This document shows positions 1-64,000 of a stretch of DNA of 64,000 nucleotides, piece by piece (within the stretch, counting starts at the first letter, position 1; each line of letters starts with the position of its first letter). The position numbers and the translations under genes are program-made. Source of the DNA: a bacterium. Lineage in GTDB: Bacteria; Patescibacteriota; Dojkabacteria; JAKAPS01. The notes below the pieces were generated by a model, which worked only from the letters and a program-made list of their open reading frames with translations, was not told where the DNA came from and searched no databases. The stretch is taken from assembly GCA_021806925.1 (NCBI GenBank), contig JAKAPS010000004.1, positions 1,586 through 65,585 on the forward strand, written 5' to 3'.

Positions 1-846
1 GCATTCCTTCCAGTTGCAGAAATTATTAAAAATAGTAATGATTTGACTCTAACAGCAGTAGCACTGCTATATGCTGGAGAAGATGATGCAGAAGAAATTG
101 CCGATGCACTTACTAAAAGGATGGAAGAACAGAAGCAAAAGGGACAAGTAAATAATACAGAAACTAAATTAGTGATAGGAGATAGTAGATTAGTGGAAAA
201 TAATTCTAAAACTTTAGAATATACTCCTTTTTCAGACATATTGAGTAAACATCCAAACTCTATTGGTGTGATAGGCGATCCACTTATACTTGGAAATGGT
301 AAAGAGCCTCTATTCTTTCAAGTAAAAGCTGTTATTCTTGAAAATGGTAAAGTAGAAGTGTTGAAAAAGCCAATTTTAGCAAGGAAACCATCAGCAGGTG
401 TTGGATTAAGTGATGGTAGGGCAATTTCAATGGTTGGGGAATTACGTATGGCAACTGGATTAACAGGTGCAGAACAAATAATTGCTGGAAGTAATGATAA
501 CGAATTATCGTTGCCTTATTTAGCAATGACTGAAGCAAGTCAAGAATATGGTGTTAAAATTAATAAAGAGGATCTTACTCACGTTGCTGTATACCCAGCA
601 GGAAGTGAAACTACTGAAATAATCGATCTTTTCTCCTGTGAAATAGATCCAAGTAGCTATAGCGGAAAGGTTCATGGAACAGATTCAGATGAGAGAACAT
701 TAACACATTCTAGAGACATTAATTTACGTGAAGCATTTGGAACTCCCTATGATGCAAAAACAATGACCTTAACTCAATTATTTAGACTTGGAGTGATTAA
801 GATATTACACAAAGACCAAGAAAGAATAAATGCTACACAAAATTGA
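1..846 (+). CDS. hypothetical protein, 5'-partial. The reading frame is open from base 1; the track start at 43 is an internal TTG.
   Basis: Frame 1 has no stop from position 1 to 846. I recognise no motif. Confidence 0.4.
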   Translation, partial: AFLPVAEIIKNSNDLTLTAVALLYAGEDDAEEIADALTKRMEEQKQKGQVNNTETKLVIGDSRLVENNSKTLEYTPFSDILSKHPNSIGVIGDPLILGNGKEPLFFQVKAVILENGKVEVLKKPILARKPSAGVGLSDGRAISMVGELRMATGLTGAEQIIAGSNDNELSLPYLAMTEASQEYGVKINKEDLTHVAVYPAGSETTEIIDLFSCEIDPSSYSGKVHGTDSDERTLTHSRDINLREAFGTPYDAKTMTLTQLFRLGVIKILHKDQERINATQN

Positions 847-929
847 TATAAGTAGGGATTCAATCTAATCAACATGATTGAAGATTGAAGTATTGACATT
901 AACACACAAATAGTGTACATAGTAAAGAT

Positions 930-1571
930 ATGTCTAGTCATAATAGTTTTGATGAGAAACCCAATGAAACAACTCCATTTAATTTGTTTGCAGGAGGCAT
1001 GTTATGTTATATCTGCCATCCGTCAGTATCTTTTGATGGTGACCACAACAACTATTGTTATGTGCTTCCCATTATAAATGGGTGTATTGATGAAAGAACT
1101 AAGTCTCAACTTAATAAAATTAATGATGGATTTCTTAATTACAAAGAATTATCAACAGAGGATATAATAATGTTGTATGTAGGTCTAGAAAAAACAATAA
1201 CAGATGCAATAAAAAGACACTTACGTTTTGATCCTGAGCGACATACTGCTGTAAGAAAATATTTAATCAAAGAAATGAAAACTTATTTTATGGAAAAATA
1301 TTCCAAAAAAATATTACAAGAATATAATACTTATTTCTCATCAGACGAAACATATACTAGAATACTTGAAGAAGAATACTTATATTATGCAGCTACGTTC
1401 AATAAATTCAAGCTCAATTTAACTAATAAATTAAAAAGGGTAGGAGAAAGAATAAGAGAGTACTATGATTTTGCTTCTCTACCATTTTCTATAGCATTAA
1501 CATTATTTCAAGATATAATGAAAGAGATTAATACATCAAAAAAAGAGAAAACACCCTCTACAAGCTATTAA
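930..1571 (+). CDS. hypothetical protein with a Cys-rich N-terminus
   Basis: 213-aa ORF. Its 3' end overlaps the convergent 758-aa gene. No recognisable motif. Confidence 0.3.
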   Translation: MSSHNSFDEKPNETTPFNLFAGGMLCYICHPSVSFDGDHNNYCYVLPIINGCIDERTKSQLNKINDGFLNYKELSTEDIIMLYVGLEKTITDAIKRHLRFDPERHTAVRKYLIKEMKTYFMEKYSKKILQEYNTYFSSDETYTRILEEEYLYYAATFNKFKLNLTNKLKRVGERIREYYDFASLPFSIALTLFQDIMKEINTSKKEKTPSTSY

Positions 1572-3834
1572 TCGTCTTAATAACGCTATAATCCTTAGTA
1601 TTTAATCCATATTGTATCAATAACTCAGTTAATGACCTGCTCATACCAAGGTTCTGATAAAATAATTTTCCAACTGTATAATCATTATTTACAACAAATA
1701 TGTTTTTACCCATTGTTAAGTAGCTAGTCTCCTTAGTTGTATCACTTGAATATAGTTGTGCTGCATATAGGTATATTTGAGGATCTGCATATTTATATCT
1801 TTTCAATATATCATTCATATCACCCTCTGCCTTGTTCGTCTGACCTTGGAAATACAATATCTGATTATTACTCAGCCTTATATACAAACTCTGACTATCT
1901 AATTTCATAGCACTGGCGTTATAGCTAACAAGCTGACTCATTGATAGCGGGGGAGTAGAATTTGTACCTTGACTTGAACTACTCAAACCTACTTGAACTA
2001 GGAAGTATGGGTAATATGCATCTATAGGATTAAATCTTATCAAACTCTCAATTGATTGAACCTGAGGAGCAATTGATGCTGTCTGTGATTGATTAACTAA
2101 ACTATTTAGTATTCCTTGGAACATTTGATATCCGACAAAGAAATATATTGATAAAATAAGGGATAGAAGGGAAATTACACTTACACTGTATGAAAAGACA
2201 TTTCCAGAATTATTAAAGAACCTGTCAATATTTAATATCCTTACTCCAATTGCTAATATAACAAAGAAGAGGAATGTCAACTCAATTACGTGCATTACTG
2301 GATAAAATAACATAAAGAGAATAAATACAAACAATACTAACCCAACCTCAAAGGATTGAGTTGATCTTGTATCCTTTGTAGTAAGCAAATTTAATGACAT
2401 TCTGAATGCCTTGTATATAAAGAATAGAAAGATTAGTCCACCAATAATACCAGTAGCACTAAACATCCATATAAACTCACTTCCAGTTGTTGTAAATACC
2501 TGCCATGGTGCTAATTCAAATGCCTGTGAAACACTCTTAAAGTTCCCAAGCCCTATACCTGTAAATATATATGATTTAAATACATTTAGAGCTTGAATAT
2601 AGTTGGATTCCATTAGAGCCATTGAAAAGTTCCTTTCATCCAGAAATATTGGGTTATATGCAACAGTAAAAGAGTGATTAGTTAGAATATATGAAAGTAT
2701 AATAGTAATAACTGCAAAACCAATCAAATATACTCTATTCTCAACCCATTTGAATCTATTTTCAACTACATCCTTCCAAAGTAGTAGTGACAACTCTATT
2801 CCAAATACAACATATGCAAATTTTGAATATGTTATATATATCCCAATAGATATTATTATGCTTGAAATTAAAAACACTAGTTTTCTCTTTCCCCTTATAC
2901 TGAATATAGATTGGAGAGAGAATGGGAATACAATTAAACCAAACAAAGCCTGAAATATATTAAGATTTAAAAATGGATACATTAAATAATTTGATGGAAT
3001 CAAATAATTTTTAGTTTTTAAGAAATTATATAAACTTAAAAACACTGTTTTCTGTGTAAAAACATTATTTGCAAATGATATCTGAAGATATGACAATATT
3101 ACATATATAAAGATGATGCCTGATACGACGCTAAGTGCATTGAAAAATGTCCTTCTTGATTTTCTCCCATGAAAAAAATCATATGAAAGAATAAAGAATA
3201 GACCATAACTAATTAATTCTATTGTGAAAAGAATTGAGTTATATTTATAAACTGAAAATATATCAGATACCAAAACAAAAAACATGAATGCAAAAAATAC
3301 ATATAAAAATGATTTTGATATATATAAATTTCCCCTTAAATTTCTCAAGAAGAAGAAACCGGAAGCTAATAATGCAACAGTAAATACCTTTGGTTCAGTT
3401 AGGCTGATTCCTCCAAAAAATGATAACGCAACTAGTGAAACAAAAAACAATGCAAAGTATATTTTCTCTATTGTAGTAAAAAAAACAAGAAATTTTCTTT
3501 TTGGCTTATCTTCATAACTTTGATATTCCTCTTTATCACTGACACTATCTTTTTTATCAATCTCAACTACTGTTATACTTTCTTCCTCAATAATGACAGG
3601 TTCTTGGATAATCAATTCCTCATTTTTTTTATCTGTATTATGTTTTGTGTTTTTCATATTCCCATGACCTTTTGTTTTATCACTAGCCAAAGCACTCTTT
3701 GTAGACTTCATTGTTTCCTTCTTTACTTTATCGCTTTGTATAGTACCCTTTGTATTCTCTTTTAAGATATTTTTGAGGTTATTCGTGCTTTTCTTTGATG
3801 TTTTTTTAGATTTATTTTCTTTCACTAAAGACAA
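1558..3834 (-). CDS. large polytopic membrane protein, O-antigen ligase/polymerase-like (Wzy_C-type). It has a Lys-rich disordered N-terminus and a C-terminal extracytoplasmic domain.
   Basis: 758 aa. About 130 K/E/T-rich N-terminal residues are followed by at least 10 predicted TM helices and a hydrophilic C-terminal roughly 200 aa. It lies in the glycan locus. Confidence 0.45.
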   Translation of the reverse strand: MSLVKENKSKKTSKKSTNNLKNILKENTKGTIQSDKVKKETMKSTKSALASDKTKGHGNMKNTKHNTDKKNEELIIQEPVIIEEESITVVEIDKKDSVSDKEEYQSYEDKPKRKFLVFFTTIEKIYFALFFVSLVALSFFGGISLTEPKVFTVALLASGFFFLRNLRGNLYISKSFLYVFFAFMFFVLVSDIFSVYKYNSILFTIELISYGLFFILSYDFFHGRKSRRTFFNALSVVSGIIFIYVILSYLQISFANNVFTQKTVFLSLYNFLKTKNYLIPSNYLMYPFLNLNIFQALFGLIVFPFSLQSIFSIRGKRKLVFLISSIIISIGIYITYSKFAYVVFGIELSLLLWKDVVENRFKWVENRVYLIGFAVITIILSYILTNHSFTVAYNPIFLDERNFSMALMESNYIQALNVFKSYIFTGIGLGNFKSVSQAFELAPWQVFTTTGSEFIWMFSATGIIGGLIFLFFIYKAFRMSLNLLTTKDTRSTQSFEVGLVLFVFILFMLFYPVMHVIELTFLFFVILAIGVRILNIDRFFNNSGNVFSYSVSVISLLSLILSIYFFVGYQMFQGILNSLVNQSQTASIAPQVQSIESLIRFNPIDAYYPYFLVQVGLSSSSQGTNSTPPLSMSQLVSYNASAMKLDSQSLYIRLSNNQILYFQGQTNKAEGDMNDILKRYKYADPQIYLYAAQLYSSDTTKETSYLTMGKNIFVVNNDYTVGKLFYQNLGMSRSLTELLIQYGLNTKDYSVIKTINSL

Positions 3835-3939
3835 TGATATATAAATATTATTAAGAATGCAACAGGATTCAAGAAATGTTAACTATCACAATATAAATTG
3901 TTGATATGGATACCGAGAAAAATGTATAAAAATAAACTT

Positions 3940-3964
3940 CCCACGACCTTACGGTCGGGGTTTT
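3940..3964. terminator. GC-rich hairpin (cccacgacc-ttac-ggtcgggg) followed by TTTT. It is a possible bidirectional intrinsic terminator between xerC and the 758-aa gene.
   Basis: The stem-loop was read directly. T-runs follow it on both strands. Confidence 0.35.
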
Positions 3965-4162
3965 AAGTTCGGAATTTATAAAATTAAGGCACATTTCTTT
4001 AATATGTATTACCTGTAAAATATTGTTTCAATATATATATTAAATACAAGAGATATCCTATACAACAAAATCGTATACACTCTTTACTGGACTATACGAT
4101 TTGTTGGATTATTGCATCGTACTTTTGAAACAAGTATATTATTTAAGTCTCGTTTATGTTTA

Positions 4163-5173
4163 TTACACTTCCTGCAATGGATGGAAGTGCTTATGAGCTT
4201 CATATGCAATCTTATCTGATGTGTGAAGGTATCTGTTTGTAGTTTGAAGCGATTCATGTCCTAACAGAATTTGAATAGCTCCAACATTTGCACCATTTTC
4301 TGCCAGGTAGGTTGCAAATCCATGCCTTAGAGAGTGAGCTGATGTAGGAACGATTATTCCAAGTAACCTTCTATATGTAGCAATTCTTTCTTGCAGGTAA
4401 TTAGGTGATATTCTTTCTGATAATCTGTGATTCCGTCCTCCTCTTGTGGAAAGAAATAGTGCCTTACGTGAATCATCTCCTCTTAATTTTAGGTATTCTA
4501 AAATATAGTGGGTTGCTCTTTCTGTAAGGTATACAAATCTTTGTTTTTTACCTTTACCCATTATATATATTTTACCAGTATCATCTATATTTTCTCTGTT
4601 TATACGTATTAATTCAGATATTCTCATGCCAGTTGAAAAAAGGACTTCAAGCATTGCTCTGTTTCTTGATGCAACATATGGATTCTTCTCAAATGTACTT
4701 GGGTATTCAATTAATTTTATTAGAGTATCAAGCTCTGCAACTTGTGCTTCCTTTCTCTCCATCTTAATCAACTTTATACTGCTTGATGATATAGGGCTTG
4801 AGAAATCAAAATCGGATAAGAATTTAAAATATGATCGTAATGCACTAAGCATTCTGTTTACACTTCTTGATGCAAGTTTTTCACCGTAATCCTTTTTTTT
4901 ATGCTCACAAAATTCCTTATATTCCTCAATATATTCAGTTTCATGAGCTTTAAAAAATTCGCTTATCTTACCCAAATACAATCCGTCCCTAAGAAATCCT
5001 TTATACATTGTTATTGTCAGTTTTGTTATACCATTAAATTCAATATGATTTAAAAGCAAATACATTTCAAAAACAAATAGATCTCTCCTATAATTGTATA
5101 TAGTTTCCCTTGAGTAATTTTGATTTAATAACTCTATCAAGAACTCTTCTTTTTTATCTAATACTGTATTCAT
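4163..5173 (-). CDS. xerC: tyrosine site-specific recombinase, XerC/XerD family
   Basis: The C-terminus carries the catalytic signature RHGFATYLAENGANVGAIQILLGHESLQTTNRYLH (R..HxxR...Y). The N-terminus is the SAM-like core-binding domain. Confidence 0.85.
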   Translation of the reverse strand: MNTVLDKKEEFLIELLNQNYSRETIYNYRRDLFVFEMYLLLNHIEFNGITKLTITMYKGFLRDGLYLGKISEFFKAHETEYIEEYKEFCEHKKKDYGEKLASRSVNRMLSALRSYFKFLSDFDFSSPISSSSIKLIKMERKEAQVAELDTLIKLIEYPSTFEKNPYVASRNRAMLEVLFSTGMRISELIRINRENIDDTGKIYIMGKGKKQRFVYLTERATHYILEYLKLRGDDSRKALFLSTRGGRNHRLSERISPNYLQERIATYRRLLGIIVPTSAHSLRHGFATYLAENGANVGAIQILLGHESLQTTNRYLHTSDKIAYEAHKHFHPLQEV

Positions 5174-5225
5174 AATGTTTATTTATACATTTATATATAA
5201 AAAAAATACAATTACTCTTCAGAAT

Positions 5226-5254
5226 CAGATTGAATAAAGTTTTATTCAATCTAA
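5226..5254. terminator. 12-bp-stem hairpin (agattgaataaa / tttattcaatct) overlapping the stop of the Wzy-like gene. It is a likely intrinsic terminator.
   Basis: An inverted repeat was read directly, followed on the minus strand by a T-rich tract. Confidence 0.4.
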
Positions 5255-6493
5255 CTTCTTTATATATTCATCATCAAACAAATATAAACCTAATAAGAAG
5301 AATATAAATCCGTTAACAGGAAATATTTCAAAATAGGGGAGTCCTATTGAACCTATTAGAAATAAAATTATTAAGATTATGAGTTCAATATTTCTCCTGT
5401 TATTAAATATACTGGATATAAAAGAGTAGATGAATAATATAAATCCGATGATGCCAAAGCTATAAAATAACTGAACATAAGTGTCTTCTGAAAATGTAAG
5501 TTTATTTCCAAAAAAGAACTTTAATACTTTGGTTAATAAACTACTTCCAGTTTTAACAATTGTAGGATTTGTGAAATGTTTAATAGCACTTGGAAATTTA
5601 TTAACAATTTCTTTTGTATAAAGGCCCTTATCAAAAAGAATAACTAATATGGAGAGTATATAGAAAAATAGTATTACATACCCGTATCTATTTTTTATAT
5701 AAATTAAATAAAGACCATATAAAAACAGCAATATAAACGCTGTGAAAGAAAATGTTAATCCAATATATATTATCGATAAAATTATGAATATATAAGAATA
5801 TAGCTGTTTACTCCTTTCACTAAAGAACTTCATATTACTTAACACATCAATATTGAATATGAAATATACTACACCTAAAAATGTAAAATAAGCACTTCCA
5901 TTAGGGTCATCCCATAATCCTCCAAATCTTACTGAACCTCCACTATATGCAAGAGCAGGTAATCTATGTACCGTGAAGAATAATATTAGTTGAATAATAT
6001 CACTTGATACATTAATTAATAAAAACATGGAAAATAAATAAAATATTATATATTTAACATTTCTAAAATTACTAAAAAATATAGGTAATAAGAGTAGGGG
6101 AGTGAAAAATACGAACTTTATAATAAAATCAACACTGGAGTTCCTTATTAGCATATGCAAACTTGATAGATGAAAAACAACTGCAGATATAAGAATATAA
6201 ACAATAAAAAAAATGTACCATTTTATCTTTCCATATATTTTCTTAATATCTATTTTTTTTAATAACTCATTCTTGTGTATTATATAAATAAGTACAAGAT
6301 AAAAAATAAAGAATAATACATATTTAAATATTTGTATTGATAGCGGTGTATTATGATAAGTAGGTGATGTAAGTGTTGAATTTATCTTAAAAGGATATCT
6401 GTAAAAATAGAACAAGTACATAAAGATAAGCATAACTAAAGAAACAAGTTCATATATACTTATTCGTAGTTTATTTATCAAAGAGTCTATCAT
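5246..6493 (-). CDS. polytopic membrane protein, O-antigen polymerase/ligase (Wzy)-like
   Basis: 415 aa with about 12 TM helices and a loop motif GGSVRFGGLWDDPNGSAYF. It lies in the glycan locus. Confidence 0.45.
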   Translation of the reverse strand: MIDSLINKLRISIYELVSLVMLIFMYLFYFYRYPFKINSTLTSPTYHNTPLSIQIFKYVLFFIFYLVLIYIIHKNELLKKIDIKKIYGKIKWYIFFIVYILISAVVFHLSSLHMLIRNSSVDFIIKFVFFTPLLLLPIFFSNFRNVKYIIFYLFSMFLLINVSSDIIQLILFFTVHRLPALAYSGGSVRFGGLWDDPNGSAYFTFLGVVYFIFNIDVLSNMKFFSERSKQLYSYIFIILSIIYIGLTFSFTAFILLFLYGLYLIYIKNRYGYVILFFYILSILVILFDKGLYTKEIVNKFPSAIKHFTNPTIVKTGSSLLTKVLKFFFGNKLTFSEDTYVQLFYSFGIIGFILFIYSFISSIFNNRRNIELIILIILFLIGSIGLPYFEIFPVNGFIFFLLGLYLFDDEYIKKLD

Positions 6494-6641
6494 ATAAAAA
6501 TTATACTATAATTTAATACTATTTAATATTTAAAATGAAGCACATTAAAATATATCTCACATGTCTACAAAACAACTGTATATATAAATAAGAAATCAAA
6601 GATTGACTGAAGAGTGTATAATGTTGAGTAATTAAGTAAAC

Positions 6642-7115
6642 ATGTTTATAGAACTTTTTTTAATAATTACCCTTTCTATAGGTATTGTACTTTTTATTCT
6701 TACATTACTGTTACATTTAATTATCGTGAAAATATTTAAAAGAAATAGTCTTTTACTTGTGCGTTTAATACTAGTCCTTCTTATTTTGCAATTTCTACTC
6801 GGTATGGCTGCAAATCTATTTCAAACAATTCCATATATAAAACCATGGCTTGTATTTCATGATTTTGGATACATATTGTTTCATACAATCAATGCCACAT
6901 TACTAATTATTCTATCAATAATGTATCTTATACAAGTGAGAAAAGAAAAGACACAAAGATTTCATGGAATCATAGGGCTTACTGGTATTGTAATTGCATA
7001 TATAGGTGGAGTTATATTTGTTGATTTTGGACAGAATAATATATTTTCATTTATTATGGCAGTAGGATTTATAGTTAGCACATTTGTATATTCATACCAA
7101 TCTTTTAATAATTAA
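6642..7115 (+). CDS. small integral membrane protein, hypothetical
   Basis: 157 aa with four hydrophobic helices. Confidence 0.4.
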   Translation: MFIELFLIITLSIGIVLFILTLLLHLIIVKIFKRNSLLLVRLILVLLILQFLLGMAANLFQTIPYIKPWLVFHDFGYILFHTINATLLIILSIMYLIQVRKEKTQRFHGIIGLTGIVIAYIGGVIFVDFGQNNIFSFIMAVGFIVSTFVYSYQSFNN

Positions 7116-7190
7116 TGTATCCCACAAATCCTAACATCAATATATATTAACTCTACGCTCTTTAGATAATACCCGACCCACTCTTTGGTT

Positions 7191-7511
7191 TTACCCTACA
7201 AGCGCATCATCAATCACTTCTTTATAATCATCTTTTCTGTGTAATCCAATAAGTTCCTTGAAAAGTTTTCCATTCTTAAATACTTTAACATTAGGAATAC
7301 TTTGAATATTGAACATCATTGATGTTTGTGGATTCTCATCAACATCCATCTCTGCAAACATAATTTTACCATCTGTATATTCACCTTCTAATTCATTTAA
7401 AATAGGGGATAACATCTTACATGGCATACACCAGACTGCGTTGAAATCCACTAATATCACACTATTTTCCTCAATTGTTTTTGAGAAATCTGTATCTGTT
7501 ATTTTTTTCAT
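7191..7511 (-). CDS. trxA: thioredoxin
   Basis: WCMPCK active site (WCxPC) and thioredoxin length. Confidence 0.9.
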   Translation of the reverse strand: MKKITDTDFSKTIEENSVILVDFNAVWCMPCKMLSPILNELEGEYTDGKIMFAEMDVDENPQTSMMFNIQSIPNVKVFKNGKLFKELIGLHRKDDYKEVIDDALVG

Positions 7512-7544
7512 TTTCTTTTTCTATATATATAACGGATAAATTAA

Positions 7545-7763
7545 TCAAATCCGTTTAAGAAGAATCTGTATTTTCTCTGACATATCTTTGGTTGTCTTGC
7601 AATTAGAAATAGAATATTTAACATATTCATTACTGAATGATGAGATAGCTCTTTGCAGTGCAACTACTTGTTGCATTACATCTTCGCAGTTTCTTCCATC
7701 ATCAATCATCTTCATAATTCCATTGACCTGCCCTGATATCTTCTTTAATCTGCCCTTAAGCAT
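7545..7763 (-). CDS. CsoR/RcnR/FrmR-family metal- or redox-sensing transcriptional repressor (DUF156)
   Basis: 72 aa all-helical protein. The N-terminus LKKISGQVNGIMKMIDDGRNCEDVMQQVVALQRAI matches the family signature, including the sensing Cys. Confidence 0.65.
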   Translation of the reverse strand: MLKGRLKKISGQVNGIMKMIDDGRNCEDVMQQVVALQRAISSFSNEYVKYSISNCKTTKDMSEKIQILLKRI

Positions 7764-7829
7764 ACTATACTGGAGTATAGTACAGTCGTTTAGGGAAAGT
7801 CAATATGCAAAAATTAAAAAATTAATTTT

Positions 7830-8747
7830 CTACACTATATTACCCTTATGTTTTCTTAAAAAAAGGTAAAGTCCTATAAAAGACCCCCTAAAAACTTTCA
7901 TTCTGTATTCTAAAGGAACTCCACTATTTGCTTTCAAAGCACCAAATAAATTTCTAAATGGATACATGACATACTTAAAAAAGTATATTGTTGGCCTTAT
8001 CTTTACTCCATTTTTTCTAAGCTTCTGAATAAAGTAAAGATAATTTCTACTTTGTAGAATATCTTTAAATATTGAACCTTGCGAACTCTTTCCACCTTCA
8101 TGATATATTTTAATATTTGGATCGATCCATATTTGAAATCCTAATTTTTTCACACTATAGCTCCAGTCCAGATCTTCATAATACATAAAATAGTCTTCTG
8201 GTATTAGTTGTTTTTTGAAAACTAAGCTCTTTGCCATAAAAAAAGTCCCATTAACAATATCCACTTCATAAAGTGAGCCTTCTGGGAAATTATGTATTTG
8301 AGGAAATAACTCAGTCCATGAATTAAAATCAAATGATCCACCCGCAGATTCAAGAGAAGAATCAGTATGCATCATTAAGCCAGAGACACAATCAATACTA
8401 CTATTAGAAGATAAATCTGAAATTGCTTTTAATATATATTTATTGTCAAATGTTACATCACTATTCATAACGCATATATAATCAAATCCATTCTTTAATC
8501 CATATTTAATTCCTATATTATTTCCCGCGGCATATCCGATATTTCCTCCAGAAAATTTATATACAACACTACTACCAAAATTAGTTAATAGCTTTTCCTT
8601 ACAGTGGCTATTTTTTTCATTATCAATAACTATTATGAATATATACTTGTTCTTTAACAATAAGATATTCTTAATAGCTGAAACAATAGTATCCTCAGAT
8701 TTCCAATTCAGAAATACAACTAATGTTTTTTTATTCATTATATCCAA
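7830..8747 (-). CDS. glycosyltransferase family 2 (rhamnosyltransferase-like)
   Basis: GT-A fold N-terminus (LVVFLNW...IIVIDNEKNS) and D-x-D-like VMNSDV. Confidence 0.7.
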   Translation of the reverse strand: MDIMNKKTLVVFLNWKSEDTIVSAIKNILLLKNKYIFIIVIDNEKNSHCKEKLLTNFGSSVVYKFSGGNIGYAAGNNIGIKYGLKNGFDYICVMNSDVTFDNKYILKAISDLSSNSSIDCVSGLMMHTDSSLESAGGSFDFNSWTELFPQIHNFPEGSLYEVDIVNGTFFMAKSLVFKKQLIPEDYFMYYEDLDWSYSVKKLGFQIWIDPNIKIYHEGGKSSQGSIFKDILQSRNYLYFIQKLRKNGVKIRPTIYFFKYVMYPFRNLFGALKANSGVPLEYRMKVFRGSFIGLYLFLRKHKGNIV

Positions 8748-9034
8748 AAACTATTATACATATTTTTATACATAAATGTATTAAAAGATTTTCAATTATA
8801 TAACTATACCTATTTTAATAGGCACATTATCCTAACTGTAAATCACTTCAATTCTCCTGATTTTCTAAACATATAATTAGTGTACTTCATCTGGTTTGTT
8901 GGAATTGAGAGAGCTAACACATATATCAAATTGCATAAAGTCTTTAATGAATCTGAGTGGTAATAAAACTTTCTATTTTAGGATTTATATATTACAGAGA
9001 ATAATATCTATAAATGTAATATAATCATATTGGT

Positions 9035-10516
9035 ATGCCAAATAAAAAGAGATTGATTTTAAGTAACGGAATAATTCAGATTAGTATAAAATCAATATTA
9101 CTTCTAATTGGTCTAGCAAGTACATTTTTAATTACGAAGCATTTTGGATCAAATGGTTTTGGATATTATTCTGTTGCTGTAAATTATATAGCATTTTTTG
9201 CACTTTTTGCTGATTGGGGGGTTAGTACAATTCTGCAACGTGATATTTTAAAGAATGAGGAAAACCATAATCTAAAACATGAATTTATAGCAAATATCAT
9301 ATCTGTCAAATTCATTTTCATAGCTATTACGTATATAGTAAGTTTAATAGCACTATTTTTCATGAGATATAACCAGATAGAAGTAAAGGGTATACTAATA
9401 TTAATAGTTGCCCAATCTATTTCTGGACTCTCCATGATATTTTTTGTTATAAAAGCAAGCTCACTGGATACATATACATATTTCATAGGTGAACTTATAG
9501 GAAGGATATTATCTTTTTTAGTTATATTCATAACCATATCCTATAATCTTCCAATCATATATTTATTTATTGCAATATTGATAAATAATATAGTTATCTT
9601 TATATTCGGATATTTCTCATGTATAAGAGCAAATAAAATATATGCTGCATTTAACAAGAAATTGGTAAAAAAGATCGTTAAGGAATCAATATTTATTGGT
9701 TTTGTTGGTGCTATTGGAACAATATATTTTAAAATTGATGCACTTATTCTCTCTTTAATGAAAAGTGCTACAGAGGTAGGGTTATATTCATTGCCATATA
9801 AAATACTTGAAATACTATTGTTTATTCCAGGAGTATTTATGAGCTATATTGTTCCTCAATTATCAAAAATCTATAGTGAAAATGACACAGAAAAGATAAG
9901 AGTCTTATCAAATCTTGCAATAAAATTAATGTCAATAACTGTCATACCAATACTTGTTGGAACAATTGTAATTGCACCTAAACTTATACCCCTTTTTGGC
10001 AATAATACTTTTACGAATTCTAATATATATATATATTTATTTAAAACACATATAGAGGCAAATTCAGTAATTGCCTTACAGATATTATCTTTTAGTATTC
10101 TTTTTACATTCTTCAATTACTACCTCGGAGGTTTATTTATAATTTATTCAAAATTTAAGGTTATGATGATAAACAACATTATCTCTGCTGTTATAAACAT
10201 AGGATTAAATATATTACTTATTCCTCACTTCACTTTTGTTGCCAGTGCATTCTTAACAGTACTAGGTGAGGGTATATTCACAGTATTGTACTTGCTTGAG
10301 ATAAAACATGTATTAAAACTTGATATAAATATGTTATCAGTACTATACCCAATTCCTGCAGGAGTTATAATGGGAATAGTAACATTTTATCTTTTGAAAC
10401 AAAATGTTATAGTTGATATACTGCTAAGTGGAGTCGTGTATTTTGCATTAATTATTCTATTTAGAATAGTTGATGTAAAAGAGTTAATTATTATGTTCTA
10501 TAAAGAGAATGGATAA
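9035..10516 (+). CDS. polysaccharide/O-unit flippase (Wzx, MOP superfamily)
   Basis: 493 aa with about 12-14 TM helices and Wzx-like topology. It lies adjacent to glycosyltransferases. Confidence 0.7.
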   Translation: MPNKKRLILSNGIIQISIKSILLLIGLASTFLITKHFGSNGFGYYSVAVNYIAFFALFADWGVSTILQRDILKNEENHNLKHEFIANIISVKFIFIAITYIVSLIALFFMRYNQIEVKGILILIVAQSISGLSMIFFVIKASSLDTYTYFIGELIGRILSFLVIFITISYNLPIIYLFIAILINNIVIFIFGYFSCIRANKIYAAFNKKLVKKIVKESIFIGFVGAIGTIYFKIDALILSLMKSATEVGLYSLPYKILEILLFIPGVFMSYIVPQLSKIYSENDTEKIRVLSNLAIKLMSITVIPILVGTIVIAPKLIPLFGNNTFTNSNIYIYLFKTHIEANSVIALQILSFSILFTFFNYYLGGLFIIYSKFKVMMINNIISAVINIGLNILLIPHFTFVASAFLTVLGEGIFTVLYLLEIKHVLKLDINMLSVLYPIPAGVIMGIVTFYLLKQNVIVDILLSGVVYFALIILFRIVDVKELIIMFYKENG

Positions 10517-11666
10517 ACAAAAAAAATATAAAGTATATATTGATGCACAACCGTTGACTCCACCAAGAAGCGGAGTAGGGGAGTACCTAAAAAATATACT
10601 CAAAAGGCTTGAAAATAATCCAAGGGTTTATAAGTACACATTTAAGATGGGGCTAATGAGAGCTTTCTATAAAAAACCAATCGACCTTGATATTAATGAT
10701 ATAAAAACACCAGTTGTAATTGAGAGAATCATTCCAAAATCAGTATATATTCTACTTGCCGTTCTTGGTATAAAGGTTCCATTAGAGATATTCTTTGGAT
10801 TTAATGATATTTATTTTTTTGAAAACTTTACAACATTTAAAAAGATAAAGGGGAAAAGCATCACTGTAATACATGATTTATCCTACCTTAAATTCCCGGA
10901 TACATTATCAAAAAATAACAGATTATCATTAAACTACTCAGTAAAGGATTCTATAAAAAATGCTGATGTGATTATTGCAATATCGAACTCAGTAAAATCA
11001 GAATTAGAAGAAACATTTGATAGAAAGGATTTTAGAGTTATATACCCTATAATAGAGTTTGGGGAGAATTTCACTTCACATGAGTTTGAAGAAGGGTTTA
11101 GCGATAACGCTACAAAATATCTGAGAAAACATGATCTAGAGAAGGATAAATACATATTTTTTATAGGGAATATGGAACCAAGAAAGAACATTGTAAACCT
11201 AATAAATGGGTATGTTAAAAGTGATGGGTTAAGAAACAATATAAAATTGGTACTAGCTGGAGCTAACGCTTGGAATAATTCAGAGATACTCAAATCAATA
11301 AAAGAAAATAACATCATAAGCCTTGGAAAAGTTACTTCAGAAGAGAAGGCAATCCTATTTAAGAATTGCTTATTTGGTATAAATGTTTCAATGTATGAAG
11401 GATTTGGCATGCCTGTAGTTGAATCATTCTCATTTGGAAAATCAATGCTTCTATCGGATATTCCAATATTTGAAGAGGTTTCAGAATATGATTTCTATAC
11501 AGATCATACTGATACAGAAGATATAGGGAAGAAGATAAATACACTCATATATGATAATGAATTAAGACAAAGGCTAGAAACAAAGAGTAAAGATAGATTT
11601 AAATATTTTAACTCTCTTCATCAGGATGATGAATTATTGGATATTTTTGATGAATTAACTAAATAA
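10509..11666 (+). CDS. glycosyltransferase family 1 (GT4-type)
   Basis: EGFGMPVVESFSFGKSMLLSDIP and FIGNMEPRKN motifs. It is a paralog of 13095-14225. Confidence 0.8.
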   Translation: MDKQKKYKVYIDAQPLTPPRSGVGEYLKNILKRLENNPRVYKYTFKMGLMRAFYKKPIDLDINDIKTPVVIERIIPKSVYILLAVLGIKVPLEIFFGFNDIYFFENFTTFKKIKGKSITVIHDLSYLKFPDTLSKNNRLSLNYSVKDSIKNADVIIAISNSVKSELEETFDRKDFRVIYPIIEFGENFTSHEFEEGFSDNATKYLRKHDLEKDKYIFFIGNMEPRKNIVNLINGYVKSDGLRNNIKLVLAGANAWNNSEILKSIKENNIISLGKVTSEEKAILFKNCLFGINVSMYEGFGMPVVESFSFGKSMLLSDIPIFEEVSEYDFYTDHTDTEDIGKKINTLIYDNELRQRLETKSKDRFKYFNSLHQDDELLDIFDELTK

Positions 11667-11684
11667 AAAAACTAATTCGTATCT

Positions 11685-13037
11685 TTATGTTACATTGATA
11701 GAATTCAATATTTCATTCATAGTACCAAGTGCAAGTGGATTAAATTCTCTTATCTGTGAGACTAGCTCTTGATTATTTGATATTACATTTAAAAATTCAT
11801 CCCATACACTCTGTTTCGCTGAAACTCTTAAGGATATATCAATAGCATTTACATAATGTGGCAACTTACCTTTTTCTGGACTTTCTGAATATAGTTTTTG
11901 AGCTAGTTTAGCTTGATCCTCAATTAATTTCCTATGTGTGCTTGGATTCGTAGTTGTCATCTCAGCACTATCAAACCAGCATATAGGGATTGGTGTGATC
12001 GAATTTTCATCACCCATCATTCTTACTTTTAACAGTAATTCTACATCAAATGAGAATCCTCTTATACATAAATTTCCATCTTTAATAAGCCTGCGAACAC
12101 AATCAGGAGACCAAGCCTTAAATCCGCATTGCGTATCTAAGGGAATGAATCCTCTTCCAAACAGGGTCTCTCTTAAATACCTTGCAACTTGTGCTCTAAT
12201 ATTCCTATCCGCAGTAATTAACATAACTGATTTTTGCAAACGTCTTGAACCAGCAGCAACTAATGTATCAGGGTTATTTACAAATGCATCTAATAATAAT
12301 CCAATTTGTCCAAGATCAACAGATAAATCCGCATCAGTTGTTACGATTATATCGTTACTTGATTTAGAATTCGAACATGATAATGCCATCCCGTATTCGA
12401 CAGCTGCAGCTTTAACTGTACTCTTTGGTATAGTTGCTCCATCTAGTGAATGTAAAATTACTTCATCATCAATATTAGCCTTATTTTCTATTGCTTTACC
12501 TAAGAAATTAACATAGAACTTACTACGTAATAAAGGATCACCATTTATTATAGCTTCAGCCAGTACTCCTGATGGTGGATCATCATTACACTGATCATCT
12601 ATCAAGGTTACTACATAATCTTTGTTTGAGCCTTTAAAAAGCCATTCAAGCTGTAAATACTTTTGTCTTAAAAAATCCTCCCCAAACTCATTCTCTTCCT
12701 TTCTTTGCATCCTTGTACCTTCGTGATACATTGGAATAACAATACTAATCAATCTTTTTTTTGGATCTGACATTAGTATCAATTTTGATATGGCAAGCTT
12801 CAACGTATATGCAACAAAAACATTAGGATCCACTTCAAAGGATAATTTTTGTTCTAATTGCCGCAAAAGACTTATATCTGAACTATATGAAATAATGGTA
12901 TCTGCATAGGATCTAGCCTCCTGCATAAATTCTGGGTCAGTCATATTTTTTATTGAATTATATTTATATCCTTGTTCTTTTAATAATTTTTCAACACTCA
13001 TACAGCATATAATAATACTCTTAACATTTGAATTCAA
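11685..13037 (-). CDS. glycosyltransferase family 2 with an N-terminal extension
   Basis: LISIVIPMYHEG matches the xSIVIPxYNE motif. TTDADLSVD is a DxD motif. CGFKAW is the GT2 catalytic-base region. Confidence 0.6.
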   Translation of the reverse strand: MNSNVKSIIICCMSVEKLLKEQGYKYNSIKNMTDPEFMQEARSYADTIISYSSDISLLRQLEQKLSFEVDPNVFVAYTLKLAISKLILMSDPKKRLISIVIPMYHEGTRMQRKEENEFGEDFLRQKYLQLEWLFKGSNKDYVVTLIDDQCNDDPPSGVLAEAIINGDPLLRSKFYVNFLGKAIENKANIDDEVILHSLDGATIPKSTVKAAAVEYGMALSCSNSKSSNDIIVTTDADLSVDLGQIGLLLDAFVNNPDTLVAAGSRRLQKSVMLITADRNIRAQVARYLRETLFGRGFIPLDTQCGFKAWSPDCVRRLIKDGNLCIRGFSFDVELLLKVRMMGDENSITPIPICWFDSAEMTTTNPSTHRKLIEDQAKLAQKLYSESPEKGKLPHYVNAIDISLRVSAKQSVWDEFLNVISNNQELVSQIREFNPLALGTMNEILNSINVT

Positions 13038-13094
13038 ATATCTACATAAATTAATGTATTTCTAGTATAATCCAAACAGATATTTACAAGATTT

Positions 13095-14225
13095 ATGAGA
13101 AGCAAGGTAGATGATCAATTATCTGAAAGTAAAGTTAACAAACGTAGATCAATATTTATTGATGCATATGCATTAGTTCCGCCAATAAGTGGAGTAGGAT
13201 ATTACCTAAAGAGTATTATTGATAATCTTGTAAAATCAAATAAGTATGATATTGAGCTTGGTACTTTATCTTCATTTTATTCTAATGAGAGGAAAATTAA
13301 CTATGAGAATAAAGATGTAAAGCAAAAAATAGTCAAATTTCTACCTAGATCAATATACATACTATTAATGAGATTAAATATTGCACCTCCAATTGATATA
13401 TTCTTTGGAAGGCATGATCTCTATTTTTTTGAGAATTACGTATGCTACCCAGTAAAATCAGGTAAGACTATAACAGTAATTCATGATTTAACATTCAAAA
13501 AGTTTCCTCATGCTGTATTCTTCATAAATAGAATGAATCTAAATTTCATAGTGCCGTACACTTTGAATAAATCAGATGTAATAGTAACAGTATCGAACTC
13601 AATTAAAAAGGAAATATATAGATATTACTCTCCTAAGAAAAAGATACATGTAATATATCCGTCAATTGATAAGTCACTTGAAGAAGATGATAGCCTACTG
13701 AAAACATACTCTCTTAAGAAGGATGAATATATATATTTTGTTGGAAATCTTGAACCAAGAAAAAATTTAATCAACCTTATAAAAGCGTTTAATGAAGCAA
13801 AATTGAAGAATATGAAATTAGTAATTAGTGGAAATAAAGGATGGAAAAATAACAAAATAATGGAATTACTAAAATCAGAGAATGTATTACATATTGGAAG
13901 CCCAACAGAGAGTCAAAAGAATTCACTTATAAAAAACTGCCTATTCTTATCAATTGTATCTATATATGAAGGATTCGGAATGCCAATAATTGAAGGATTT
14001 AAATACAATAAAGCAGTTTTAATGTCTGATATTGAATCATTCCGGGAGATATCTAAAATGAACTTTTTTTGTGACCCGCATAATGTTAATGATATTAGGA
14101 AAAAAATGGAATCACTCTACTACGACACTAGGTTAAGACAAAAGTTAGAAAGACTAGGTACAGAAAGATACAAATACTTTTCTTCAATTGACCAATCTCA
14201 TGAACTAGAAGATATATTTAAATAA
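13095..14225 (+). CDS. glycosyltransferase family 1 (GT4-type)
   Basis: EGFGMPIIEGFKYNKAVLMSDI and FVGNLEPRKN motifs. It is a paralog of 10509-11666. Confidence 0.8.
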   Translation: MRSKVDDQLSESKVNKRRSIFIDAYALVPPISGVGYYLKSIIDNLVKSNKYDIELGTLSSFYSNERKINYENKDVKQKIVKFLPRSIYILLMRLNIAPPIDIFFGRHDLYFFENYVCYPVKSGKTITVIHDLTFKKFPHAVFFINRMNLNFIVPYTLNKSDVIVTVSNSIKKEIYRYYSPKKKIHVIYPSIDKSLEEDDSLLKTYSLKKDEYIYFVGNLEPRKNLINLIKAFNEAKLKNMKLVISGNKGWKNNKIMELLKSENVLHIGSPTESQKNSLIKNCLFLSIVSIYEGFGMPIIEGFKYNKAVLMSDIESFREISKMNFFCDPHNVNDIRKKMESLYYDTRLRQKLERLGTERYKYFSSIDQSHELEDIFK

Positions 14226-14266
14226 AATATGTAGCAGTTATAAAGCTGACTTATATTACTTTTTTG

Positions 14267-15022
14267 TTATATTTGCCCAAATTTCAATTTAAACAAATCC
14301 ATAATTGCCTTTAATATTACCGACAGTTTTGCACCAGTTGCTTTTCCAAATACTCTCCTTTTATGTGTTACAGGTACCTCAACATACTTGTATCCCTTTA
14401 ATTTAAGCTTATATAGTATTTCAGTGTTTATAAGGGCACTATTTGAAACAATGTTTATTGATTTTATTACATCACTCTTGAATAATTTAAATGCACAGTC
14501 TATATCTCTAACATGTACACCAATGAGAAGTTGAACCATTAAATTATATACTTTTGCATTTAGTAGCCTAATGAATGGATCATGTCTAGGTGCTCTATAA
14601 CCTATTATATAGTCAATTCCTTTCTTCTTAGCTATGATATCAAAGAATTTATCTAGATCCTCTACAACAAACTGATTATCGCTATCAGTAAAGAAAACCC
14701 ACTCAAGATTTGTAGATACTGAGAATCCTTTCCTTAAAGCACTACCGTATGAGTGAATTACTTCATTATCATTATCATATATTTTAACATGTTTATTATC
14801 TTTGAAGTTTTTCTCTACAACTTTTCTAGTATTATCAGACGAACCATCATTAACAACTACTATTTGGAATTCACTTAAGAAATCTTTGCTTGATAAGTAT
14901 TTAAGTATATTTTCTACCTGTAGTTTTATGTTTTTCTCTTCATTGAATGCTGGCATAAAAATAGTTAATGAAAGTTTTTTCTCTTTACCTTCAACTTTTT
15001 CTCTTGTACTTTTATTTCCCAT
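14267..15022 (-). CDS. polyprenyl-phosphate glycosyltransferase, GtrB/DPM1-like (GT2)
   Basis: LSLTIFMPAFNEEKNI ... VVVNDGSSDNT ... RDIDCAFKLF. Confidence 0.75.
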   Translation of the reverse strand: MGNKSTREKVEGKEKKLSLTIFMPAFNEEKNIKLQVENILKYLSSKDFLSEFQIVVVNDGSSDNTRKVVEKNFKDNKHVKIYDNDNEVIHSYGSALRKGFSVSTNLEWVFFTDSDNQFVVEDLDKFFDIIAKKKGIDYIIGYRAPRHDPFIRLLNAKVYNLMVQLLIGVHVRDIDCAFKLFKSDVIKSINIVSNSALINTEILYKLKLKGYKYVEVPVTHKRRVFGKATGAKLSVILKAIMDLFKLKFGQI

Positions 15023-15345
15023 AGGTGATTAATTATTTATTTAAGTATCATATAAATAGAAAAATATTGCAACATCAAAAAGACACATTTGTTTTTAGCA
15101 AGTAAAATAGTTATTTATTGAGAAGCCACATTGTTGTAAAAATAATTTTTTTATGATATTAGAATCAAAAAAGTAAGAATAATGAATATGCCTGTGAAGC
15201 ATACAACATATGGGATAAAGATTAAAAAAAATACATATACTTAGAAAAATCCGATAGATAAGAGATATATTGTATATCCAACCCATATATATAAACTTTC
15301 TTTACCTACATATATCTTTGTGAGATAATTTGCAAGTAATACAAA

Positions 15346-16365
15346 ATGAAAATATATATATCTGATATATTAGATAAACCACAATTCAATGATTTACTGG
15401 TGTTAGTACAACAAGTTGAGAAATTAAAAACAAAGACTAATTTAGACTATATAAAATTAACCCTAAGTGATAAATCTGGTGTTTTAGAAGGTAAAATATG
15501 GGATAAGGCAATTGGATTATGTGATAAGGCTGAAGTAGGCGATATTGTGAAAATAACAGGAAAGGTTGATTCAACATATGCATCTAAACCCCAATTGATT
15601 ATAAGTTCACTAAGTAATACAAAATCAGATGCTGGAATCTTCTCTGAAATTAGTATTGATAGAAGTGATTTCTATAAAGAATCAAAAATACCTTTAGAGG
15701 AAAGAAAGGCTAGGACATTTAAATTTATAGATATGATAAAGAATGATCAATTGAGGGATATGCTTAATGATATTTTTAAAGATGAGAAGTATAAGACATA
15801 CTTTACATTTCCAGCAGCAGTTTCAATGCACCATGCATATGTAGGTGGACTTAGTCAGCATGTATTGGAAATGCTTGATCTTGGTGTATATCTATCAAAT
15901 AAATTTGATTATGTAAATTTAGACATTGTTTTAGCTGGAATTCTAATGCATGATTTTGCAAAAATATGGGAATTTGAAGAAGTGCAACAAGGTGTATTTA
16001 AATATTCTGTCCTTGGTAATTTACATGGACATATATTCATGGGTGCAAATTTTGTAAAAGAGAATGCACCTAAATATGGTATTGACGATGAAACATTAAT
16101 AAGACTAATTCACGTTGTATTATCTCATCATGGTAAGAAAGAATGGGGATCACCAGTAGCTCCGAAAACTCTTGAAGCTAGAATAGTTCACAGAGTAGAT
16201 GTAATGTCTGAAGAACTAAGATCTATAGATGATGCAATTGAATCAAGAAGTCAAGATATAGAGAAGATTCAAATACTTGAAGAATACTACTACTTCGGAT
16301 TTGTAAATAATGATTCCCTAGAGTTGGAAAAACATCAAACTGAAGAAGAAATACTAGAAAACTAA
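15346..16365 (+). CDS. OB-fold plus HD-domain 3'-5' exoribonuclease, YhaM-like
   Basis: The N-terminal OB-fold is followed by the HD motifs HHAYVGGLSQHVLEM, LMHDFAKI and LSHHGKKEWG. Confidence 0.65.
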   Translation: MKIYISDILDKPQFNDLLVLVQQVEKLKTKTNLDYIKLTLSDKSGVLEGKIWDKAIGLCDKAEVGDIVKITGKVDSTYASKPQLIISSLSNTKSDAGIFSEISIDRSDFYKESKIPLEERKARTFKFIDMIKNDQLRDMLNDIFKDEKYKTYFTFPAAVSMHHAYVGGLSQHVLEMLDLGVYLSNKFDYVNLDIVLAGILMHDFAKIWEFEEVQQGVFKYSVLGNLHGHIFMGANFVKENAPKYGIDDETLIRLIHVVLSHHGKKEWGSPVAPKTLEARIVHRVDVMSEELRSIDDAIESRSQDIEKIQILEEYYYFGFVNNDSLELEKHQTEEEILEN

Positions 16366-16370
16366 TAGAC

Positions 16371-17495
16371 ATGAATATTGTAATAATTAACCCTACATAT
16401 AACGAGAATGAGAATATAAAGATTCTTGTAAAAGAAATTGGAAAAGTTATACATGAATTGGAGGAGAATAATAAATCTGATACTGTTATACAGCTTGTTG
16501 TAGATGATTCATCTCCTGATGGAACAGGGGAGACTGTAAAGACGCTTATGAAGGATTCTTCATATAGCTTCCTTAGAATAATCGAGGGGAATAAAGAAGG
16601 ATTAGGTAAAGCTTATGTTAGGGGTATGAAGTACGCAATAGAATCTCTTCATGCTGATGTAGTTATTGAGATGGATGCAGATCTACAGCATGATCCAAAA
16701 TTAATAAAGACTTTAATTAAATATATATATGATGGATATGATTTTGTTATTGCGTCAAGATATGTAAGTGGTGGAGCATATGAAAAAACCTGGAGTAAAT
16801 TTAGAGTTTTAAACAGTAAGATTGCAAATATTGTATCAAGAGGAATTGCAGGATTGAAAACTCATGATACAACATCTGGATTCAGAGCTATAAGGTCAAC
16901 AATACTAAATAAAATTGATTTAGAAAACATTACTTCTGATGGTTATGCATTTCAATTCGAATTACTTTACTTGGCAGAGAAAAAACATGCAAAGATAAAA
17001 GAATTTGGGTTCCTATTCAAAGATAGAAAATTTGGTCAAAGTAAAATAAGTTTAAATAAGCAATATATACTTGATATATTGAATTTCTTCTTCCTTGCAT
17101 TTAAGTTTAGATATTTAAACTCTATAAAAATATTAAAATTTGGTGTAGTAGGATTAACAGGAACAATTATTAATCTGATAATCTACCATCTTGTTATTAA
17201 AGATGTAAAAATAGCATTTATAGCAGAGGCAATAGGATATGAATTATCATTATTCTTTAATTTTGGATTTAATCATTACTGGACATTTAAATCAAATGAA
17301 AAGCCACTTAAAGCATTAATAAAATACAATGGAACATCACTTATATCATTAATTGTAACATCAACTGTTACACAGATTACATCACTTTTATTCTCTAAAT
17401 ACAAGACTAATTTCCTTATACCTATACCAGGTATTGGAGTTGGATTCATAGTCAACTATGTATTAGCAAAGAAATTTGTTTGGAGACAAAAATAA
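16371..17495 (+). CDS. GT2 polyprenyl-phosphate glycosyltransferase (DPM1-like) fused to a GtrA-like C-terminal membrane domain
   Basis: IVIINPTYNENENI ... VVDDSSPDGT ... DADLQHDP ... SGFRA, followed by a roughly 120-aa four-TM GtrA-like tail. Confidence 0.75.
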   Translation: MNIVIINPTYNENENIKILVKEIGKVIHELEENNKSDTVIQLVVDDSSPDGTGETVKTLMKDSSYSFLRIIEGNKEGLGKAYVRGMKYAIESLHADVVIEMDADLQHDPKLIKTLIKYIYDGYDFVIASRYVSGGAYEKTWSKFRVLNSKIANIVSRGIAGLKTHDTTSGFRAIRSTILNKIDLENITSDGYAFQFELLYLAEKKHAKIKEFGFLFKDRKFGQSKISLNKQYILDILNFFFLAFKFRYLNSIKILKFGVVGLTGTIINLIIYHLVIKDVKIAFIAEAIGYELSLFFNFGFNHYWTFKSNEKPLKALIKYNGTSLISLIVTSTVTQITSLLFSKYKTNFLIPIPGIGVGFIVNYVLAKKFVWRQK

Positions 17496-17519
17496 ATAGG
17501 ATAGGGGAAATATGTACGC

Positions 17520-18707
17520 CTACATAGTCTTAAATATATTCACAAGCTTTAATACATCATCATTCCAGGAAAATCTCTTAATGTTCTCTGCACCTAATTT
17601 CGTTAATTTGTTTCGTTTCGTTGTATCCGTACTAAGTGTATCAATAGCTTCAGATAAACTATCTACATCGTTATTTTCAACAAATACAGCACCCTTTCCT
17701 GCAGCTTCAACCAAAGATGAGCTTTTTACAGAGATAACAGGAATGCCAAAGAATTGAGCCTCAATAATTGGTAACCCAAATCCTTCATAAACTGAAGAAC
17801 ATATTGCAATTTTTGAACGGTAATATAGGTAGCTCAAAGTTTTATCATTTATTTCACTGTATAATTCAAAATATTTTTTGTATTTTATAGGTATTATTGG
17901 CTTTACACTTTTAGTCTTCCTGGTAGATAACCCGTTTATCCCAACAATAGCCATCTTTAAGTTACTATCCTTGTGTTCGCTAAGGTATTTAATAAATCCG
18001 CTTACTGCAAAGCTATTATTTTTTCTTTTATCAAACCCTCCTAAACATATTATAAGATTCCTATCATTCTGCCTAATATTATTTTCACCATTGAACTTAG
18101 GTCTTGATTTATTTGTTTGTTTTTTTGAATTACTAATTGCTTTAGTATTGTTAAGTAGGAATGATTCAAACTGGGGTGATATTGATGGATATAGTACAAG
18201 GACCTTATCCTCATTTAATTTTGGAAATGTATCCAATATTTCATCTTTTGAAAATTGGGAAACTGTAATTATCAAATCAGCATATCTTTGAGCTTGCAAT
18301 GATTTTATTATAAACCAGATTTTAGAATATAGGTTTATATACCCGCCAAATTTTATCTGTATCAAATCGTGAATATACGTTATTTTTTTACACTTACTAA
18401 ACAATGGAATTGTAAATGATTCAAATGACACGTATATATCCGTTTTGAATTTATTTACTTGATAATTAAGAAGTGTAAAGTCATAAAGAACCCTGAATAC
18501 ATTAATATTAGCTAATTTTTGAGAAAAAAAATGGACTTCAGGAAACTTATTTCTCATTTTAGATAAAATTGATTTGTGTACAAGCACTGTAAAATCAAAT
18601 TCTTCTGAATATTGGCTAAAAAGTATTGTAGATATATTGTATGTTACTCTACCAGTTCCATCCTTTTTATGCATGTGCCTGCAATCTAAAAAAATTCTTT
18701 TCTTCAT
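17520..18707 (-). CDS. glycosyltransferase family 1
   Basis: EGFGLPIIEAQFFGIPVISVKSSSLVEAAG C-terminal GT-B motif. Confidence 0.75.
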   Translation of the reverse strand: MKKRIFLDCRHMHKKDGTGRVTYNISTILFSQYSEEFDFTVLVHKSILSKMRNKFPEVHFFSQKLANINVFRVLYDFTLLNYQVNKFKTDIYVSFESFTIPLFSKCKKITYIHDLIQIKFGGYINLYSKIWFIIKSLQAQRYADLIITVSQFSKDEILDTFPKLNEDKVLVLYPSISPQFESFLLNNTKAISNSKKQTNKSRPKFNGENNIRQNDRNLIICLGGFDKRKNNSFAVSGFIKYLSEHKDSNLKMAIVGINGLSTRKTKSVKPIIPIKYKKYFELYSEINDKTLSYLYYRSKIAICSSVYEGFGLPIIEAQFFGIPVISVKSSSLVEAAGKGAVFVENNDVDSLSEAIDTLSTDTTKRNKLTKLGAENIKRFSWNDDVLKLVNIFKTM

Positions 18708-18718
18708 AGAATGTATAT

Positions 18719-19366
18719 TTAAATAACACCTTTCTTCTTTATTATTGCCATGGGTGTCTTTAATAGAATTAACATATCATGAATAAAAGATTTCCTATCT
18801 ACATATTCTGCATCCATCTTTATTCTTTGGTTGAATGATATGGTTGATCTTCCGCCTACTTGCCATTCTCCTGTTATACCAGGTTTAACTGACAATATCT
18901 TCTTTATATCCTCGCGTGTTTTAGGGTGTTCTTTCCAATATTCATCTATTTCAAATTTAAAATACGGTCTTGGGCCAACAATACTCATATTCCCCTGAAG
19001 CACATCAAAGAATTGTGGCAATTCATCGATACTTGTTGCCCTAATAAATTTACCTATCTTTGTAATTCTTGGATCTTCATCTATACCTAATTTGTTGTTA
19101 TTTCTCCTATACTTTTCATATAACTCAGTATTAGCCTGTAATACCTCCCATGCATTTGGAATCATTGATCTAAATTTCTTCATAAAGAATGGTTTTCCTT
19201 TTAATCCAATATGAACTGGCATATCTTTCTTGAGTGGATAAACACTATGAGAATCTGTTTCATCAAAATACACTAGGATAGCTAGAACAAGCATAATAGG
19301 GGAGAATAAAACTATGAACACGAGAGAAAGTACAATATCTCCACCCCTTTCTATATATTTGTACAT
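18719..19366 (-). CDS. small monotopic phosphoglycosyltransferase (bacterial sugar transferase, WbaP/PglC-like). It is the initiating enzyme of glycan assembly.
   Basis: N-terminal TM helix plus the hallmark DELPQFFDVLQGNMSIVGPRP. Confidence 0.85.
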   Translation of the reverse strand: MYKYIERGGDIVLSLVFIVLFSPIMLVLAILVYFDETDSHSVYPLKKDMPVHIGLKGKPFFMKKFRSMIPNAWEVLQANTELYEKYRRNNNKLGIDEDPRITKIGKFIRATSIDELPQFFDVLQGNMSIVGPRPYFKFEIDEYWKEHPKTREDIKKILSVKPGITGEWQVGGRSTISFNQRIKMDAEYVDRKSFIHDMLILLKTPMAIIKKKGVI

Positions 19367-19511
19367 CTTTAATTTGTAAGCTAATTATACTACACATTAA
19401 AAACAAATTCATTAGAGAAATCCTTTACAATACAAACATGTGATTTATTAGAAGATATATATAAAAAATATAGGTATTGCAATTTGTTGAAAATATGGTA
19501 TTATGTAAATC

Positions 19512-20108
19512 ATGTCAAATTATAGAACAGGTAAACCTAAAGTCAATGAACCATTTTATCCGCCATACACTGGTCCTTATAAACCAAGAACAAGAGGAGA
19601 TAAGAGAATTGCTAACATGATAGCAACTGAAATTATAAAATGGTTACCAAGCGACATGAGTACGCAATTGGAATTTTTCAATTTGATTTATTCAAAATTA
19701 CATGCAAACAGAGATGATAATGCATATAAAGATCCAGTTATACCTAGTCCTAGTAATGCAAGAGAGATCAATAATTTATTAGATGCAATGAGTAAGCGAG
19801 GTATAACTTGCACTCCGGACCCGGTCGTTTTTTGTAGAAATTTGCTTGGTAATCCAATTCAAAGAGAAAGAATTCATATTGTAGCGCTGCTCTTAAGTGA
19901 CAAGGAATTAGCAAAGTATGGATTAGAACTAAGTGTTTCTAAAATTGAAAATGAAGAAAACAAATTTAAAATAGAACTATCGTCTAGCAATTCTAAATTA
20001 TCTGTATTCGAAATAGTAGACTTTTCAAACATACGTAATTGTATGAGACCCAAAAATCCTACGAGAAGGATAGGTCGTCGATCACATAGTACAGAACGAA
20101 ACATATAA
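19512..20108 (+). CDS. hypothetical protein with basic termini
   Basis: 198-aa ORF with no recognised motif. Confidence 0.35.
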   Translation: MSNYRTGKPKVNEPFYPPYTGPYKPRTRGDKRIANMIATEIIKWLPSDMSTQLEFFNLIYSKLHANRDDNAYKDPVIPSPSNAREINNLLDAMSKRGITCTPDPVVFCRNLLGNPIQRERIHIVALLLSDKELAKYGLELSVSKIENEENKFKIELSSSNSKLSVFEIVDFSNIRNCMRPKNPTRRIGRRSHSTERNI

Positions 20109-20199
20109 AAATAGACATACACAATTTAAGCATATAAATATATCTACTGCACATATTTTTGTTAGTTATATAACATATGGTGTATAATACAAGAAATTA

Positions 20200-21516
20200 A
20201 TGGGAATTATAATCTCAAACATACCGCCAAAGGGTACATCAGACTGGTTTCCTGATGAATACGCTATTAGGTCATATATATTCTCAGTATGGAGAAAAGT
20301 AGTTTTAAGTTTTGGTTTTCAAGAATACATGTCTCCCATACTTGAATATTCTGAAATATATAAGGCAAAATCTGGTGAAGATATTGGTAAGCATGAACTT
20401 CTTTCATTTATCGATAGGGGAGGGAGAGAACTATCACTTAGACCTGAAATGACACCTGGTATTACTAGAATAATTTCAAGGATATATAATAAAGAAACAA
20501 AACCTATAAAGTATTTTTCTATTGCAAACTTTTTTAGAAATCAAAATACACAGCAGGGGAGGAATAGGGAATTCTGGCAACTCAACTATGATATATTTGG
20601 AACTGAATCAATAATCTCAGACATTGAGATAATACAAATTGGGATAGAAATAATGATCCAATTTGGAGCTACAAAAGATAACTTCCAAGTTCAGATTAAT
20701 AACAGAGAGTTTGTTGATGATTTCATTAATAAATATCTTGATTTAAATGAGAATAATAAAAGAACTAGCTTGATTGAGATATTGGATAAATTTAACAAGA
20801 TATCAGAAGAAGAACTAAATAAAAATTTAACTGAACTTGGACTTACTGAAATAAATATAGAAAAGATAAAATCATTTATTCTATCAGAAACAATTGAAGA
20901 TGTAATATACAAATATCCTGAATTATCAAGTTCAAAAGGGTATATTAAATTGAATGAATTATTGGATATGCTAGTGAGTATTGGGTATGGTGAATATATT
21001 AAATATTCTCCGCTTCTCTTCAGAGGATTCGATTACTATAATGGAACTGTTTTTGAAATGTTTCCTATAAATGGAACTAATGAAAGGTCTCTTTTCGGTG
21101 GTGGTAGATACAATGGACTATCTAAAATATTTGGTCTTAAAGAAGATGTTTTTGCTGTTGGTGCTGCACCAGGAGATGAAACAACCAAGTTATTTTTAAT
21201 TACAAATAATCTGTTACCAGAATATTTAAAGGTTACTAAAAGAGCTGACATTTACATCCCGTTACTTGATACTAAATTTTTAAAAGAAGTAATTGAACTA
21301 TCAAAGTCATTGAGAATGAAAACAAATTATTCAGTTGAATGTGGATTTGATCAGCAATCTATATCAAAGGCATTCTCATTTAGCAATAAAAATAACTTTA
21401 AATATGTAGTTATAATTGGAAGTGATGAGATAAAGGATAAAACATACACAATAAAAAACCTTTATACAGGAAAACAAGTAACACTTCCAATTAATAACGT
21501 AAATATAGATATATAA
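20200..21516 (+). CDS. hisS: histidyl-tRNA synthetase
   Basis: Class II motifs are present: LRPEMTPGITR, RNEFWQLNYDIFG (motif 2-like) and GGGRYNGL (motif 3). Confidence 0.85.
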   Translation: MGIIISNIPPKGTSDWFPDEYAIRSYIFSVWRKVVLSFGFQEYMSPILEYSEIYKAKSGEDIGKHELLSFIDRGGRELSLRPEMTPGITRIISRIYNKETKPIKYFSIANFFRNQNTQQGRNREFWQLNYDIFGTESIISDIEIIQIGIEIMIQFGATKDNFQVQINNREFVDDFINKYLDLNENNKRTSLIEILDKFNKISEEELNKNLTELGLTEINIEKIKSFILSETIEDVIYKYPELSSSKGYIKLNELLDMLVSIGYGEYIKYSPLLFRGFDYYNGTVFEMFPINGTNERSLFGGGRYNGLSKIFGLKEDVFAVGAAPGDETTKLFLITNNLLPEYLKVTKRADIYIPLLDTKFLKEVIELSKSLRMKTNYSVECGFDQQSISKAFSFSNKNNFKYVVIIGSDEIKDKTYTIKNLYTGKQVTLPINNVNIDI

Positions 21517-21634
21517 TTTGATAGTTTACTTCAATTGACAAGGTTTCAATTTTCTGTTTGTTATTTTTATTTGTCTTTGCTTATTCACATAAAATGTGAT
21601 GATGTCAATCTCAACAAAACAGAAGATTTATCAA

Positions 21635-21928
21635 TTAATATGAATCTACCCTGTTAAGAAGTATGTTATATAATACTAATGCTCTCTCTGCACTCTCGTA
21701 ACTATTAAATGGGAATCCATATTTTATTTGATACAAGAGTCTTTCAAGTGATTTGAAATCTTCATTATTAATATAATCAAGTGTATTAAATAATTCAATT
21801 GATTGATTATTAAAAGATATTATTAATTGATTATTAATATCTTCCTTATTTTCGGTTATCAAATTAGCTACCCTTTTTAGATTGGAGGCTATAGATAGAA
21901 TCACTGTTCTTTTTTGTAAATTATTCAT
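21635..21928 (-). CDS. hypothetical small protein
   Basis: 97-aa ORF. It overlaps the upstream ORF by 8 bp, so the two form a two-gene operon. Confidence 0.35.
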   Translation of the reverse strand: MNNLQKRTVILSIASNLKRVANLITENKEDINNQLIISFNNQSIELFNTLDYINNEDFKSLERLLYQIKYGFPFNSYESAERALVLYNILLNRVDSY

Positions 21929-22268
21929 TCTCTAAAATCTTCTTAAAATATTTTTTAATTATTAAATCAATTTTTACTCTTATGCTTGTATCTAATACCT
22001 CCATGCTTTTGTTACTATCAGGCCTTATATTTATCAAGGAATTATAGTCAATAGTTTTCGTTATACAATCAATACCACCACCCCATAAATTAGTTTGTTT
22101 AGAACCATTCTCCAGTAGGAATTTTTCGCATTCATAATGCATGACTGTTCCAGCTGCCACAATACTTTGCTCAATATCAACAACAAATTTGATGTATGAC
22201 TTATATGTCAGCATTAATTCATTTATATCATATACCTTTAATTCCTTATTTATTATAAATAACGACAT
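21921..22268 (-). CDS. hypothetical small protein
   Basis: 115-aa ORF, divergent from the RSH-like gene. Confidence 0.35.
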   Translation of the reverse strand: MSLFIINKELKVYDINELMLTYKSYIKFVVDIEQSIVAAGTVMHYECEKFLLENGSKQTNLWGGGIDCITKTIDYNSLINIRPDSNKSMEVLDTSIRVKIDLIIKKYFKKILENE

Positions 22269-22469
22269 TCCAACTTCTTACTCCTATTATACTAATAATA
22301 TATTAGAAACTGAATAGTTGTGCCATTTCGTGTTTTACAAATGTTTATAAATACTTTATAATACTGAAATCTTAGTAAATATATGAGATATTGTTCCGTA
22401 AGACAATTTGGTATTTTGTTTTCAGTAATTATTAATACCTAATTTCCTACGGGTAGTTCCATTAAAAAT

Positions 22470-23468
22470 ATGGCTTCCCAAACAGGGGAGCCTTTTTTAT
22501 TTATGAGTATAGAAATAAAAGAACTTAATAAAAACAATCAACCGCTTCTTAATAAAACGGCTGATGAATTGGTCACGCTACTATTCATGCCAGGAACAGA
22601 TCAGACTTGTAAAATATCAGAGATGTATTCGTGTATCAGTCCAGAAGAATTAATAACTGCATACAGAATACTACACTATGAATATATGCTTTCTGATGAT
22701 AATACTATAACGGAAAAGCCAACTGACACTATAGAATCACTGCTTAATACAGGAGAGATAAATGAATACAATGCTACAGAAGTAATTAAATATATAGAAA
22801 GGAAGATATGCGATAAAAGGAACGGTACAGAGGTGGATTCCGATGATATTGATAATATTTCTGGTTGTGTTAGAAGACTTGCACTTGCAAAGATTATACA
22901 TAATTCAAAAGAGTATATTGACTCAATAAATAATTTAAATTCACTAATTGACTACAATAAATTTTCAACCCTATTAAATGAGTTATTTGGGAGCCAATTT
23001 ATAGGGATGGAAGTAAGAGTCAAATCCTTAGAATCGCTTGTGCAAAAACTTATCAGGAAAGGATTAGATAGAATAGATTCTGCAGGTGACATCATAGGAA
23101 TAAGAATAGTAACACAGGATATATCTACAACAGATGTCATGCAAAAAATAGTACATATATTATCTGTTTTTTATTCCGTCTTACCACAAAATTCAAGTGA
23201 AGAAATGACATATAAGATTATAGATGTGGATACAAATAACCATGTATCATACATGAAAATTCAACTTAAAATTAATGGTATACCTATAGAGATTATGTTT
23301 TCTAGTGAACATCAGGTAGAAATTGGAAAAGACCCATCTCATGATTTATGTCATAGTAACTATGAGTCTAGAAGAGCTATAAAAAGCACTGAAGAACTAA
23401 AACACATATTTGATGATATAAGAGAAAAGATAAGTGAAAAACTACTAGGTAGTAATCAATTCGTTTAA
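22470..23468 (+). CDS. RelA/SpoT-homologue (RSH) synthetase-fold nucleotidyltransferase domain protein. It is toxSAS-like and divergent, and has a roughly 180-aa N-terminal domain of unknown function.
   Basis: Residues about 183-305 align block-by-block with the Rel synthetase core. RVKSLESLVQKL matches the RxKxxxSxxxK motif. SAGDIIGIRIV matches DxxAIRxIV. NHVSYMK....GIPIEIMFSS aligns to NGYQSLH....GPIEIQIRT, with the catalytic EIQIRT replaced by EIMFSS. Confidence 0.5.
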   Translation: MASQTGEPFLFMSIEIKELNKNNQPLLNKTADELVTLLFMPGTDQTCKISEMYSCISPEELITAYRILHYEYMLSDDNTITEKPTDTIESLLNTGEINEYNATEVIKYIERKICDKRNGTEVDSDDIDNISGCVRRLALAKIIHNSKEYIDSINNLNSLIDYNKFSTLLNELFGSQFIGMEVRVKSLESLVQKLIRKGLDRIDSAGDIIGIRIVTQDISTTDVMQKIVHILSVFYSVLPQNSSEEMTYKIIDVDTNNHVSYMKIQLKINGIPIEIMFSSEHQVEIGKDPSHDLCHSNYESRRAIKSTEELKHIFDDIREKISEKLLGSNQFV

Positions 23469-23768
23469 TACTGATAGATCATGATGTATATACAGAATAT
23501 TTTTATTATTCTCCTTATACAAGTTGCTATCACGTGGTAATACACTAAAATCCATTTTATTATAATTATCAATAGTAACTTGTATTTTATTATGAAAATA
23601 TGGAATATTACCATAAAACTTAATATCTAATTGAGAAATAAGTAAATGAACAATGGTTTTGACATCTTCTACACATTGTAAGTTATTAGATCTTATTTCA
23701 GACATACTCAATATATACAACAATGTATAGAATATTACCAGTAATCTATACAGATTTAGACCAATCAT
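23445..23768 (-). CDS. possible small hydrophobic-N-terminus protein. It may be spurious.
   Basis: 107-aa ORF, convergent with the RSH-like gene and overlapping its 3' end. Confidence 0.2.
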   Translation of the reverse strand: MIGLNLYRLLVIFYTLLYILSMSEIRSNNLQCVEDVKTIVHLLISQLDIKFYGNIPYFHNKIQVTIDNYNKMDFSVLPRDSNLYKENNKNILYIHHDLSVLNELITT

Positions 23769-23795
23769 GGTATAATAACACCTTGTAATATAAAT

Positions 23796-24977
23796 ATGGT
23801 CAATGGATTAAATGAGGCATATGGCAATGAATCTATATATAAACTGATTAATTTAGCATTAAAATCTATTAGTATCTTGAATAAGTTTACGCCTGATGAA
23901 AATACTAAGATAGAAGAAGTAATTGATAAGTATAGCAGTATAAACAAACGAGAATTTCATATTCAATATACCGAAGAAGATGGTCATATTCTTAACATAT
24001 TAGTAGGAGATGACGGTTCATTTGAAGCATACTATACAAAAAAAGATTGTGAAGAGCAACAAATAATTGGAATAAACAGAGTAAATAATGATGATAAAAC
24101 CTACTTAATAAATTTGAATGGAAAACACTTCTTATTAAAAATCGAATATTCAGAAGATGGAACACCAATAATACATGATACAATATCAAAATCAGATGAC
24201 AAATATAGACAACTAATATACCAAGTATTACTTGACTGGAAATATGCTTCAGATAAAATAATTGAAACATTTGATATTGCACTATCAATTGAATCGGACT
24301 TTAATCATATCCAAAACGAATTAGAAATACTATGTAAAGACGTGCTATATAAAATAGAAGGGGATGATGATGATGATGACGATGATGAGAATGACGATGA
24401 TGATGATGATGGGAATGACGATGATGATGATGATGGGAATGACGAGGACGATGATGGGAATGACGAGGACGATGATGATGGGAATGACGAGGACGATGAT
24501 GATGGGAATGACGAAGATGATGATGGGGGGGATGACGAGGATGTAAATGAAGATGATGGACATGATAGTGGTGAGAATACATATGATGGGATTGCTGCAT
24601 CAGGAAATATAACCAGAATGAGGGGTATAATGTATGCATATATTAGAATGGTAGCCGTATTAATAGATAATACTCTAATTGGGCCTAATTTTATTGAATA
24701 TATAGATCGGTTCAAAGATAAGAATATTCGTGCATCTATAAATAAAATTGATAATAGGTATGATAGATTTGAAGTAGTGTTTAATGAACCTTTTTTTATT
24801 AAATTTAACGTTAATGTTAATAATGTAGCAGATATTAATATTGAAAATATAGAAATAAATGCAAATGTAAATAAGTACCTACTTAATTTACTTTTAAATA
24901 ATAACCGTGCAGTCTTCAATTTATTTAGAACAATTTCACATATGATTGAGATAATAAAGGAATATAACAATGAATGA
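23796..24977 (+). CDS. hypothetical protein with a long poly-Asp/Glu tract (about 75 aa of D/E/G/N repeats). It is the first of three tandem distant paralogs.
   Basis: The 393-aa ORF is continuous through the repeat. It shares the ESIxxL N-terminal helix and the L..LLDW motif with the next two genes. Confidence 0.55.
   Translation: MVNGLNEAYGNESIYKLINLALKSISILNKFTPDENTKIEEVIDKYSSINKREFHIQYTEEDGHILNILVGDDGSFEAYYTKKDCEEQQIIGINRVNNDDKTYLINLNGKHFLLKIEYSEDGTPIIHDTISKSDDKYRQLIYQVLLDWKYASDKIIETFDIALSIESDFNHIQNELEILCKDVLYKIEGDDDDDDDDENDDDDDDGNDDDDDDGNDEDDDGNDEDDDDGNDEDDDDGNDEDDDGGDDEDVNEDDGHDSGENTYDGIAASGNITRMRGIMYAYIRMVAVLIDNTLIGPNFIEYIDRFKDKNIRASINKIDNRYDRFEVVFNEPFFIKFNVNVNNVADINIENIEINANVNKYLLNLLLNNNRAVFNLFRTISHMIEIIKEYNNE
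24361..24550 (+). repeat. imperfect tandem coding minisatellite with units of about 24-27 bp (gggaatgacgaggacgatgatgat). It encodes a (D/E)n-G-N acidic tract.
   Basis: Read directly. The antisense frames yield His-rich and Ser-rich mirror ORFs. Confidence 0.8.
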
Positions 24978-25791
24978 ACTCAAAAATGAGAAACCAATAG
25001 GAGAATCTATAAGAGAATTATATGGGTTCTTAATATTATTAAGAACCTATATATTCAGTTGTGAGTATAGCGAATCAGAAGAGACTGGAGTAAATAAGAC
25101 ATTCTACTTTAACATAAGAAATGATTACAGAATAATAAACATGAAAATAGATCAGAATAGTAATCTAGAGATATTTGTATCAAATATTATTTACGGTAAT
25201 TCAAAGATAAATATATACAGTCCTAAAGTTGACAATCATTTATATATAATGGAGCTGTATGGTTTAATAATAGAGTACAACTCAAATGATAGAAGTATTT
25301 CATTTCTGAATAAAAATGAAATAGATGTAAATGGAGAGAATAAGGAATTGCTAATAAGATTTTTTGATGATTGGGTAAAGTTTTCAAATGAATACAGAGA
25401 ACTCAGCAGCGTTACATATAAGATACAAGAAATTCTAACCGATAATAAATATAGAAGCGTTATTAATCCTTTTACCGAGAATAACTTCAGGATATCTGAT
25501 ACATACAGTCTAGATGCAATATATACGGATAAAAATAATAGAGAAGTATTATTAGTAACAAATTATCTGCAAGAAAATAAATATAAACTTAAATTATCGT
25601 TAAATAATATAGAGTATACAATAGAATTTACATTAAATGAGTATAATCAAATAATAGTTTTATCCTATATAGTAAATAATTCATATATAGATTCACCAAT
25701 ACTTAATTTCCTTCTAAAAAGTAACTGTATACTTGGTCAATGTATTAGAAATATATTTCGTGATGATGATAACCAGAATATAACCTATTAA
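24970..25791 (+). CDS. hypothetical protein, paralog family member 2
   Basis: Its start overlaps the upstream gene stop, giving an operon. It shares ESIRELYGFLILL, ..IEYNSND.. and the LIRFFDDW motifs with its neighbours. Confidence 0.5.
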   Translation: MNELKNEKPIGESIRELYGFLILLRTYIFSCEYSESEETGVNKTFYFNIRNDYRIINMKIDQNSNLEIFVSNIIYGNSKINIYSPKVDNHLYIMELYGLIIEYNSNDRSISFLNKNEIDVNGENKELLIRFFDDWVKFSNEYRELSSVTYKIQEILTDNKYRSVINPFTENNFRISDTYSLDAIYTDKNNREVLLVTNYLQENKYKLKLSLNNIEYTIEFTLNEYNQIIVLSYIVNNSYIDSPILNFLLKSNCILGQCIRNIFRDDDNQNITY

Positions 25792-25830
25792 CATACAAAT
25801 ATAACAAAGATATGGTATACTCACATCAAA

Positions 25831-26970
25831 ATGTCTATAGAACATAACAACAATAAAGAAGAGATACTTCTAGGGCTGCATAAACTTTACAATGCATTGC
25901 TACAATTGCCAAATAATCTACTTAATCCTAAGTTGATGACCGAGGAGATATTTATTACTCAAGATGGTATTCTTGTATATAGGAAACATGAGCCTCGTAT
26001 ATTAACATATACAGAAATCAAATTTGATATAAATTCAGGTGAATTAACTGTGAATATATCGAAATTTACAAATCTTACCGGGAATAAAGTAGATATGTTA
26101 AATGTTTTTGACCCTGCAGCACCCTATAACACTACTGATTCAAATAATAATCAACCAGCTTCCTCTAAGAATAAAGAGGAAACCTCAGAAGATAGTTATT
26201 TGGAAGAATACTCGTTAACTATTAAGGAAATATCAGATAGTAATTACATTTTACTTATTAATGGTAATAAACCAATAGAATTTAAAGTTTATGATAACAA
26301 TATACAAATAAATAATTACATATCATTTAATAATGAAATTAATGTAATTAATAATATATTAAATATGTGGAATAGTATGAGAATAGAATTTTGTGATACA
26401 ACTATGTCATTGAAATATATATCAGAAGTTATAAAATTGAGTCCTATAGATGATACAATTGGTGATATTTATGATATTGCATTAGAAAACGCTCCTATGA
26501 ATTTACAAATCATCAAAAACCTTATTAATACAATATTACACATGAAGGAATTAGGAATAGATATACAAGATGAATATTCAAGATTATATGCGTTATTTAA
26601 ATATGATTATCCAACATATATTGAATACCATATACATAAGCTTTTTAATGGAAATAACATCATTAAAATAATTCATGAGGCAACCTATACAAAATTAATA
26701 CCAAATCCTAATCCTGATGAGAATCTTATCGAAGTATATTCTAATAACGATGATAGCTTATTGCTATCAGTAACACCTATAAATTTAAACCAATTTCAAT
26801 TAACTATTTATTTAGGTAGAAATCAAGATATTGGTATTATATTTGATTCTTCCATGAATATATTATCTATTACAGGAAGTGAAAATCCAGACTTATTCAA
26901 AATGCTACTTCCGCAATTAAGTTTACATGAAAAGATAAATAAATTTAATCGCAATACTGATAATAATTAA
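25831..26970 (+). CDS. hypothetical protein, paralog family member 3
   Basis: Shares EILLGLHKLYNALLQL, YILLINGNKPIEFKVYDNN and ILNMW with its neighbours. Confidence 0.5.
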   Translation: MSIEHNNNKEEILLGLHKLYNALLQLPNNLLNPKLMTEEIFITQDGILVYRKHEPRILTYTEIKFDINSGELTVNISKFTNLTGNKVDMLNVFDPAAPYNTTDSNNNQPASSKNKEETSEDSYLEEYSLTIKEISDSNYILLINGNKPIEFKVYDNNIQINNYISFNNEINVINNILNMWNSMRIEFCDTTMSLKYISEVIKLSPIDDTIGDIYDIALENAPMNLQIIKNLINTILHMKELGIDIQDEYSRLYALFKYDYPTYIEYHIHKLFNGNNIIKIIHEATYTKLIPNPNPDENLIEVYSNNDDSLLLSVTPINLNQFQLTIYLGRNQDIGIIFDSSMNILSITGSENPDLFKMLLPQLSLHEKINKFNRNTDNN

Positions 26971-27210
26971 TCCCCCTATTACTAATAACATATGTAAATA
27001 GGGGAGTATCCTAATTCAATCTATCTGCAATATACAAATAGACAAGTTGTTCAATTATTTATTACAGATTTTTATAAAATATATTAAATCACAAATATCA
27101 GAGAATGAAACGGTATTTAAAAGAATAAGAAGAAGAATAAATTAATTTAAGGGATAGAATGGGGGAATAAATAAAAATATGCTACCTCTCTACTCTCTTC
27201 AAATAATAAG

Positions 27211-27242
27211 TAACTGAGTATAATCACCCTTATACTCAGTTT
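27211..27242. terminator. 11-bp-stem hairpin (aactgagtata-atcaccct-tatactcagtt) between two convergent transcription units. It is a bidirectional intrinsic terminator.
   Basis: Perfect inverted repeat with T-rich flanks. It lies 4 bp beyond the stop of the 27246-28094 gene. Confidence 0.5.
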
Positions 27243-27245
27243 ATA

Positions 27246-28094
27246 CTATGTATTTATTGAAATCAATATAAATACTGCTGTAATTATAATGAAGAGTGTA
27301 GTTACAAGATACATTGCTCTATTAAATATTCTTGTATTCTCTGACTCGAATTTCATTACATTAAACCAAAGTATAAATATACTTGTAAGTACAGGAACAA
27401 AGAATATCTTTATATTGAACAAATCAAGAATAAGGAAATACTGTATATATATTATCAATGTATATAAAATGATACTAATACTATTCTTAAGCCTTAAAAC
27501 AAGCCCCCAGTTATATATAAATATGTAGTATATAGATATGAGCATGAATATAATTGGAACTATATATGTATGGATACTATACATAACATTGTTCAGTAAA
27601 AGTGAATTAGTATTCATATTCTGCCCAACATATATATATTCAAAGAAGTGATATGTATTATATGATGTTATTGTGCCTCCTATGATAGAGAATAGGAATA
27701 GAAGACTTCTTGACGCTTCAAGAAGAGGTAAATTCCTATACCTTCCAACATTAAATATATTCATAATACTAATAACTGCATTAGTAAGTATAAAAATAAC
27801 TATCGCAAATATAACACTCTCAGCATCTCGTAATATATTTGAAATATGTTGAGAACTTATTATATATACAGCGGAAATAATAAGGTTATCCACAAAAACT
27901 ACAGGAAATAGCATTGATGTTACAAGTGATGAATATACAATATCTCTTTCAAACACCACAAACATTGATATATATAATACTATTGAATACCCTATTAGCA
28001 GATAAGGGTCCAGTCTGAAACCATCTACAAACGCCACCCATAATAATACAAAAGAGGATAATATAGACAATAGGAACATTATAGGTCTTTTCAT
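27246..28094 (-). CDS. polytopic membrane protein, hypothetical. It is the last gene of the yebC-ruvCAB operon.
   Basis: 282 aa with about 8 TM helices. Its start overlaps the ruvB stop (ATGA). Confidence 0.5.
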   Translation of the reverse strand: MKRPIMFLLSILSSFVLLWVAFVDGFRLDPYLLIGYSIVLYISMFVVFERDIVYSSLVTSMLFPVVFVDNLIISAVYIISSQHISNILRDAESVIFAIVIFILTNAVISIMNIFNVGRYRNLPLLEASRSLLFLFSIIGGTITSYNTYHFFEYIYVGQNMNTNSLLLNNVMYSIHTYIVPIIFMLISIYYIFIYNWGLVLRLKNSISIILYTLIIYIQYFLILDLFNIKIFFVPVLTSIFILWFNVMKFESENTRIFNRAMYLVTTLFIIITAVFILISINT

Positions 28095-29128
28095 GTGCTT
28101 TTATACCCCCTGGCTTTTTCTGTTGCTACCCTACCCTTCTCTGTTTTGTGAATAAATCCTTGCTTTAATAAATATGGCTCGTAAACATCTTCAATTGTAG
28201 AAACATCCTCATTAACAATTGCTGAGATTGTTTTAATCCCTAAAGCTTTTGGATATCTATCAACAAGTAAATCTATTATCAACCTATCTATGTTATCAAA
28301 TCCATTTTCATCAATTCCAAGTGCTTTTAATCCAATTAATGCTGATTCAAAGACTATTTTTCTGCTACCAGAGACAATAGCATAATCTCTGAGTCTTTTT
28401 AGATACCTTATTGCTAGCCTTGCTGTTCCCCTACTCCTCTTTGCAATTGCATCTGAAGCTTTTTCATCAATCTCTATATCTAATATATTAGCACTTCTTT
28501 TTATTATATTTATCAAATCCTGTATTGAATAATAGTCAAGCCTCAAATGAAGTCCAAATCTATCCCTAAATGGAGAAGATAATAGGCTTATCTTAGTTGT
28601 AGCTCCAACTAAAGTAAATTCAGGTATATCAATTGATATACTTCTTGCACTTACTCCCTTTCCAATTATGATATCAAGCCTAAAGTCTTCCATTGCACTA
28701 TATAGTATCTCCTGCGTCTCTTTACTCATTCTATGTATTTCATCAATAAATACAATATCTCTCTTTGTAATGCTTGTTAAAATCGATATCAAATCAGCAT
28801 TCTTCTTTAACATAGGACCAGTTATTATCTTTATATTACTTCCTACTTCTTTTGCAATTACATATGCTAATGATGTTTTACCAAGTCCAGGTGGACCATA
28901 AAGTAAAATATGATCCAAAGTTGCACCTCTTTTTTTTGCACTATCAATCATTATTTTTATTTCATTAATCTCTTTGTCCCTTCCTGGAAAATCTTCGAAA
29001 TTTTTTGGTCTTACATTATTACTTATATCAGAATCTTCCTGAAATTCTGATGTATCATTTGTAGCATGATTATTGCTATTAATTGTTTTATCTGCTACAG
29101 ATTTAATACTAGTATTACCTTTTTTCAT
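28091..29128 (-). CDS. ruvB: Holliday junction branch migration helicase RuvB
   Basis: Walker A LLYGPPGLGKTSLA and Walker B IVFIDEIHR, with RuvB sensor and winged-helix regions. A roughly 40-aa N-rich N-terminal extension is present. Confidence 0.95.
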   Translation of the reverse strand: MKKGNTSIKSVADKTINSNNHATNDTSEFQEDSDISNNVRPKNFEDFPGRDKEINEIKIMIDSAKKRGATLDHILLYGPPGLGKTSLAYVIAKEVGSNIKIITGPMLKKNADLISILTSITKRDIVFIDEIHRMSKETQEILYSAMEDFRLDIIIGKGVSARSISIDIPEFTLVGATTKISLLSSPFRDRFGLHLRLDYYSIQDLINIIKRSANILDIEIDEKASDAIAKRSRGTARLAIRYLKRLRDYAIVSGSRKIVFESALIGLKALGIDENGFDNIDRLIIDLLVDRYPKALGIKTISAIVNEDVSTIEDVYEPYLLKQGFIHKTEKGRVATEKARGYKST

Positions 29129-29673
29129 TTTCTAATATTCTTTATTGCATGTTTTATAATATCCTCTAAAGGCATATCAAAATCAATATCCTTCTCCACG
29201 TTTATAATTTCAGCATCAGTATATCCTAATTGTAGTAGAGTTGAATAAAAATCATCATGAGTTTGATTATACATCTTTAATTCACCCTTCAACTCTATTA
29301 TTATTTTCATAGCAGTCCTGTCACTTATACCTCCTAATTTCTTTAGTAACTTACTTTCTCCAGTATTAACCAGCTCATATATCTTGTTAATTTCGATATT
29401 TCTCATAAGTTTGAGTGCTGTTTTTGCACCAACTCCAGAGATATTTAATAATTTTTTAAAGAAATCAAGTTCCTTCTTTTCTTTAAAACCATATAGGTAT
29501 ATGTTATCTTGAGTAAATTTTGTAAATATATAAAGTGATAATTCTGTCCCTATAGTAATAGGCTCTACGATGATTGTCTCAACCGAATACCCCACACCAC
29601 TATTTGTTTTAATTATTACTTCACCTGTTTCACTGTTTAAATAAACGACATCTCCTTCAATATATCCTATCAT
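29125..29673 (-). CDS. ruvA: Holliday junction DNA-binding protein RuvA
   Basis: MIGYIEG...VGY...LYGF N-terminal OB domain and the helix-hairpin-helix LLNISGVGAKTALKLM. Confidence 0.9.
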   Translation of the reverse strand: MIGYIEGDVVYLNSETGEVIIKTNSGVGYSVETIIVEPITIGTELSLYIFTKFTQDNIYLYGFKEKKELDFFKKLLNISGVGAKTALKLMRNIEINKIYELVNTGESKLLKKLGGISDRTAMKIIIELKGELKMYNQTHDDFYSTLLQLGYTDAEIINVEKDIDFDMPLEDIIKHAIKNIRK

Positions 29674-30152
29674 AATATATTCTTCTTACTATATTGAGTA
29701 TAACTAATTGCTCCAGCAATTGCATCTGCAGCGTCATCAGGCTTAGGAATACTATCTAAAGATAGTAGTAATTTCACAGTATTTTGAATTTGCCTTTTAT
29801 CGGCTCTACCATAACCAGTTAATGCCATTTTTATTTCAAGCGGAGTCAATTCTATAAATGGTATATTTTTTCTTTTAAGAGTTAGTATTATTACTCCCCT
29901 AGCCTCCCCTACTTTGATTACAGTTTTTGCATTATTGTTAAAGAACAATTCTTCAACAACAGCAACATCAGGTTTAAATTTTCTAATTATCTTGCTAAGT
30001 CCTAAATACACATATTCTAATCTGTCCTCAATTGGATTATTTGCTGTTGTATTGATTGAACCATAATCTATGAGGCTGTATTTATTAAAATTAAATTCAA
30101 CTACTCCCCACCCCACAATCGCAAAACCTGGATCAATCCCAAGTATTACCAT
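29670..30152 (-). CDS. ruvC: crossover junction endodeoxyribonuclease RuvC
   Basis: ILGIDPGFAIVGWGVVE catalytic N-terminus, about 160 aa, positioned upstream of ruvA. Confidence 0.9.
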   Translation of the reverse strand: MVILGIDPGFAIVGWGVVEFNFNKYSLIDYGSINTTANNPIEDRLEYVYLGLSKIIRKFKPDVAVVEELFFNNNAKTVIKVGEARGVIILTLKRKNIPFIELTPLEIKMALTGYGRADKRQIQNTVKLLLSLDSIPKPDDAADAIAGAISYTQYSKKNIL

Positions 30153-31015
30153 ATATTACTTACATCTGTATAGCATGATATTACATCATCGTCTTCTTCA
30201 AGAGAAAGTATAAGGTTTTGTAATTTCTCAACTTGAACCTGTTCTAAGTGAATTTGTTCATTTGCTAAATATATTAATTTACTTGTTTCTATTTCAAACT
30301 TATATTTTTCATCAATCAATTTTCTTATGCTGGCTAATGACTTATCAAGTGTATATATATCAATACTAAATACACCATCTTCTCCTCTATCCTCATCAAC
30401 AACATTCTCCTCCTTTATATCAATTATTCCTTCTACATCAAGTAGTTCTAACATAAAACTATCTATGAATTCATGATTACCACTTTGCAACTTTCTCTTC
30501 TCATTACTCGTATCAATATTTCTAATGCTCATAGACTTCAACTTCTTCTCATATTGTTCATGTTCTTCTTTTGTTTCTGATAGCAGCGATATATATCCTA
30601 CTATTGCAAATTTCCACAATATGCTATTACTTGGAACTAATTTACCTCCCCCGCCTTTTTCTATTATTTCTCTAATATTTGCTACAGTCCTATTTCTGTT
30701 ATCAGTCAGACACTCTATTAATAGGCTCGAATTTCCATATGAATATGCCTCATAAACAATGCTTTCAAGTGTATTTTTCTGTGATTTATCTGAGGCTTTC
30801 AGTATAGCAGATTTAACATTATCCATAGGCATATCAGCTTCTCTTGCACTGGATATTGCCATTTTCAAAGCAAAATTTGATTCTGGATCATCGCTTCCAT
30901 TTTGTTTTACAGCCTGAATTATCTGCTTTGATATCTTTGTATATATTTTACCCTTTGCAGAGTCATTTATACCTTTCTTCCGCTTTATTTGTGACCATTT
31001 ATTATGTCCTGACAT
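30146..31015 (-). CDS. yebC: YebC/PmpR-family probable transcriptional regulator
   Basis: The MSGHNKWSQIKRKKG...AKGKIYTK N-terminus is diagnostic. The true start is likely the internal Met, whereas the track extends to 31060. Confidence 0.85.
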   Translation of the reverse strand: MSGHNKWSQIKRKKGINDSAKGKIYTKISKQIIQAVKQNGSDDPESNFALKMAISSAREADMPMDNVKSAILKASDKSQKNTLESIVYEAYSYGNSSLLIECLTDNRNRTVANIREIIEKGGGGKLVPSNSILWKFAIVGYISLLSETKEEHEQYEKKLKSMSIRNIDTSNEKRKLQSGNHEFIDSFMLELLDVEGIIDIKEENVVDEDRGEDGVFSIDIYTLDKSLASIRKLIDEKYKFEIETSKLIYLANEQIHLEQVQVEKLQNLILSLEEDDDVISCYTDVSNIW

Positions 31016-31067
31016 ATACCTTCCTTGTATTATATCATGTAGGGACACATGAACGCACAAGATAGAG

Positions 31068-31730
31068 TTGAATAAAGTTATAAATAATGATACTATTCAT
31101 ATCTATATGTCTTATGAAAATCACACACACGAACAATATGAACCTATTGGAGTACTAGCTATTTGTGTACATCCTTTTTTTCTTACTCCATTACGAAGTG
31201 ATAAAGTCTATCAAGAATTCCTTGAAAAAATAAGTAAATTTTACCCAACGAAACGAAATAATATTACGGTTATAACTCCTATGGAAAAAATACCTGGCGT
31301 CACAATACCTAATAATAATAATGAACGTTTCTCTTGGGAAGACCTTCAGGCAGAACTTATTGAGAATGCAGAAAAAGATAGATGTCTTCATTATGCATTC
31401 CCTAATACATTGATTATTAAAGATCTAATTGCACCTGGTTCTGATATAAACAACTTTAAAAGGATATTAAATGAAATGAAATTGATTATCACACCAGAAA
31501 CTCAAATCATCCTTGGTGGTGAATATACACAAGTTTGTGTATTAGGCGTTGCATTTCTTCTATTCAATGAGTTTATTCAAATCAATGAAATAAAAATACG
31601 CAGTGATGCATGTGTCCCTTATAAATCACGCTTTACTGGGGAAAACATGCCAATGGATCTACCTGAAAAATGTGGAATAGAATACTCAGAAGATGGTGAA
31701 TATATTCTACTACGTAGAAAAACTACATAA
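31068..31730 (+). CDS. hypothetical protein. A weak isochorismatase-like resemblance is seen in IILGGEYTQVCVLG.
   Basis: 220-aa ORF. The resemblance is weak. Confidence 0.3.
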   Translation: MNKVINNDTIHIYMSYENHTHEQYEPIGVLAICVHPFFLTPLRSDKVYQEFLEKISKFYPTKRNNITVITPMEKIPGVTIPNNNNERFSWEDLQAELIENAEKDRCLHYAFPNTLIIKDLIAPGSDINNFKRILNEMKLIITPETQIILGGEYTQVCVLGVAFLLFNEFIQINEIKIRSDACVPYKSRFTGENMPMDLPEKCGIEYSEDGEYILLRRKTT

Positions 31731-31744
31731 AGAGATTCTTTAAA

Positions 31745-32608
31745 TTATACAAAATGCTTTAGATAGCTAACCCATACGTCATGGTTATATTCTTTACCCA
31801 TCATACTATTACATATTGTATCAGTAATGTCACTAGGCACATTTCTGCTATTCCTTGTAGATAACATTAGTATTAAATTTAAAATTGTAGTTAGGGTTAC
31901 TAACCCTTCTATTATATTTCCTTTACATAAATCTTCATTTACTTTTATTAGGTTCGTTTTTAATATTTCATCATTATAGTTTTCTGTTGTATTGTTCCCT
32001 GATACTAAATTACCAACAAATTTCATAATACAACTTACAAAACCATCATTATCATCTGATATATTAACAAATGGAAAATAATTTATTAACAATTGATATA
32101 TATTTCTTTCTAGATTACTCTGATCAAATTTATTGATCGATATAGTATCTTCTGATTCTTTTAATACATCACTACTTACATATCCGAATTTATGTGCCAG
32201 ATATATTAAAAGTAAATCATTATCTTCTGCTCTCTCTAAATTAATTCCTTTATCACATTTAATTTCATATACTACAGCCCTAGATATATCCTTTTCTATT
32301 TCACTATCGATCACTACTCTACCTGACGTTCTTAGAATTAAGCTTAAACAATTTGATAGAATAACATATTTATGAATTTGATCAATATGATCATTATTCC
32401 ATATATCGTTCGATAATAAATGAGTTAATAATGGACTCCTATCTTCAACAACTCCATGTAAAACCTTAATTAAACTACCAATGTTGCCTGAATCTGAATT
32501 AGAGTATTCTTGTCCAATTAGATTATATTTCTCTAATAGATTATGTAAGGAGAAAGATTCTGCATTATTACATTCATAAGACATTCTACACATAAATTGT
32601 AGACACAA
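31745..32608 (-). CDS. hypothetical protein
   Basis: 287-aa ORF with no motif. Confidence 0.35.
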   Translation of the reverse strand: MCLQFMCRMSYECNNAESFSLHNLLEKYNLIGQEYSNSDSGNIGSLIKVLHGVVEDRSPLLTHLLSNDIWNNDHIDQIHKYVILSNCLSLILRTSGRVVIDSEIEKDISRAVVYEIKCDKGINLERAEDNDLLLIYLAHKFGYVSSDVLKESEDTISINKFDQSNLERNIYQLLINYFPFVNISDDNDGFVSCIMKFVGNLVSGNNTTENYNDEILKTNLIKVNEDLCKGNIIEGLVTLTTILNLILMLSTRNSRNVPSDITDTICNSMMGKEYNHDVWVSYLKHFV

Positions 32609-32718
32609 ATAACACTATTTTGCAACATATACAAAAAAAGACTGATATACTAATTCACTTTGAGTTTCCTTTCTAAATAAACCAAAGCTTTAAAGTATAT
32701 CAGCCTATTAACAAAAAT

Positions 32719-32752
32719 AAGGAACAAATAAATTGTTCCTTATTTAAGTATT
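32719..32752. terminator. hairpin aaataaggaacaa-ataaa-ttgttccttattt downstream of surface-protein paralog 1
   Basis: 13-bp stem with a T-run following on the minus strand. An identical copy lies at 37817-37852. Confidence 0.55.
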
Positions 32753-32760
32753 AATCAAAT

Positions 32761-33762
32761 TTACTTTACATTAAATACTACTCCAAGTTCTGGACCACAG
32801 TATCCATTTGCACAATCATGATTTGTTGATAAATAATATCCGTAACTATTTGCATCTACTTGATACTCTCCAGTTGAATTAAATGTAAATTCACTTACTA
32901 TTTGGAATGTGTTACCAGCAGAATATTTAGGATTATTCTTAGTTGCAATATATTGTATTGTACGTTGATATGGCGCAAAGTAGTTATATTCACCACTTGG
33001 AACTTTACTATTTAATTCATATGGAGTTTGACTTCCATTGGAGTTTATTTCATCTGCACTTATTCCTATATATTCATCTGGTATGTTTCTAACATGATTT
33101 ACTGTGTAGTCAGCTTTAACATCTAATACTGTTCCTGCAGGTATACTTATAGTATTCCCTTTTACACATATTATACTAGCTACTGGGTAACCTTGGTTAT
33201 AAACAGCATCAAAAACCATCTTTACACTGTAGTAATAATAATTATTAGATACTGTATAGGTTGAAGGACACTGTAATCCTGTTGGTGTTGGTGTCGGTGT
33301 TGCTACTGTAGGACTTACTGTTGGCGTTGATGTCGGTGTTCCTGTAGGACTTACTGTTGGTGTTGGCGTCGGTGTTGCTACTGTAGGACTTACTGTTGGT
33401 GTTGGCGTACTAGAAGTAGTACAAACTTCTTCTCGGTTTATTAATTGGCAGGAATTATTTGTTTTTGTTGGTGCAGTATTTCCTGTACTAGTTCCACCAC
33501 TTGTATTTGCACTTGAAAATACACTTCTGTCTCCACCGGAAACTCCGCTTGATATATTATTATATTGGGTTAAATGGTTTCTACCGTAATTACCCCCCAT
33601 AGAGAATATTCCTCTACTCTCTACGTTATTAATATAATTTCTGTTTAGAATCAAGAATGCAAAAACTGACAAAAGAGAAACAAAAGCAATTGATAATATC
33701 AATCCTTTCTTTAAACCTCCCTTTTCTTCAGTATCAATCTTTTTTATATTTATTGAACCCAT
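32761..33762 (-). CDS. membrane-anchored surface protein, paralog 1. It has an N-terminal signal anchor, a PT-rich mucin-like linker and a conserved roughly 130-aa C-terminal domain with a CxxxxC pair.
   Basis: The likely true start is the ATG (MGSINIKK) 6 nt after a consensus -10. The TTG start used by the track lies inside the -35. Its N- and C-termini are near-identical to 37863-38828. Confidence 0.6.
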   Translation of the reverse strand: MGSINIKKIDTEEKGGLKKGLILSIAFVSLLSVFAFLILNRNYINNVESRGIFSMGGNYGRNHLTQYNNISSGVSGGDRSVFSSANTSGGTSTGNTAPTKTNNSCQLINREEVCTTSSTPTPTVSPTVATPTPTPTVSPTGTPTSTPTVSPTVATPTPTPTGLQCPSTYTVSNNYYYYSVKMVFDAVYNQGYPVASIICVKGNTISIPAGTVLDVKADYTVNHVRNIPDEYIGISADEINSNGSQTPYELNSKVPSGEYNYFAPYQRTIQYIATKNNPKYSAGNTFQIVSEFTFNSTGEYQVDANSYGYYLSTNHDCANGYCGPELGVVFNVK

Positions 33763-33798
33763 AACTATATTATAGCACCCATAGTATAATAATGTCAA
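33763..33798 (-). promoter_or_regulatory. consensus sigma70-type promoter (TTGACA, 18 bp, TATAAT, 6 nt, ATG). The mRNA is leaderless or near-leaderless.
   Basis: Read directly on the minus strand. An identical copy sits upstream of paralog 2. Confidence 0.55.
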
Positions 33799-33806
33799 GG
33801 AGCTGA

Positions 33807-34745
33807 TTACTGCTTAAGCCTTTGTATAAATTCATTAGGAATATCAAGGGAAAATGAGTATTCCTTTCCTCTATATATAAATGTCAGACTTTTTGCAAGT
33901 AGATACATTCGTTTTTCATTTTTGGTCCCAGAATAGAGCTTATCACCTAATATAGGAGTCCCTAAGTATTTGAGATGAAGTCTAATTTGATGTGTTCTAC
34001 CAGTTTTCGGAGCTATTTTGAAAAGAATCATGTTATTCTTTATCTCGATTGGTGATATATATGATAGAGAATACTTAGATACTCTAAGTTTATTAGTAGA
34101 AAACATCATTTTTCTATACTCCCTTGGATTATGGGCTACATATCCCTCCACTTTAAATTCATTTTTATCACCATTTATATCTACAAATTTCCTTTCTATT
34201 GATAGCGATGAAGGTATTCCTATTGCAAGGTATTCCTTATACACCTCTCGTTTTGCAAACAACTCCATCAGCTCTCTTTGAGATTCATAGTTTTTAGCAA
34301 TTAAAAGTAACCCACTTGTATCTTTATCTATTCTATGAACAATATATGGTCTAGTTGTTACTGATTTTGGGAAAGACACGTCATTTAATCCGTATTTATA
34401 TACAAGCCAGTTAAGAACTGTATTTGCTCTTTCATTTTTAGATGTATGAACACTTACTCCTACTGGTTTATCTATGACCAGAAAATCATCATTTTCAAAA
34501 ATAATAGGAATATCCATATTTGCAGGTTCAATTGTTTTAAAACTGTTTTTAATTGATTCATTCTGTTGTAGAACAGCATCCAAAGTATTCTCTTGTATAT
34601 AGACTATATCACTGCTTCTTGTCATTTTTGAAGGGTTAGTAACAAATGTATTATTTAATTCAACCTTCCCATCACGGATAAGATGGAGTATTTGAGTTCT
34701 GGAAATTTGCGGATATTTTAAACTTGCGAGTTTATCGAATCTCAT
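33807..34745 (-). CDS. RluA-family pseudouridine synthase with an N-terminal S4-like domain
   Basis: HRIDKDTSGLLLIAKN catalytic-Asp motif. Confidence 0.85.
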   Translation of the reverse strand: MRFDKLASLKYPQISRTQILHLIRDGKVELNNTFVTNPSKMTRSSDIVYIQENTLDAVLQQNESIKNSFKTIEPANMDIPIIFENDDFLVIDKPVGVSVHTSKNERANTVLNWLVYKYGLNDVSFPKSVTTRPYIVHRIDKDTSGLLLIAKNYESQRELMELFAKREVYKEYLAIGIPSSLSIERKFVDINGDKNEFKVEGYVAHNPREYRKMMFSTNKLRVSKYSLSYISPIEIKNNMILFKIAPKTGRTHQIRLHLKYLGTPILGDKLYSGTKNEKRMYLLAKSLTFIYRGKEYSFSLDIPNEFIQRLKQ

Positions 34746-35106
34746 TTTCGATTATCTTCTCGCATTCGATGCAATAAATTATACTTGGATCTGCTTCAAG
34801 ACGCTCTTTACCTATGTCTTTACCACATTTTCTACACTTCCCGTATTTCTTTGTTTTTATCAATTTTAAAGAATACCTTATATTCTTCAGGTATCTTTTT
34901 AGGATTGACTCACTTTCAATATTTTCAAGTCTTTTCTGTTCACCATCCTGGCTAGCAGCAGGGTCAATATCCTCAAGATATTTATCTGTATCCTTGAGAT
35001 TTATTTCATTTTCAATCCTTTCAATACTATCTTCAAGAACTTCCTCTTCATTCTTAAGCTTCTTCTTATTTCTCTTAATTAAATCACTAAATTTTATCAT
35101 AATCAC
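34732..35106 (-). CDS. DksA/TraR-family C4 zinc-finger protein
   Basis: C-terminal CRKCGKDI...CIECE four-Cys finger after an acidic coiled-coil region. Confidence 0.55.
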   Translation of the reverse strand: MIMIKFSDLIKRNKKKLKNEEEVLEDSIERIENEINLKDTDKYLEDIDPAASQDGEQKRLENIESESILKRYLKNIRYSLKLIKTKKYGKCRKCGKDIGKERLEADPSIIYCIECEKIIENEIR

Positions 35107-35122
35107 TCTATTGTATATTTTA

Positions 35123-35800
35123 CTACTTTTTTATTTCAAATGTAAAAGCAGATAATTTTCCTACCCTTCTTCCAAATAGATCAAAAAGAGCTGGAAAGTG
35201 TATAAGATCATTCCTATACATAAAGTATGTAATACACGACATATAAACAACAGCCGTTGATGCGTAATATATTGTATTCAAACTATATATATTTGATATT
35301 AATATAGTTGAGTTATACAGAATGTTTACTAGAAAATATATGAATAAGGAATAGTAAAACCATTTTATGTTTTTGTAAAGAACGACTAGTGATATATATA
35401 TCACACCATAGAATAACAGGAAGTGCCATTCTGTAAGCACAAATTTAGAAATATTTATATGTGAGACAAGATACATACATGTAATAGAGAAGAAAATATT
35501 TAATAGTATGTACGTTCTTAATATCTCAAGTACAAATACAGGTGTGAATTTAACATAACTTAATTTAAACACAAGAATTGCAGTTGGTATAAGCAATAGA
35601 ACTGTCAAAGGGAAAAAAATATCAGGTGAATATATGAAAGGGATTGCTGGTATTATTGATATGAATATTATCCTAAAGAATATATCAAAACTATCGATTT
35701 TATCATAATTGTATTTAAAGCATTTTACATAAAGACTAAATGATGAAAATATTAATGAGAATATAAAGAAACCAAAATCTACTAATATATTATCTATCAT
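35123..35800 (-). CDS. polytopic membrane protein, hypothetical
   Basis: 225 aa with about 7 TM helices. Confidence 0.4.
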   Translation of the reverse strand: MIDNILVDFGFFIFSLIFSSFSLYVKCFKYNYDKIDSFDIFFRIIFISIIPAIPFIYSPDIFFPLTVLLLIPTAILVFKLSYVKFTPVFVLEILRTYILLNIFFSITCMYLVSHINISKFVLTEWHFLLFYGVIYISLVVLYKNIKWFYYSLFIYFLVNILYNSTILISNIYSLNTIYYASTAVVYMSCITYFMYRNDLIHFPALFDLFGRRVGKLSAFTFEIKK

Positions 35801-35831
35801 TTATTTTCTTAACATGATAGCCTTAAATAAA

Positions 35832-37073
35832 TCAGCTTGTCAAAATAGTTTCAAATATATCATTAGAAGCGATACTTTTAAAATATTCTTTAATTTTTAC
35901 ACTCTTAATTTTACTAATTGTGGAAATTATATCAACGTAATTATTTACTTTATCTTCATAATAGTAGTCATAGCAATATAGCTTATTCATCACACCTGGA
36001 TTATTTATCTCTTTTTTATATATTGATTTTAGGTACTTAACTCCCCTATTGATATCTATGCCTTCCCCATTAGATATCTTCTCTAGTGAATTCCTTATTT
36101 CAGCTATAACTTTTTTAACATTTCTTTTGGTAACTGAAGAATATATATAGCAGATTGAAAAATCATGAAAATAAAATACTTCATAATCAATTGAGTAAAC
36201 CATACCAGAATTTTCCCTTAGAGTTTGCCATAGGTATGAACTTGTTCCACCTAATAATATACTCATACCTGCTTCAAGTAAAAGTGATTCATTTGATCCA
36301 TATCGTGGACCTATAAATCCAACCGACAGAAATGTTTCTGATTTGCTCTTTTTTACTACCTTTTTGTATAGTGTTTTATTTGTACTATGACCTATATCCG
36401 TATACTTCGGAAGTGCTCTTTTACGCTGCACATTGTTTATATTATGCACATCTTTAACATTGTTAAATACTTGTCTGTATATTGAAGTATATGACGCCTT
36501 TGATGTTATTGAAATAATCAGATTCTCAGGAACACATATTTTCTTTATAAATCTTCTAACTTGCCCAATGGTTATATTATCTTCGTTCCCTATGATATCC
36601 CTTGATATTTCTGGATAGTTATACAATATTTGCCCATACACTAAGTCAGATAGTTCTTTTTCTGAATCATATCCATTACTAATTCTTTCCTCATGAATGA
36701 CCTTCTTTTCACTTTCAAAATCTTTCTTACTAAATTTGTTTCTAAAAATTAAATCTAGAACTATATCTATCAATTCACATATCTTTTTTGAATTAATCTC
36801 TGCTGTTATTTCAATAAATTCTGCTGAGGTATAGGCATTTAACTCACCCTCATTTTCATCAAGAAATTTACTTATTGAAAATTGAGAATAATTTACACTT
36901 CCCTTTAGAATTATATGTTCAACAAAATGAGACAACCCTATGATTTTATCATCCTTTGCACCATGCCTAATTACAATATGTAAGTATGAAGTATCATTAT
37001 TACTTTGGTGATAATTTAATTTGCTATATTTATTTACTAATAGAGTCCCATTTTTTATATCAAATACTTTCAT
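35832..37073 (-). CDS. M16-family (pitrilysin/insulinase-like) zinc peptidase
   Basis: Inverted zinc motif HFVEHIILKGS (HxxEH). Confidence 0.75.
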   Translation of the reverse strand: MKVFDIKNGTLLVNKYSKLNYHQSNNDTSYLHIVIRHGAKDDKIIGLSHFVEHIILKGSVNYSQFSISKFLDENEGELNAYTSAEFIEITAEINSKKICELIDIVLDLIFRNKFSKKDFESEKKVIHEERISNGYDSEKELSDLVYGQILYNYPEISRDIIGNEDNITIGQVRRFIKKICVPENLIISITSKASYTSIYRQVFNNVKDVHNINNVQRKRALPKYTDIGHSTNKTLYKKVVKKSKSETFLSVGFIGPRYGSNESLLLEAGMSILLGGTSSYLWQTLRENSGMVYSIDYEVFYFHDFSICYIYSSVTKRNVKKVIAEIRNSLEKISNGEGIDINRGVKYLKSIYKKEINNPGVMNKLYCYDYYYEDKVNNYVDIISTISKIKSVKIKEYFKSIASNDIFETILTS

Positions 37074-37621
37074 TTTGACTCTCTGCCAACATATTCCCCA
37101 TTTTCTGTATTTACACGTACAACTTCACCCTGTTTTACAAAAAGCGGAACTTGAATAATAAGGCCAGTTTCTAACTCTGCGGGTTTTGTAGGATTACTTG
37201 ATGAATTTCCTTTAACCCCCTCTTCAGTATCTTTTACAGTAAGTTCAACAATCTTAGGAATATCAACGCTTACAAGTTTTCCATCAATACTCATTCCAAT
37301 TACTTTTTCACCGTTCTTCAGGTATTTTATATCATCCCCTATATCAACAGAAACCTGTTCAAATGACTCAATATCCATAAAATACCCAATTGAGTCTTCT
37401 GAATATATAAACTGATAATTAGATTTACTCACATCTGCATCATCAAATTTATCATTATTACTGAAGCTTTTATCAACAATTGACAATGTTTTCAAGTTTT
37501 TTACACGTACCTTTATTACGGCCCCTCCCCTACCCATAGCTATATGATCATACTTTAAGACAATAAATGTATCCTTGTCCATCTTAAATACTGCACCTGG
37601 TTTTAAATCTGTTGCTAACAT
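37070..37621 (-). CDS. efp: elongation factor P
   Basis: The N-terminus LKPGAVFKMDKDTFIVLKYDHIAMGRGGAVIKVRVKNLKT is characteristic, including the KOW and conserved-loop region. Confidence 0.9.
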   Translation of the reverse strand: MLATDLKPGAVFKMDKDTFIVLKYDHIAMGRGGAVIKVRVKNLKTLSIVDKSFSNNDKFDDADVSKSNYQFIYSEDSIGYFMDIESFEQVSVDIGDDIKYLKNGEKVIGMSIDGKLVSVDIPKIVELTVKDTEEGVKGNSSSNPTKPAELETGLIIQVPLFVKQGEVVRVNTENGEYVGRESK

Positions 37622-37816
37622 AACTTTTTGGATTATATATTAAAAGAAGGAAGAATGGAAGAAACAAAACACAAGTATATATAGATGAATAATAAAGATA
37701 AGAGAAAACAAATGCTGTATGCAGTATGTAACAAAAAAGACTGACATACTAATTCCCTTTGAGTTTCCTTTCTAAATAAACCAAAGCTTTAAAGTATATC
37801 AGTCTATTAACAGAAA

Positions 37817-37852
37817 TAAGGAACAATATATATCTTGTTCCTTATTTGAGTA
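37817..37852. terminator. hairpin identical to 32719-32752, downstream of surface-protein paralog 2
   Basis: Same inverted repeat, aaataaggaacaa...ttgttccttattt. Confidence 0.55.
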
Positions 37853-37862
37853 TTAATCTTAT

Positions 37863-38828
37863 TTACTGTACATTAAATACTATTCCAAGTTCTGGACCAC
37901 AGTATCCATTTGCACAATCATTATTTGTTGACAAATAATATCCATAACTATTTGCATCTATTTGATATTCGCCAGTTGAACCAAATATAAATTCGCTTGC
38001 TATCTGGAATGTGTTACCAGCAGAATATTTAGGATTATTCTTTGTTGCAATATATTGTATTGTACGTTGGTATGGTGCAAAATTTCTATATTCACTACCA
38101 GGTACCTTACTATTTAATTCGTATGGTGTCTGACTTCCATTTAGATTTATTTCATCTGCACTTATTCCTATATATTCATCAGATATATTTCTTGTATGAT
38201 TTATTGTGTAATATGCTTCAACATCAACAGTTGATCCTACTGGAATACTTATTTTAGTTCCATTAACACATATTCCATTTTTATCAGTTAATATTAATTT
38301 TACTGAATAGAAATAATTATTATCTGCATTAGTCATAATGTATGTTTCACTGCATTGTATAGCATTACTTGTTTTTTTACTTTGTATTTTATTAATTAGA
38401 TTTGAAAGATTATTACCAGCGTTACTGAAAATTTTATTTATATTTTGTGTGCCTTGTCCTTGTGACATTTTTACTGGTGTAGGATTACAATCTAATAATC
38501 TAACCAATACTATTGGAAGTGGGCATTTATTATTTGTAACAAAATTATTATTTAATGTTGTTTGTTGTTTCTTAGTAGAATTATCAGATGGTTTATAGTC
38601 AGTCCTTGAATTATATGTAACAACAGATGATATACCATTCGAGTTCCTACTATAATTACCACCCATAGAGAATACTCCCCTACTCTCTACATTGGATATA
38701 TAGTTTCTGTTTAATACTAGGAACGTAAATACTGATAAAAGAGAAACAAAAGCAATTGATAATATCAATCCTTTCTTTAAACCTCTCTTTTCTTCAGTAT
38801 CAATTTTTTTTATATCTATTGAACTCAT
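37863..38828 (-). CDS. membrane-anchored surface protein, paralog 2. It has the same N-terminal anchor and C-terminal domain as paralog 1 but a different stalk (N/S/T/K-rich, no PT repeat).
   Basis: Direct protein comparison with 32761-33762. The ATG is MSSIDIKK after an identical promoter. Confidence 0.6.
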   Translation of the reverse strand: MSSIDIKKIDTEEKRGLKKGLILSIAFVSLLSVFTFLVLNRNYISNVESRGVFSMGGNYSRNSNGISSVVTYNSRTDYKPSDNSTKKQQTTLNNNFVTNNKCPLPIVLVRLLDCNPTPVKMSQGQGTQNINKIFSNAGNNLSNLINKIQSKKTSNAIQCSETYIMTNADNNYFYSVKLILTDKNGICVNGTKISIPVGSTVDVEAYYTINHTRNISDEYIGISADEINLNGSQTPYELNSKVPGSEYRNFAPYQRTIQYIATKNNPKYSAGNTFQIASEFIFGSTGEYQIDANSYGYYLSTNNDCANGYCGPELGIVFNVQ

Positions 38829-38864
38829 AACTATATTATAGCACCTATAATATAATAATGTCAA
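38829..38864 (-). promoter_or_regulatory. consensus sigma70-type promoter, a duplicate copy (TTGACA, 18 bp, TATAAT, 6 nt, ATG)
   Basis: Sequence identical to 33763-33798 except for one spacer base. Confidence 0.55.
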
Positions 38865-38968
38865 GGAGCTGATTACTGCTTAAGCCTTTGTATAAATTCA
38901 TTGGGAATATCCCAGAATACTTACTGCAGTAGATATTGACAAATATATATATATAGTAACATTATGGT

Positions 38969-39136
38969 ATGAACGAAAATCAATATGAACCCTGTGAATC
39001 TGAAGATAGAAAAACTATTAGTAAAGTATCTAGTGCATGTTCTAATGCTGGTATGAACGAAAATCAATATGAACCCTGTGAATCTGAAGATAGAAAAACT
39101 ATTAGTAAAGTATTTAGTGCATGTTCTGATAAATGT
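38969..39136 (+). repeat. two near-identical 84-bp tandem copies, in frame
   Basis: Copy 1 spans 38969-39052 and copy 2 spans 39053-39136. They differ only in the last roughly 10 bp. Confidence 0.85.
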
Positions 39137-39385
39137 AAAAAAATTATTAGTGAACATCCAAAAACTAGTTTTGTGCTAAGTGGTCTCGCGTTAGGTACAC
39201 TGTATGTGCTTTCAACACATTTTCCATCTGTAATTGTTGCAAATCTTATATCTACTGGATTTTTCTTTAGAGCTTTTTTTGATCCAAGAGATTGGAGGAA
39301 AATAAATAAAAAAAAGATAAATATTTATACTATATTTCACTTTGTTCTAATTTTATTTATCCTTAAGTTTGTTCACCTCCATTGA
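38969..39385 (+). CDS. small membrane protein whose N-terminal 28 aa is tandemly duplicated
   Basis: MNENQYEPCESEDRKTISKV(S/F)SACS occurs twice, then a TM segment. The DNA carries an 84-bp direct tandem repeat. Confidence 0.45.
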   Translation: MNENQYEPCESEDRKTISKVSSACSNAGMNENQYEPCESEDRKTISKVFSACSDKCKKIISEHPKTSFVLSGLALGTLYVLSTHFPSVIVANLISTGFFFRAFFDPRDWRKINKKKINIYTIFHFVLILFILKFVHLH

Positions 39386-39543
39386 TAATAGCTTCGTATA
39401 GAGTTCAAAACCGATAGAATTTACGTTACCATGCTGTTTTCTATGGAAAGAGGTTACCTGCCCCCTTATTTCAAGATCCTTTACTGCCATATTAAATCCT
39501 GAACCAAGTTCATCATCATGTGTTAGAATATACATAGCAAAAT

Positions 39544-40074
39544 ATGATAAACAAAATAGAACAATACAAGAAGGTTTTATATTTACTAGATAAAAACAAT
39601 GTTGAATATATTCAATATGAACATATGCCTGCTTTAACATATGAAGATTTATTAAAGGTACAGAAGGAAACTGGTTTCTATGGAAGTGAAACAAAATCCA
39701 TGGCTTTAAATATAGGGTCTTCTCAGTTTATAGTTTGCAATACATTGCAAGGTAAAAGATTAAATATTAATAAAATAAAGGAGACTATAAATCAGTCTAG
39801 GAAAGACTTACACCTTAATGAGATAAAAAGCATTAAACTTGCAACAAAAGAAGAACTTGAAGAACACTTTGGTGCTGAACCTGGTTGTATGTACCCTTTT
39901 GGATTCTCAAAGAATATCGATATATTTGTTGATGAAACCATATTTCAAACAGAATGGTTACTATTTAGCCCAGTTCTTCCAACAAGAACAATACAGGCCA
40001 AGGCAATTGATTTGAAGAAAGTGTATGATAATATAGGAAATAGAGTCACTTATGTAAATGATTTTACATTATAA
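39544..40074 (+). CDS. YbaK/ProX-family aminoacyl-tRNA deacylase (trans-editing) domain protein
   Basis: The size, SMALNIG and the C-terminal GAEPGCMYPFG (the GxxSPxG region) fit the family. The overlapping minus-strand ORF 39353-39694 is judged spurious. Confidence 0.5.
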   Translation: MINKIEQYKKVLYLLDKNNVEYIQYEHMPALTYEDLLKVQKETGFYGSETKSMALNIGSSQFIVCNTLQGKRLNINKIKETINQSRKDLHLNEIKSIKLATKEELEEHFGAEPGCMYPFGFSKNIDIFVDETIFQTEWLLFSPVLPTRTIQAKAIDLKKVYDNIGNRVTYVNDFTL

Positions 40075-40118
40075 CTGAGTGACGAATAATACCCCTTTTT
40101 GTGTTTAAATATATAGTA

Positions 40119-40202
40119 TGCCGAGGAAGAGAGTCGAACTCTTATGAAGTCACCTTCGCTGGATTTTGAGTCCAGTGCGTCTGCCAGTTCCGCCACCTCG
40201 GC
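40119..40202 (-). tRNA. tRNA-Leu (anticodon CAA), type II with a long variable arm and no encoded CCA
   Basis: The reverse complement folds into a cloverleaf. The acceptor pairs GCCGAGG/CCTCGGC. The anticodon loop is CTCAAAA. The T-loop is TTCGACT. The discriminator is A. Confidence 0.85.
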
Positions 40203-40254
40203 ACATTTCCACACTCTTCTTATACATTATAGATCCGATATCTGTCAATATATA

Positions 40255-40869
40255 TCAAAGTATTTCATCCTTTTTATCAATAAATTTCCTTCGTATTTTC
40301 TCTATTCCTAAAATATAACCTGCAATGTATATTACAAATATTGAAATTAATATATAGTAGCTTGATATATTTATATTAAAATATTCTAGGATTATAACAA
40401 TGCCGAACATAAATAGAGTTGCCTTCCCTGATTCTGAAAAATATACAAACTTTTCTTCCAACACATCAAGAATTCTTATTGTGTAGAATAATACTATTGT
40501 AGATATCGCTACTCCAAGTAAAATAAGTAAGATGTTTTTGGTTATAGCGACCATTGCAATAACATTATCAAAGGAAAGAAAAATATCTATTAAGATTATG
40601 AGCAAAATACCAGCTACCCTTTTTTCAACATTAATGTTTTTAACTGCTAAGAATATGATAAATATTCCAGTAAAAATGTACAGTATATGTAGTATGCTCA
40701 AAAGGAATACAATAAACATGGTAAGTAATACTTTAATAACAGCACCCATTATTAAACCAATCAAAAGATCTTTATTTTTAGGTTGAACCTTTTCTATACC
40801 AATTGCATTATCAAATGAAAATATTGTGTTTATTAATACTAAGTTTAATAATATAATTAGTGTATACAT
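40255..40869 (-). CDS. TerC/YjbE-family integral membrane protein
   Basis: Two SFDN(A/V)I motifs sit in TM helices, and the roughly 200-aa size fits the family. Confidence 0.5.
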   Translation of the reverse strand: MYTLIILLNLVLINTIFSFDNAIGIEKVQPKNKDLLIGLIMGAVIKVLLTMFIVFLLSILHILYIFTGIFIIFLAVKNINVEKRVAGILLIILIDIFLSFDNVIAMVAITKNILLILLGVAISTIVLFYTIRILDVLEEKFVYFSESGKATLFMFGIVIILEYFNINISSYYILISIFVIYIAGYILGIEKIRRKFIDKKDEIL

Positions 40870-40873
40870 AATA

Positions 40874-42205
40874 TTATTCCTTCCTTACTTTTTCCATATC
40901 GTTGAATCTTGCATATTCTTTAGTAAAGAATAATTCAGCCATACCAGTAGGACCATTCCTATGCTTTGCTATATATATTTCTGCTATACCTTTTTTTTCT
41001 GATTCTGGATTTGTAGCATCATCTCTGTTTATAAACATAACAACATCTGCATCCTGCTCAATTGCACCAGATTCTCTTAAATCTGATAACTGAGGTATTT
41101 TACTCGCTCTTTGTTCAATTGATCTTGATAATTGAGATAGAGCTAATACAGGAGTATTCAATTCCCTTGCAAGATTTTTTAAAGATCTTGATATATCCGC
41201 AACTTCAGTGGATCTATTTTCATATGATCTATTAGATGAGATTAATTGAAGATAATCTATAATCACAAGGTCAATCTTTTTCTCAACAGATAATCTTCTT
41301 GCCTTTGTCCTTATTTCAAGAATACTTTGTCCTGGAGTATCATCCAAATAAAGAGAACTCTCAGATAACTGCCCATATACATCCCCCATCTTCTCTACTG
41401 TACTTGCATCTTTTATTTTTGCCATTCTAAGTTCCCACAAATTTACTCCTACTTCAGATGCGACTAATCTGTAAGTTAATTCAAGATTAGACATTTCAAG
41501 AGAGAATATTGCAACTTTTTTATTGTGTCTAAGTGCTGCATTTCTTGCAATATCAAGAGCAAATGCACTCTTTCCTACTGATGGTCGTGCTGCGAGAATA
41601 ACTAAGTTACTATCTTGAAGACCTCCTAATATGTTATCAATTGATTTGAATCCAGTAGGCACACCTCTAAATGTATCCATCTTGTTGTCTGGATCCATTG
41701 AATTTTCATATGCACTTTTTAATAGATCTTTAATATGTATAAAATCGGATGTATTTCCGCTTTGGGATATATCAAATATTTTTTTTTCTGCTTCATCAAG
41801 AGCAGATTCAATCGTTCCTGTCTCATTTATACCAAGAGAACTGATCTCACCTGCTACTGTTATTAAACTTCTTCTAATGTACTTATCCCTAATTATATGA
41901 CCATACGATTGTGCATTTGATACGCTTGGGACATCTTCAACAAGAGTTGCAAGGTACGATTTTCCTCCTATCTTATCCAACTTTTTATTCCTTTTTAAAA
42001 GATCTGCAACTGTTAAAATATCAATAGGATCACCTTCGGAGAACAATTCAATCATTCCTTCAAATATTAAGGAATTCGCATGACTATAGAAGTAGATTGG
42101 ACGCAAAAAAGATGCAACATCGGTAATTGCATTTCTGTCAAGCAATATCGCACCAAGTAATGACTTTTCTGCATCAATATCCTGTGGTGGAACTGTATCT
42201 GCCAT
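40874..42205 (-). CDS. dnaB: replicative DNA helicase DnaB
   Basis: Walker A ARPSVGKSAFALDIARN. Motifs FSLEMS, VIIDYLQLI and the RecA-like C-terminus are also present. Confidence 0.95.
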   Translation of the reverse strand: MADTVPPQDIDAEKSLLGAILLDRNAITDVASFLRPIYFYSHANSLIFEGMIELFSEGDPIDILTVADLLKRNKKLDKIGGKSYLATLVEDVPSVSNAQSYGHIIRDKYIRRSLITVAGEISSLGINETGTIESALDEAEKKIFDISQSGNTSDFIHIKDLLKSAYENSMDPDNKMDTFRGVPTGFKSIDNILGGLQDSNLVILAARPSVGKSAFALDIARNAALRHNKKVAIFSLEMSNLELTYRLVASEVGVNLWELRMAKIKDASTVEKMGDVYGQLSESSLYLDDTPGQSILEIRTKARRLSVEKKIDLVIIDYLQLISSNRSYENRSTEVADISRSLKNLARELNTPVLALSQLSRSIEQRASKIPQLSDLRESGAIEQDADVVMFINRDDATNPESEKKGIAEIYIAKHRNGPTGMAELFFTKEYARFNDMEKVRKE

Positions 42206-42227
42206 ATATTCTTATATAATCAAACTT

Positions 42228-42887
42228 TTAAATACTTTTTTCAAGTAGATATATTAGATACTGCTCTCTATCTTCCGGAATCATATCACGGGTTAATTTT
42301 AATGTCTTTACCGTTTCGTGAGTTTTACCACTTAAAGATAAGAACTTATCTACATCATCAAGTCCATCTATTCCAAGATCTTTATTTCCATAATGCATTG
42401 GTATCACTATTCCAGGTTCTAATTGATCTATTACATCTAGTGCCTCTTTTGAATCTATTGTATACTTACCTCCAACTGGAACAAATAGCACATCAACTTG
42501 ACCTATTTTCTCTATTTCTTTTACGGATAATTTATCTCCTAGATCTCCTAGATGGCATAAAAATATTCCTTCAAGGAATATTGTATATACTGTATTCAAT
42601 CCCCTTTCTGCACCTTTTACTTTATCATGGTATGTAGAAATACCTTCAATAAAGACATCCTTCAAATCATACTCCCCTGGCGTTTCTATATGAAAGTATG
42701 TTTTGTCAATATCATTATCTAATCCGTAATGATCAGGATGGCTATGAGATGTTAGAAGAATATCAATATCCTTTTGGTGAGGAATTTTACCCATCTTTGC
42801 AGCGATAGGGTCAATTAATATGTTGACTCCCCTACCCTCATCTGATGATATTTTAAAACACGCATGAGTTATATATTGTATTTTCAT
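42228..42887 (-). CDS. metallo-beta-lactamase-fold hydrolase
   Basis: LLTSHSHPDHYG (HxHxDH). Confidence 0.7.
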   Translation of the reverse strand: MKIQYITHACFKISSDEGRGVNILIDPIAAKMGKIPHQKDIDILLTSHSHPDHYGLDNDIDKTYFHIETPGEYDLKDVFIEGISTYHDKVKGAERGLNTVYTIFLEGIFLCHLGDLGDKLSVKEIEKIGQVDVLFVPVGGKYTIDSKEALDVIDQLEPGIVIPMHYGNKDLGIDGLDDVDKFLSLSGKTHETVKTLKLTRDMIPEDREQYLIYLLEKSI

Positions 42888-42966
42888 GAATTTAATGTAA
42901 TTATACTACAGTTAAAATTAAAGTACCTAACCTTCATACAAAGCATATTAAAACATACTCTTTTTA

Positions 42967-43362
42967 TTATGATATTAATTTTCTGAATTTTGCAGTTATC
43001 CTATCATGGAATGAATTTACAACATAGAACCCCGATTCAAACATCAAAGTATTCAGGAATACTATATATATCACTGATAATACTATTGAGATTGCTTCAA
43101 GATATTGCAATGGAGTATTTGATAATTGAAATCCATTCATAAATCCAAGAATAGTTGTGTTCAATGAGAAACTTCCGAATATTGATGTCTCCAGAAATGC
43201 TTCTAAAGCAAGTGCTAAAGACACTATTATATTCCTGTATTTTGCCTTTTCATCAAAAACATTATATAAAGCTCCTAAAAGGAATACAGTTATAAAGGAA
43301 TGCAACACAAACCTAACACAAAGTGCAAATAACAAATATTTTAAAAAGTTCTCCTTATTCAC
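42967..43362 (-). CDS. small membrane protein, hypothetical
   Basis: 131 aa with 3-4 TM helices. Confidence 0.35.
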   Translation of the reverse strand: MNKENFLKYLLFALCVRFVLHSFITVFLLGALYNVFDEKAKYRNIIVSLALALEAFLETSIFGSFSLNTTILGFMNGFQLSNTPLQYLEAISIVLSVIYIVFLNTLMFESGFYVVNSFHDRITAKFRKLIS

Positions 43363-43765
43363 TTATTTGAGGTTCATCATCATTTGGAAGATCATTAGGA
43401 TCAATCCCATATTTACCTAATATTGTTAATTCATCATTTGGCTTACCAGCTTGTACATCAGATACAAGTGAATCAAAATCCCCTATTGCTCCTTTTAATT
43501 CATCTCTAAAAATATCTAAGTATCTTATTAAATTAGGACTCGAATTTGCAATATCACTAAGTTGACTTGCATCCATACTAAAAAGACTTGGATCAGATAC
43601 AAGTTTTTTTTCTTCTTCAGTTAAAAATGTCAGGTCTTGTTTAGACATATTTGCACTTGCCATAACAACAACCTGTTGTAATATTGTTCCTGATTCTTCA
43701 TTACTAAATCCTAAGCCTGATAACTTAGATTGAAACTCTATCAATAAATTTTTTATATCATCCAT
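43355..43765 (-). CDS. hypothetical protein with an acidic C-terminus
   Basis: 136-aa ORF that overlaps the downstream gene by 8 bp. Confidence 0.35.
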   Translation of the reverse strand: MDDIKNLLIEFQSKLSGLGFSNEESGTILQQVVVMASANMSKQDLTFLTEEEKKLVSDPSLFSMDASQLSDIANSSPNLIRYLDIFRDELKGAIGDFDSLVSDVQAGKPNDELTILGKYGIDPNDLPNDDEPQISE

Positions 43766-43842
43766 ATACCCATATATTATACCATGTTGAGATTAAATGC
43801 AATTAGAATGATAAAATAGCACTTGAATCTAAAACAGATGAA

Positions 43843-44076
43843 TTATTCATATAAATATTTATCAATATTTGTAGAAATATCAGTTATATCTGTATGAATT
43901 GCGTTGTTAGAAATCCATAATAATGCCTTTACACTATTTTTCTTCTTACTCTCTTTTTCTAAACCTGTTTCTAGGAGTGTCCTAATTACTTCTGCAACTG
44001 GTCTGTTTTTTCTATGTGCAAGTATCCTAATACCTTGATAAATTGGTTTTGTTAAGTATACTTGTGTTCTTATCAT
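43843..44076 (-). CDS. ribbon-helix-helix (CopG/antitoxin-like) small DNA-binding protein. It is a candidate orphan antitoxin or regulator.
   Basis: 77 aa. The N-terminal beta-strand plus helix pattern IRTQVYLTKPIYQGIRILAHRKNRPVAEVIRTLLE is RHH-like. It is a weak call. Confidence 0.35.
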   Translation of the reverse strand: MIRTQVYLTKPIYQGIRILAHRKNRPVAEVIRTLLETGLEKESKKKNSVKALLWISNNAIHTDITDISTNIDKYLYE

Positions 44077-44508
44077 AATTATATGCTATATGTTAAACAT
44101 ATAATATATAAATAGTTTGTATTTGTCAATATTATCTTGTGTGATTTATGAATTTAGAAAATAAATGAATTAACCATTCTTATATTATAGCGTTCTCATA
44201 TAAAACGGGAAGCATAGAATCAAACTAAAAATACACTAATACAAATACTGCTAACTCACCTTTTAGAACGTCGATTAATGCTGTTTTCTCCTGATATTAA
44301 TATAAAGTATTTATATGGTTACTTTGGAATAATAACAACAATTTTATAAGACACAATCTGTTCAAGCCTTCCCAAGGCATATTATAACAATATGTGGCAG
44401 TATTTATGTAAATAGATTGTCAGGTTATTTTCTTATAAAGGATATATCATTTTATCTCATTGTGACTTCTTGTTCATGCAGAGTATAATAATTTTGAAAG
44501 AAAATGTA

Positions 44509-45270
44509 ATGAAAAACACATTTGTTTTTATTGACGAGAGTGGTACTAAAAAGCAAGATAGATTTTTTCTTGTTGGATTTTTACGCCTAACAAATCCAGA
44601 TAAATATTTCAAAACATATAGTTTATATAAGGATAAGTTATATGGGCGGAGCCGAGAAGAGAGAGTAAAAAGAGTAGCGTTATTACATGATGAGAATAAA
44701 ATACATGAATTAGCACTTTTAGCTAAGAATCCAAGTAAATTCGAACTTAAATATTCAAAAATTAACAAGGATAATCAAGACATTTATAAAAAATTGTTGG
44801 AAACCCTATGTGATATAGGATTTCATTTTGTCGTTATCGGTATTGACCGTCGAGACCCTAGTTTTCATGATACTTCTGGACTTATTGCATCGTATAAAAG
44901 AATTATTAATCAATACCTTCAAAAATATGGCAAAAAAGACGATTGCATATTACTTGATGATTTTGGAATACAAATAGTAAATATTTGTGAACAGAAGCTG
45001 TTACCAGATTATTTTATACGGATAAGATCGGAATCTCTAATCTATATGGAAATTGTTGATATTTTGACTGGGCTCTCAGGATTTGCCATGCACAATTGGG
45101 AAGTGAGTAAGAAAGATCAAGTGCGAGAAGGTATATTAAGAACATTTCAAGCAAAGCTAGAAAAACAAATTAAAGTTAATCAAACAATAGAAACTGAAAA
45201 AATATATTATTCAACGTGGGTTTTGAATTTCAGTAAGGGCCATGGACATTACCCCAATCCCTTACAATAA
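44509..45270 (+). CDS. DUF3800-like protein (N-terminal FIDESG motif)
   Basis: MKNTFVFIDESGTK at the N-terminus and a length of about 250 aa fit the family. TATAAT lies 20 bp upstream. The track ORF starts at an upstream TTG at 44470. Confidence 0.5.
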   Translation: MKNTFVFIDESGTKKQDRFFLVGFLRLTNPDKYFKTYSLYKDKLYGRSREERVKRVALLHDENKIHELALLAKNPSKFELKYSKINKDNQDIYKKLLETLCDIGFHFVVIGIDRRDPSFHDTSGLIASYKRIINQYLQKYGKKDDCILLDDFGIQIVNICEQKLLPDYFIRIRSESLIYMEIVDILTGLSGFAMHNWEVSKKDQVREGILRTFQAKLEKQIKVNQTIETEKIYYSTWVLNFSKGHGHYPNPLQ

Positions 45271-45617
45271 ATATTGTAATATATTTTCACTTTGAATACA
45301 AATCAGAGTAAGGTGAACTATTTTCACTAGATTCCGTATTGCAATGCTTTTTTAAACAGAAGAAGCAAAATTACGTTGGATAAAATATGTTTTAGTAAAG
45401 TACACACTTTTATATACCTGCTTAACCCTTCTACCTCTATGGAAAAAAGGGTGAATAGCTACATAGTGAGTAAGGGAGAATATGAAGAGATAATTCTAGC
45501 AAAATATCACGGATTGTGTATATTAAATGAAACTGAATCGAAAAATCAAAAAAGTGGTATTAATATAAGGAAGCTGTTAATCGTACAGCTTGATATGGTT
45601 ATAAGGAAATTGAAAAA

Positions 45618-45704
45618 CGGAGAGGGTGAGATTCGAACTCACGGTATGCGTTAACATACGACGGTTTTCAAGACCGTTACCATAATCCACTCGGTCACCT
45701 CTCC
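45618..45704 (-). tRNA. tRNA-Ser (anticodon UGA), type II with a long variable arm and no encoded CCA
   Basis: The reverse complement is GGAGAGGTGACCGAGTGG...CTTGAAA...GTTCGAATCTCACCCTCTCCG. It has a 3-bp D-stem, a variable-arm hairpin GTATG/CATAC and discriminator G. Confidence 0.85.
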
Positions 45705-45801
45705 AATAACTTTCTAGTGTATTATACCTTACCTTACGCATATATATCAATAAGATATTTTTTATGATATAATGTTAACACAAAAGTTGAAGTAGTAATC
45801 T

Positions 45802-46122
45802 ATGAAAAAAAATATACATCCTACATCTAACATGGTGAATACGACATGTCTTTCATGTGGAAAAGCATATGTTATAAAGAGTACATATAGCACAATAAAG
45901 GTTGAAATATGTTCAAATTGTCATCCATTTTATACAGGGCAACAAAAGATTGTTGACTCTGCAAATAAGGTAAGTGATTTCAATAAGAGATTAGCTCAGA
46001 AATCTGATAATGTAATTTCAAGGAAAGATAAGAATAAAAATAGAGCAAAGCATACAGTTACAGAGATAAAAGGAGAAAGAACACTAACTCTTAAAGATAT
46101 GTTACAACAGTTCAAAAAGTGA
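45802..46122 (+). CDS. rpmE: 50S ribosomal protein L31 (zinc-ribbon type) with a C-terminal extension
   Basis: MKKNIHP...CxxC...CSNCHPFYTGQQK. Confidence 0.8.
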   Translation: MKKNIHPTSNMVNTTCLSCGKAYVIKSTYSTIKVEICSNCHPFYTGQQKIVDSANKVSDFNKRLAQKSDNVISRKDKNKNRAKHTVTEIKGERTLTLKDMLQQFKK

Positions 46123-47120
46123 TTCAAAATCTCTCTGATTTAAAGAAACGTATTGAAGAAACCGAAAAGAGTGATTTATTAGGTCTATCAATTTTAAATC
46201 AGTATAAAAGATTCCTTGAATCAGATATCGACATTGATAAACAATTAGTTGATTTAGATTCAATTGATTCTCCTGAACTTAAGGAATATATAGAAGAAGA
46301 AAAGCTCAAATTAAAGGAGAATAAGCAAAGTAATTACCAAACATTCCTAAATAATGTAAAAAATATATATCTGGAAGATGATTTTCAGAATTGTATAATT
46401 GAGTTAAGAGCTGGTGCTGGAGGAAATGAAGCATCACTGTTCGCAAACGATTTATACAGTATGTATACAAATTATTGTAACATCAAAAGGATAAAATATG
46501 AGCCACTTTTTACATCATACTCCCCTGCTGACGGTTTTAAGGAAGTAGGATTTAAAGTTTATGGAGGTTACTACAGCTTTAAATACGAAGGAGGAGTTCA
46601 TAGAGTCCAAAGAGTTCCAGTAACTGAAAATATGGGTAGAATACATACATCAACTGTAAGCGTGGCTATATTGCCAGAGATATCTGATACAGACTACAAA
46701 ATATCAGATAATGATCTTAAAATTGAAACATTTAAAGCATCTGGACCAGGAGGCCAAAAAGTGAATAAGATAGAAAGTGCAGTTAGAATAACTCATATTC
46801 CAACAGGACTGACTGCATCATGTCAGGATTCAAAATCACAACACATGAATAAAGCAAATGCACTAGAATTGATTAGATCGAGAGTATGGAGCTACTATAA
46901 ATCAAAAGAGGAAAAGCAAATCCAATCCTTAAGAACTGCTCAAATAGGTCAATCAATGAGAGCTGAAAAGATAAGAACATATAACTTTCCACAGGATAGA
47001 GTTACAGACCATAGAATAAATAAATCATTTTCAAATATATTTAAAATAGTAGATGGAAATAACTTTGAAGATATATCAAGATCACTCCATGAATTCTATG
47101 ATTTACAAATACTTGATTGA
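46119..47120 (+). CDS. prfA: peptide chain release factor 1
   Basis: GGQ motif SGPGGQKVNKIESAVRITHIPTG and RVQRVP...GRIHTS. It lies upstream of prmC, which is typical RF1 synteny. Confidence 0.85.
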   Translation: MIQNLSDLKKRIEETEKSDLLGLSILNQYKRFLESDIDIDKQLVDLDSIDSPELKEYIEEEKLKLKENKQSNYQTFLNNVKNIYLEDDFQNCIIELRAGAGGNEASLFANDLYSMYTNYCNIKRIKYEPLFTSYSPADGFKEVGFKVYGGYYSFKYEGGVHRVQRVPVTENMGRIHTSTVSVAILPEISDTDYKISDNDLKIETFKASGPGGQKVNKIESAVRITHIPTGLTASCQDSKSQHMNKANALELIRSRVWSYYKSKEEKQIQSLRTAQIGQSMRAEKIRTYNFPQDRVTDHRINKSFSNIFKIVDGNNFEDISRSLHEFYDLQILD

Positions 47121-48027
47121 TCCATTATCTAATACATATAACGAAGAAGTACTTCTATTTTCATATATATTTGAATTAGATTATTCTACATTTCTTTTGA
47201 ATAATATAAATAATCAAGATAAAAAGAGTAGATATAATGATAACAAGTCTATTTCAAACAAATACAATGCTAAATTAGACGAACATCTCTTGAAAAAATT
47301 TGAATTTCTAAGGAAAAAGATCGTATTTGATTCTGTACCAGTTCAATATATTACGAAAGGTGCATATTTCTTTAAGGATAAATTCTACGTTAACAACAAT
47401 ACACTTATACCGAGAAGCGAAACTGAATTCATACCAGAATTCATATTAAATTGGATTGATACACATACAAAAATTAAACCCACTTTATATATGGATAATA
47501 TAGATGTATTGGATATATTCACAGGAAGCGGAGCTATTGGACTAAGTATTGCAAAATATTATAAATCTAGAATTAAACCTAATATATATTTATCGGATAT
47601 TTCTGAGTCTGCATTGACTGTAGCAGATATAAACAGGAAAACTCTTGTTCCTAATACACCAGATATAAGATTAATAAAATCAGATTTATTTAAGAATAAA
47701 AGAATTAAATATATTAAATTTGATGTCATATCTGCCAATCCTCCATATATTCCAAGACGGAGTATGAGAAAATTAAATGCTAGGGTAAAAAATGAACCAC
47801 GTATAGCCCTGTTTAGGAAAGGCTCAAACATCATAAGAATATTTCTTAAACAAGTTGTTTCTCACATTAAAGAAAATAATAGCATATGTATAACAGAGAC
47901 AAATGACAATGACTTTAAGTTATATAAATATATTAACAAAAGGACAAAGAAGAATCACCCCTCTTTCAAGGTATCATATATAAAAGATATCTATGGAATA
48001 CATAGGTACATTCTAATTGAAACCTAA
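47089..48027 (+). CDS. prmC: release-factor glutamine N5-methyltransferase PrmC/HemK
   Basis: NPPY motif ISANPPYIP and SAM-binding LDIFTGSGAIGL. The start is placed at an internal Met (47089 or 47098). The track start at 47053 overlaps prfA by 68 bp. Confidence 0.8.
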   Translation: MNSMIYKYLIDPLSNTYNEEVLLFSYIFELDYSTFLLNNINNQDKKSRYNDNKSISNKYNAKLDEHLLKKFEFLRKKIVFDSVPVQYITKGAYFFKDKFYVNNNTLIPRSETEFIPEFILNWIDTHTKIKPTLYMDNIDVLDIFTGSGAIGLSIAKYYKSRIKPNIYLSDISESALTVADINRKTLVPNTPDIRLIKSDLFKNKRIKYIKFDVISANPPYIPRRSMRKLNARVKNEPRIALFRKGSNIIRIFLKQVVSHIKENNSICITETNDNDFKLYKYINKRTKKNHPSFKVSYIKDIYGIHRYILIET

Positions 48028-49206
48028 ATAATTCAGTGCATAATTCATCTGAGTATCAGTTCCATTTTGAATATCTGTGCTACTTAAATTAACAATATCA
48101 TTAGGAACTATCGGGCTTGAGTTGTTAATCCATCTTCCTGATGGCAAAAGCCAATGGTCTACAGTAACATGTAGAGCACTTCCATCTGGAAGGTTATATA
48201 CTACTTGAGCAGTCCCCTTTCCAAATGTATCAGTCCCTATAACAGTTGCTCTTTTATAGAATTGCAATGCTCCTGTAAAAATCTCTGCTGCACTTGCTGT
48301 ATTCTGATCTACAAGCACAACTATCTTTGTACTTTGCGGAATAATTGGATTAAACTGAGTTGCGTAGCTCGTCTTATTGCCGTTTCTATCTTCCTGATAA
48401 GCAACTATTGTATTATCTGGTAGTATTGATGAAGCTGCATAAACTGCAGCATCAAAGTATCCACCAGGATTACCCCTTAAATCAAAAATTATACTACTTG
48501 GATTATCTGATTTAACTTGTGACATAGTAGTATCCCAACTTGATTCCCAATCAGCAAGTGTAGTATCAGAGAATCTTGTAACTTGTACTACATCAACAAC
48601 ATTACCATTCTTGCCAATTTCTTTTGTAACATATTCACTATTAACATGTATTGCAGCTCTAGTTATATTTGTTGTATATATCTGCCCATTCTTATTCATA
48701 AGTTCAATTGTTACAACAGTTCCAGGTATCCCCTGTATCATTGAAGCAACAGCTGATAAACTCATTCCTGTTTTTATATCAGTAGAGTTCACTTTTAATA
48801 TTATATCCCCTATATTTATTGGTGAACTTGCAGCTGGAGTTTTTGGCAAGACTTCATCAATCTTTATTTCAGAATTATAGTAGCCTAATTTAACTCCTAT
48901 ACCTGATAGGTTATTACCTGCCAAGTCACTATTAAATGTAGTGTTTTCACTAGGTGTAAGATAAATTGTACCAACATCATTTAATGATCCGACCATCCCT
49001 TGAATTGATGCATTAGTCAAATCTGTTTGATTCAATGATTTTGAATAGTATACAGTATTCAAAAGATTCCTAACTGTCAAGTAATCATTTACATTAGCAA
49101 AATTAATATTTTCAAAGTATCTATTTGCAAAGAATCCTAAAACAAAGAAAATAATTCCAATTGCGGATATATTTAGAATATTTATTAATTTAGTGTTTTG
49201 TTTCAT
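48013..49206 (-). CDS. S41-family C-terminal processing peptidase (Ctp/Prc-like) with an N-terminal TM anchor and a PDZ domain
   Basis: PDZ segment IGDIILKVNSTDIKTGMS...GTVVTIEL. S41 catalytic region RGNPGGYFDAAVYAAS... Confidence 0.85.
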   Translation of the reverse strand: MKQNTKLINILNISAIGIIFFVLGFFANRYFENINFANVNDYLTVRNLLNTVYYSKSLNQTDLTNASIQGMVGSLNDVGTIYLTPSENTTFNSDLAGNNLSGIGVKLGYYNSEIKIDEVLPKTPAASSPINIGDIILKVNSTDIKTGMSLSAVASMIQGIPGTVVTIELMNKNGQIYTTNITRAAIHVNSEYVTKEIGKNGNVVDVVQVTRFSDTTLADWESSWDTTMSQVKSDNPSSIIFDLRGNPGGYFDAAVYAASSILPDNTIVAYQEDRNGNKTSYATQFNPIIPQSTKIVVLVDQNTASAAEIFTGALQFYKRATVIGTDTFGKGTAQVVYNLPDGSALHVTVDHWLLPSGRWINNSSPIVPNDIVNLSSTDIQNGTDTQMNYALNYLGFN

Positions 49207-49332
49207 TTTAATTGATTTCTCTTTTGTTTTTTTTACGCTCTTTATTTATTCTACTTCTTCTTAAGTTCTTAAGCACATAGTTATCAATTTAATTGAATTT
49301 AAATTAAATCTATGTGTGTAACTCAATTCAAT

Positions 49333-50142
49333 TTACACTACTGCGAAGAAGTCATCAATATCTAAAGAAATTGAGCAAGCTACTTTACGCCTATCATCCT
49401 CTTCCAAAGGAAAGTATACCATATTATCCCCTATGTAACATCCTTCATTTTTTTTGTTCAAAATGTATTTCCACCATTTATATTCATTCTCATTATTCTT
49501 TATACCATCGCTTTGAAATTTTCCAATAAGGACACTTGGCAAATCTTTAATATGAACTAATTCTGGATCCATTGACAAGCAAACCAGTGTAGAGAATTTT
49601 GCATTAAATATGTCTTTATAGTCATCATATCCAAGATAAGTGACAGGCAAAACATCTGAATTTAATATATAGTACATGTTAGTTCTTACAACAGGAGCAA
49701 TATAGTTGGTTACAAATGCCATCATGTGGCAATTCAAGTATAAGTTATCCCCTACTATCCTAACATTTCCACCTACTGGAGAATATATACTCTCTTTCTG
49801 AGGAATAGTATTAAGTACTAATTTAGACCCATCAACAGCAACTGATGCATCTATAGGGCTTTTAATAATTAATTCGACAGGTAATATACTTCTGTGAGCA
49901 AGGATACTCCCCTTTCTTACTATATCTCCGTTTTTAACATCAAGATATTTCCCTATATTATTAGAATTCAATTTTAGTTCATCTTTCAAGTCAATAGTAA
50001 CCTCTCTATATGATATATCCCTAAGTACAAGTAAATCCCCTGCCGATACTTTTGTTCCATTCTTAACCTTTATATCATCAATATTCCTTACATCAATAGG
50101 AAATTCATATTCTAAAATTTTAGGAATCTTAAATTTTCTCAT
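49333..50142 (-). CDS. hypothetical protein
   Basis: 269-aa ORF. It overlaps the upstream gene by 14 bp, forming an operon pair. Confidence 0.35.
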   Translation of the reverse strand: MRKFKIPKILEYEFPIDVRNIDDIKVKNGTKVSAGDLLVLRDISYREVTIDLKDELKLNSNNIGKYLDVKNGDIVRKGSILAHRSILPVELIIKSPIDASVAVDGSKLVLNTIPQKESIYSPVGGNVRIVGDNLYLNCHMMAFVTNYIAPVVRTNMYYILNSDVLPVTYLGYDDYKDIFNAKFSTLVCLSMDPELVHIKDLPSVLIGKFQSDGIKNNENEYKWWKYILNKKNEGCYIGDNMVYFPLEEDDRRKVACSISLDIDDFFAVV

Positions 50143-51001
50143 ACATACTCAAAATTATATCAGGAATATATTTATCCTTTTTTCCAAATGTTACAAGTAA
50201 CATCCCCTTACCTTTTACTATTTTTTCTGGTACCACAATGCTATCTTCAAGACATGAAAAATCAACTGACTTATATTTACCGTCAATCACAACTGTTTCT
50301 CCAAGAAACGGATATATTGATTTTGACCCTTCGTCCCATGAATGTATATCAAGCCTTCCTGCAATATTACCAATCTTTTCGGAAGATCTAGCCCAAATAT
50401 ATGTTCCCTCCAGTTTAATACTCTTCTTTATAGCTCTTTCAACAAAATTATATGATATTTTTGATAATTGTTCATTATGCACAAGAAGTGAATAATAGTC
50501 AGAATATATTGACACTGAAAAAGCTTGATTTAATATTGTTGAGAATACAGAATTTCCTAAAACATAATCCCCTGTTACAACAATATTTTTTGATCTTATT
50601 AATATATCCTTTAAGATATAGCTTAAGGCGACAGATAAGTAATTACTTTTCTGAGGAAACAACATGCTGTTATATATTCCATCAATAGTAGTTTTATCCA
50701 TTGGAATACCTCTAAATATTTCAAATTTCTGAAATGGGATAATTTGAGTGCTTATGCCATCAATACAAACTACCTGTTTTGAATCAATATATATCAATGT
50801 GAAATCTTTATTAAAAAATGAGGATAAATAATATCTACCCATTTCTAATTCAGCAACATTGATAACAGTATTCCATGAATTGATGTTATTACTTATTGTT
50901 GGATAATAGTGAAAGTTTCTTTTTATATTTATTAGATTTAAGTCATTATCATAATAAAGAATTGAATCAAAAAATCTATTCTTTAAAACGACATTACGCA
51001 T
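50129..51001 (-). CDS. hypothetical protein
   Basis: 290-aa ORF. Confidence 0.35.
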   Translation of the reverse strand: MRNVVLKNRFFDSILYYDNDLNLINIKRNFHYYPTISNNINSWNTVINVAELEMGRYYLSSFFNKDFTLIYIDSKQVVCIDGISTQIIPFQKFEIFRGIPMDKTTIDGIYNSMLFPQKSNYLSVALSYILKDILIRSKNIVVTGDYVLGNSVFSTILNQAFSVSIYSDYYSLLVHNEQLSKISYNFVERAIKKSIKLEGTYIWARSSEKIGNIAGRLDIHSWDEGSKSIYPFLGETVVIDGKYKSVDFSCLEDSIVVPEKIVKGKGMLLVTFGKKDKYIPDIILSMYEKI

Positions 51002-51062
51002 ATGTACAGTATACCAAAGAAAATGTATTTATGTAAAAAATAGCTATAAAAATAATGAGTTA

Positions 51063-51299
51063 TTACCTGATCTCAAAAGCAATTAAAGACATTATTCTTG
51101 CACGTTTTATACTCAGCATCAACAATCTCTGATGCTTCCTACAGGTTCCAGTTTTCTCCCTTGAAAGAATCTTTCCTCTTCTTGTCATGAAACGAGCAAG
51201 AAGAAATAGATCCTTGTAATCAGGAACTAAACTATCACGACAAACTTGGCATTTTAAATTTTTCTGTATTCTTGATTTTTTCTTTTTTTGAATTTTCAT
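51063..51299 (-). CDS. rpsR: 30S ribosomal protein S18
   Basis: [52 protein letters not shown]. Confidence 0.9.
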
Positions 51300-51311
51300 A
51301 TTAACGTAAAT

Positions 51312-51761
51312 TTAAAATGGAAGATCGTCTACATCTTCAATAATTGCATCAGCATCACTTAATGGAACTTGTGAATCATCAGGAATTTCATCAGCATATG
51401 AACCTGATGCATCACCTGATACTTTACCACCTGAAAGTAGAAGCATATCTGTTATTTTTATTTCGGTTCTATTTTTTGTTTCGCCATTTGCATCAGTATA
51501 CTGCCTGTATTTGATTGAACCTGTTACATATACCTTTGATCCCTTTTTCAAAATTTGCCCACAGATTTCTGCCAATTTATTCCAAGCAACAATATTATGA
51601 AATTCTGTACTTTGAACAGTCTCACTTTGTGCATTTTTCCATGCACTATTTGTTGCTAAACCGAAAGTAGCTACAGCTGCACCATTTGGTGTATATTTTA
51701 ATTGAGGGTCTCTTGTAAGATTACCAACTAATATAACCTGATTTATTGATCTTGTTGCCAT
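51312..51761 (-). CDS. ssb: single-stranded DNA-binding protein
   Basis: OB-fold N-terminus INQVILVGNLTRDPQLKYTPNGAAVATFGLATN. The acidic tail ends in DDLPF. Confidence 0.95.
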   Translation of the reverse strand: MATRSINQVILVGNLTRDPQLKYTPNGAAVATFGLATNSAWKNAQSETVQSTEFHNIVAWNKLAEICGQILKKGSKVYVTGSIKYRQYTDANGETKNRTEIKITDMLLLSGGKVSGDASGSYADEIPDDSQVPLSDADAIIEDVDDLPF

Positions 51762-51766
51762 TGTTT

Positions 51767-52162
51767 TTAATTGTTATTTATTAATGCTTCTTCATCACCT
51801 TTAAAAGTGACTTGATCGGCTGAATTTCCTTTAATGGAGGTCTTATTTTTATTGTTTTTATTATTGTTTTTGCTATTTTCTTCCTTAAGAATAATATATC
51901 TCAAAACATGTTCATCTAACATCATACGTCTCTTTAAAAGGGAAACTTTATCTGCATCAATTGAGAAATTTAGAACAAAATAGAAAGCCTCTGAGAATTT
52001 CTTTATCTTATATGCCAATGCTCTTTTCCCCCACATTGACTCTGAAATAACCTCTCCAGCTAGTTCATTTATTATGTAAGATTTTGTACCTTCTATCAAT
52101 TTCCTCCTTTGGTCTGCTGTAATATTTGCTTGAACAGCAACCATCATTTCATAAATCTTCAT
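51767..52162 (-). CDS. rpsF: 30S ribosomal protein S6
   Basis: MKIYEMMVAVQANITADQ... The internal Met is the likely start, whereas the track starts at 52207. rpsF-ssb-rpsR synteny is present. Confidence 0.85.
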   Translation of the reverse strand: MKIYEMMVAVQANITADQRRKLIEGTKSYIINELAGEVISESMWGKRALAYKIKKFSEAFYFVLNFSIDADKVSLLKRRMMLDEHVLRYIILKEENSKNNNKNNKNKTSIKGNSADQVTFKGDEEALINNN

Positions 52163-52367
52163 ACTTTTCCTACAGATGAAGATATCATAAATATTTAGTA
52201 AATGCAAGAGATAAGAATTATTTTAGAGTAATTAACTTTATACACATCTAAACTTACTGTAAATTTACAATTTATACTTACATATGTTTTATAGAATAAA
52301 CACAAAAAAAACATAAATAATTCACCCTTATATAATATACCCCTGTGTCTGTCTGTACTAGCCATAT

Positions 52368-53489
52368 TTATCCATGCTTTACAAGCACAATGTCACCATC
52401 ATTAACAACATAGTCTTTACCTTCAGACCTTACCAGTCCTTTCTCACGTGCCTTTTCAAAACCGCCTGCACTTATATAGTTTTCAAAGCTTACCACATCT
52501 AATTTTATAAATTTTTCCTCAAAATCAGTATGTATTACTCCTGAAGCTTTTGGAGCCTTCGTCCCTTTCTTTATTGTCCATGACCTTACTTCATCTAAAC
52601 CTTCAGTGAAAAATGATATAAGACCAAGTGAAGAATATACCTTGTGCACTAAGTTTGTAACTAAAGATTCTTTCATGCCATATAAACTCAACAACTCTTC
52701 TTTCTCTTTAATTGATGTAATACTGTTTAAGGAATTTTCGAACGATGCTGATATCTTTATATATTCATAAGGAAAATCAATTTTTAAATTATCATCAACC
52801 ATTCCCTTCTCATCCACATTAAGTATGTATATTCTTGGTTTTATGCATAATAGATTGAATTCCCTAACTAACTCTAAATCCTCTTCAGAAAGAACAGGAT
52901 CACTTGAAAGGGTTTCGATTTGTGACTTAATGTACTTTAATATATCAAGTTTTTTTTCTAACTCAGCAGATTTCTCAGTTTTCAGCCGCTTTTCAAGCTT
53001 TTGCATAAATCCATCAATATGCTCAAGATCTTTCAGGTATATTTCACATTTTAGAATTTCAAGATCTCTAACTGGGTTATTTACACTATTAACTAGACTT
53101 CCATTACCAGTATCATTATCTGCAACGCTGGTAACTGAATCGTCATTGAAGTATCTTAAAACGAAACATAATTCATCAACCTCTGCTATATTACCTAAAA
53201 ATTTATTACCTAATCCCGCACCAGTAGAAGCTCCTTTTACTAACCCTGCAATATCTCTAAATTCAATCATTGATTGAACTATCTTCTTTGTTCCAACCCC
53301 ATTATTCCCCTTCTTTATAACTTCGTTTATATCTTCAAGTCTCTTGTCAGTTACAAATAGAATTGCTGTATTTGGCTCTATTGTACAAAATGGATAATTC
53401 TCGGCAGGAACTCCAGCACCTGTTAGTGCATTAAATAAAGTTGATTTACCGGCATTAGGAAGACCTACAAATCCAGCACTTAACGACAT
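52368..53489 (-). CDS. ychF: ribosome-binding ATPase YchF (Obg-like GTPase family) with a TGS domain
   Basis: G1 GLPNAGKSTLFNALT...FCTIEPN and the C-terminal TGS segment VIHTDFEEKFIKLDVV. Confidence 0.9.
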   Translation of the reverse strand: MSLSAGFVGLPNAGKSTLFNALTGAGVPAENYPFCTIEPNTAILFVTDKRLEDINEVIKKGNNGVGTKKIVQSMIEFRDIAGLVKGASTGAGLGNKFLGNIAEVDELCFVLRYFNDDSVTSVADNDTGNGSLVNSVNNPVRDLEILKCEIYLKDLEHIDGFMQKLEKRLKTEKSAELEKKLDILKYIKSQIETLSSDPVLSEEDLELVREFNLLCIKPRIYILNVDEKGMVDDNLKIDFPYEYIKISASFENSLNSITSIKEKEELLSLYGMKESLVTNLVHKVYSSLGLISFFTEGLDEVRSWTIKKGTKAPKASGVIHTDFEEKFIKLDVVSFENYISAGGFEKAREKGLVRSEGKDYVVNDGDIVLVKHG

Positions 53490-53613
53490 AAACTTACCTT
53501 TCTAATAAGATAAATATATTGTTTAAAAAGATTATACTTCACAAAAAGCTATATATTATTGCTAATATATACCATATTTATTTAACTTATACAAATAACT
53601 TCTACAAAAAAAG

Positions 53614-55110
53614 TTACTTTATTAATAATATATTTTCGTCCTTTATGAAGTCATTTACAGAATTAAGTTTATCCTCACTTGTAGAGTATATGCTGAAAGC
53701 AACATCTCCTTTATTTATGCTATCCCCTACATTCTTATAAAAATATATTCCTGCATCCTTATCATGAGGGCAACCAAGGGATAATGCTATCTGAATAGCT
53801 TTTTTATTATCTATTCCTACGATGCTTCCACTTGCACCTGAATGTATATCTATATATTTTGATTCAATAGAAATATCGCTCGAAGAAATACTTTCTGATC
53901 CTCCTTGCATTTTGCATATTCTTCTGAATTTTTGTAAAGCATTTAGACTTGTTAGAGTGTCCTTTGCCAATGAATAGCCGTTTTCAATACCTTTCACAGT
54001 GTTTATAAGTTGAGCTGCTACATTTAGAGACTCCTCTTCAAGCTGCATTGATCTTTTATCTGATTGCTCTAGAACATAAAGAGCTTCACGAATCTCAAGT
54101 TTTGCTCCTATTCCATTCCCGTCAATCCCCTTTGGCTCCCTTATATATGTATGTACTTTTATACCAAGTAACTCCCCTATTCTAACAAATCTATCACTTA
54201 TTTTCCTAGCATCATCAATATTCTTGACCTTTAAAGATTCCCCGCATGGAATATCTATTAACAAGGTATCAATACCTAATGCTACTTTTTTTGATAGTAT
54301 ACTAACAATATATTCACTATCATCTTCAACTCCTATTTGACTTACTATATGCATTATTTCATCGTCAAGAGGAACTATTCCTATACCGCCTATCCAAGCT
54401 AAGAATCCATTTTCATCATCTAAAAATTTCTGTAGTTTATCACCGCTATGGAATATTGACATTACTGATTCAAGAATATCACTGGTTCCTGCTGGAGTTG
54501 TTAGTGATCTTGATGATGTATTTGGCAGAGACATATCCAAACATGCACATATTGAAACTAGAATAGGAGTAATACCCTTACCTGCTACACCGCCTATTGA
54601 ATGTTTATCAACTATCGGAAATTTGCTAGTAAATTTATACCTCTTCCCAGTAGAAACCATTCCTTTGATGAAATAGACAATTTCATCATCACTAAATGTT
54701 GAATTGAAGAATGTTGAAACAAAAAACGTTTTTTCAACTTCATTCAATTTTTGATTCATAAAATCAGAAATTATACTTGTTATTTCATTTTCTGTTAAAT
54801 GACCCCCCTTAAGCTTTCTTCCAATAGCATTAACTGATTCAAGTGGAAGGTATGTATGGACATCAATACTATTCCCATCAATTAGTCCATATTTTTTAAT
54901 CATATTCAAAGGGAAAAAAAATCTGCTATTATCTGCATTTTTCATATCATCGATCTCAACTATTGAACCGAACTGTTCGCCTTTATATGAAAAAATTACT
55001 CCTCCTCCCTTTACTACACCTAATTTATCAGCTAATTCATTTGAAATATATACTCTGTTTATATTTTCTTCATCAATATCAATAACACCAACTATATATT
55101 TACTTACCAT
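53614..55110 (-). CDS. AMP phosphorylase / thymidine phosphorylase family (DeoA homologue) with a roughly 85-aa N-terminal extension
   Basis: DKHSIGGVAGKGITP matches the KHSTGGVGDK phosphate-binding motif. The 498-aa length and N-terminal extension fit archaeal/CPR-type AMP phosphorylase rather than the 440-aa bacterial thymidine phosphorylase. Confidence 0.65.
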   Translation of the reverse strand: MVSKYIVGVIDIDEENINRVYISNELADKLGVVKGGGVIFSYKGEQFGSIVEIDDMKNADNSRFFFPLNMIKKYGLIDGNSIDVHTYLPLESVNAIGRKLKGGHLTENEITSIISDFMNQKLNEVEKTFFVSTFFNSTFSDDEIVYFIKGMVSTGKRYKFTSKFPIVDKHSIGGVAGKGITPILVSICACLDMSLPNTSSRSLTTPAGTSDILESVMSIFHSGDKLQKFLDDENGFLAWIGGIGIVPLDDEIMHIVSQIGVEDDSEYIVSILSKKVALGIDTLLIDIPCGESLKVKNIDDARKISDRFVRIGELLGIKVHTYIREPKGIDGNGIGAKLEIREALYVLEQSDKRSMQLEEESLNVAAQLINTVKGIENGYSLAKDTLTSLNALQKFRRICKMQGGSESISSSDISIESKYIDIHSGASGSIVGIDNKKAIQIALSLGCPHDKDAGIYFYKNVGDSINKGDVAFSIYSTSEDKLNSVNDFIKDENILLIK

Positions 55111-56495
55111 AATTCATGAACTGTATTAAAATACGGTACTTCAACCTCATCAGCCATACCTTTCTCTTTTAAAGTTTCTGCAAATTGAAGTGATATGTCT
55201 TCATCACCATGCGTTACATATACTCTCTTGCCTATTTTACCGCCTTCCGCAGTACTCACCCAATTTAGTAAATCGTCTCTATCTCCATGAGCGCTAAATG
55301 ACCCCATTGTCCTTATTTCAGCATTGACTTTGACCTCTTCTCCGTATATAACCACGGATTTAGCTCCATCTTTAATCTCTCTACCTAGTGTTCCATTAGC
55401 TTGAAACCCTGGAAATATAACAGTATTCTTGGATAATGGCAGGTTCTTCTTCAAATATCCTAGTATCCTTCCGCCTGTACACATTCCAGATCCTGCAAGA
55501 ACAATATATGATTTTTTACTATCATGCTGTCCTTTCAGGGTATTTTTTGAAGCAATTTTCTTAGATTTTTGAGACATATTTACATATCTAAGATTATCTA
55601 CAAAGAATGGATTCTGCCCAGCTTCAAATATCTTCCTTGCATCTTCTCCAAACTCTTTAGGAAATTTCACAAAGACTTTAGTAACCTTACTTGCCATAGG
55701 AGAATCTAAATATATTGGTACATTTGGAATTCTATTTGCAATCTTCAATTTTCTTAATGTGTACAACAATTCCTGTGCTCTTTCAATTGAAAATGTCGGC
55801 ATTATTATATTTCCACCTCTTGATACAGTTTGTTTTATTGTATCAACAAATTCATTTTCACTTTCTTCTCTAGCCATATGTAAACTATTACCGTAGGTTG
55901 ATTCAATAACAAGGAAATCAACTTTTTTTGATATAGGGGTTATAAACTGAGATATACTTTGCCATTTACTTCCAACATCTCCAGAAAATATTACAGTCTT
56001 ATCTTCGATATCCATCACAATATATCCAGCACCTAATATATGCCCTGTATTCCTCAAAGAAAAATGAAAATCTTTCTCAAGCTCAATTACCTCACCAAAC
56101 TCAATTGTTTTACATTTTGAAAGAGATTCTACAACATCAGCGCTATTGTAAATTATTTTCTTCCCTGCGTTTATATTATCCTCCTTTTGTATTTTTGCAC
56201 TATCAAATGCAGTTATTTCAAAAATATCTTTACTAGGAGGTGTTAAATATATATTACCGCTAAACCCATGTTTAATAAGCTTTGGAATCAATCCGCAGTG
56301 GTCAAGATGAGAGTGCGTTAATATGAAGGTATTTATTTCTTTTGGATCAAAGAGAAAATCATCATAATTTCTATGCTCTAAATCCTCTTCTTGATAAGAA
56401 CCGCAATCAACCATTACCTTAAATCCATTATGGTCCAATATATAGCTACTTCCAGTAACTTCTCTATTAGCACCTAAAAATCTTATACTTGTCAT
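55104..56495 (-). CDS. beta-CASP family MBL-fold ribonuclease (CPSF73/Ysh1-like)
   Basis: ILTHSHLDHCG (HxHxDH), a beta-CASP insert and C-terminal SFSAHGD and VTHGDED motifs. Confidence 0.75.
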   Translation of the reverse strand: MTSIRFLGANREVTGSSYILDHNGFKVMVDCGSYQEEDLEHRNYDDFLFDPKEINTFILTHSHLDHCGLIPKLIKHGFSGNIYLTPPSKDIFEITAFDSAKIQKEDNINAGKKIIYNSADVVESLSKCKTIEFGEVIELEKDFHFSLRNTGHILGAGYIVMDIEDKTVIFSGDVGSKWQSISQFITPISKKVDFLVIESTYGNSLHMAREESENEFVDTIKQTVSRGGNIIMPTFSIERAQELLYTLRKLKIANRIPNVPIYLDSPMASKVTKVFVKFPKEFGEDARKIFEAGQNPFFVDNLRYVNMSQKSKKIASKNTLKGQHDSKKSYIVLAGSGMCTGGRILGYLKKNLPLSKNTVIFPGFQANGTLGREIKDGAKSVVIYGEEVKVNAEIRTMGSFSAHGDRDDLLNWVSTAEGGKIGKRVYVTHGDEDISLQFAETLKEKGMADEVEVPYFNTVHELW

Positions 56496-56731
56496 AAATT
56501 CATTTTACACTATACCATAAAAATATATAAGGGAGAAGATAATTTGTATTGTAGCTTGCAATTATTAATAAAACACATAAAAGAATCTATTTTCAATACA
56601 GAAATATTTGAAATATTAGTAATATAATATCTTTCCATTTTGAAATTTCCATTTTCACAATATGTGAATTAGTAACTATTTCTAATTCACCACATCTCTT
56701 TTAACAAACTATTCTAATATATATTGGAAAC

Positions 56732-56774
56732 AAAAATACTTGACACAAAACTTGACAGAAGGCTTGACAGAAAT
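56732..56774 (+). repeat. 41-bp element with three TTGACA hexamers at 12-bp spacing (acTTGACAcaaaacTTGACAgaaggcTTGACAg). It lies upstream of fic and is copy 1 of a direct repeat pair.
   Basis: Read directly. It also provides a -35 box for fic. Confidence 0.8.
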
Positions 56775-56791
56775 ATATACTGACAATACAA

Positions 56792-57805
56792 ATGTTTTTA
56801 CCTAAATATGAATATACAAACACAATTATATCCAACACGAATACAATAGAAAGACTTTATGGACAATTGGAAAGTATACATATTCCAAAGAATTTAATGC
56901 TCAATCTTCAAAATGAGAATATAATCACATCAACATATTCATCAAACAAAATTGAAGGCAATCCGTTAACCCATTTGGAAGTAACAAATTTGTTATTAGG
57001 TGAAAGAGTCCCAGTAAACAGAGCAGAAAAAGAAATAACTAATTATTTCGATATTTTGAAAAGTATCAACAAAAGTATTGATAAAGAGATTAATATTCAA
57101 CTTATGCTTGAATTTCATAATAAGTTGTTAACAGGTATAAATGATGAGATAAAAGGTAAGATAAGAAATGTCGAAGTTGTTGTTGGGAGATTTGATGAGA
57201 ATTCTCAATTAATAGCAAGACATATACCTCCATTCTCTACAAGAGATAAAATATCAGAGACACTTAATGACTTGTTTTCATGGGTCAATACAGAAAATGA
57301 TATTGTTAAAGTACTAAAAATCGGTATATTTCATCATCAATTTGAATATATACATCCTTTTGAAGATGGCAATGGTAGAATAGGTAGATTACTTTCATCA
57401 TTGCTTTTCCTAAAATACAATTACGCAATAAACAAGTATTTCATACTTGATGACTATTATGATATTGATAAGATTGAATATTCAAATAAATTACATTCTG
57501 CAGATTTTGGTGATGAGACTAAATGGCTTGAATACTTCACAAATGGTATAATTTATTCACTACAATCATCAATAGATAAATTAAATAAAGGATTATCAAA
57601 GTTATCAATTTCATTAAGACCAACAAAGAAGGAAGAAGAAGTTTTGCATCTTATTCAAAAGTACCATGAAATAACTTCACAAAATATATCATCAGAAATG
57701 GGAATTTCAAGACAACAAGCATTCAATCTTCTTAAATCTCTTACAGAGAAAGGATATATTGAAAGAAGAAATAAATCTAAGAATACATATTATGTCCTCT
57801 TATAG
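56792..57805 (+). CDS. fic: Fic-family protein (adenylyltransferase-type fold) with an N-terminal inhibitory SxxxEG motif and a C-terminal winged HTH
   Basis: HPFEDGNGRIGR is the HPFx(D/E)GNGR motif. SSNKIEGN matches (S/T)xxxE(G/N). The C-terminal segment LHLIQKYHEITSQNISSEMGISRQQAFNLLKSLTEKGYI is a wHTH. Confidence 0.9.
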   Translation: MFLPKYEYTNTIISNTNTIERLYGQLESIHIPKNLMLNLQNENIITSTYSSNKIEGNPLTHLEVTNLLLGERVPVNRAEKEITNYFDILKSINKSIDKEINIQLMLEFHNKLLTGINDEIKGKIRNVEVVVGRFDENSQLIARHIPPFSTRDKISETLNDLFSWVNTENDIVKVLKIGIFHHQFEYIHPFEDGNGRIGRLLSSLLFLKYNYAINKYFILDDYYDIDKIEYSNKLHSADFGDETKWLEYFTNGIIYSLQSSIDKLNKGLSKLSISLRPTKKEEEVLHLIQKYHEITSQNISSEMGISRQQAFNLLKSLTEKGYIERRNKSKNTYYVLL

Positions 57806-57879
57806 CGAAGTTAAAAAGTTGCATAATATATACTACCCTAACATATATAAACTCTAATCATGTTATTTATTAATGTATT

Positions 57880-57921
57880 AAAAATACTTGACACAAAACT
57901 TGACAGAAAGCTTGACAAAAG
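57880..57921 (+). repeat. second copy of the triple-TTGACA 41-bp element (39/41 identical), 75 bp downstream of fic
   Basis: Read directly. Confidence 0.8.
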
Positions 57922-57932
57922 ATTGCTATAAA

Positions 57933-59276
57933 TCACACTTGTCTTACCTTTGATTTTGAGCATACTAATTTAATTAGTTCTTCTCTTGTATTTAATTCCG
58001 GATCTTCTAGAACCTTAGATAGAAGCGTTTCAAGTTCCTCCCCTATTTCCTTTCCACTATAGCCAAGCTGTTTTAAGTCGTCTCCATTAATTGCAAGATC
58101 TTTTCTTGTTAATACATTACTCTTTCTTTTTACTTCTTCTATTCTTTTCTTAAATGATAAAAGATTATCATATGTTGTATTAAGAGGGTTTGACTTTATA
58201 TCTGCTTCTCTTAGTAGAAATAGCTCATTCAGGAAATCCTCTGATGGTATTTTTGAAAGAAATCTTCTTACACTAGAATCCTTCCAATCCTCAGAATAAT
58301 TGAACATATGCATCTTTATTAAAAGGATTATTTTCAAAATATCCTTTTTAGGGAATTTCAATCTCTTTAATATATCTTTAGCCATATCGCTTCCAACTAT
58401 CTCATGTGAATAGAAATGCTCCCCCTCTTTGGTTCTTGGTTTACCAATATCATGAAGTAGAGATACAAGCCTTACATCTTTTTGCGCCTTATCACACGAA
58501 TGTATAAGGTGCATATATACAGTTTCTGTATGGAATTTGTTCTGTTCAATATGAATTCCCTCAAGAAGTTCAGGCATAATTACCTCCAATATACCTGACT
58601 CCCTTAATAACTCAATTCCATAACTTGGAATTGGTGAATCGTTCAATATTTTTATAAGTTCATCCCTTATTCTTTCTACTGAGATTTTTAATATATCCTT
58701 TGCAAAATATTTTATTGCATCAAATGTATCACTATCAATTGAAAATTCAAGAATAGAAGCAAAACGTACTGCTCTCATACTTCTTAAATAGTCCTCAAGC
58801 ATTCTTTCCTTTGGGTTACCAGTTGCCTTAACTAACTTCTTTTGTATATCATCTACACCTCCATAGAGATCTATAACCTTATCCAAGTTATTTTTAACAT
58901 ATTCCTCAATAGTTTTGTAATTGCCAAAATCATCCCCAATTTCAAGTGCCATTGAATTTATTGTAAAATCTCTACGCTTCAAATCATCATATATATTGTC
59001 TGAATATGAAACATCATCGGGGTGTCTTGAATCTGAATAAACCCTATCGGATCTAAAGGTAGTTATTTGAATATTATCTACGACAATCGTACCAAACTTT
59101 GCCCCAACATCATTTGCTTTAGGGAATATTTCCATCAACTCATCTGGATGAGCTGAAGTAGCTAAATCAATATCATGAGTAGCTCTTCCTATTATTGAAT
59201 CTCTAATATATCCGCCTACAACATACAAACTAAATCCGTTTTGTTTGAGAGCAGAGATAATATTGTCCATCTTCAA
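57933..59276 (-). CDS. cca: CCA-adding tRNA nucleotidyltransferase (PolyA_pol head plus HD domain)
   Basis: GGYIRDSIIGRATHDIDLA nucleotidyltransferase head and HD domain LLHDIGKP. Both tRNAs in the window lack an encoded CCA, which is consistent with this call. Confidence 0.8.
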   Translation of the reverse strand: MKMDNIISALKQNGFSLYVVGGYIRDSIIGRATHDIDLATSAHPDELMEIFPKANDVGAKFGTIVVDNIQITTFRSDRVYSDSRHPDDVSYSDNIYDDLKRRDFTINSMALEIGDDFGNYKTIEEYVKNNLDKVIDLYGGVDDIQKKLVKATGNPKERMLEDYLRSMRAVRFASILEFSIDSDTFDAIKYFAKDILKISVERIRDELIKILNDSPIPSYGIELLRESGILEVIMPELLEGIHIEQNKFHTETVYMHLIHSCDKAQKDVRLVSLLHDIGKPRTKEGEHFYSHEIVGSDMAKDILKRLKFPKKDILKIILLIKMHMFNYSEDWKDSSVRRFLSKIPSEDFLNELFLLREADIKSNPLNTTYDNLLSFKKRIEEVKRKSNVLTRKDLAINGDDLKQLGYSGKEIGEELETLLSKVLEDPELNTREELIKLVCSKSKVRQV

Positions 59277-59314
59277 TTCCTAGTATATTATACAACAATT
59301 TATATACAAACATT

Positions 59315-59390
59315 AATTTATTTAAGAATATAGCAACTTCTGTTATTTTTCATATCAATTACCTCAAATCCTTTTTCGATTGATAACTTA
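59315..59390. repeat. 76-bp exact copy of the cysS 3' end plus 15 bp of its downstream flank. It is the left direct repeat bracketing the ATPase cassette.
   Basis: Identical to 60836-60911. A further 13-bp match (ttaaagagtaatc) follows after a short indel. Confidence 0.85.
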
Positions 59391-59534
59391 AAGAGTAATC
59401 TTAAAAAAGAGACTACTTTGAAATATATTCAGAAAATAGGAATTTGAGTAATCAGATGCAGATATCACTTCATTTAATCGACAAATTGTAATATACACTT
59501 GACAAATTAACCCCTTATTTTGTAAAGTATACCT

Positions 59535-60712
59535 ATGTATATACACCGCTTTGTAGAAAAATCATTAGAAAACCTTTTAAGGGATCCAAAATTTTTATTC
59601 TCCTTGGGGCACGTCAAGTAGGGAAAACCACCCTTATTGAACCCTTAGTTCGAAAGAGAATTGGATTATTACTCAACTGCGATATTGATATTGATAAATC
59701 AAGATTGTTAGCTTCTAGTTCGCTACACCCCTTTGAAGCTATGAAATTTTTTGGTAATCCAAAACTTCTAGTCATTGATGAAGCACAAAACTTACCAGAA
59801 ATTGGAAGAATTGTAAAAGGTTGGTATGATGCTCGTGTTACTACAAAGATAATACTACTTGGGTCATCAAGCCTTAATTTATTAGACCTTACTGCAGAAC
59901 CTCTTACTGGAAGAAATGAAAAAATCTATTTAACACCACTGTTGTTTAGTGAAATTCTCAAGAATCAATCATGGCTTACTCCAGAAGTAACAAAATCGAT
60001 TCTTGAAGAACAATTTAAAGATCAAATTCAAACCTTGCTTTTACAACAAATGGTATATGGTAGCTATCCGGAAGCAATTACAACAGTTGATAAAGAGAGG
60101 TATCTACTAAATTTGACATCCGATTATTTACTCAAAGACGTCTTACAAAACGGACTGGTAAAATCTCCTGAGCCAGTAAAAAAACTTTTATCTATGATTG
60201 CATATCAAGCAGGAAATGAAGTATCTATTAATGAACTTGCTATGAATTTACACACCTCTAGACAAACAATAGAGCGATATATAGAACTACTTGAAAGGTC
60301 GTATGTAATTTTTAAAGTACATGCATTTAGTACAAACCAACGAAAGGAAATTGTTAAAAACTCAAAAATATTCTTTTGGGATACAGGTGTACGTAATGCA
60401 CTTCTTAAAGAATTTTCTCTTTCACCGTTCAGGTCTGATATAGGTTCACTGTTTGAAAACTGGGTTGTTTCAGAAGTAGCCAAACTTAATTTAATAAAAG
60501 GAGATAAAAATAATATTTACTTCTGGCGCAAAAGAGATGGCAGTGAAGTGGACTTAATTGTAAAAGGAACAAATACATTCAAGGCATATGAAATGAAGTG
60601 GTCAAAACTAAACATAACACAATCAGCAAAAAGTTTTTCTAATACCTACAATATACCAGTTAAAGTTATCACAAAAGATACAATACTGGACTTGTTGTGG
60701 GAAGAAAAATAG
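59535..60712 (+). pseudogene. AAA+ ATPase of the DUF4143 type (Walker A GARQVGKTTL), disrupted by a frameshift in an A5T5 homopolymer (ccAAAAATTTTTatt) at about 59588-59597
   Basis: The ATG at 59535 encodes MYIHRFVEKSLENLLRDPKFLF and then stops. The rest (ILLGARQVGKTTLIEPL...) is in the -1 frame with no in-frame ATG. The track ORF 59705-60712 is the 3' part, starting at TTG. Confidence 0.6.
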
Positions 60713-60835
60713 AGCTCCTAGATATATTTACAGATATAAGAAAAATTATTCAGTAATATAACAGATGGCTTATTTTCCTTTTTGTATATACAGTTGTGAT
60801 ACTATTCCATAACGCATATTTAATATTTATACAAA

Positions 60836-60911
60836 TATACAAACATTAATTTATTTAAGAATATAGCAACTTCTGTTATTTTTCATATCAATTACCTCAA
60901 ATCCTTTTTCT
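60836..60911. repeat. right direct repeat, the native 3' end of cysS
   Basis: Identical to 59315-59390. Confidence 0.85.
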
Positions 60912-62311
60912 TCTAAATCCTGTTTTAATTTATCACTTAAAGAGTAATCCCCGATATTTTTCGCTTCACTCCTTCTATTAATCAGTTCGTTATACTCCTC
61001 ATCCTTACTATTTGATGCTTCAACCATTAAATTAAAATCAAAACCCAATACACTTCCTATTGCATATATATTAGATATCTTTTCTTTAGATGCCATATCA
61101 TTCCTTTTTAAAATGTCATGAATTAATGCAATAGCTTTTGATGTATTAATATCATCTTCCAGGCACTCTTTTAATTTAACTAAATATTCATTTGAAAACA
61201 TATCATACACTGGAGATACACTGCCGTGAGTACTTGTACTCCGTAATGGAGTGGCAGAATCATCCTCTGCAAATAATCTTATCTGCCTTATTATTCCATA
61301 TATAGCTCTGTACGCATTAAGAATTGCTTCTTTAGAGAAATCTATCATGCTCCTATAATTTCCTGATAGAAATAGATATCGTAAAGCTTCAGGAGCATAT
61401 TTTGTGTTAGCTTTTAATTCAGAATTTAATATACTTTCAACATCATCAAGTGTATAGAAATTGTTTTTGCTTTTACTCATCTTTTCACCATTTATTGTTA
61501 TAAAAGCATTATGCAACCAATAATGTACAACTTGTTTTCCTGCTATTGAATCTGATTGAGCTATTTCATTTGTATGATGAGGAAATATCAAATCACTTCC
61601 GCCAGTATGAATGTCAAATTCATCTCCTAAGTATTTCATACTCATTGCACTACATTCAATATGCCAACCAGGATAACCTTTTCCCCATGGAGAATCCCAC
61701 AGCATTTGGTGTGTCGGATCATCAAGCTGCCATAATCTGAAATCCTTTTGCGACTTCTTTTCTACAGATTCATTTAGATTATCCCTTGAATTATCCATAA
61801 GTTCATCTGTTTTCTGTCCAGATAGGTTATAGTAAAGAGGAAATTTAGTTACATCAAAATATATTGCCTCATCTGTCCTATATGCATATCCTTTTTCTAA
61901 AAGTATCTCGATTAATTTTATCTGCTCTTGAATATGATCGGTAGCTTTAGCTAAAACACTTGGTGGTAATATATTTAATCTATCCCTATCTTTTAAAAAT
62001 ACATCAGTATATTTTTTTGCAATTGCCCATACATCTAAATTATCAATTTTTGCTTGTTTTTCCAGTTTATCTTCTCCCTTATCTATATCCCCTACAATAT
62101 GACCTACATCCGTTATATTCATTACATTGAATACATCATATCCTAGAAATCTGAAACTTCTAACCAAAATATCAGCAAAAATGAATGCACGCCAATTGCC
62201 TATTGTAGGGTTTGAATATACAGTTGGTCCACAGCTATATATCTTAACCATTCCTTTAACAATTGGTTTAAATTCTTCTAGCTGTTTTGATAATGTGTTG
62301 TATAATTTCAT
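60851..62311 (-). CDS. cysS: cysteinyl-tRNA synthetase whose HIGH motif reads TIGN
   Basis: CGPTVY...TIGNWRA in place of HIGHAR. KMSKS is present as GEKMSKSKNN. The zinc ligand WHIECS is present. Confidence 0.85.
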   Translation of the reverse strand: MKLYNTLSKQLEEFKPIVKGMVKIYSCGPTVYSNPTIGNWRAFIFADILVRSFRFLGYDVFNVMNITDVGHIVGDIDKGEDKLEKQAKIDNLDVWAIAKKYTDVFLKDRDRLNILPPSVLAKATDHIQEQIKLIEILLEKGYAYRTDEAIYFDVTKFPLYYNLSGQKTDELMDNSRDNLNESVEKKSQKDFRLWQLDDPTHQMLWDSPWGKGYPGWHIECSAMSMKYLGDEFDIHTGGSDLIFPHHTNEIAQSDSIAGKQVVHYWLHNAFITINGEKMSKSKNNFYTLDDVESILNSELKANTKYAPEALRYLFLSGNYRSMIDFSKEAILNAYRAIYGIIRQIRLFAEDDSATPLRSTSTHGSVSPVYDMFSNEYLVKLKECLEDDINTSKAIALIHDILKRNDMASKEKISNIYAIGSVLGFDFNLMVEASNSKDEEYNELINRRSEAKNIGDYSLSDKLKQDLEEKGFEVIDMKNNRSCYILK

Positions 62312-62919
62312 AGTATTTCTGATCTGTTTTCAAAACTTTTTTCAAGTGTTTGAAAATCAGCATATTCAATATCCCCTCCTGTTGGAAGTCCTCTTGCTAT
62401 TCTTGATACTTTTACTTTAACAAAATCTCTTAATACATTCTTTATATACATAGCTGTTGCCTCTCCTTCAAGATTTTGATTTAATGCAATAATAACTTCA
62501 TTTACATTGCCTTTAGTGATCCTTGATTTTAGTTCATATAACCTAATATTTTCCGGTGCTATGCCTTTCATTGGAGAAAGGACTCCTCCTAATACATGAT
62601 ATATTCCTTTGTATATTCCAGCTGATTCTATAGCTAATACATCCAATGCTTCTTCAACAACACATATCTGATTTAAATTTCTCAATTTATTTGAGCATAT
62701 TTCACACAAATTATCTCCATTATCCCCTTTCTCAGTAAAATTAAAACATTCCACGCATTTCACAACTGTTTTTTTTGATGTTGTTAAAACAGATAGGAAA
62801 TTGGAGAACCTATCATCCGGTGCATTCAAAAAAAAATATGCCAACCTTGAAGCACTCTTATGACCTATGCCTGGTAATTTTTCAAATTCAGTAATCAAAG
62901 ACTCAATCAAATTATTCAT
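62308..62919 (-). CDS. recR: recombination protein RecR
   Basis: C4 zinc finger CVECFNF...CEICS, HhH N-terminus and Toprim domain. ybaB-recR synteny is present. Confidence 0.9.
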   Translation of the reverse strand: MNNLIESLITEFEKLPGIGHKSASRLAYFFLNAPDDRFSNFLSVLTTSKKTVVKCVECFNFTEKGDNGDNLCEICSNKLRNLNQICVVEEALDVLAIESAGIYKGIYHVLGGVLSPMKGIAPENIRLYELKSRITKGNVNEVIIALNQNLEGEATAMYIKNVLRDFVKVKVSRIARGLPTGGDIEYADFQTLEKSFENRSEIL

Positions 62920-62934
62920 TTATTATAGGTTAAA

Positions 62935-63243
62935 TTACTTAGAAGCGAACATTGAACGCAAAGTACCCATATCAAAATCTTTTGCCATTGCTTTTTGCAT
63001 TTGCTTACTTGCATCCTGCATTGCTTCCTTAATTCCTTCAATTAACTCATCCTTATACTCAGTACTGAGAAGCATATCATCAATCTTAATATCTAAAATC
63101 TTTTGTGTTCCATCAATTACTATTTCTACTCTACCTTTTTTTGATTTTCCAGAATGCCTTTGAGCTTGCAATTTCTTTTGCATTTCACTAGCTTGTTTCT
63201 GCATTTTAACTAAATCACCTACAGATGAAAATGGATTATTCAT
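62935..63243 (-). CDS. ybaB: YbaB/EbfC nucleoid-associated protein
   Basis: MNNPFSSVGDLVKMQKQASEMQKKLQAQ... is typical. The internal Met is taken as the start, whereas the track extends to 63306. Confidence 0.8.
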   Translation of the reverse strand: MNNPFSSVGDLVKMQKQASEMQKKLQAQRHSGKSKKGRVEIVIDGTQKILDIKIDDMLLSTEYKDELIEGIKEAMQDASKQMQKAMAKDFDMGTLRSMFASK

Positions 63244-63762
63244 ATGTTTAATTATTACATAAGAGTAGAGTAAAAAGCAATTAATTATTAATAGTAAATA
63301 TTTCAACTATTGACATAGTTTATATAGGGTTGTAGACTGCTGAAGCATTATGAGTAAACCAGAACAAGAAACTGTTAAGACAGATCAAATATTAGAAAAA
63401 TTTCTAAATGTGTATGCATCCATCGGATAATTCCACATAAAATTATTATAGCAATTCTAATAGCTACTAATATTTACTCAAAAGAAACTCAGGAACAAGA
63501 AAAACCATAATCTCATATCTACATTGATTAAATTGAGGCATTGAAATAGATATGTATCAGTTGTAATATATATAGTATATGAGTAGTCATGAGAATAGTG
63601 GAAGTTGGATAGAAAAATTAAGTTCTAATTTTATTGGTAGAATAAAAGGCATCATGAAACGTCTTTATCCTTATTTAAAAGCATTTGATGATGGTTTTCA
63701 TAATGAAAATAGAGATGTATATTTTCATAGACGGAATGATAATAATTTACCACAAGGTGATA

Positions 63763-64000
63763 CTACTCATACTTCAAAGCCTCAATAGTATTTATTCTAC
63801 TTGCTCTAACTGATGGAATGCTACCTGCAATGAATGCTATTGCCATTATACCTAGTATTACTGCAATTACATAGATTGGATTAAATATAAGTATCCTATA
63901 TCCAAAAAATTGTTTTAATATTGTTTCACTTAGTATTTTGTCTGCTATTAATCCAAGTGTTATTGCAAAGGATGAGCCTATTATTGCTCCCCAGAATCCA
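63763..64000 (-). CDS. ABC transporter permease of the FtsX-like family, C-terminal fragment. The gene continues beyond the window end.
   Basis: The reverse frame reads ...GFWGAIIGSSFAITLGLIADKILSETILKQFFGYRILIFNPIYVIAVILGIMAIAFIAGSIPSVRASRINTIEALKYE*. This is the FtsX-family C-terminal consensus (…P..RA.RI.P.EALRYE). Confidence 0.6.
   Translation of the reverse strand, partial: GFWGAIIGSSFAITLGLIADKILSETILKQFFGYRILIFNPIYVIAVILGIMAIAFIAGSIPSVRASRINTIEALKYE

Follow-up and report, generated by a model that had tools for sequence, protein, structure and literature searches.

The 64-kb stretch of DNA analysed here (the window) carries a single ATPase gene between cysS and cca, bracketed by an exact direct repeat of the cysS 3' end. 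We give about even credence to the view that this cassette is the recombination scar of a homology-driven, integrase-independent insertion of one gene between cysS and cca, and a homology-driven one-gene insertion fits the evidence better than a decayed integrative element does. What is new here is that the repeat-bracketed geometry recurs across the ATPase gene family; a search of the literature on DUF4143, COG1373, PDC-S01 and defence genes with flanking direct repeats turned up no account of PDC-S01 cassettes bracketed by repeats.

The direct repeat is 76 nt long and exact, with a spacing of 1533 nt between its two copies (Table 1). The right copy consists of 57 nt of cysS coding sequence (the last 19 codons), the stop codon (60851-60853) and 16 nt of downstream DNA, whereas the left copy is an orphan beside cca, located between that gene and the ATPase gene, with a translation that ends in ...EKGFEVIDMKNNRSCYILK*. 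This orphan tail and the attL/attR-like geometry, in which one copy completes cysS, had both been described in the original prediction and were both recovered in our analysis. The repeat itself was also real and exact as predicted, but the coordinates assigned to it (59315-59390 and 60836-60911) were off by 13 nt on the left and by 1 nt on the right. A further 13-nt match that had been noticed on both sides (ttaaagagtaatc, at 59388-59400 and 60937-60949) proved to be part of a longer inward extension of the homology, in which 20 of 23 nt match after a 16-nt gap in the left copy. This gap corresponds to one slippage unit between AAATCCT(T/G)TTT repeats (family D3), and each of the three mismatches in the extension changes an amino acid and has a decay-like look. 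As a point against a recombination scar, an in-situ duplication of at least 115 nt would account for the mismatches equally well. Folding of the repeat copies gave minimum free energies of -1.2 and -0.8 kcal/mol (z-scores of +0.55 and +1.35), and thus no hairpin. When up to 3 mismatches were allowed, the window contained only the two copies (0 expected in 100 shuffles) and the repeat was absent from all 196 loci of other contigs searched, so that it is not a generic repeat.

Table 1. Features of the cca-cysS region, in coordinates of the window.
Feature	Position	Strand	Remarks
SoFic-type Fic cassette (gene 56792-57805)	56732-57920	+	own 41-nt direct repeats 56732-56772 and 57880-57920 (39/41)
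cca (CCA-adding enzyme / PolyA_pol + HD)	57933-59276	-	directly after cysS in two nearest relatives
Left 76-nt repeat copy, orphan cysS 3' end (19 codons, stop, 16 nt)	59302-59377	.	25 nt upstream of cca start
Decayed inward extension of orphan copy	59378-59400	.	20/23 versus cysS 60927-60949 after 16-nt gap; frame differs from tail
Leader segment inside repeats	59401-59475	+	not common to related cassettes; L082/L083 DNA homology begins only at 59476 and 59483
Conserved promoter/operator of cassette	59476-59534	+	-35 TTGACA 59499-59504; -10-like TAAAGT 59523-59528; repeated GACAAATT / TTTTGTAAA motifs
ATPase N-terminal 28-codon stub (MYIHRFVEKSLENLLRDPK...)	59535-59621	+	ended by -1 frameshift, A4T5 run 59588-59596
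ATPase main frame, AAA_14-HTH-DUF4143 (PD-(D/E)XK), PADLOC family PDC-S01	59591-60712	+	
122-nt segment, ATPase stop to right repeat	60713-60834	.	not common to related cassettes
Right 76-nt repeat copy, functional cysS 3' end + 16 nt downstream	60835-60910	.	
cysS, cysteinyl-tRNA synthetase, intact, 486 aa	60851-62311	-	
cysS codons homologous to decayed extension	60911-60949	-	16 nt 60911-60926 missing from orphan copy

In the two nearest relatives (L087 and L002, with cysS identities of 49% and 44%), the gene order is recR-cysS-cca and no ATPase gene is present. A contiguous cca-cysS junction, which had been anticipated for relatives, therefore exists, and the arrangement of the window is not fixed among them. 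This comparison supports the view that the ATPase gene is an insertion between cysS and cca, and that the two genes were adjacent in the ancestral order. When cysS, cca and the ATPase were looked up by exact protein sequence, no same-species empty site came up, and all three long contigs carry the insert; the 447-aa translation of cca returned no record. No circular junction was found for this species either. Two further candidates were rejected. The short Logan contig L089, considered as a free circle, measures 1517 nt, the length of the unique 1457 nt with 30 nt of repeat on either side, and is simply the k=31 unitig. P0005 was considered as a single cassette in two contexts, and here the difference was an adjoining IS1595 insertion.

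The segment between the repeats spans 1457 nt (59378-60834), in agreement with the predicted size of about 1.45 kb, and the ATPase gene with its own promoter, including the predicted TTGACA box, is the only gene in it; as had been noted, no integrase lies inside. No terminator was detected between the ATPase stop codon and the right repeat (60713-60834). The gene is indeed frameshifted, because the A4T5 run is one base short and the start codon is thereby cut off from the Walker A motif (GARQVGKT), which lies just past the frameshift; gene callers accordingly give a 323-aa product without Walker A. The frameshifted sequence is identical in four contigs. Programmed -1 frameshifting at A AAA TTT was considered and is possible in principle, but the site lacks a canonical heptamer and nothing else speaks for it, so the gene was treated as a pseudogene. 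Domain searches of the window ORF returned AAA_14, HTH_11 and DUF4143, and a protein 81% identical to the window ATPase (P0003) matched the PDC-S01 model PDLC04789 at full length (residues 1-387, E = 2e-113). PDC-S01 ATPase-nuclease genes have been reported to rank fourth in abundance among prokaryotic 'defence systems'. In the only test that we found in the literature, the one PDC-S01 representative assayed gave no protection against T4, T5 or T7. We refer to PDC-S01 as a candidate single-gene defence system, with a putative role in defence.

In a 5.8-billion-protein database, the window ATPase had a nearest non-self relative at 83% identity and relatives from other phyla at 65-72%, whereas the nearest cysS reached only 49%. 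The ATPase gene moves horizontally, its relatives being far closer than those of cysS. The base composition of the cassette (GC 32%, GC3 22%) matches that of the host, and this match, together with the still-identical repeats, suggests that the transfer was recent and that the donor was similar in composition and probably related.

Repeat bracketing was found well beyond the window. Among 67 non-redundant loci with homologous ATPase genes, the gene was flanked in 14 by direct repeats of 45-190 nt that were specific to the locus, called as a flanking direct repeat score of at least 30 with a pair spacing of 1.3-1.85 kb; the other 79% of the homologue loci had no repeats, which counts against the scar model. 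Mismatched flank pairs scored at most 15 and the inverted-orientation control at most 17. Neighbouring ORFs were bracketed in 3 of 154 cases (Fisher p = 6e-6) and control ORFs in 2 of 559 (p = 7e-13), which makes bracketing approximately ten-fold commoner for ATPase homologues than for their neighbours. The repeats were target DNA specific to the locus, for instance a UvrD helicase 5' end, an epimerase 3' end, a membrane-protein 5' end, a tRNA-like 3' fragment, or terminator-like intergenic DNA. The right-hand repeat began 0-10 nt past the ATPase stop codon in 7 of the 14 loci. This abutment and the enrichment in the ATPase family hint at more specificity than passive recombination would provide. 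Viral contigs, used as an independent replicate, yielded only 7 weak relatives, 0 of which had repeats.

We also compared the repeat-bounded units with each other. ATPase cassettes that are 76-96% identical in DNA occupy unrelated sites and have unrelated repeats and ragged ends. At 93-96% DNA identity only the promoter and the ORF were common to the cassettes, with ragged ends at -132/-247 and +49/+120. Repeats and targets were likewise unrelated among L082, L177 (proteins 81-83% identical) and 13 other loci. No conserved motifs were found at the cassette ends, and no terminal inverted repeats either, the best inverted match of the cassette ends scoring 7 versus a mean of 8.3 for shuffles.

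For repeats that lie in coding sequence (L108, L099 and L082), the paired copies resemble distinct functional alleles joined by recombination rather than on-the-spot duplications, because their differences are mostly at third positions and exact blocks are shared. Specifically, differences between the copies of these three loci were distributed as 18/9/34 over codon positions 1/2/3 (chi-square p = 4e-4), and in L108 the copies align in frame over 94 aa up to the stop codon, with 56% identity. Exact blocks of 73 nt (L108) and 41 nt (L099) lie within otherwise diverged repeats, which is the pattern expected at a crossover or conversion tract. The copies in the window are identical, and by analogy with these other loci we infer that they may also be of allelic origin.

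A route that would lead to the observed structure can be outlined as follows. Incoming DNA would have carried the cassette plus ∼115 nt of a cysS 3' end and would have recombined with the chromosomal cysS end, the flanking repeats being the two recombinant junctions. One repeat copy would then complete cysS, and the other would be orphaned upstream of cca, where its decay would have begun with the 16-nt slippage deletion and 3 substitutions. A circular or ends-in copy would probably have integrated by one reciprocal crossover (Campbell type); in a possible one-sided variant, gene conversion would have followed homology-facilitated illegitimate recombination. Host homologous recombination would be the most likely catalyst, and no cassette-encoded or nearby integrase would be needed. 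RecA pairing requires a minimum of roughly 25-30 nt, and the identity blocks of the window, L108 and L099 are all long enough for it. The 76-nt identity would also permit looping out of the cassette as a circle. Of this outline, the RecA dependence, the excision and the circular or ends-in intermediate are inferred. The entry of a circular copy and its integration are hypothetical steps in these bacteria, which counts against the scar model.

The neighbouring Fic gene, on the other side of cca, matches SoFic and is missing from a relative. Since it has its own flanking repeats, the idea that cca-cysS is a small hotspot of foreign DNA was supported. Fic/SoFic genes are unrelated to the ATPase and were found to be bracketed likewise in three contexts, which argues for a general host-recombination route and not for an ATPase-specific enzyme.

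The original prediction had favoured site-specific, integrase-mediated integration into a cysS attachment site, and this part of it was not supported. In such a scenario, the cassette would be a cargo-only remnant of an integrative element whose attP had a mimic of the cysS 3' end, and it would be mobilised in trans, now or once, by a tyrosine or serine integrase encoded elsewhere. An attL/attR geometry that restores the end of the target gene would fit with this, and integrases that target gene ends also leave allelic duplications with an identity block, as exemplified by the icd duplication of phage 21 and e14. Moreover, at one locus the repeats lie beside a tRNA gene and include the tRNA-like 3' fragment mentioned above. 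This locus (L098) is the only one with a tRNA/tmRNA target, and the repeated fragment is foreign to the adjacent tRNA-Gly. We nevertheless consider an integrase-based origin rather unlikely. The cassette contains no integrase, and the sole tyrosine recombinase in the window is Xer-like (4163-5173) and 54 kb away. Searches of the 14 repeat-bounded units elsewhere gave no recombinase hit, and the only one in their 4-kb flanks was a serine recombinase ∼4.1 kb from the left repeat of L082. Close cassettes with unrelated repeats, unrelated targets and ragged ends are unlike a family with a conserved attachment site, and the same cargo would need to have been stranded independently many times.

Another explanation, which we regard as unlikely, is that the PDC-S01 gene is an autonomous one-gene mobile element, or that unknown machinery moves promoter-plus-ORF cassettes, with a long target duplication arising from, for example, widely staggered nicks or replicative template switching. 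The roughly ten-fold excess of bracketing over neighbouring genes is consistent with this, as are the unit common to different contexts, which is essentially promoter plus ORF, and the close approach of the right repeat to the stop codon in half of the 14 loci. The protein itself joins an ORC/Cdc6/STAND-like AAA+ module, a wHTH and a PD-(D/E)XK nuclease domain, and the failure of the tested representative against phages points in the same direction. Set against these points, the third-position differences and the 94-aa in-frame tail of L108 imply that the repeat copies were not identical at birth, repeat length varies from 41 to ∼190 nt, and the cassette ends are ragged, without conserved terminal sequence or terminal inverted repeats. 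In addition, the likewise bracketed Fic genes are unrelated, and the copy in the window is frameshifted.

An artefact or chance event, such as an assembly chimera (e.g. a small circle wrongly joined into the chromosome) or a local duplication of unrelated origin, is very improbable: a k=31 graph cannot separate an integrated cassette from a circle plus an empty site, and the Logan unitig stops 30 nt into each repeat, but the contig is a MEGAHIT k141 assembly in which single k-mers span a 76-nt repeat, three long contigs from separate records agree on the repeat-cassette structure, the homology runs past the exact block with an indel, unlike a graph artefact, and 14 more loci from other assemblies and assemblers have the same geometry. 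The Logan unitig, from the separate run SRR13206618, equals window positions 59348-60864 exactly, and both inner junctions are therefore present in that run.

About a fifth of the loci with this very abundant candidate defence gene have target-derived repeats around that gene alone, and the copies resemble alleles of different genomes. If this result holds, there would be a simple, recombinase-free route by which one-gene defence cassettes move between homologous sites, and the presence of such genes in 'islands' without visible mobile-element machinery would be explained. A gene-sized insert combined with a duplicated end of a neighbouring gene would then serve as a signature for recent acquisitions. 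The window represents a clean and recent case of a member of the minimal-genome Patescibacteria (candidate phyla radiation) gaining, and then decaying, an accessory gene with its essential neighbours undamaged. The findings also bear on the question of whether PDC-S01 functions in defence at all. There is an outside chance that PDC-S01, and perhaps SoFic too, may form unrecognised mobile gene cassettes that lack an integrase and consist of a promoter, an ORF and a piece of the previous neighbour, with a long local duplication, in which case the AAA+/nuclease protein might promote a break or recombination. 'Defence island' enrichment could then partly reflect selfish mobility and not defence.

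The cassette can be compared with several known systems. It is unlike a transposon or insertion sequence in having no terminal inverted repeats and no duplication of short, fixed length (41 to ∼190 nt), and no transposase was detected in the cassette or in the repeat-bounded units. With integrative elements (genomic islands or CIMEs) it has in common target-derived repeats at both ends and an uninterrupted site in relatives at 44-49% cysS identity; it differs from them in that no integrase lies inside and no att core or target is common to related elements. Phage 21 and e14 integrate at the 3' end of icd and supply a substitute gene end, and CIMEs are cargo-only remnants flanked by att sites. 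As in those cases, the repeats derive from the 3' end of the target, one copy completes an intact gene while the other is an orphan, and an identity block adjoins a diverged arm; in contrast to them, the cassette is a single 1.2-kb gene with no integrase within or near it, its ends are not fixed, and related cassettes use unrelated repeats and targets. Integron cassettes and IS26 translocatable units are also single-gene and bracketed by direct repeats, and those can leave as circles that insert anew at a copy of the repeat. Unlike in these units, the repeats here are ordinary local DNA without an attC-like hairpin, an integron integrase or IS, or any conserved repeat. The gene has the AAA_14 plus DUF4143 architecture of PDC-S01, except that the window copy is frameshifted before Walker A. 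Finally, for the orphan 3'-end arrays of Rhs, CDI and T6SS effector-immunity loci, homology-facilitated illegitimate recombination or Campbell-type insertion has been proposed (PMC5361080). The cassette resembles these arrays in being homology-anchored at a conserved gene end, with a resident copy that is displaced but kept, variable junctions and no dedicated recombinase. It differs in carrying, next to arbitrary housekeeping genes, a free-standing gene of defence type instead of a variable toxin tip of the anchored gene, and in that the exact blocks within the repeats point to crossover or conversion within the repeat.

The 3' end of cysS is present twice in the window, as an exact 76-nt direct repeat with a spacing of 1533 nt that brackets an ATPase gene. 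This is the geometry described in the original prediction, which had recognized the duplication correctly but placed the left copy 13 nt and the right copy 1 nt away from the positions listed in the table below. The right copy runs from the 19 terminal codons of cysS through the stop codon into the 16 nt beyond it; the left copy translates as ...EKGFEVIDMKNNRSCYILK*, and 25 nt separate it from the start of cca. Inward of the repeat, homology resumes beyond 16 nt that the left copy lacks (59378-59400 versus 60927-60949, 20/23), and this extension includes a further 13-nt match that had also been noticed. Since this gap matches the spacing of two AAATCCT(T/G)TTT repeats in size, the orphan copy has undergone ordinary deletion by slippage. 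No copies of the 76-nt repeat beyond this pair were found in the window (up to 3 mismatches; 100 shuffles gave none) or in the 196 loci of other contigs that were searched. The contig (ENA ERZ27237364 k141_626898) stems from a MEGAHIT assembly with a final k-mer of 141 that exceeds the repeat length, three long contigs in separate records have the identical arrangement, and a 1517-nt Logan contig (run SRR13206618) matches window 59348-60864 exactly, its length being made up of the 1457 unique nt and, at either end, 30 nt of repeat, as expected from a k=31 graph of such a structure; an assembly artefact was therefore judged improbable. Elsewhere in the window, a 67-nt repeat lies around ORF 11685-13001; this may be a similarity between flanking paralogues and not a scar of insertion.

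Features of the window and of loci fetched from other contigs or assemblies (L-numbers)
Feature	Locus	Coordinates	Strand	Details
Xer-like tyrosine recombinase	window	4163-5173	minus	best matches XerC, XerD; both below equivalog cut-offs
Repeat around ORF	window	11140-11206, 13717-13783		67 nt, 78% identical
SoFic-type Fic gene	window	56792-57805		PADLOC SoFic, E = 2e-51
Fic direct repeats	window	56732-56772, 57880-57920		41 nt, 39/41
cca	window	57933-59276	minus	
76-nt repeat	window	59302-59377, 60835-60910		exact
ATPase gene	window			between cca and cysS; AAA_14, HTH_11, DUF4143
cysS	window	60851-62311	minus	tRNA-synt_1e, E = 7e-97
Promoter/operator	window	59476-59534		
Promoter/operator	L177	105-161, 1814-1870		
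Promoter/operator	L082	5601-5664		
Promoter/operator	L098	3950-4000		
Direct repeat	L177	67-161, 1776-1870		95 nt, ~95% identical
tRNA-3'-like repeats	L096	2150-2240, 3621-3710		91 nt, 82% identical
Terminator-hairpin repeats	L142	990-1058, 3315-3383		69 nt, 90% identical
Fic/Bro-N gene	L141	2518-3396		46-nt flanking repeats

The host is a member of the Patescibacteria (candidate phyla radiation), and its nearest cysS among 5.8 billion proteins was 49% identical, with 44% for the best GTDB species representative. The order recR-cysS-cca was kept only in the two nearest relatives among the 81 cysS loci fetched. In both, cca immediately follows cysS (2 nt apart in the gene calls of L087, one of the two) and the ATPase is absent, as is the Fic gene from the L087 gene calls. 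These contiguous junctions, at cysS identities of 49% and 44%, bear out the insertion that had been proposed from the repeats. L087 carries small ORFs and an rve-family transposase between cca and a beta-CASP RNase gene (10931-13950), where the window has Fic, so that both genomes vary in what lies downstream of cca. Relatives of the ATPase were 83%, 81%, and 80% identical, and more distant ones, named by their sources as Ktedonobacteraceae and Verrucomicrobiae, 72% and 65%. Because these values of 65-83% compare with 49% for the nearest cysS, the ATPase gene is far more mobile than the host lineage is sampled. Its GC (32%) and GC3 (22%) are in line with host genes; with repeats that have remained identical, this suggests that the gene arrived recently from a donor of similar composition.

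Similar repeats recurred around homologous genes. For each ATPase homologue, obtained from a metagenome scan and exact-protein look-ups, 800 nt upstream were aligned with 800 nt downstream, and flanking direct repeats scoring at least 30 (a single threshold) were considered positive. Such repeats flanked 14 of the 67 non-redundant ATPase loci, window excluded (11/49 for loci with at least 400 nt on each side), versus 3 of 154 other ORFs at the same loci (Fisher p = 6e-6) and 2 of 559 control ORFs from the cysS loci and the window (p = 7e-13); mismatched flank pairs reached at most 15 and the inverted-orientation control at most 17. The repeats (45-190 nt, 74-98% identity, spacing 1.29-1.85 kb) were locus-specific and differed in sequence at each locus. 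They corresponded to 5' gene ends (UvrD-type helicase, L099; membrane protein, L082), 3' gene ends (epimerase, L108; cytidylyltransferase, L103; methyltransferase, L102), a tRNA-like 3' fragment adjoining tRNA-Gly (L098), or terminator-like intergenic DNA. In L177, the closest relative (83%; ENA sample ERZ27256799), the repeated sequence was the cassette's own promoter-leader; its second promoter-leader lies after a DUF6922 gene, with unrelated sequence from 9 nt before the would-be ATG. Between the end of the left repeat and the start codon there were 41-338 nt, enough to accommodate a promoter, and the right repeat started 0-10 nt past the stop codon in 7/14 loci. Two ATPase neighbours also lie between repeats, namely a 195-aa ORF in L096 and a phage-lysozyme-domain gene in L142.

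The Fic gene next to cca has its own direct repeats, each with three TTGACA boxes, in agreement with the earlier remark that the cca-cysS region is a hotspot of foreign DNA. Flanking repeats of 63 nt were present at the Fic homologue locus L180, and the Fic/Bro-N gene of L141, beside another ATPase, is likewise bracketed. Repeat bracketing is thus not unique to the ATPase protein.

At L108, the orphan copy aligns with the C-terminus of the intact gene over 94 aa (56% identity, in frame to the stop), including a 73-nt exact block, and differences between copies at L108, L099, and L082 were distributed over codon positions 1/2/3 as 18/9/34 (p = 4e-4). Given this in-frame homology and third-position bias, the coding copies would be alleles that had been functional genes of separate genomes while they diverged, and that recombination then joined; the identical copies of the window carry no such differences. 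Duplication at the moment of insertion was rejected for these three loci on account of the allele-like differences. The exact blocks (73 and 41 nt, 76 nt in the window) inside otherwise diverged repeats fit a crossover or conversion tract within the repeat.

The original prediction had also invoked site-specific, integrase-mediated integration into the cysS 3' end. This was unsupported, as the sole recombinase detected in the window is the Xer-like protein 54 kb from the cassette, and none was detected inside the repeat-bounded units (phmmer with six query proteins, of limited sensitivity). The only match in the 4-kb flanks was a serine recombinase ~4.1 kb off the left repeat of L082. Terminal inverted repeats were not found at the cassette ends, nor was a junction motif conserved across cassettes, and the repeats do not fold. 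DNA homology between the window and L082/L083 is confined to 59476 or 59483 through ~60708, and three rumen cassettes (93-96% identity) share a span from -132 or -247 to +49 or +120 depending on the pairing; the mobile unit accordingly lacks fixed ends.

A full-length match to the PADLOC model PDC-S01 (E = 2e-113) was obtained with a relative that shares 81% identity with the window protein. DUF4143 has been placed in the PD-(D/E)XK nuclease superfamily (PMC3424549), and PDC-S01 is described as an ATPase fused to such a nuclease and as the fourth commonest prokaryotic defence candidate, still unvalidated (PMC12988326). In E. coli B, a representative failed to protect against T4, T5, or T7 and was outside the four protective candidates (bioRxiv 10.1101/2024.09.26.614923); this is the sole experimental PDC-S01 test that we found, and the family is nonetheless ranked fourth by frequency among defence systems. 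The AlphaFold model (pLDDT 78) was closest to archaeal Walker-type ATPases, ORC1/Cdc6, and STAND NTPases, with no recombinase-like structures among its matches. From the start codon at 59535 the gene runs for 28 codons to a stop, and the family-typical ...ILLGARQVGKTT... resumes in the -1 frame from an A4T5 run (59588-59596) that is identical in four contigs. We classed the gene as a pseudogene; slippage by -1 on A AAA in this run would yield a protein exactly colinear with the family. Around its -35 TTGACA box, the promoter/operator that related cassettes share repeats the motifs GACAAATT and TTTTGTAAA; this promoter/operator may be a site of autoregulation through the wHTH domain of the protein itself.

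It is conceivable that the ATPase-nuclease itself acts autonomously in mobility, since the family-specific enrichment and the abutment of repeat and stop codon in half of the loci are incompletely explained by passive recombination. However, the allelic repeat copies, the ragged cassette ends, and the parallel bracketing of Fic genes speak against such a role. The best reading of the repeat-bracketed cassette is a recombination scar. Incoming DNA with the cassette and a piece of the cysS 3' end would have recombined with the resident cysS end, likely by a single reciprocal crossover or by a one-sided homologous event followed by conversion, after which cysS was complete in one copy and a second end was orphaned. 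With 76 nt of identity, the cassette should be able to loop out again and to integrate at any site that has the same cysS end. In its geometry the cysS duplication is similar to the one that phage 21 and e14 leave at icd. For the orphan 3' ends of Rhs, CDI, and T6SS loci, recombination of the kind suggested here for cysS has been proposed (PMC5361080).

Follow-up and report, generated by a model that had tools for sequence, protein, structure and literature searches.

A PDC-S01-type ATPase-nuclease gene frameshifted at codon 20, probably a fresh pseudogene, in a cassette between duplicated cysS ends

PDC-S01 is a candidate defence system proposed by "guilt-by-embedding"; it joins an ATPase to a PD-(D/E)xK domain and has been described as ranking fourth in frequency among the "defence" systems of prokaryotes (PMC12988326). 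When a single PDC-S01 representative was assayed against T7, T5 and T4, it fell outside the four protective candidates and gave no protection. The DUF4143 family, to which the C-terminal part of the gene described here belongs, is listed among the PD-(D/E)XK families (PMC3424549). The locus also invites comparison with contingency loci and homopolymer pseudogenes, with which it shares a one-base change in a mononucleotide run in the 5′ part of an accessory defence-type gene; with programmed −1 frameshifting as in dnaX and the IS3-family transposases, with which it shares a −1 downstream frame and an A-run at the junction; and with att-flanked integrative elements, including CIMEs, to which we return below.

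We analysed a stretch of 64,000 nucleotides (64 kb, hereafter the window) from a deep-branching bacterium with 29% GC. The window has 67 long ORFs and is 89% coding; besides the gap at this locus, one other of comparable size occurs in it, with a small RHH-like ORF inside. An overlapping pair of ORFs (46119–47120 and 47053–48027) was considered as a split gene and rejected, the two being prfA-like and a methyltransferase. The gene of interest lies between cca and cysS, and the coordinates of its features and surroundings are collected in Table 1. A first-pass annotation of this DNA had identified it as a DUF4143-type AAA+ ATPase, and Pfam bore this out: in the 392-aa protein obtained by repairing the reading frame, AAA_14 (PF13173) covers residues 18–142 (E = 2.9e-23; 82.7 bits, cut-off 27), HTH_11 covers residues 224–256, and DUF4143 (PF13635) covers residues 201–357 (E = 3.9e-36; 124.6 bits, cut-off 28.1). 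The PADLOC model of PDC-S01 (PDLC04789) aligned residues 1–388 with profile positions 1–373 of 375 (E = 8.2e-114), a full-length match that holds for the repaired reading frame only. Like PDC-S01 in PADLOC, the repaired protein thus combines an AAA+ P-loop, a winged helix-turn-helix (wHTH) and a C-terminal PD-(D/E)xK-like domain; unlike PDC-S01 generally, the window copy carries a frameshift at codon 20.

Structure prediction agreed with this domain layout. Four parts could be told apart in the AlphaFold2 model (pLDDT 81), namely an AAA+ core, a helical lid, a winged helix and, at the C-terminus, an alpha/beta domain, and a fold search with the full-length model returned generic AAA+ matches only (ORC/Cdc6, RuvB, RFC, STAND, MuB/TnsC), with nothing function-specific; a sequence search of the PDB gave one marginal P-loop match and nothing more. 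When the C-terminal 127 aa were modelled alone (AlphaFold2, pLDDT 70), the fold matches in the PDB were individually weak (E 0.007–0.2), the best of them being mostly what we take to be PD-(D/E)xK-type nucleases (R2 endonuclease, Hjc, RecU, Can2/Cdn1, McrC, AvaII and Bax1). These matches agree with the invariant D340, E353 and K355, as they do with the placing of DUF4143 in that superfamily in the literature (PMC3424549). Judged by its sequence, the protein is an AAA+ ATPase with a winged helix and a predicted PD-(D/E)xK nuclease domain, of the COG1373 / AAA_14-DUF4143 family.

Table 1. Coordinates of the ATPase gene, its motifs and its surroundings in the window.
Feature	Position	Strand	Remarks
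Single-gene cassette nearby, with a SoFic-type Fic+wHTH gene (56792–57805)	56732–57932	+	Own 41-nt direct repeat, 56732–56772 / 57880–57920, 95% identical
Left copy of perfect 76-nt direct repeat; non-functional duplicate of cysS 3′ end	59302–59377	.	100% identity to 60835–60910; minus strand reads ...EKGFEVIDMKNNRSCYILK and stop
Diverged inner extension of left repeat, adjoining the promoter side of the cassette	59378–59400	.	Differs from cysS 60911–60949 by a 16-nt deletion and by 3 mismatches over 23 nt
Conserved upstream module	59476–59534	+	Kept in L082, L083, L084, L087, L002 and L003 despite unrelated flanks
Palindrome ACAAATTGT	59481–59489	+	Within the conserved upstream module
−35 box TTGACA	59499–59504	+	With the −10 box, best promoter-like site, 10/12
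−10 box TAAAGT	59523–59528	+	6 nt 5′ of ATG 59535
Truncated N-terminal frame, 28 codons and TAG	59535–59621	+	First 19 codons are the true ATPase N-terminus; homologues begin MYI(H/K/R)R and reach K19
A4T5 run; probable one-base deletion, shifting the frame by −1	59588–59596	+	Each relative in the DNA alignment is one base longer here
Rest of ATPase gene, about 372–373 codons, −1 frame	59591–60712	+	Open to TAG 60710–60712
Walker A, GARQVGKTT	59606–59632	+	−1 frame only; columns invariant in protein alignment
Internal start candidates of ORF callers, TTG 59705 and ATG 59741	59705–59743	+	Either product lacks the P-loop
Walker B, VIDEAQ	59771–59788 (D82-E83, 59777–59782)	+	−1 frame only; columns invariant in protein alignment
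wHTH	residues ~212–264	+	Repaired protein
PD-(D/E)xK motif	D340, 60551–60553; E353, 60590–60592; K355, 60596–60598	+	All three invariant in protein alignment
Right copy of 76-nt direct repeat; functional cysS 3′ end	60835–60910	.	100% identity to 59302–59377
cysS (cysteine-tRNA ligase), 3′ end duplicated	60851–62311	−	Pfam tRNA-synt_1e/1g on homologues

Read from ATG 59535, the gene gives 28 codons, MYIHRFVEKSLENLLRDPKFLFSLGHVK, and then the stop codon TAG at 59619–59621, so that the early stop described in the first-pass annotation was confirmed. Its further statement, that the continuation with the Walker A motif lies in the −1 frame without an in-frame ATG, held as well: that frame (from 59534) reads ...KIFILLGARQVGKTTLIEPLVRK..., stays open until its TAG at 60710–60712, and contains no ATG, GTG or TTG between the upstream TAA at 59489 and the TTG at 59705. 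Because the −1 frame offers no earlier start codon, the 335-aa ORF in the mechanical ORF list begins at TTG 59705, just as had been reported for the 3′ part of the gene, and the public annotation comprises 323 aa only (P0002), from ATG 59741. The switch between frames does fall in the A/T run to which it had been assigned (about 59588–59597), and it amounts to one base; the run itself, however, is A4T5 and not A5T5, since the junction tract ccAAAATTTTTatt consists of four As (59588–59591) and five Ts (59592–59596), read in the 0 frame as CCA AAA TTT TTA. A5T5, as the annotation had written it, is the sequence of the in-frame state. In silico, adding an A at the tract gave ...DPK-IFILLGARQVGKTT... 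and adding a T gave ...DPK-FFILLG..., and either single-base insertion yielded a 392-aa protein with the N-terminus, length and domains seen in homologues.

More than 6,000 homologues were found; P0001, the best of the intact ones, has 82% identity and the same length of 392 aa. The repaired protein is colinear with more than 100 relatives, all of which begin MYI.R; their consensus across the junction is MYI.R...K[VI][IV]ILLGARQVGKTTL, and close homologues read K-[VI]-[IV]-I-L-L-G-A-R-Q-V-G-K-T-T-L over it. The N-termini of the homologues and the match of the junction sequence together indicate that ATG 59535 is the true start and that the window copy is short by exactly one base. On the same sequence grounds, the downstream frame is a real gene and not a chance one, since a frame of 372 codons stands open in DNA of ~31% GC and matches an intact homologue with E = 8e-213. 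One family member, L101, was called at 339 aa compared with 375 aa for L102; we considered a second N-terminal lesion there and rejected it, as none was visible in the 5′ 220 nt, and because this region is the same as in L102 up to the last few bases, the length of L101 is probably the gene caller's choice of start.

The ~60 nt upstream of the ATG are conserved across unrelated contexts (AAATCGACAAATTGTAA..CACTTGACAAATTAACCCCTTATTTTGTAAAGTAT), and nucleotide homology to L082 begins at 59476. Within this module, the palindrome ACAAATTGT could be a putative operator for the wHTH. With a gap of just 6 nt between the −10 box and the ATG, the ATPase mRNA is probably leaderless. No Shine-Dalgarno sequence precedes ATG 59535, but this check, which the first-pass annotation had recommended for judging the start, proved uninformative in the window, where an SD-like tetramer occurs at only 4 of 44 ATG starts. 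In many window genes a −10 box lies shortly ahead of the ATG, by a few bases, and mRNAs in this organism appear to be leaderless or to have short leaders.

We consider it likely that the locus carries a real, very recent one-base deletion and represents a fresh pseudogene in a PDC-S01-type ATPase-nuclease cassette that was acquired horizontally. The deletion is read as very recent because the gene bears no second lesion: of 145 near-invariant columns, the rest of it departs from one, conservatively, just as close relatives with intact genes do. A comparison with orthologues had been proposed as a check, and comparison with relatives in the family set the window copy apart: of 91 family loci, it alone is shifted, the others being single-frame (88) or interrupted by the end of a contig (2), and in a DNA alignment of 5′ regions all six relatives included (L082, L083, L084, L087, L002 and L003) are unshifted and one base longer at the tract, with local sequence that varies (AAAAAGTAATT, AAAAATTATC, TAAGGTTATA and others). 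The intactness of all 88 full-length relatives would also suit a sequencing or consensus error, in which the genome truly reads A5T5 or A4T6, the gene is intact and a base was dropped in reads or in polishing; so would the position of the lesion in a homopolymer pair of a 29–33% GC genome, and the undamaged state of the remaining ~372 codons, which is how an artefact would look. We nevertheless judge such an error unlikely. The k-mer based Logan assembly of SRR13206618, which was probably built from the same reads as the assembly analysed here, is identical to the window over 59348–60864 (1,517 nt), A4T5 included, and runs of four to five bases are short for the indel errors of sequencing platforms. 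Nor was any other split or broken gene seen in the ORF map of the window's ~66 other genes, in which just one pair of same-strand neighbours, overlapping by 68 nt, was run against Pfam, and no intact allele of the gene above 82% identity was found in a collection of 5.8 billion proteins, Logan included. A scan of genome contigs found the host genome and close relatives absent, exact look-ups of the CysS and CCA proteins of the window gave no match, though P0121 is present in the protein collection, and a literature search for the run found no paper. Since the host is without a close relative in the collections searched, these offer no orthologous intact allele or empty site for comparison. We infer that the missing base reflects a biological deletion and not an error in the reads; the population may also be mixed, with the intact allele as a minority.

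The first-pass annotation had left three options standing, and among them recent pseudogenisation is now favoured over sequencing error, while the Logan identity and the unshifted relatives leave programmed or phase-variable expression improbable. Under the latter, −1 slippage of tRNA-Lys on A_AAA, or variation in tract length, would allow some full-length ATPase to be made and render the gene switchable. A P-site tRNA-Lys slipping from AAA at 59589–91 to AAA at 59588–90 would indeed give exactly ...DPK-IFILLGARQ..., and an AAGGGA motif lies 4 nt 5′ of the run; yet, unlike in dnaX and the IS3 family, the site has neither a heptamer nor a hairpin or pseudoknot, and homologues do not conserve it. 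The canonical X XXY YYZ is absent, the 0-frame codons allowing the single-tRNA A_AAA slip only; for slippage, four and five bases make short runs; no stimulatory RNA structure was found downstream, as 59586–59680 (95 nt) folds with z = −0.79 against shuffles; and an SD-like stimulator is unlikely to work in a host nearly without Shine-Dalgarno use. As for phase variation, defence genes are classic phase-variable loci, but contingency loci typically have tracts of ~7–8 bases, well above the 4 and 5 found here, the relatives are without the tract, and no heterogeneity in its length was seen between the two assemblies. We therefore give a slippery or phase-variable site very little credence. Just as improbable, in our view, is a functional shortened product, started at TTG 59705 (335 aa) or ATG 59741 (323 aa) without the P-loop, or at ATT 59591 or 59597 with the P-loop kept. 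The downstream frame is wholly open and conserved, the 323-aa version is the one called in the public annotation and the in-frame ATT codons lie just 5′ of Walker A, but the products from 59705 and 59741 would lack a Walker A motif that is invariant in the family, and the conserved promoter would set the transcript start at ATG 59535, favouring leaderless initiation there only. Moreover, no listed family member is naturally so short, except for shorter calls of unexplained cause.

The probable pseudogene occupies a cassette of 1.46 kb (59378–60834) that consists of the conserved promoter and one gene. The 76-nt repeat on either side of it contains the last 19 codons of cysS, the stop codon and 16 nt downstream, and with the diverged inner extension the duplication of the cysS end totals the last ~115 nt. 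Substitutions between the copies are clustered at the inner end (0/76 compared with 3/23; Fisher p = 0.011), and the Logan contig breaks exactly within both repeat copies. Between the repeats, the ATPase is the only ORF of at least 100 aa, and Pfam found no recombinase domain in it; nor does an integrase lie in or beside the cassette. The arrangement resembles att-flanked elements and CIMEs in that the repeats are copies of the target gene's 3′ end and the gene itself stays intact, in that one repeat diverges at its inner end only, and in that a family member, L041, has both filled and empty sites, with the last codons of the target linked to the cassette. It differs from them in its size of ~1.5 kb, in having no tyrosine or serine recombinase and in that, across the family, repeat length and target vary by locus, which argues against one fixed att core.

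To place these repeats in the context of the family, we searched 72 loci for matches between the 1.5 kb upstream of the gene and the 1.5 kb downstream. Same-strand repeats scoring 40 bits or more flanked the gene at 18 of them (25%), compared with 3 of 104 control intervals of the same size shifted by 3.3 or 4.5 kb (p = 1.6e-5), and 13 of 72 remained when tandem gene copies and simple-repeat flanks were removed (p = 9e-4). The repeats are locus-specific, 33–400 nt long and 74–100% identical; they often begin within 15 nt of the stop codon and often correspond to the end of a neighbouring host gene. None of the eight loci from the plasmid and phage collections (L088–L095) had flanking repeats, so the pattern is not universal, and it has so far been seen only in metagenome-derived contigs. 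The ends of homology between family pairs of 80–85% identity (~50 nt upstream of the ATG, and the stop codon) were set aside as candidate termini of a mobile unit, because at that divergence they may reflect selection.

L041 allowed filled and empty sites to be compared. Its site is empty in L096, whose host ORF is 94% identical, and in L097–L100 (88%), the ORF being followed directly by the next gene; in L102 and L103 (87%) it is filled, without a remnant copy. In L041, the last five host-ORF codons abutting the cassette share synonymous codons with the filled L102 (CAA-ATC/CTC-GGC-ATC-AAG/A), whereas the downstream remnant copy retains the codons of the empty site (CAG-TTA-GGA-AT.), and mismatches cluster at the last codons abutting the cassette (p = 0.0016). 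We read this pattern as the signature of integration of the attL/attR (Campbell) type, where the incoming DNA would bring a host-gene end of its own. The window repeat, with its diverged inner end beside the promoter, would fit the same scheme; as the cassette and its immediate surroundings contain no integrase, the mechanism of its integration is drawn by analogy with L041 only.

The distribution of homologues shows that the gene came from elsewhere. For the CysS of the host, the nearest non-self homologue is 49% identical, and the few hits with a named source are mostly Patescibacteria. By comparison, named sources of ATPase homologues at 60–74% identity include Ktedonobacteraceae, Verrucomicrobiae, Armatimonadetes and Roizmanbacteria, and a locus with a 61%-identical ATPase occurs in a Saccharibacteria MAG. 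The family is present on 260 plasmids and rare in phage records. We regard the ATPase gene as foreign and horizontally acquired, because it has a homologue 82% identical whereas host CysS has nothing above 49%; its GC3 (0.23) matches that of the host.

Taken together, the preferred reading of a recent deletion in an acquired cassette would run as follows. The cassette would have entered by Campbell-type or att-type integration, bringing its own copy of the cysS end, and one base would later have been lost at codon 20, from a run of A5T5 (or A4T6). As a result of this loss, translation from ATG 59535 would end after 28 codons, and neither the P-loop nor anything beyond it would be made; we infer that no full-length protein is produced. 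The pseudogene would be that of an accessory gene which was probably costly. The frameshift itself is ordinary; what is less ordinary is a cassette placed between duplicated ends of cysS.

At the level of the family, the flanking repeats and L041 are suggestive of PDC-S01 behaving as a small integrative cassette. A broader proposal, which we put forward tentatively and consider more doubtful than not, is that AAA_14-DUF4143 (PDC-S01) genes are single-gene integrative cassettes (promoter and ORF) that spread between genomes, and not ordinary resident defence genes. Such cassettes would carry a host-gene end, insert in a Campbell- or att-type manner and leave locus-specific duplications of 30–140 nt, so that the target survives and precise excision is possible; the window would then hold a dead copy between att-like repeats, and "embedding" would in part be an insertion habit.

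On its own the frameshift is a minor matter, an accessory gene that annotation pipelines truncate to 323 aa without the P-loop, and a PDC-S01 match in this host genome would not denote a working system. PDC-S01 is, however, among the commonest candidate defence systems of bacteria and archaea, and its function is that of a candidate only. If the tendency of such genes to travel with a promoter of their own, the roughly one quarter of loci bracketed by repeats and the filled and empty sites of L041 hold up, the family would be mobile in its own right, and this would bear on how "guilt-by-embedding" predictions are to be read.

The 3′ end of cysS was found to be duplicated, as a perfect 76-nt direct repeat, on both sides of the window's frameshifted AAA_14-DUF4143 ATPase gene, and beyond these 76 nt the similarity passes through a 16-nt deletion into a 23-nt diverged extension. 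We also examined an independent Logan contig of 1,517 nt (run SRR13206618), both ends of which fall exactly 30 nt inside a repeat copy; since it ends within both copies, the assembly graph alone cannot separate an integrated copy of the gene from a 1,533-bp circle.

Locus-specific direct repeats were enriched around AAA_14-DUF4143 genes across the family (18 of 72 loci, compared with 3 of 104 same-sized intervals displaced from the gene), and the flanking repeat often corresponded to the 5′ or 3′ end of the adjoining host gene. Flanking repeats were found in none of the eight loci from plasmid and phage collections.

Coordinates of the features described (window positions unless a locus from another genome, L0xx, is named)
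Feature	Position	Remarks
Perfect 76-nt direct repeat plus diverged extension	59302-59400 and 60835-60949	Brackets ATPase gene
41-nt direct repeat, 95% identity	56732-56772 / 57880-57920	Flanks Fic+wHTH gene 56792-57805
Promoter/operator module, ~60 nt	59476-59534; L082 67-166 and 1776-1875	Conserved 5′ of family gene
Family loci with flanking repeats	L009, L011, L012, L036, L039, L041, L046, L052, L063, L071, L080, L081, L083, others	
~1.2-kb segments	32621-33845 and 37720-38911	~90% identical, separated by 5.1 kb
Paralogous genes in these segments	32761-33798 and 37863-38864 (minus strand)	Internal GTTGGTGTTGG-type repeats
84-nt unit, tandemly duplicated	38965-39130	98% identical; at start of ORF 38969-39385
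Long imperfect repeat, GAT/GAC/GGA-rich	24334-24591	Within ORF 23796-24977
77-aa ORF	43843-44076 (minus strand)	
DUF3800 gene	44470-45270	Weak PADLOC PDC-M04A match
tRNA-Ser	45617-45705	Near DUF3800 gene
CysS	60851-62311	

Rumen Bacteroidales were polymorphic at one site beside sodA, on the downstream side of a 325-aa lipoprotein gene: it was filled in some sequences and empty in others (L041 4872-7320; L096; L097-L100; L101-L103). At L041, which carries the cassette, the host gene's final codons show a cassette-linked synonymous allele, while the native allele is kept by the remnant copy. The 400-aa family protein P0006 is identical in L084/L085 and L086, whose contigs part 171 nt past its stop codon, with an IS1595-family transposase gene lying past this point in L086 and a tyrosine recombinase gene two genes upstream of the P0006 gene in L084. 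On the Treponema saccharophilum plasmid pTS1 (L088 859-3640), a family ATPase gene lies directly downstream of a Fic family gene, an order resembling the SoFic/ATPase neighbourhood of the window.

The module upstream of the family gene is common to unrelated genomes and comprises a palindrome, ACAAATTGT, a TTGACA and a −10 box placed 6–9 nt before the ATG; at L082, a second copy 1.7 kb downstream precedes a different sequence. Across all gene starts in the window, Shine-Dalgarno motifs were nearly absent (4 of 44 ATG starts) and a TATAAT-like box often lay 6–12 nt before the ATG (e.g., 5246-6493, 9035, 20200 and 43355-43765), together suggesting that leaderless or very short-leader mRNAs are widespread in this host. 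The closest relative of its CysS among 5.8 billion proteins was only 49% identical, the few matches with a source name were mostly from Patescibacteria, and the genome was absent from the GTDB representatives scanned. This genome belongs to a poorly sampled deep lineage.

Elsewhere in the window, the long imperfect repeat codes for an acidic D/G-rich stretch. The region at 43766-45270 holds the largest non-coding gap (704 nt), within which lies the 77-aa ORF, which we take to resemble RHH, with the DUF3800 gene next after it; this region may be another accessory insertion.

The Fic+wHTH gene matches PADLOC SoFic (E = 1.6e-51); three CTTGACA motifs occur within its 41-nt repeat, whose right copy adjoins the cca stop codon. 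The SoFic and ATPase genes are two adjacent single-gene cassettes of defence type, each with its own flanking repeat, amid housekeeping genes.
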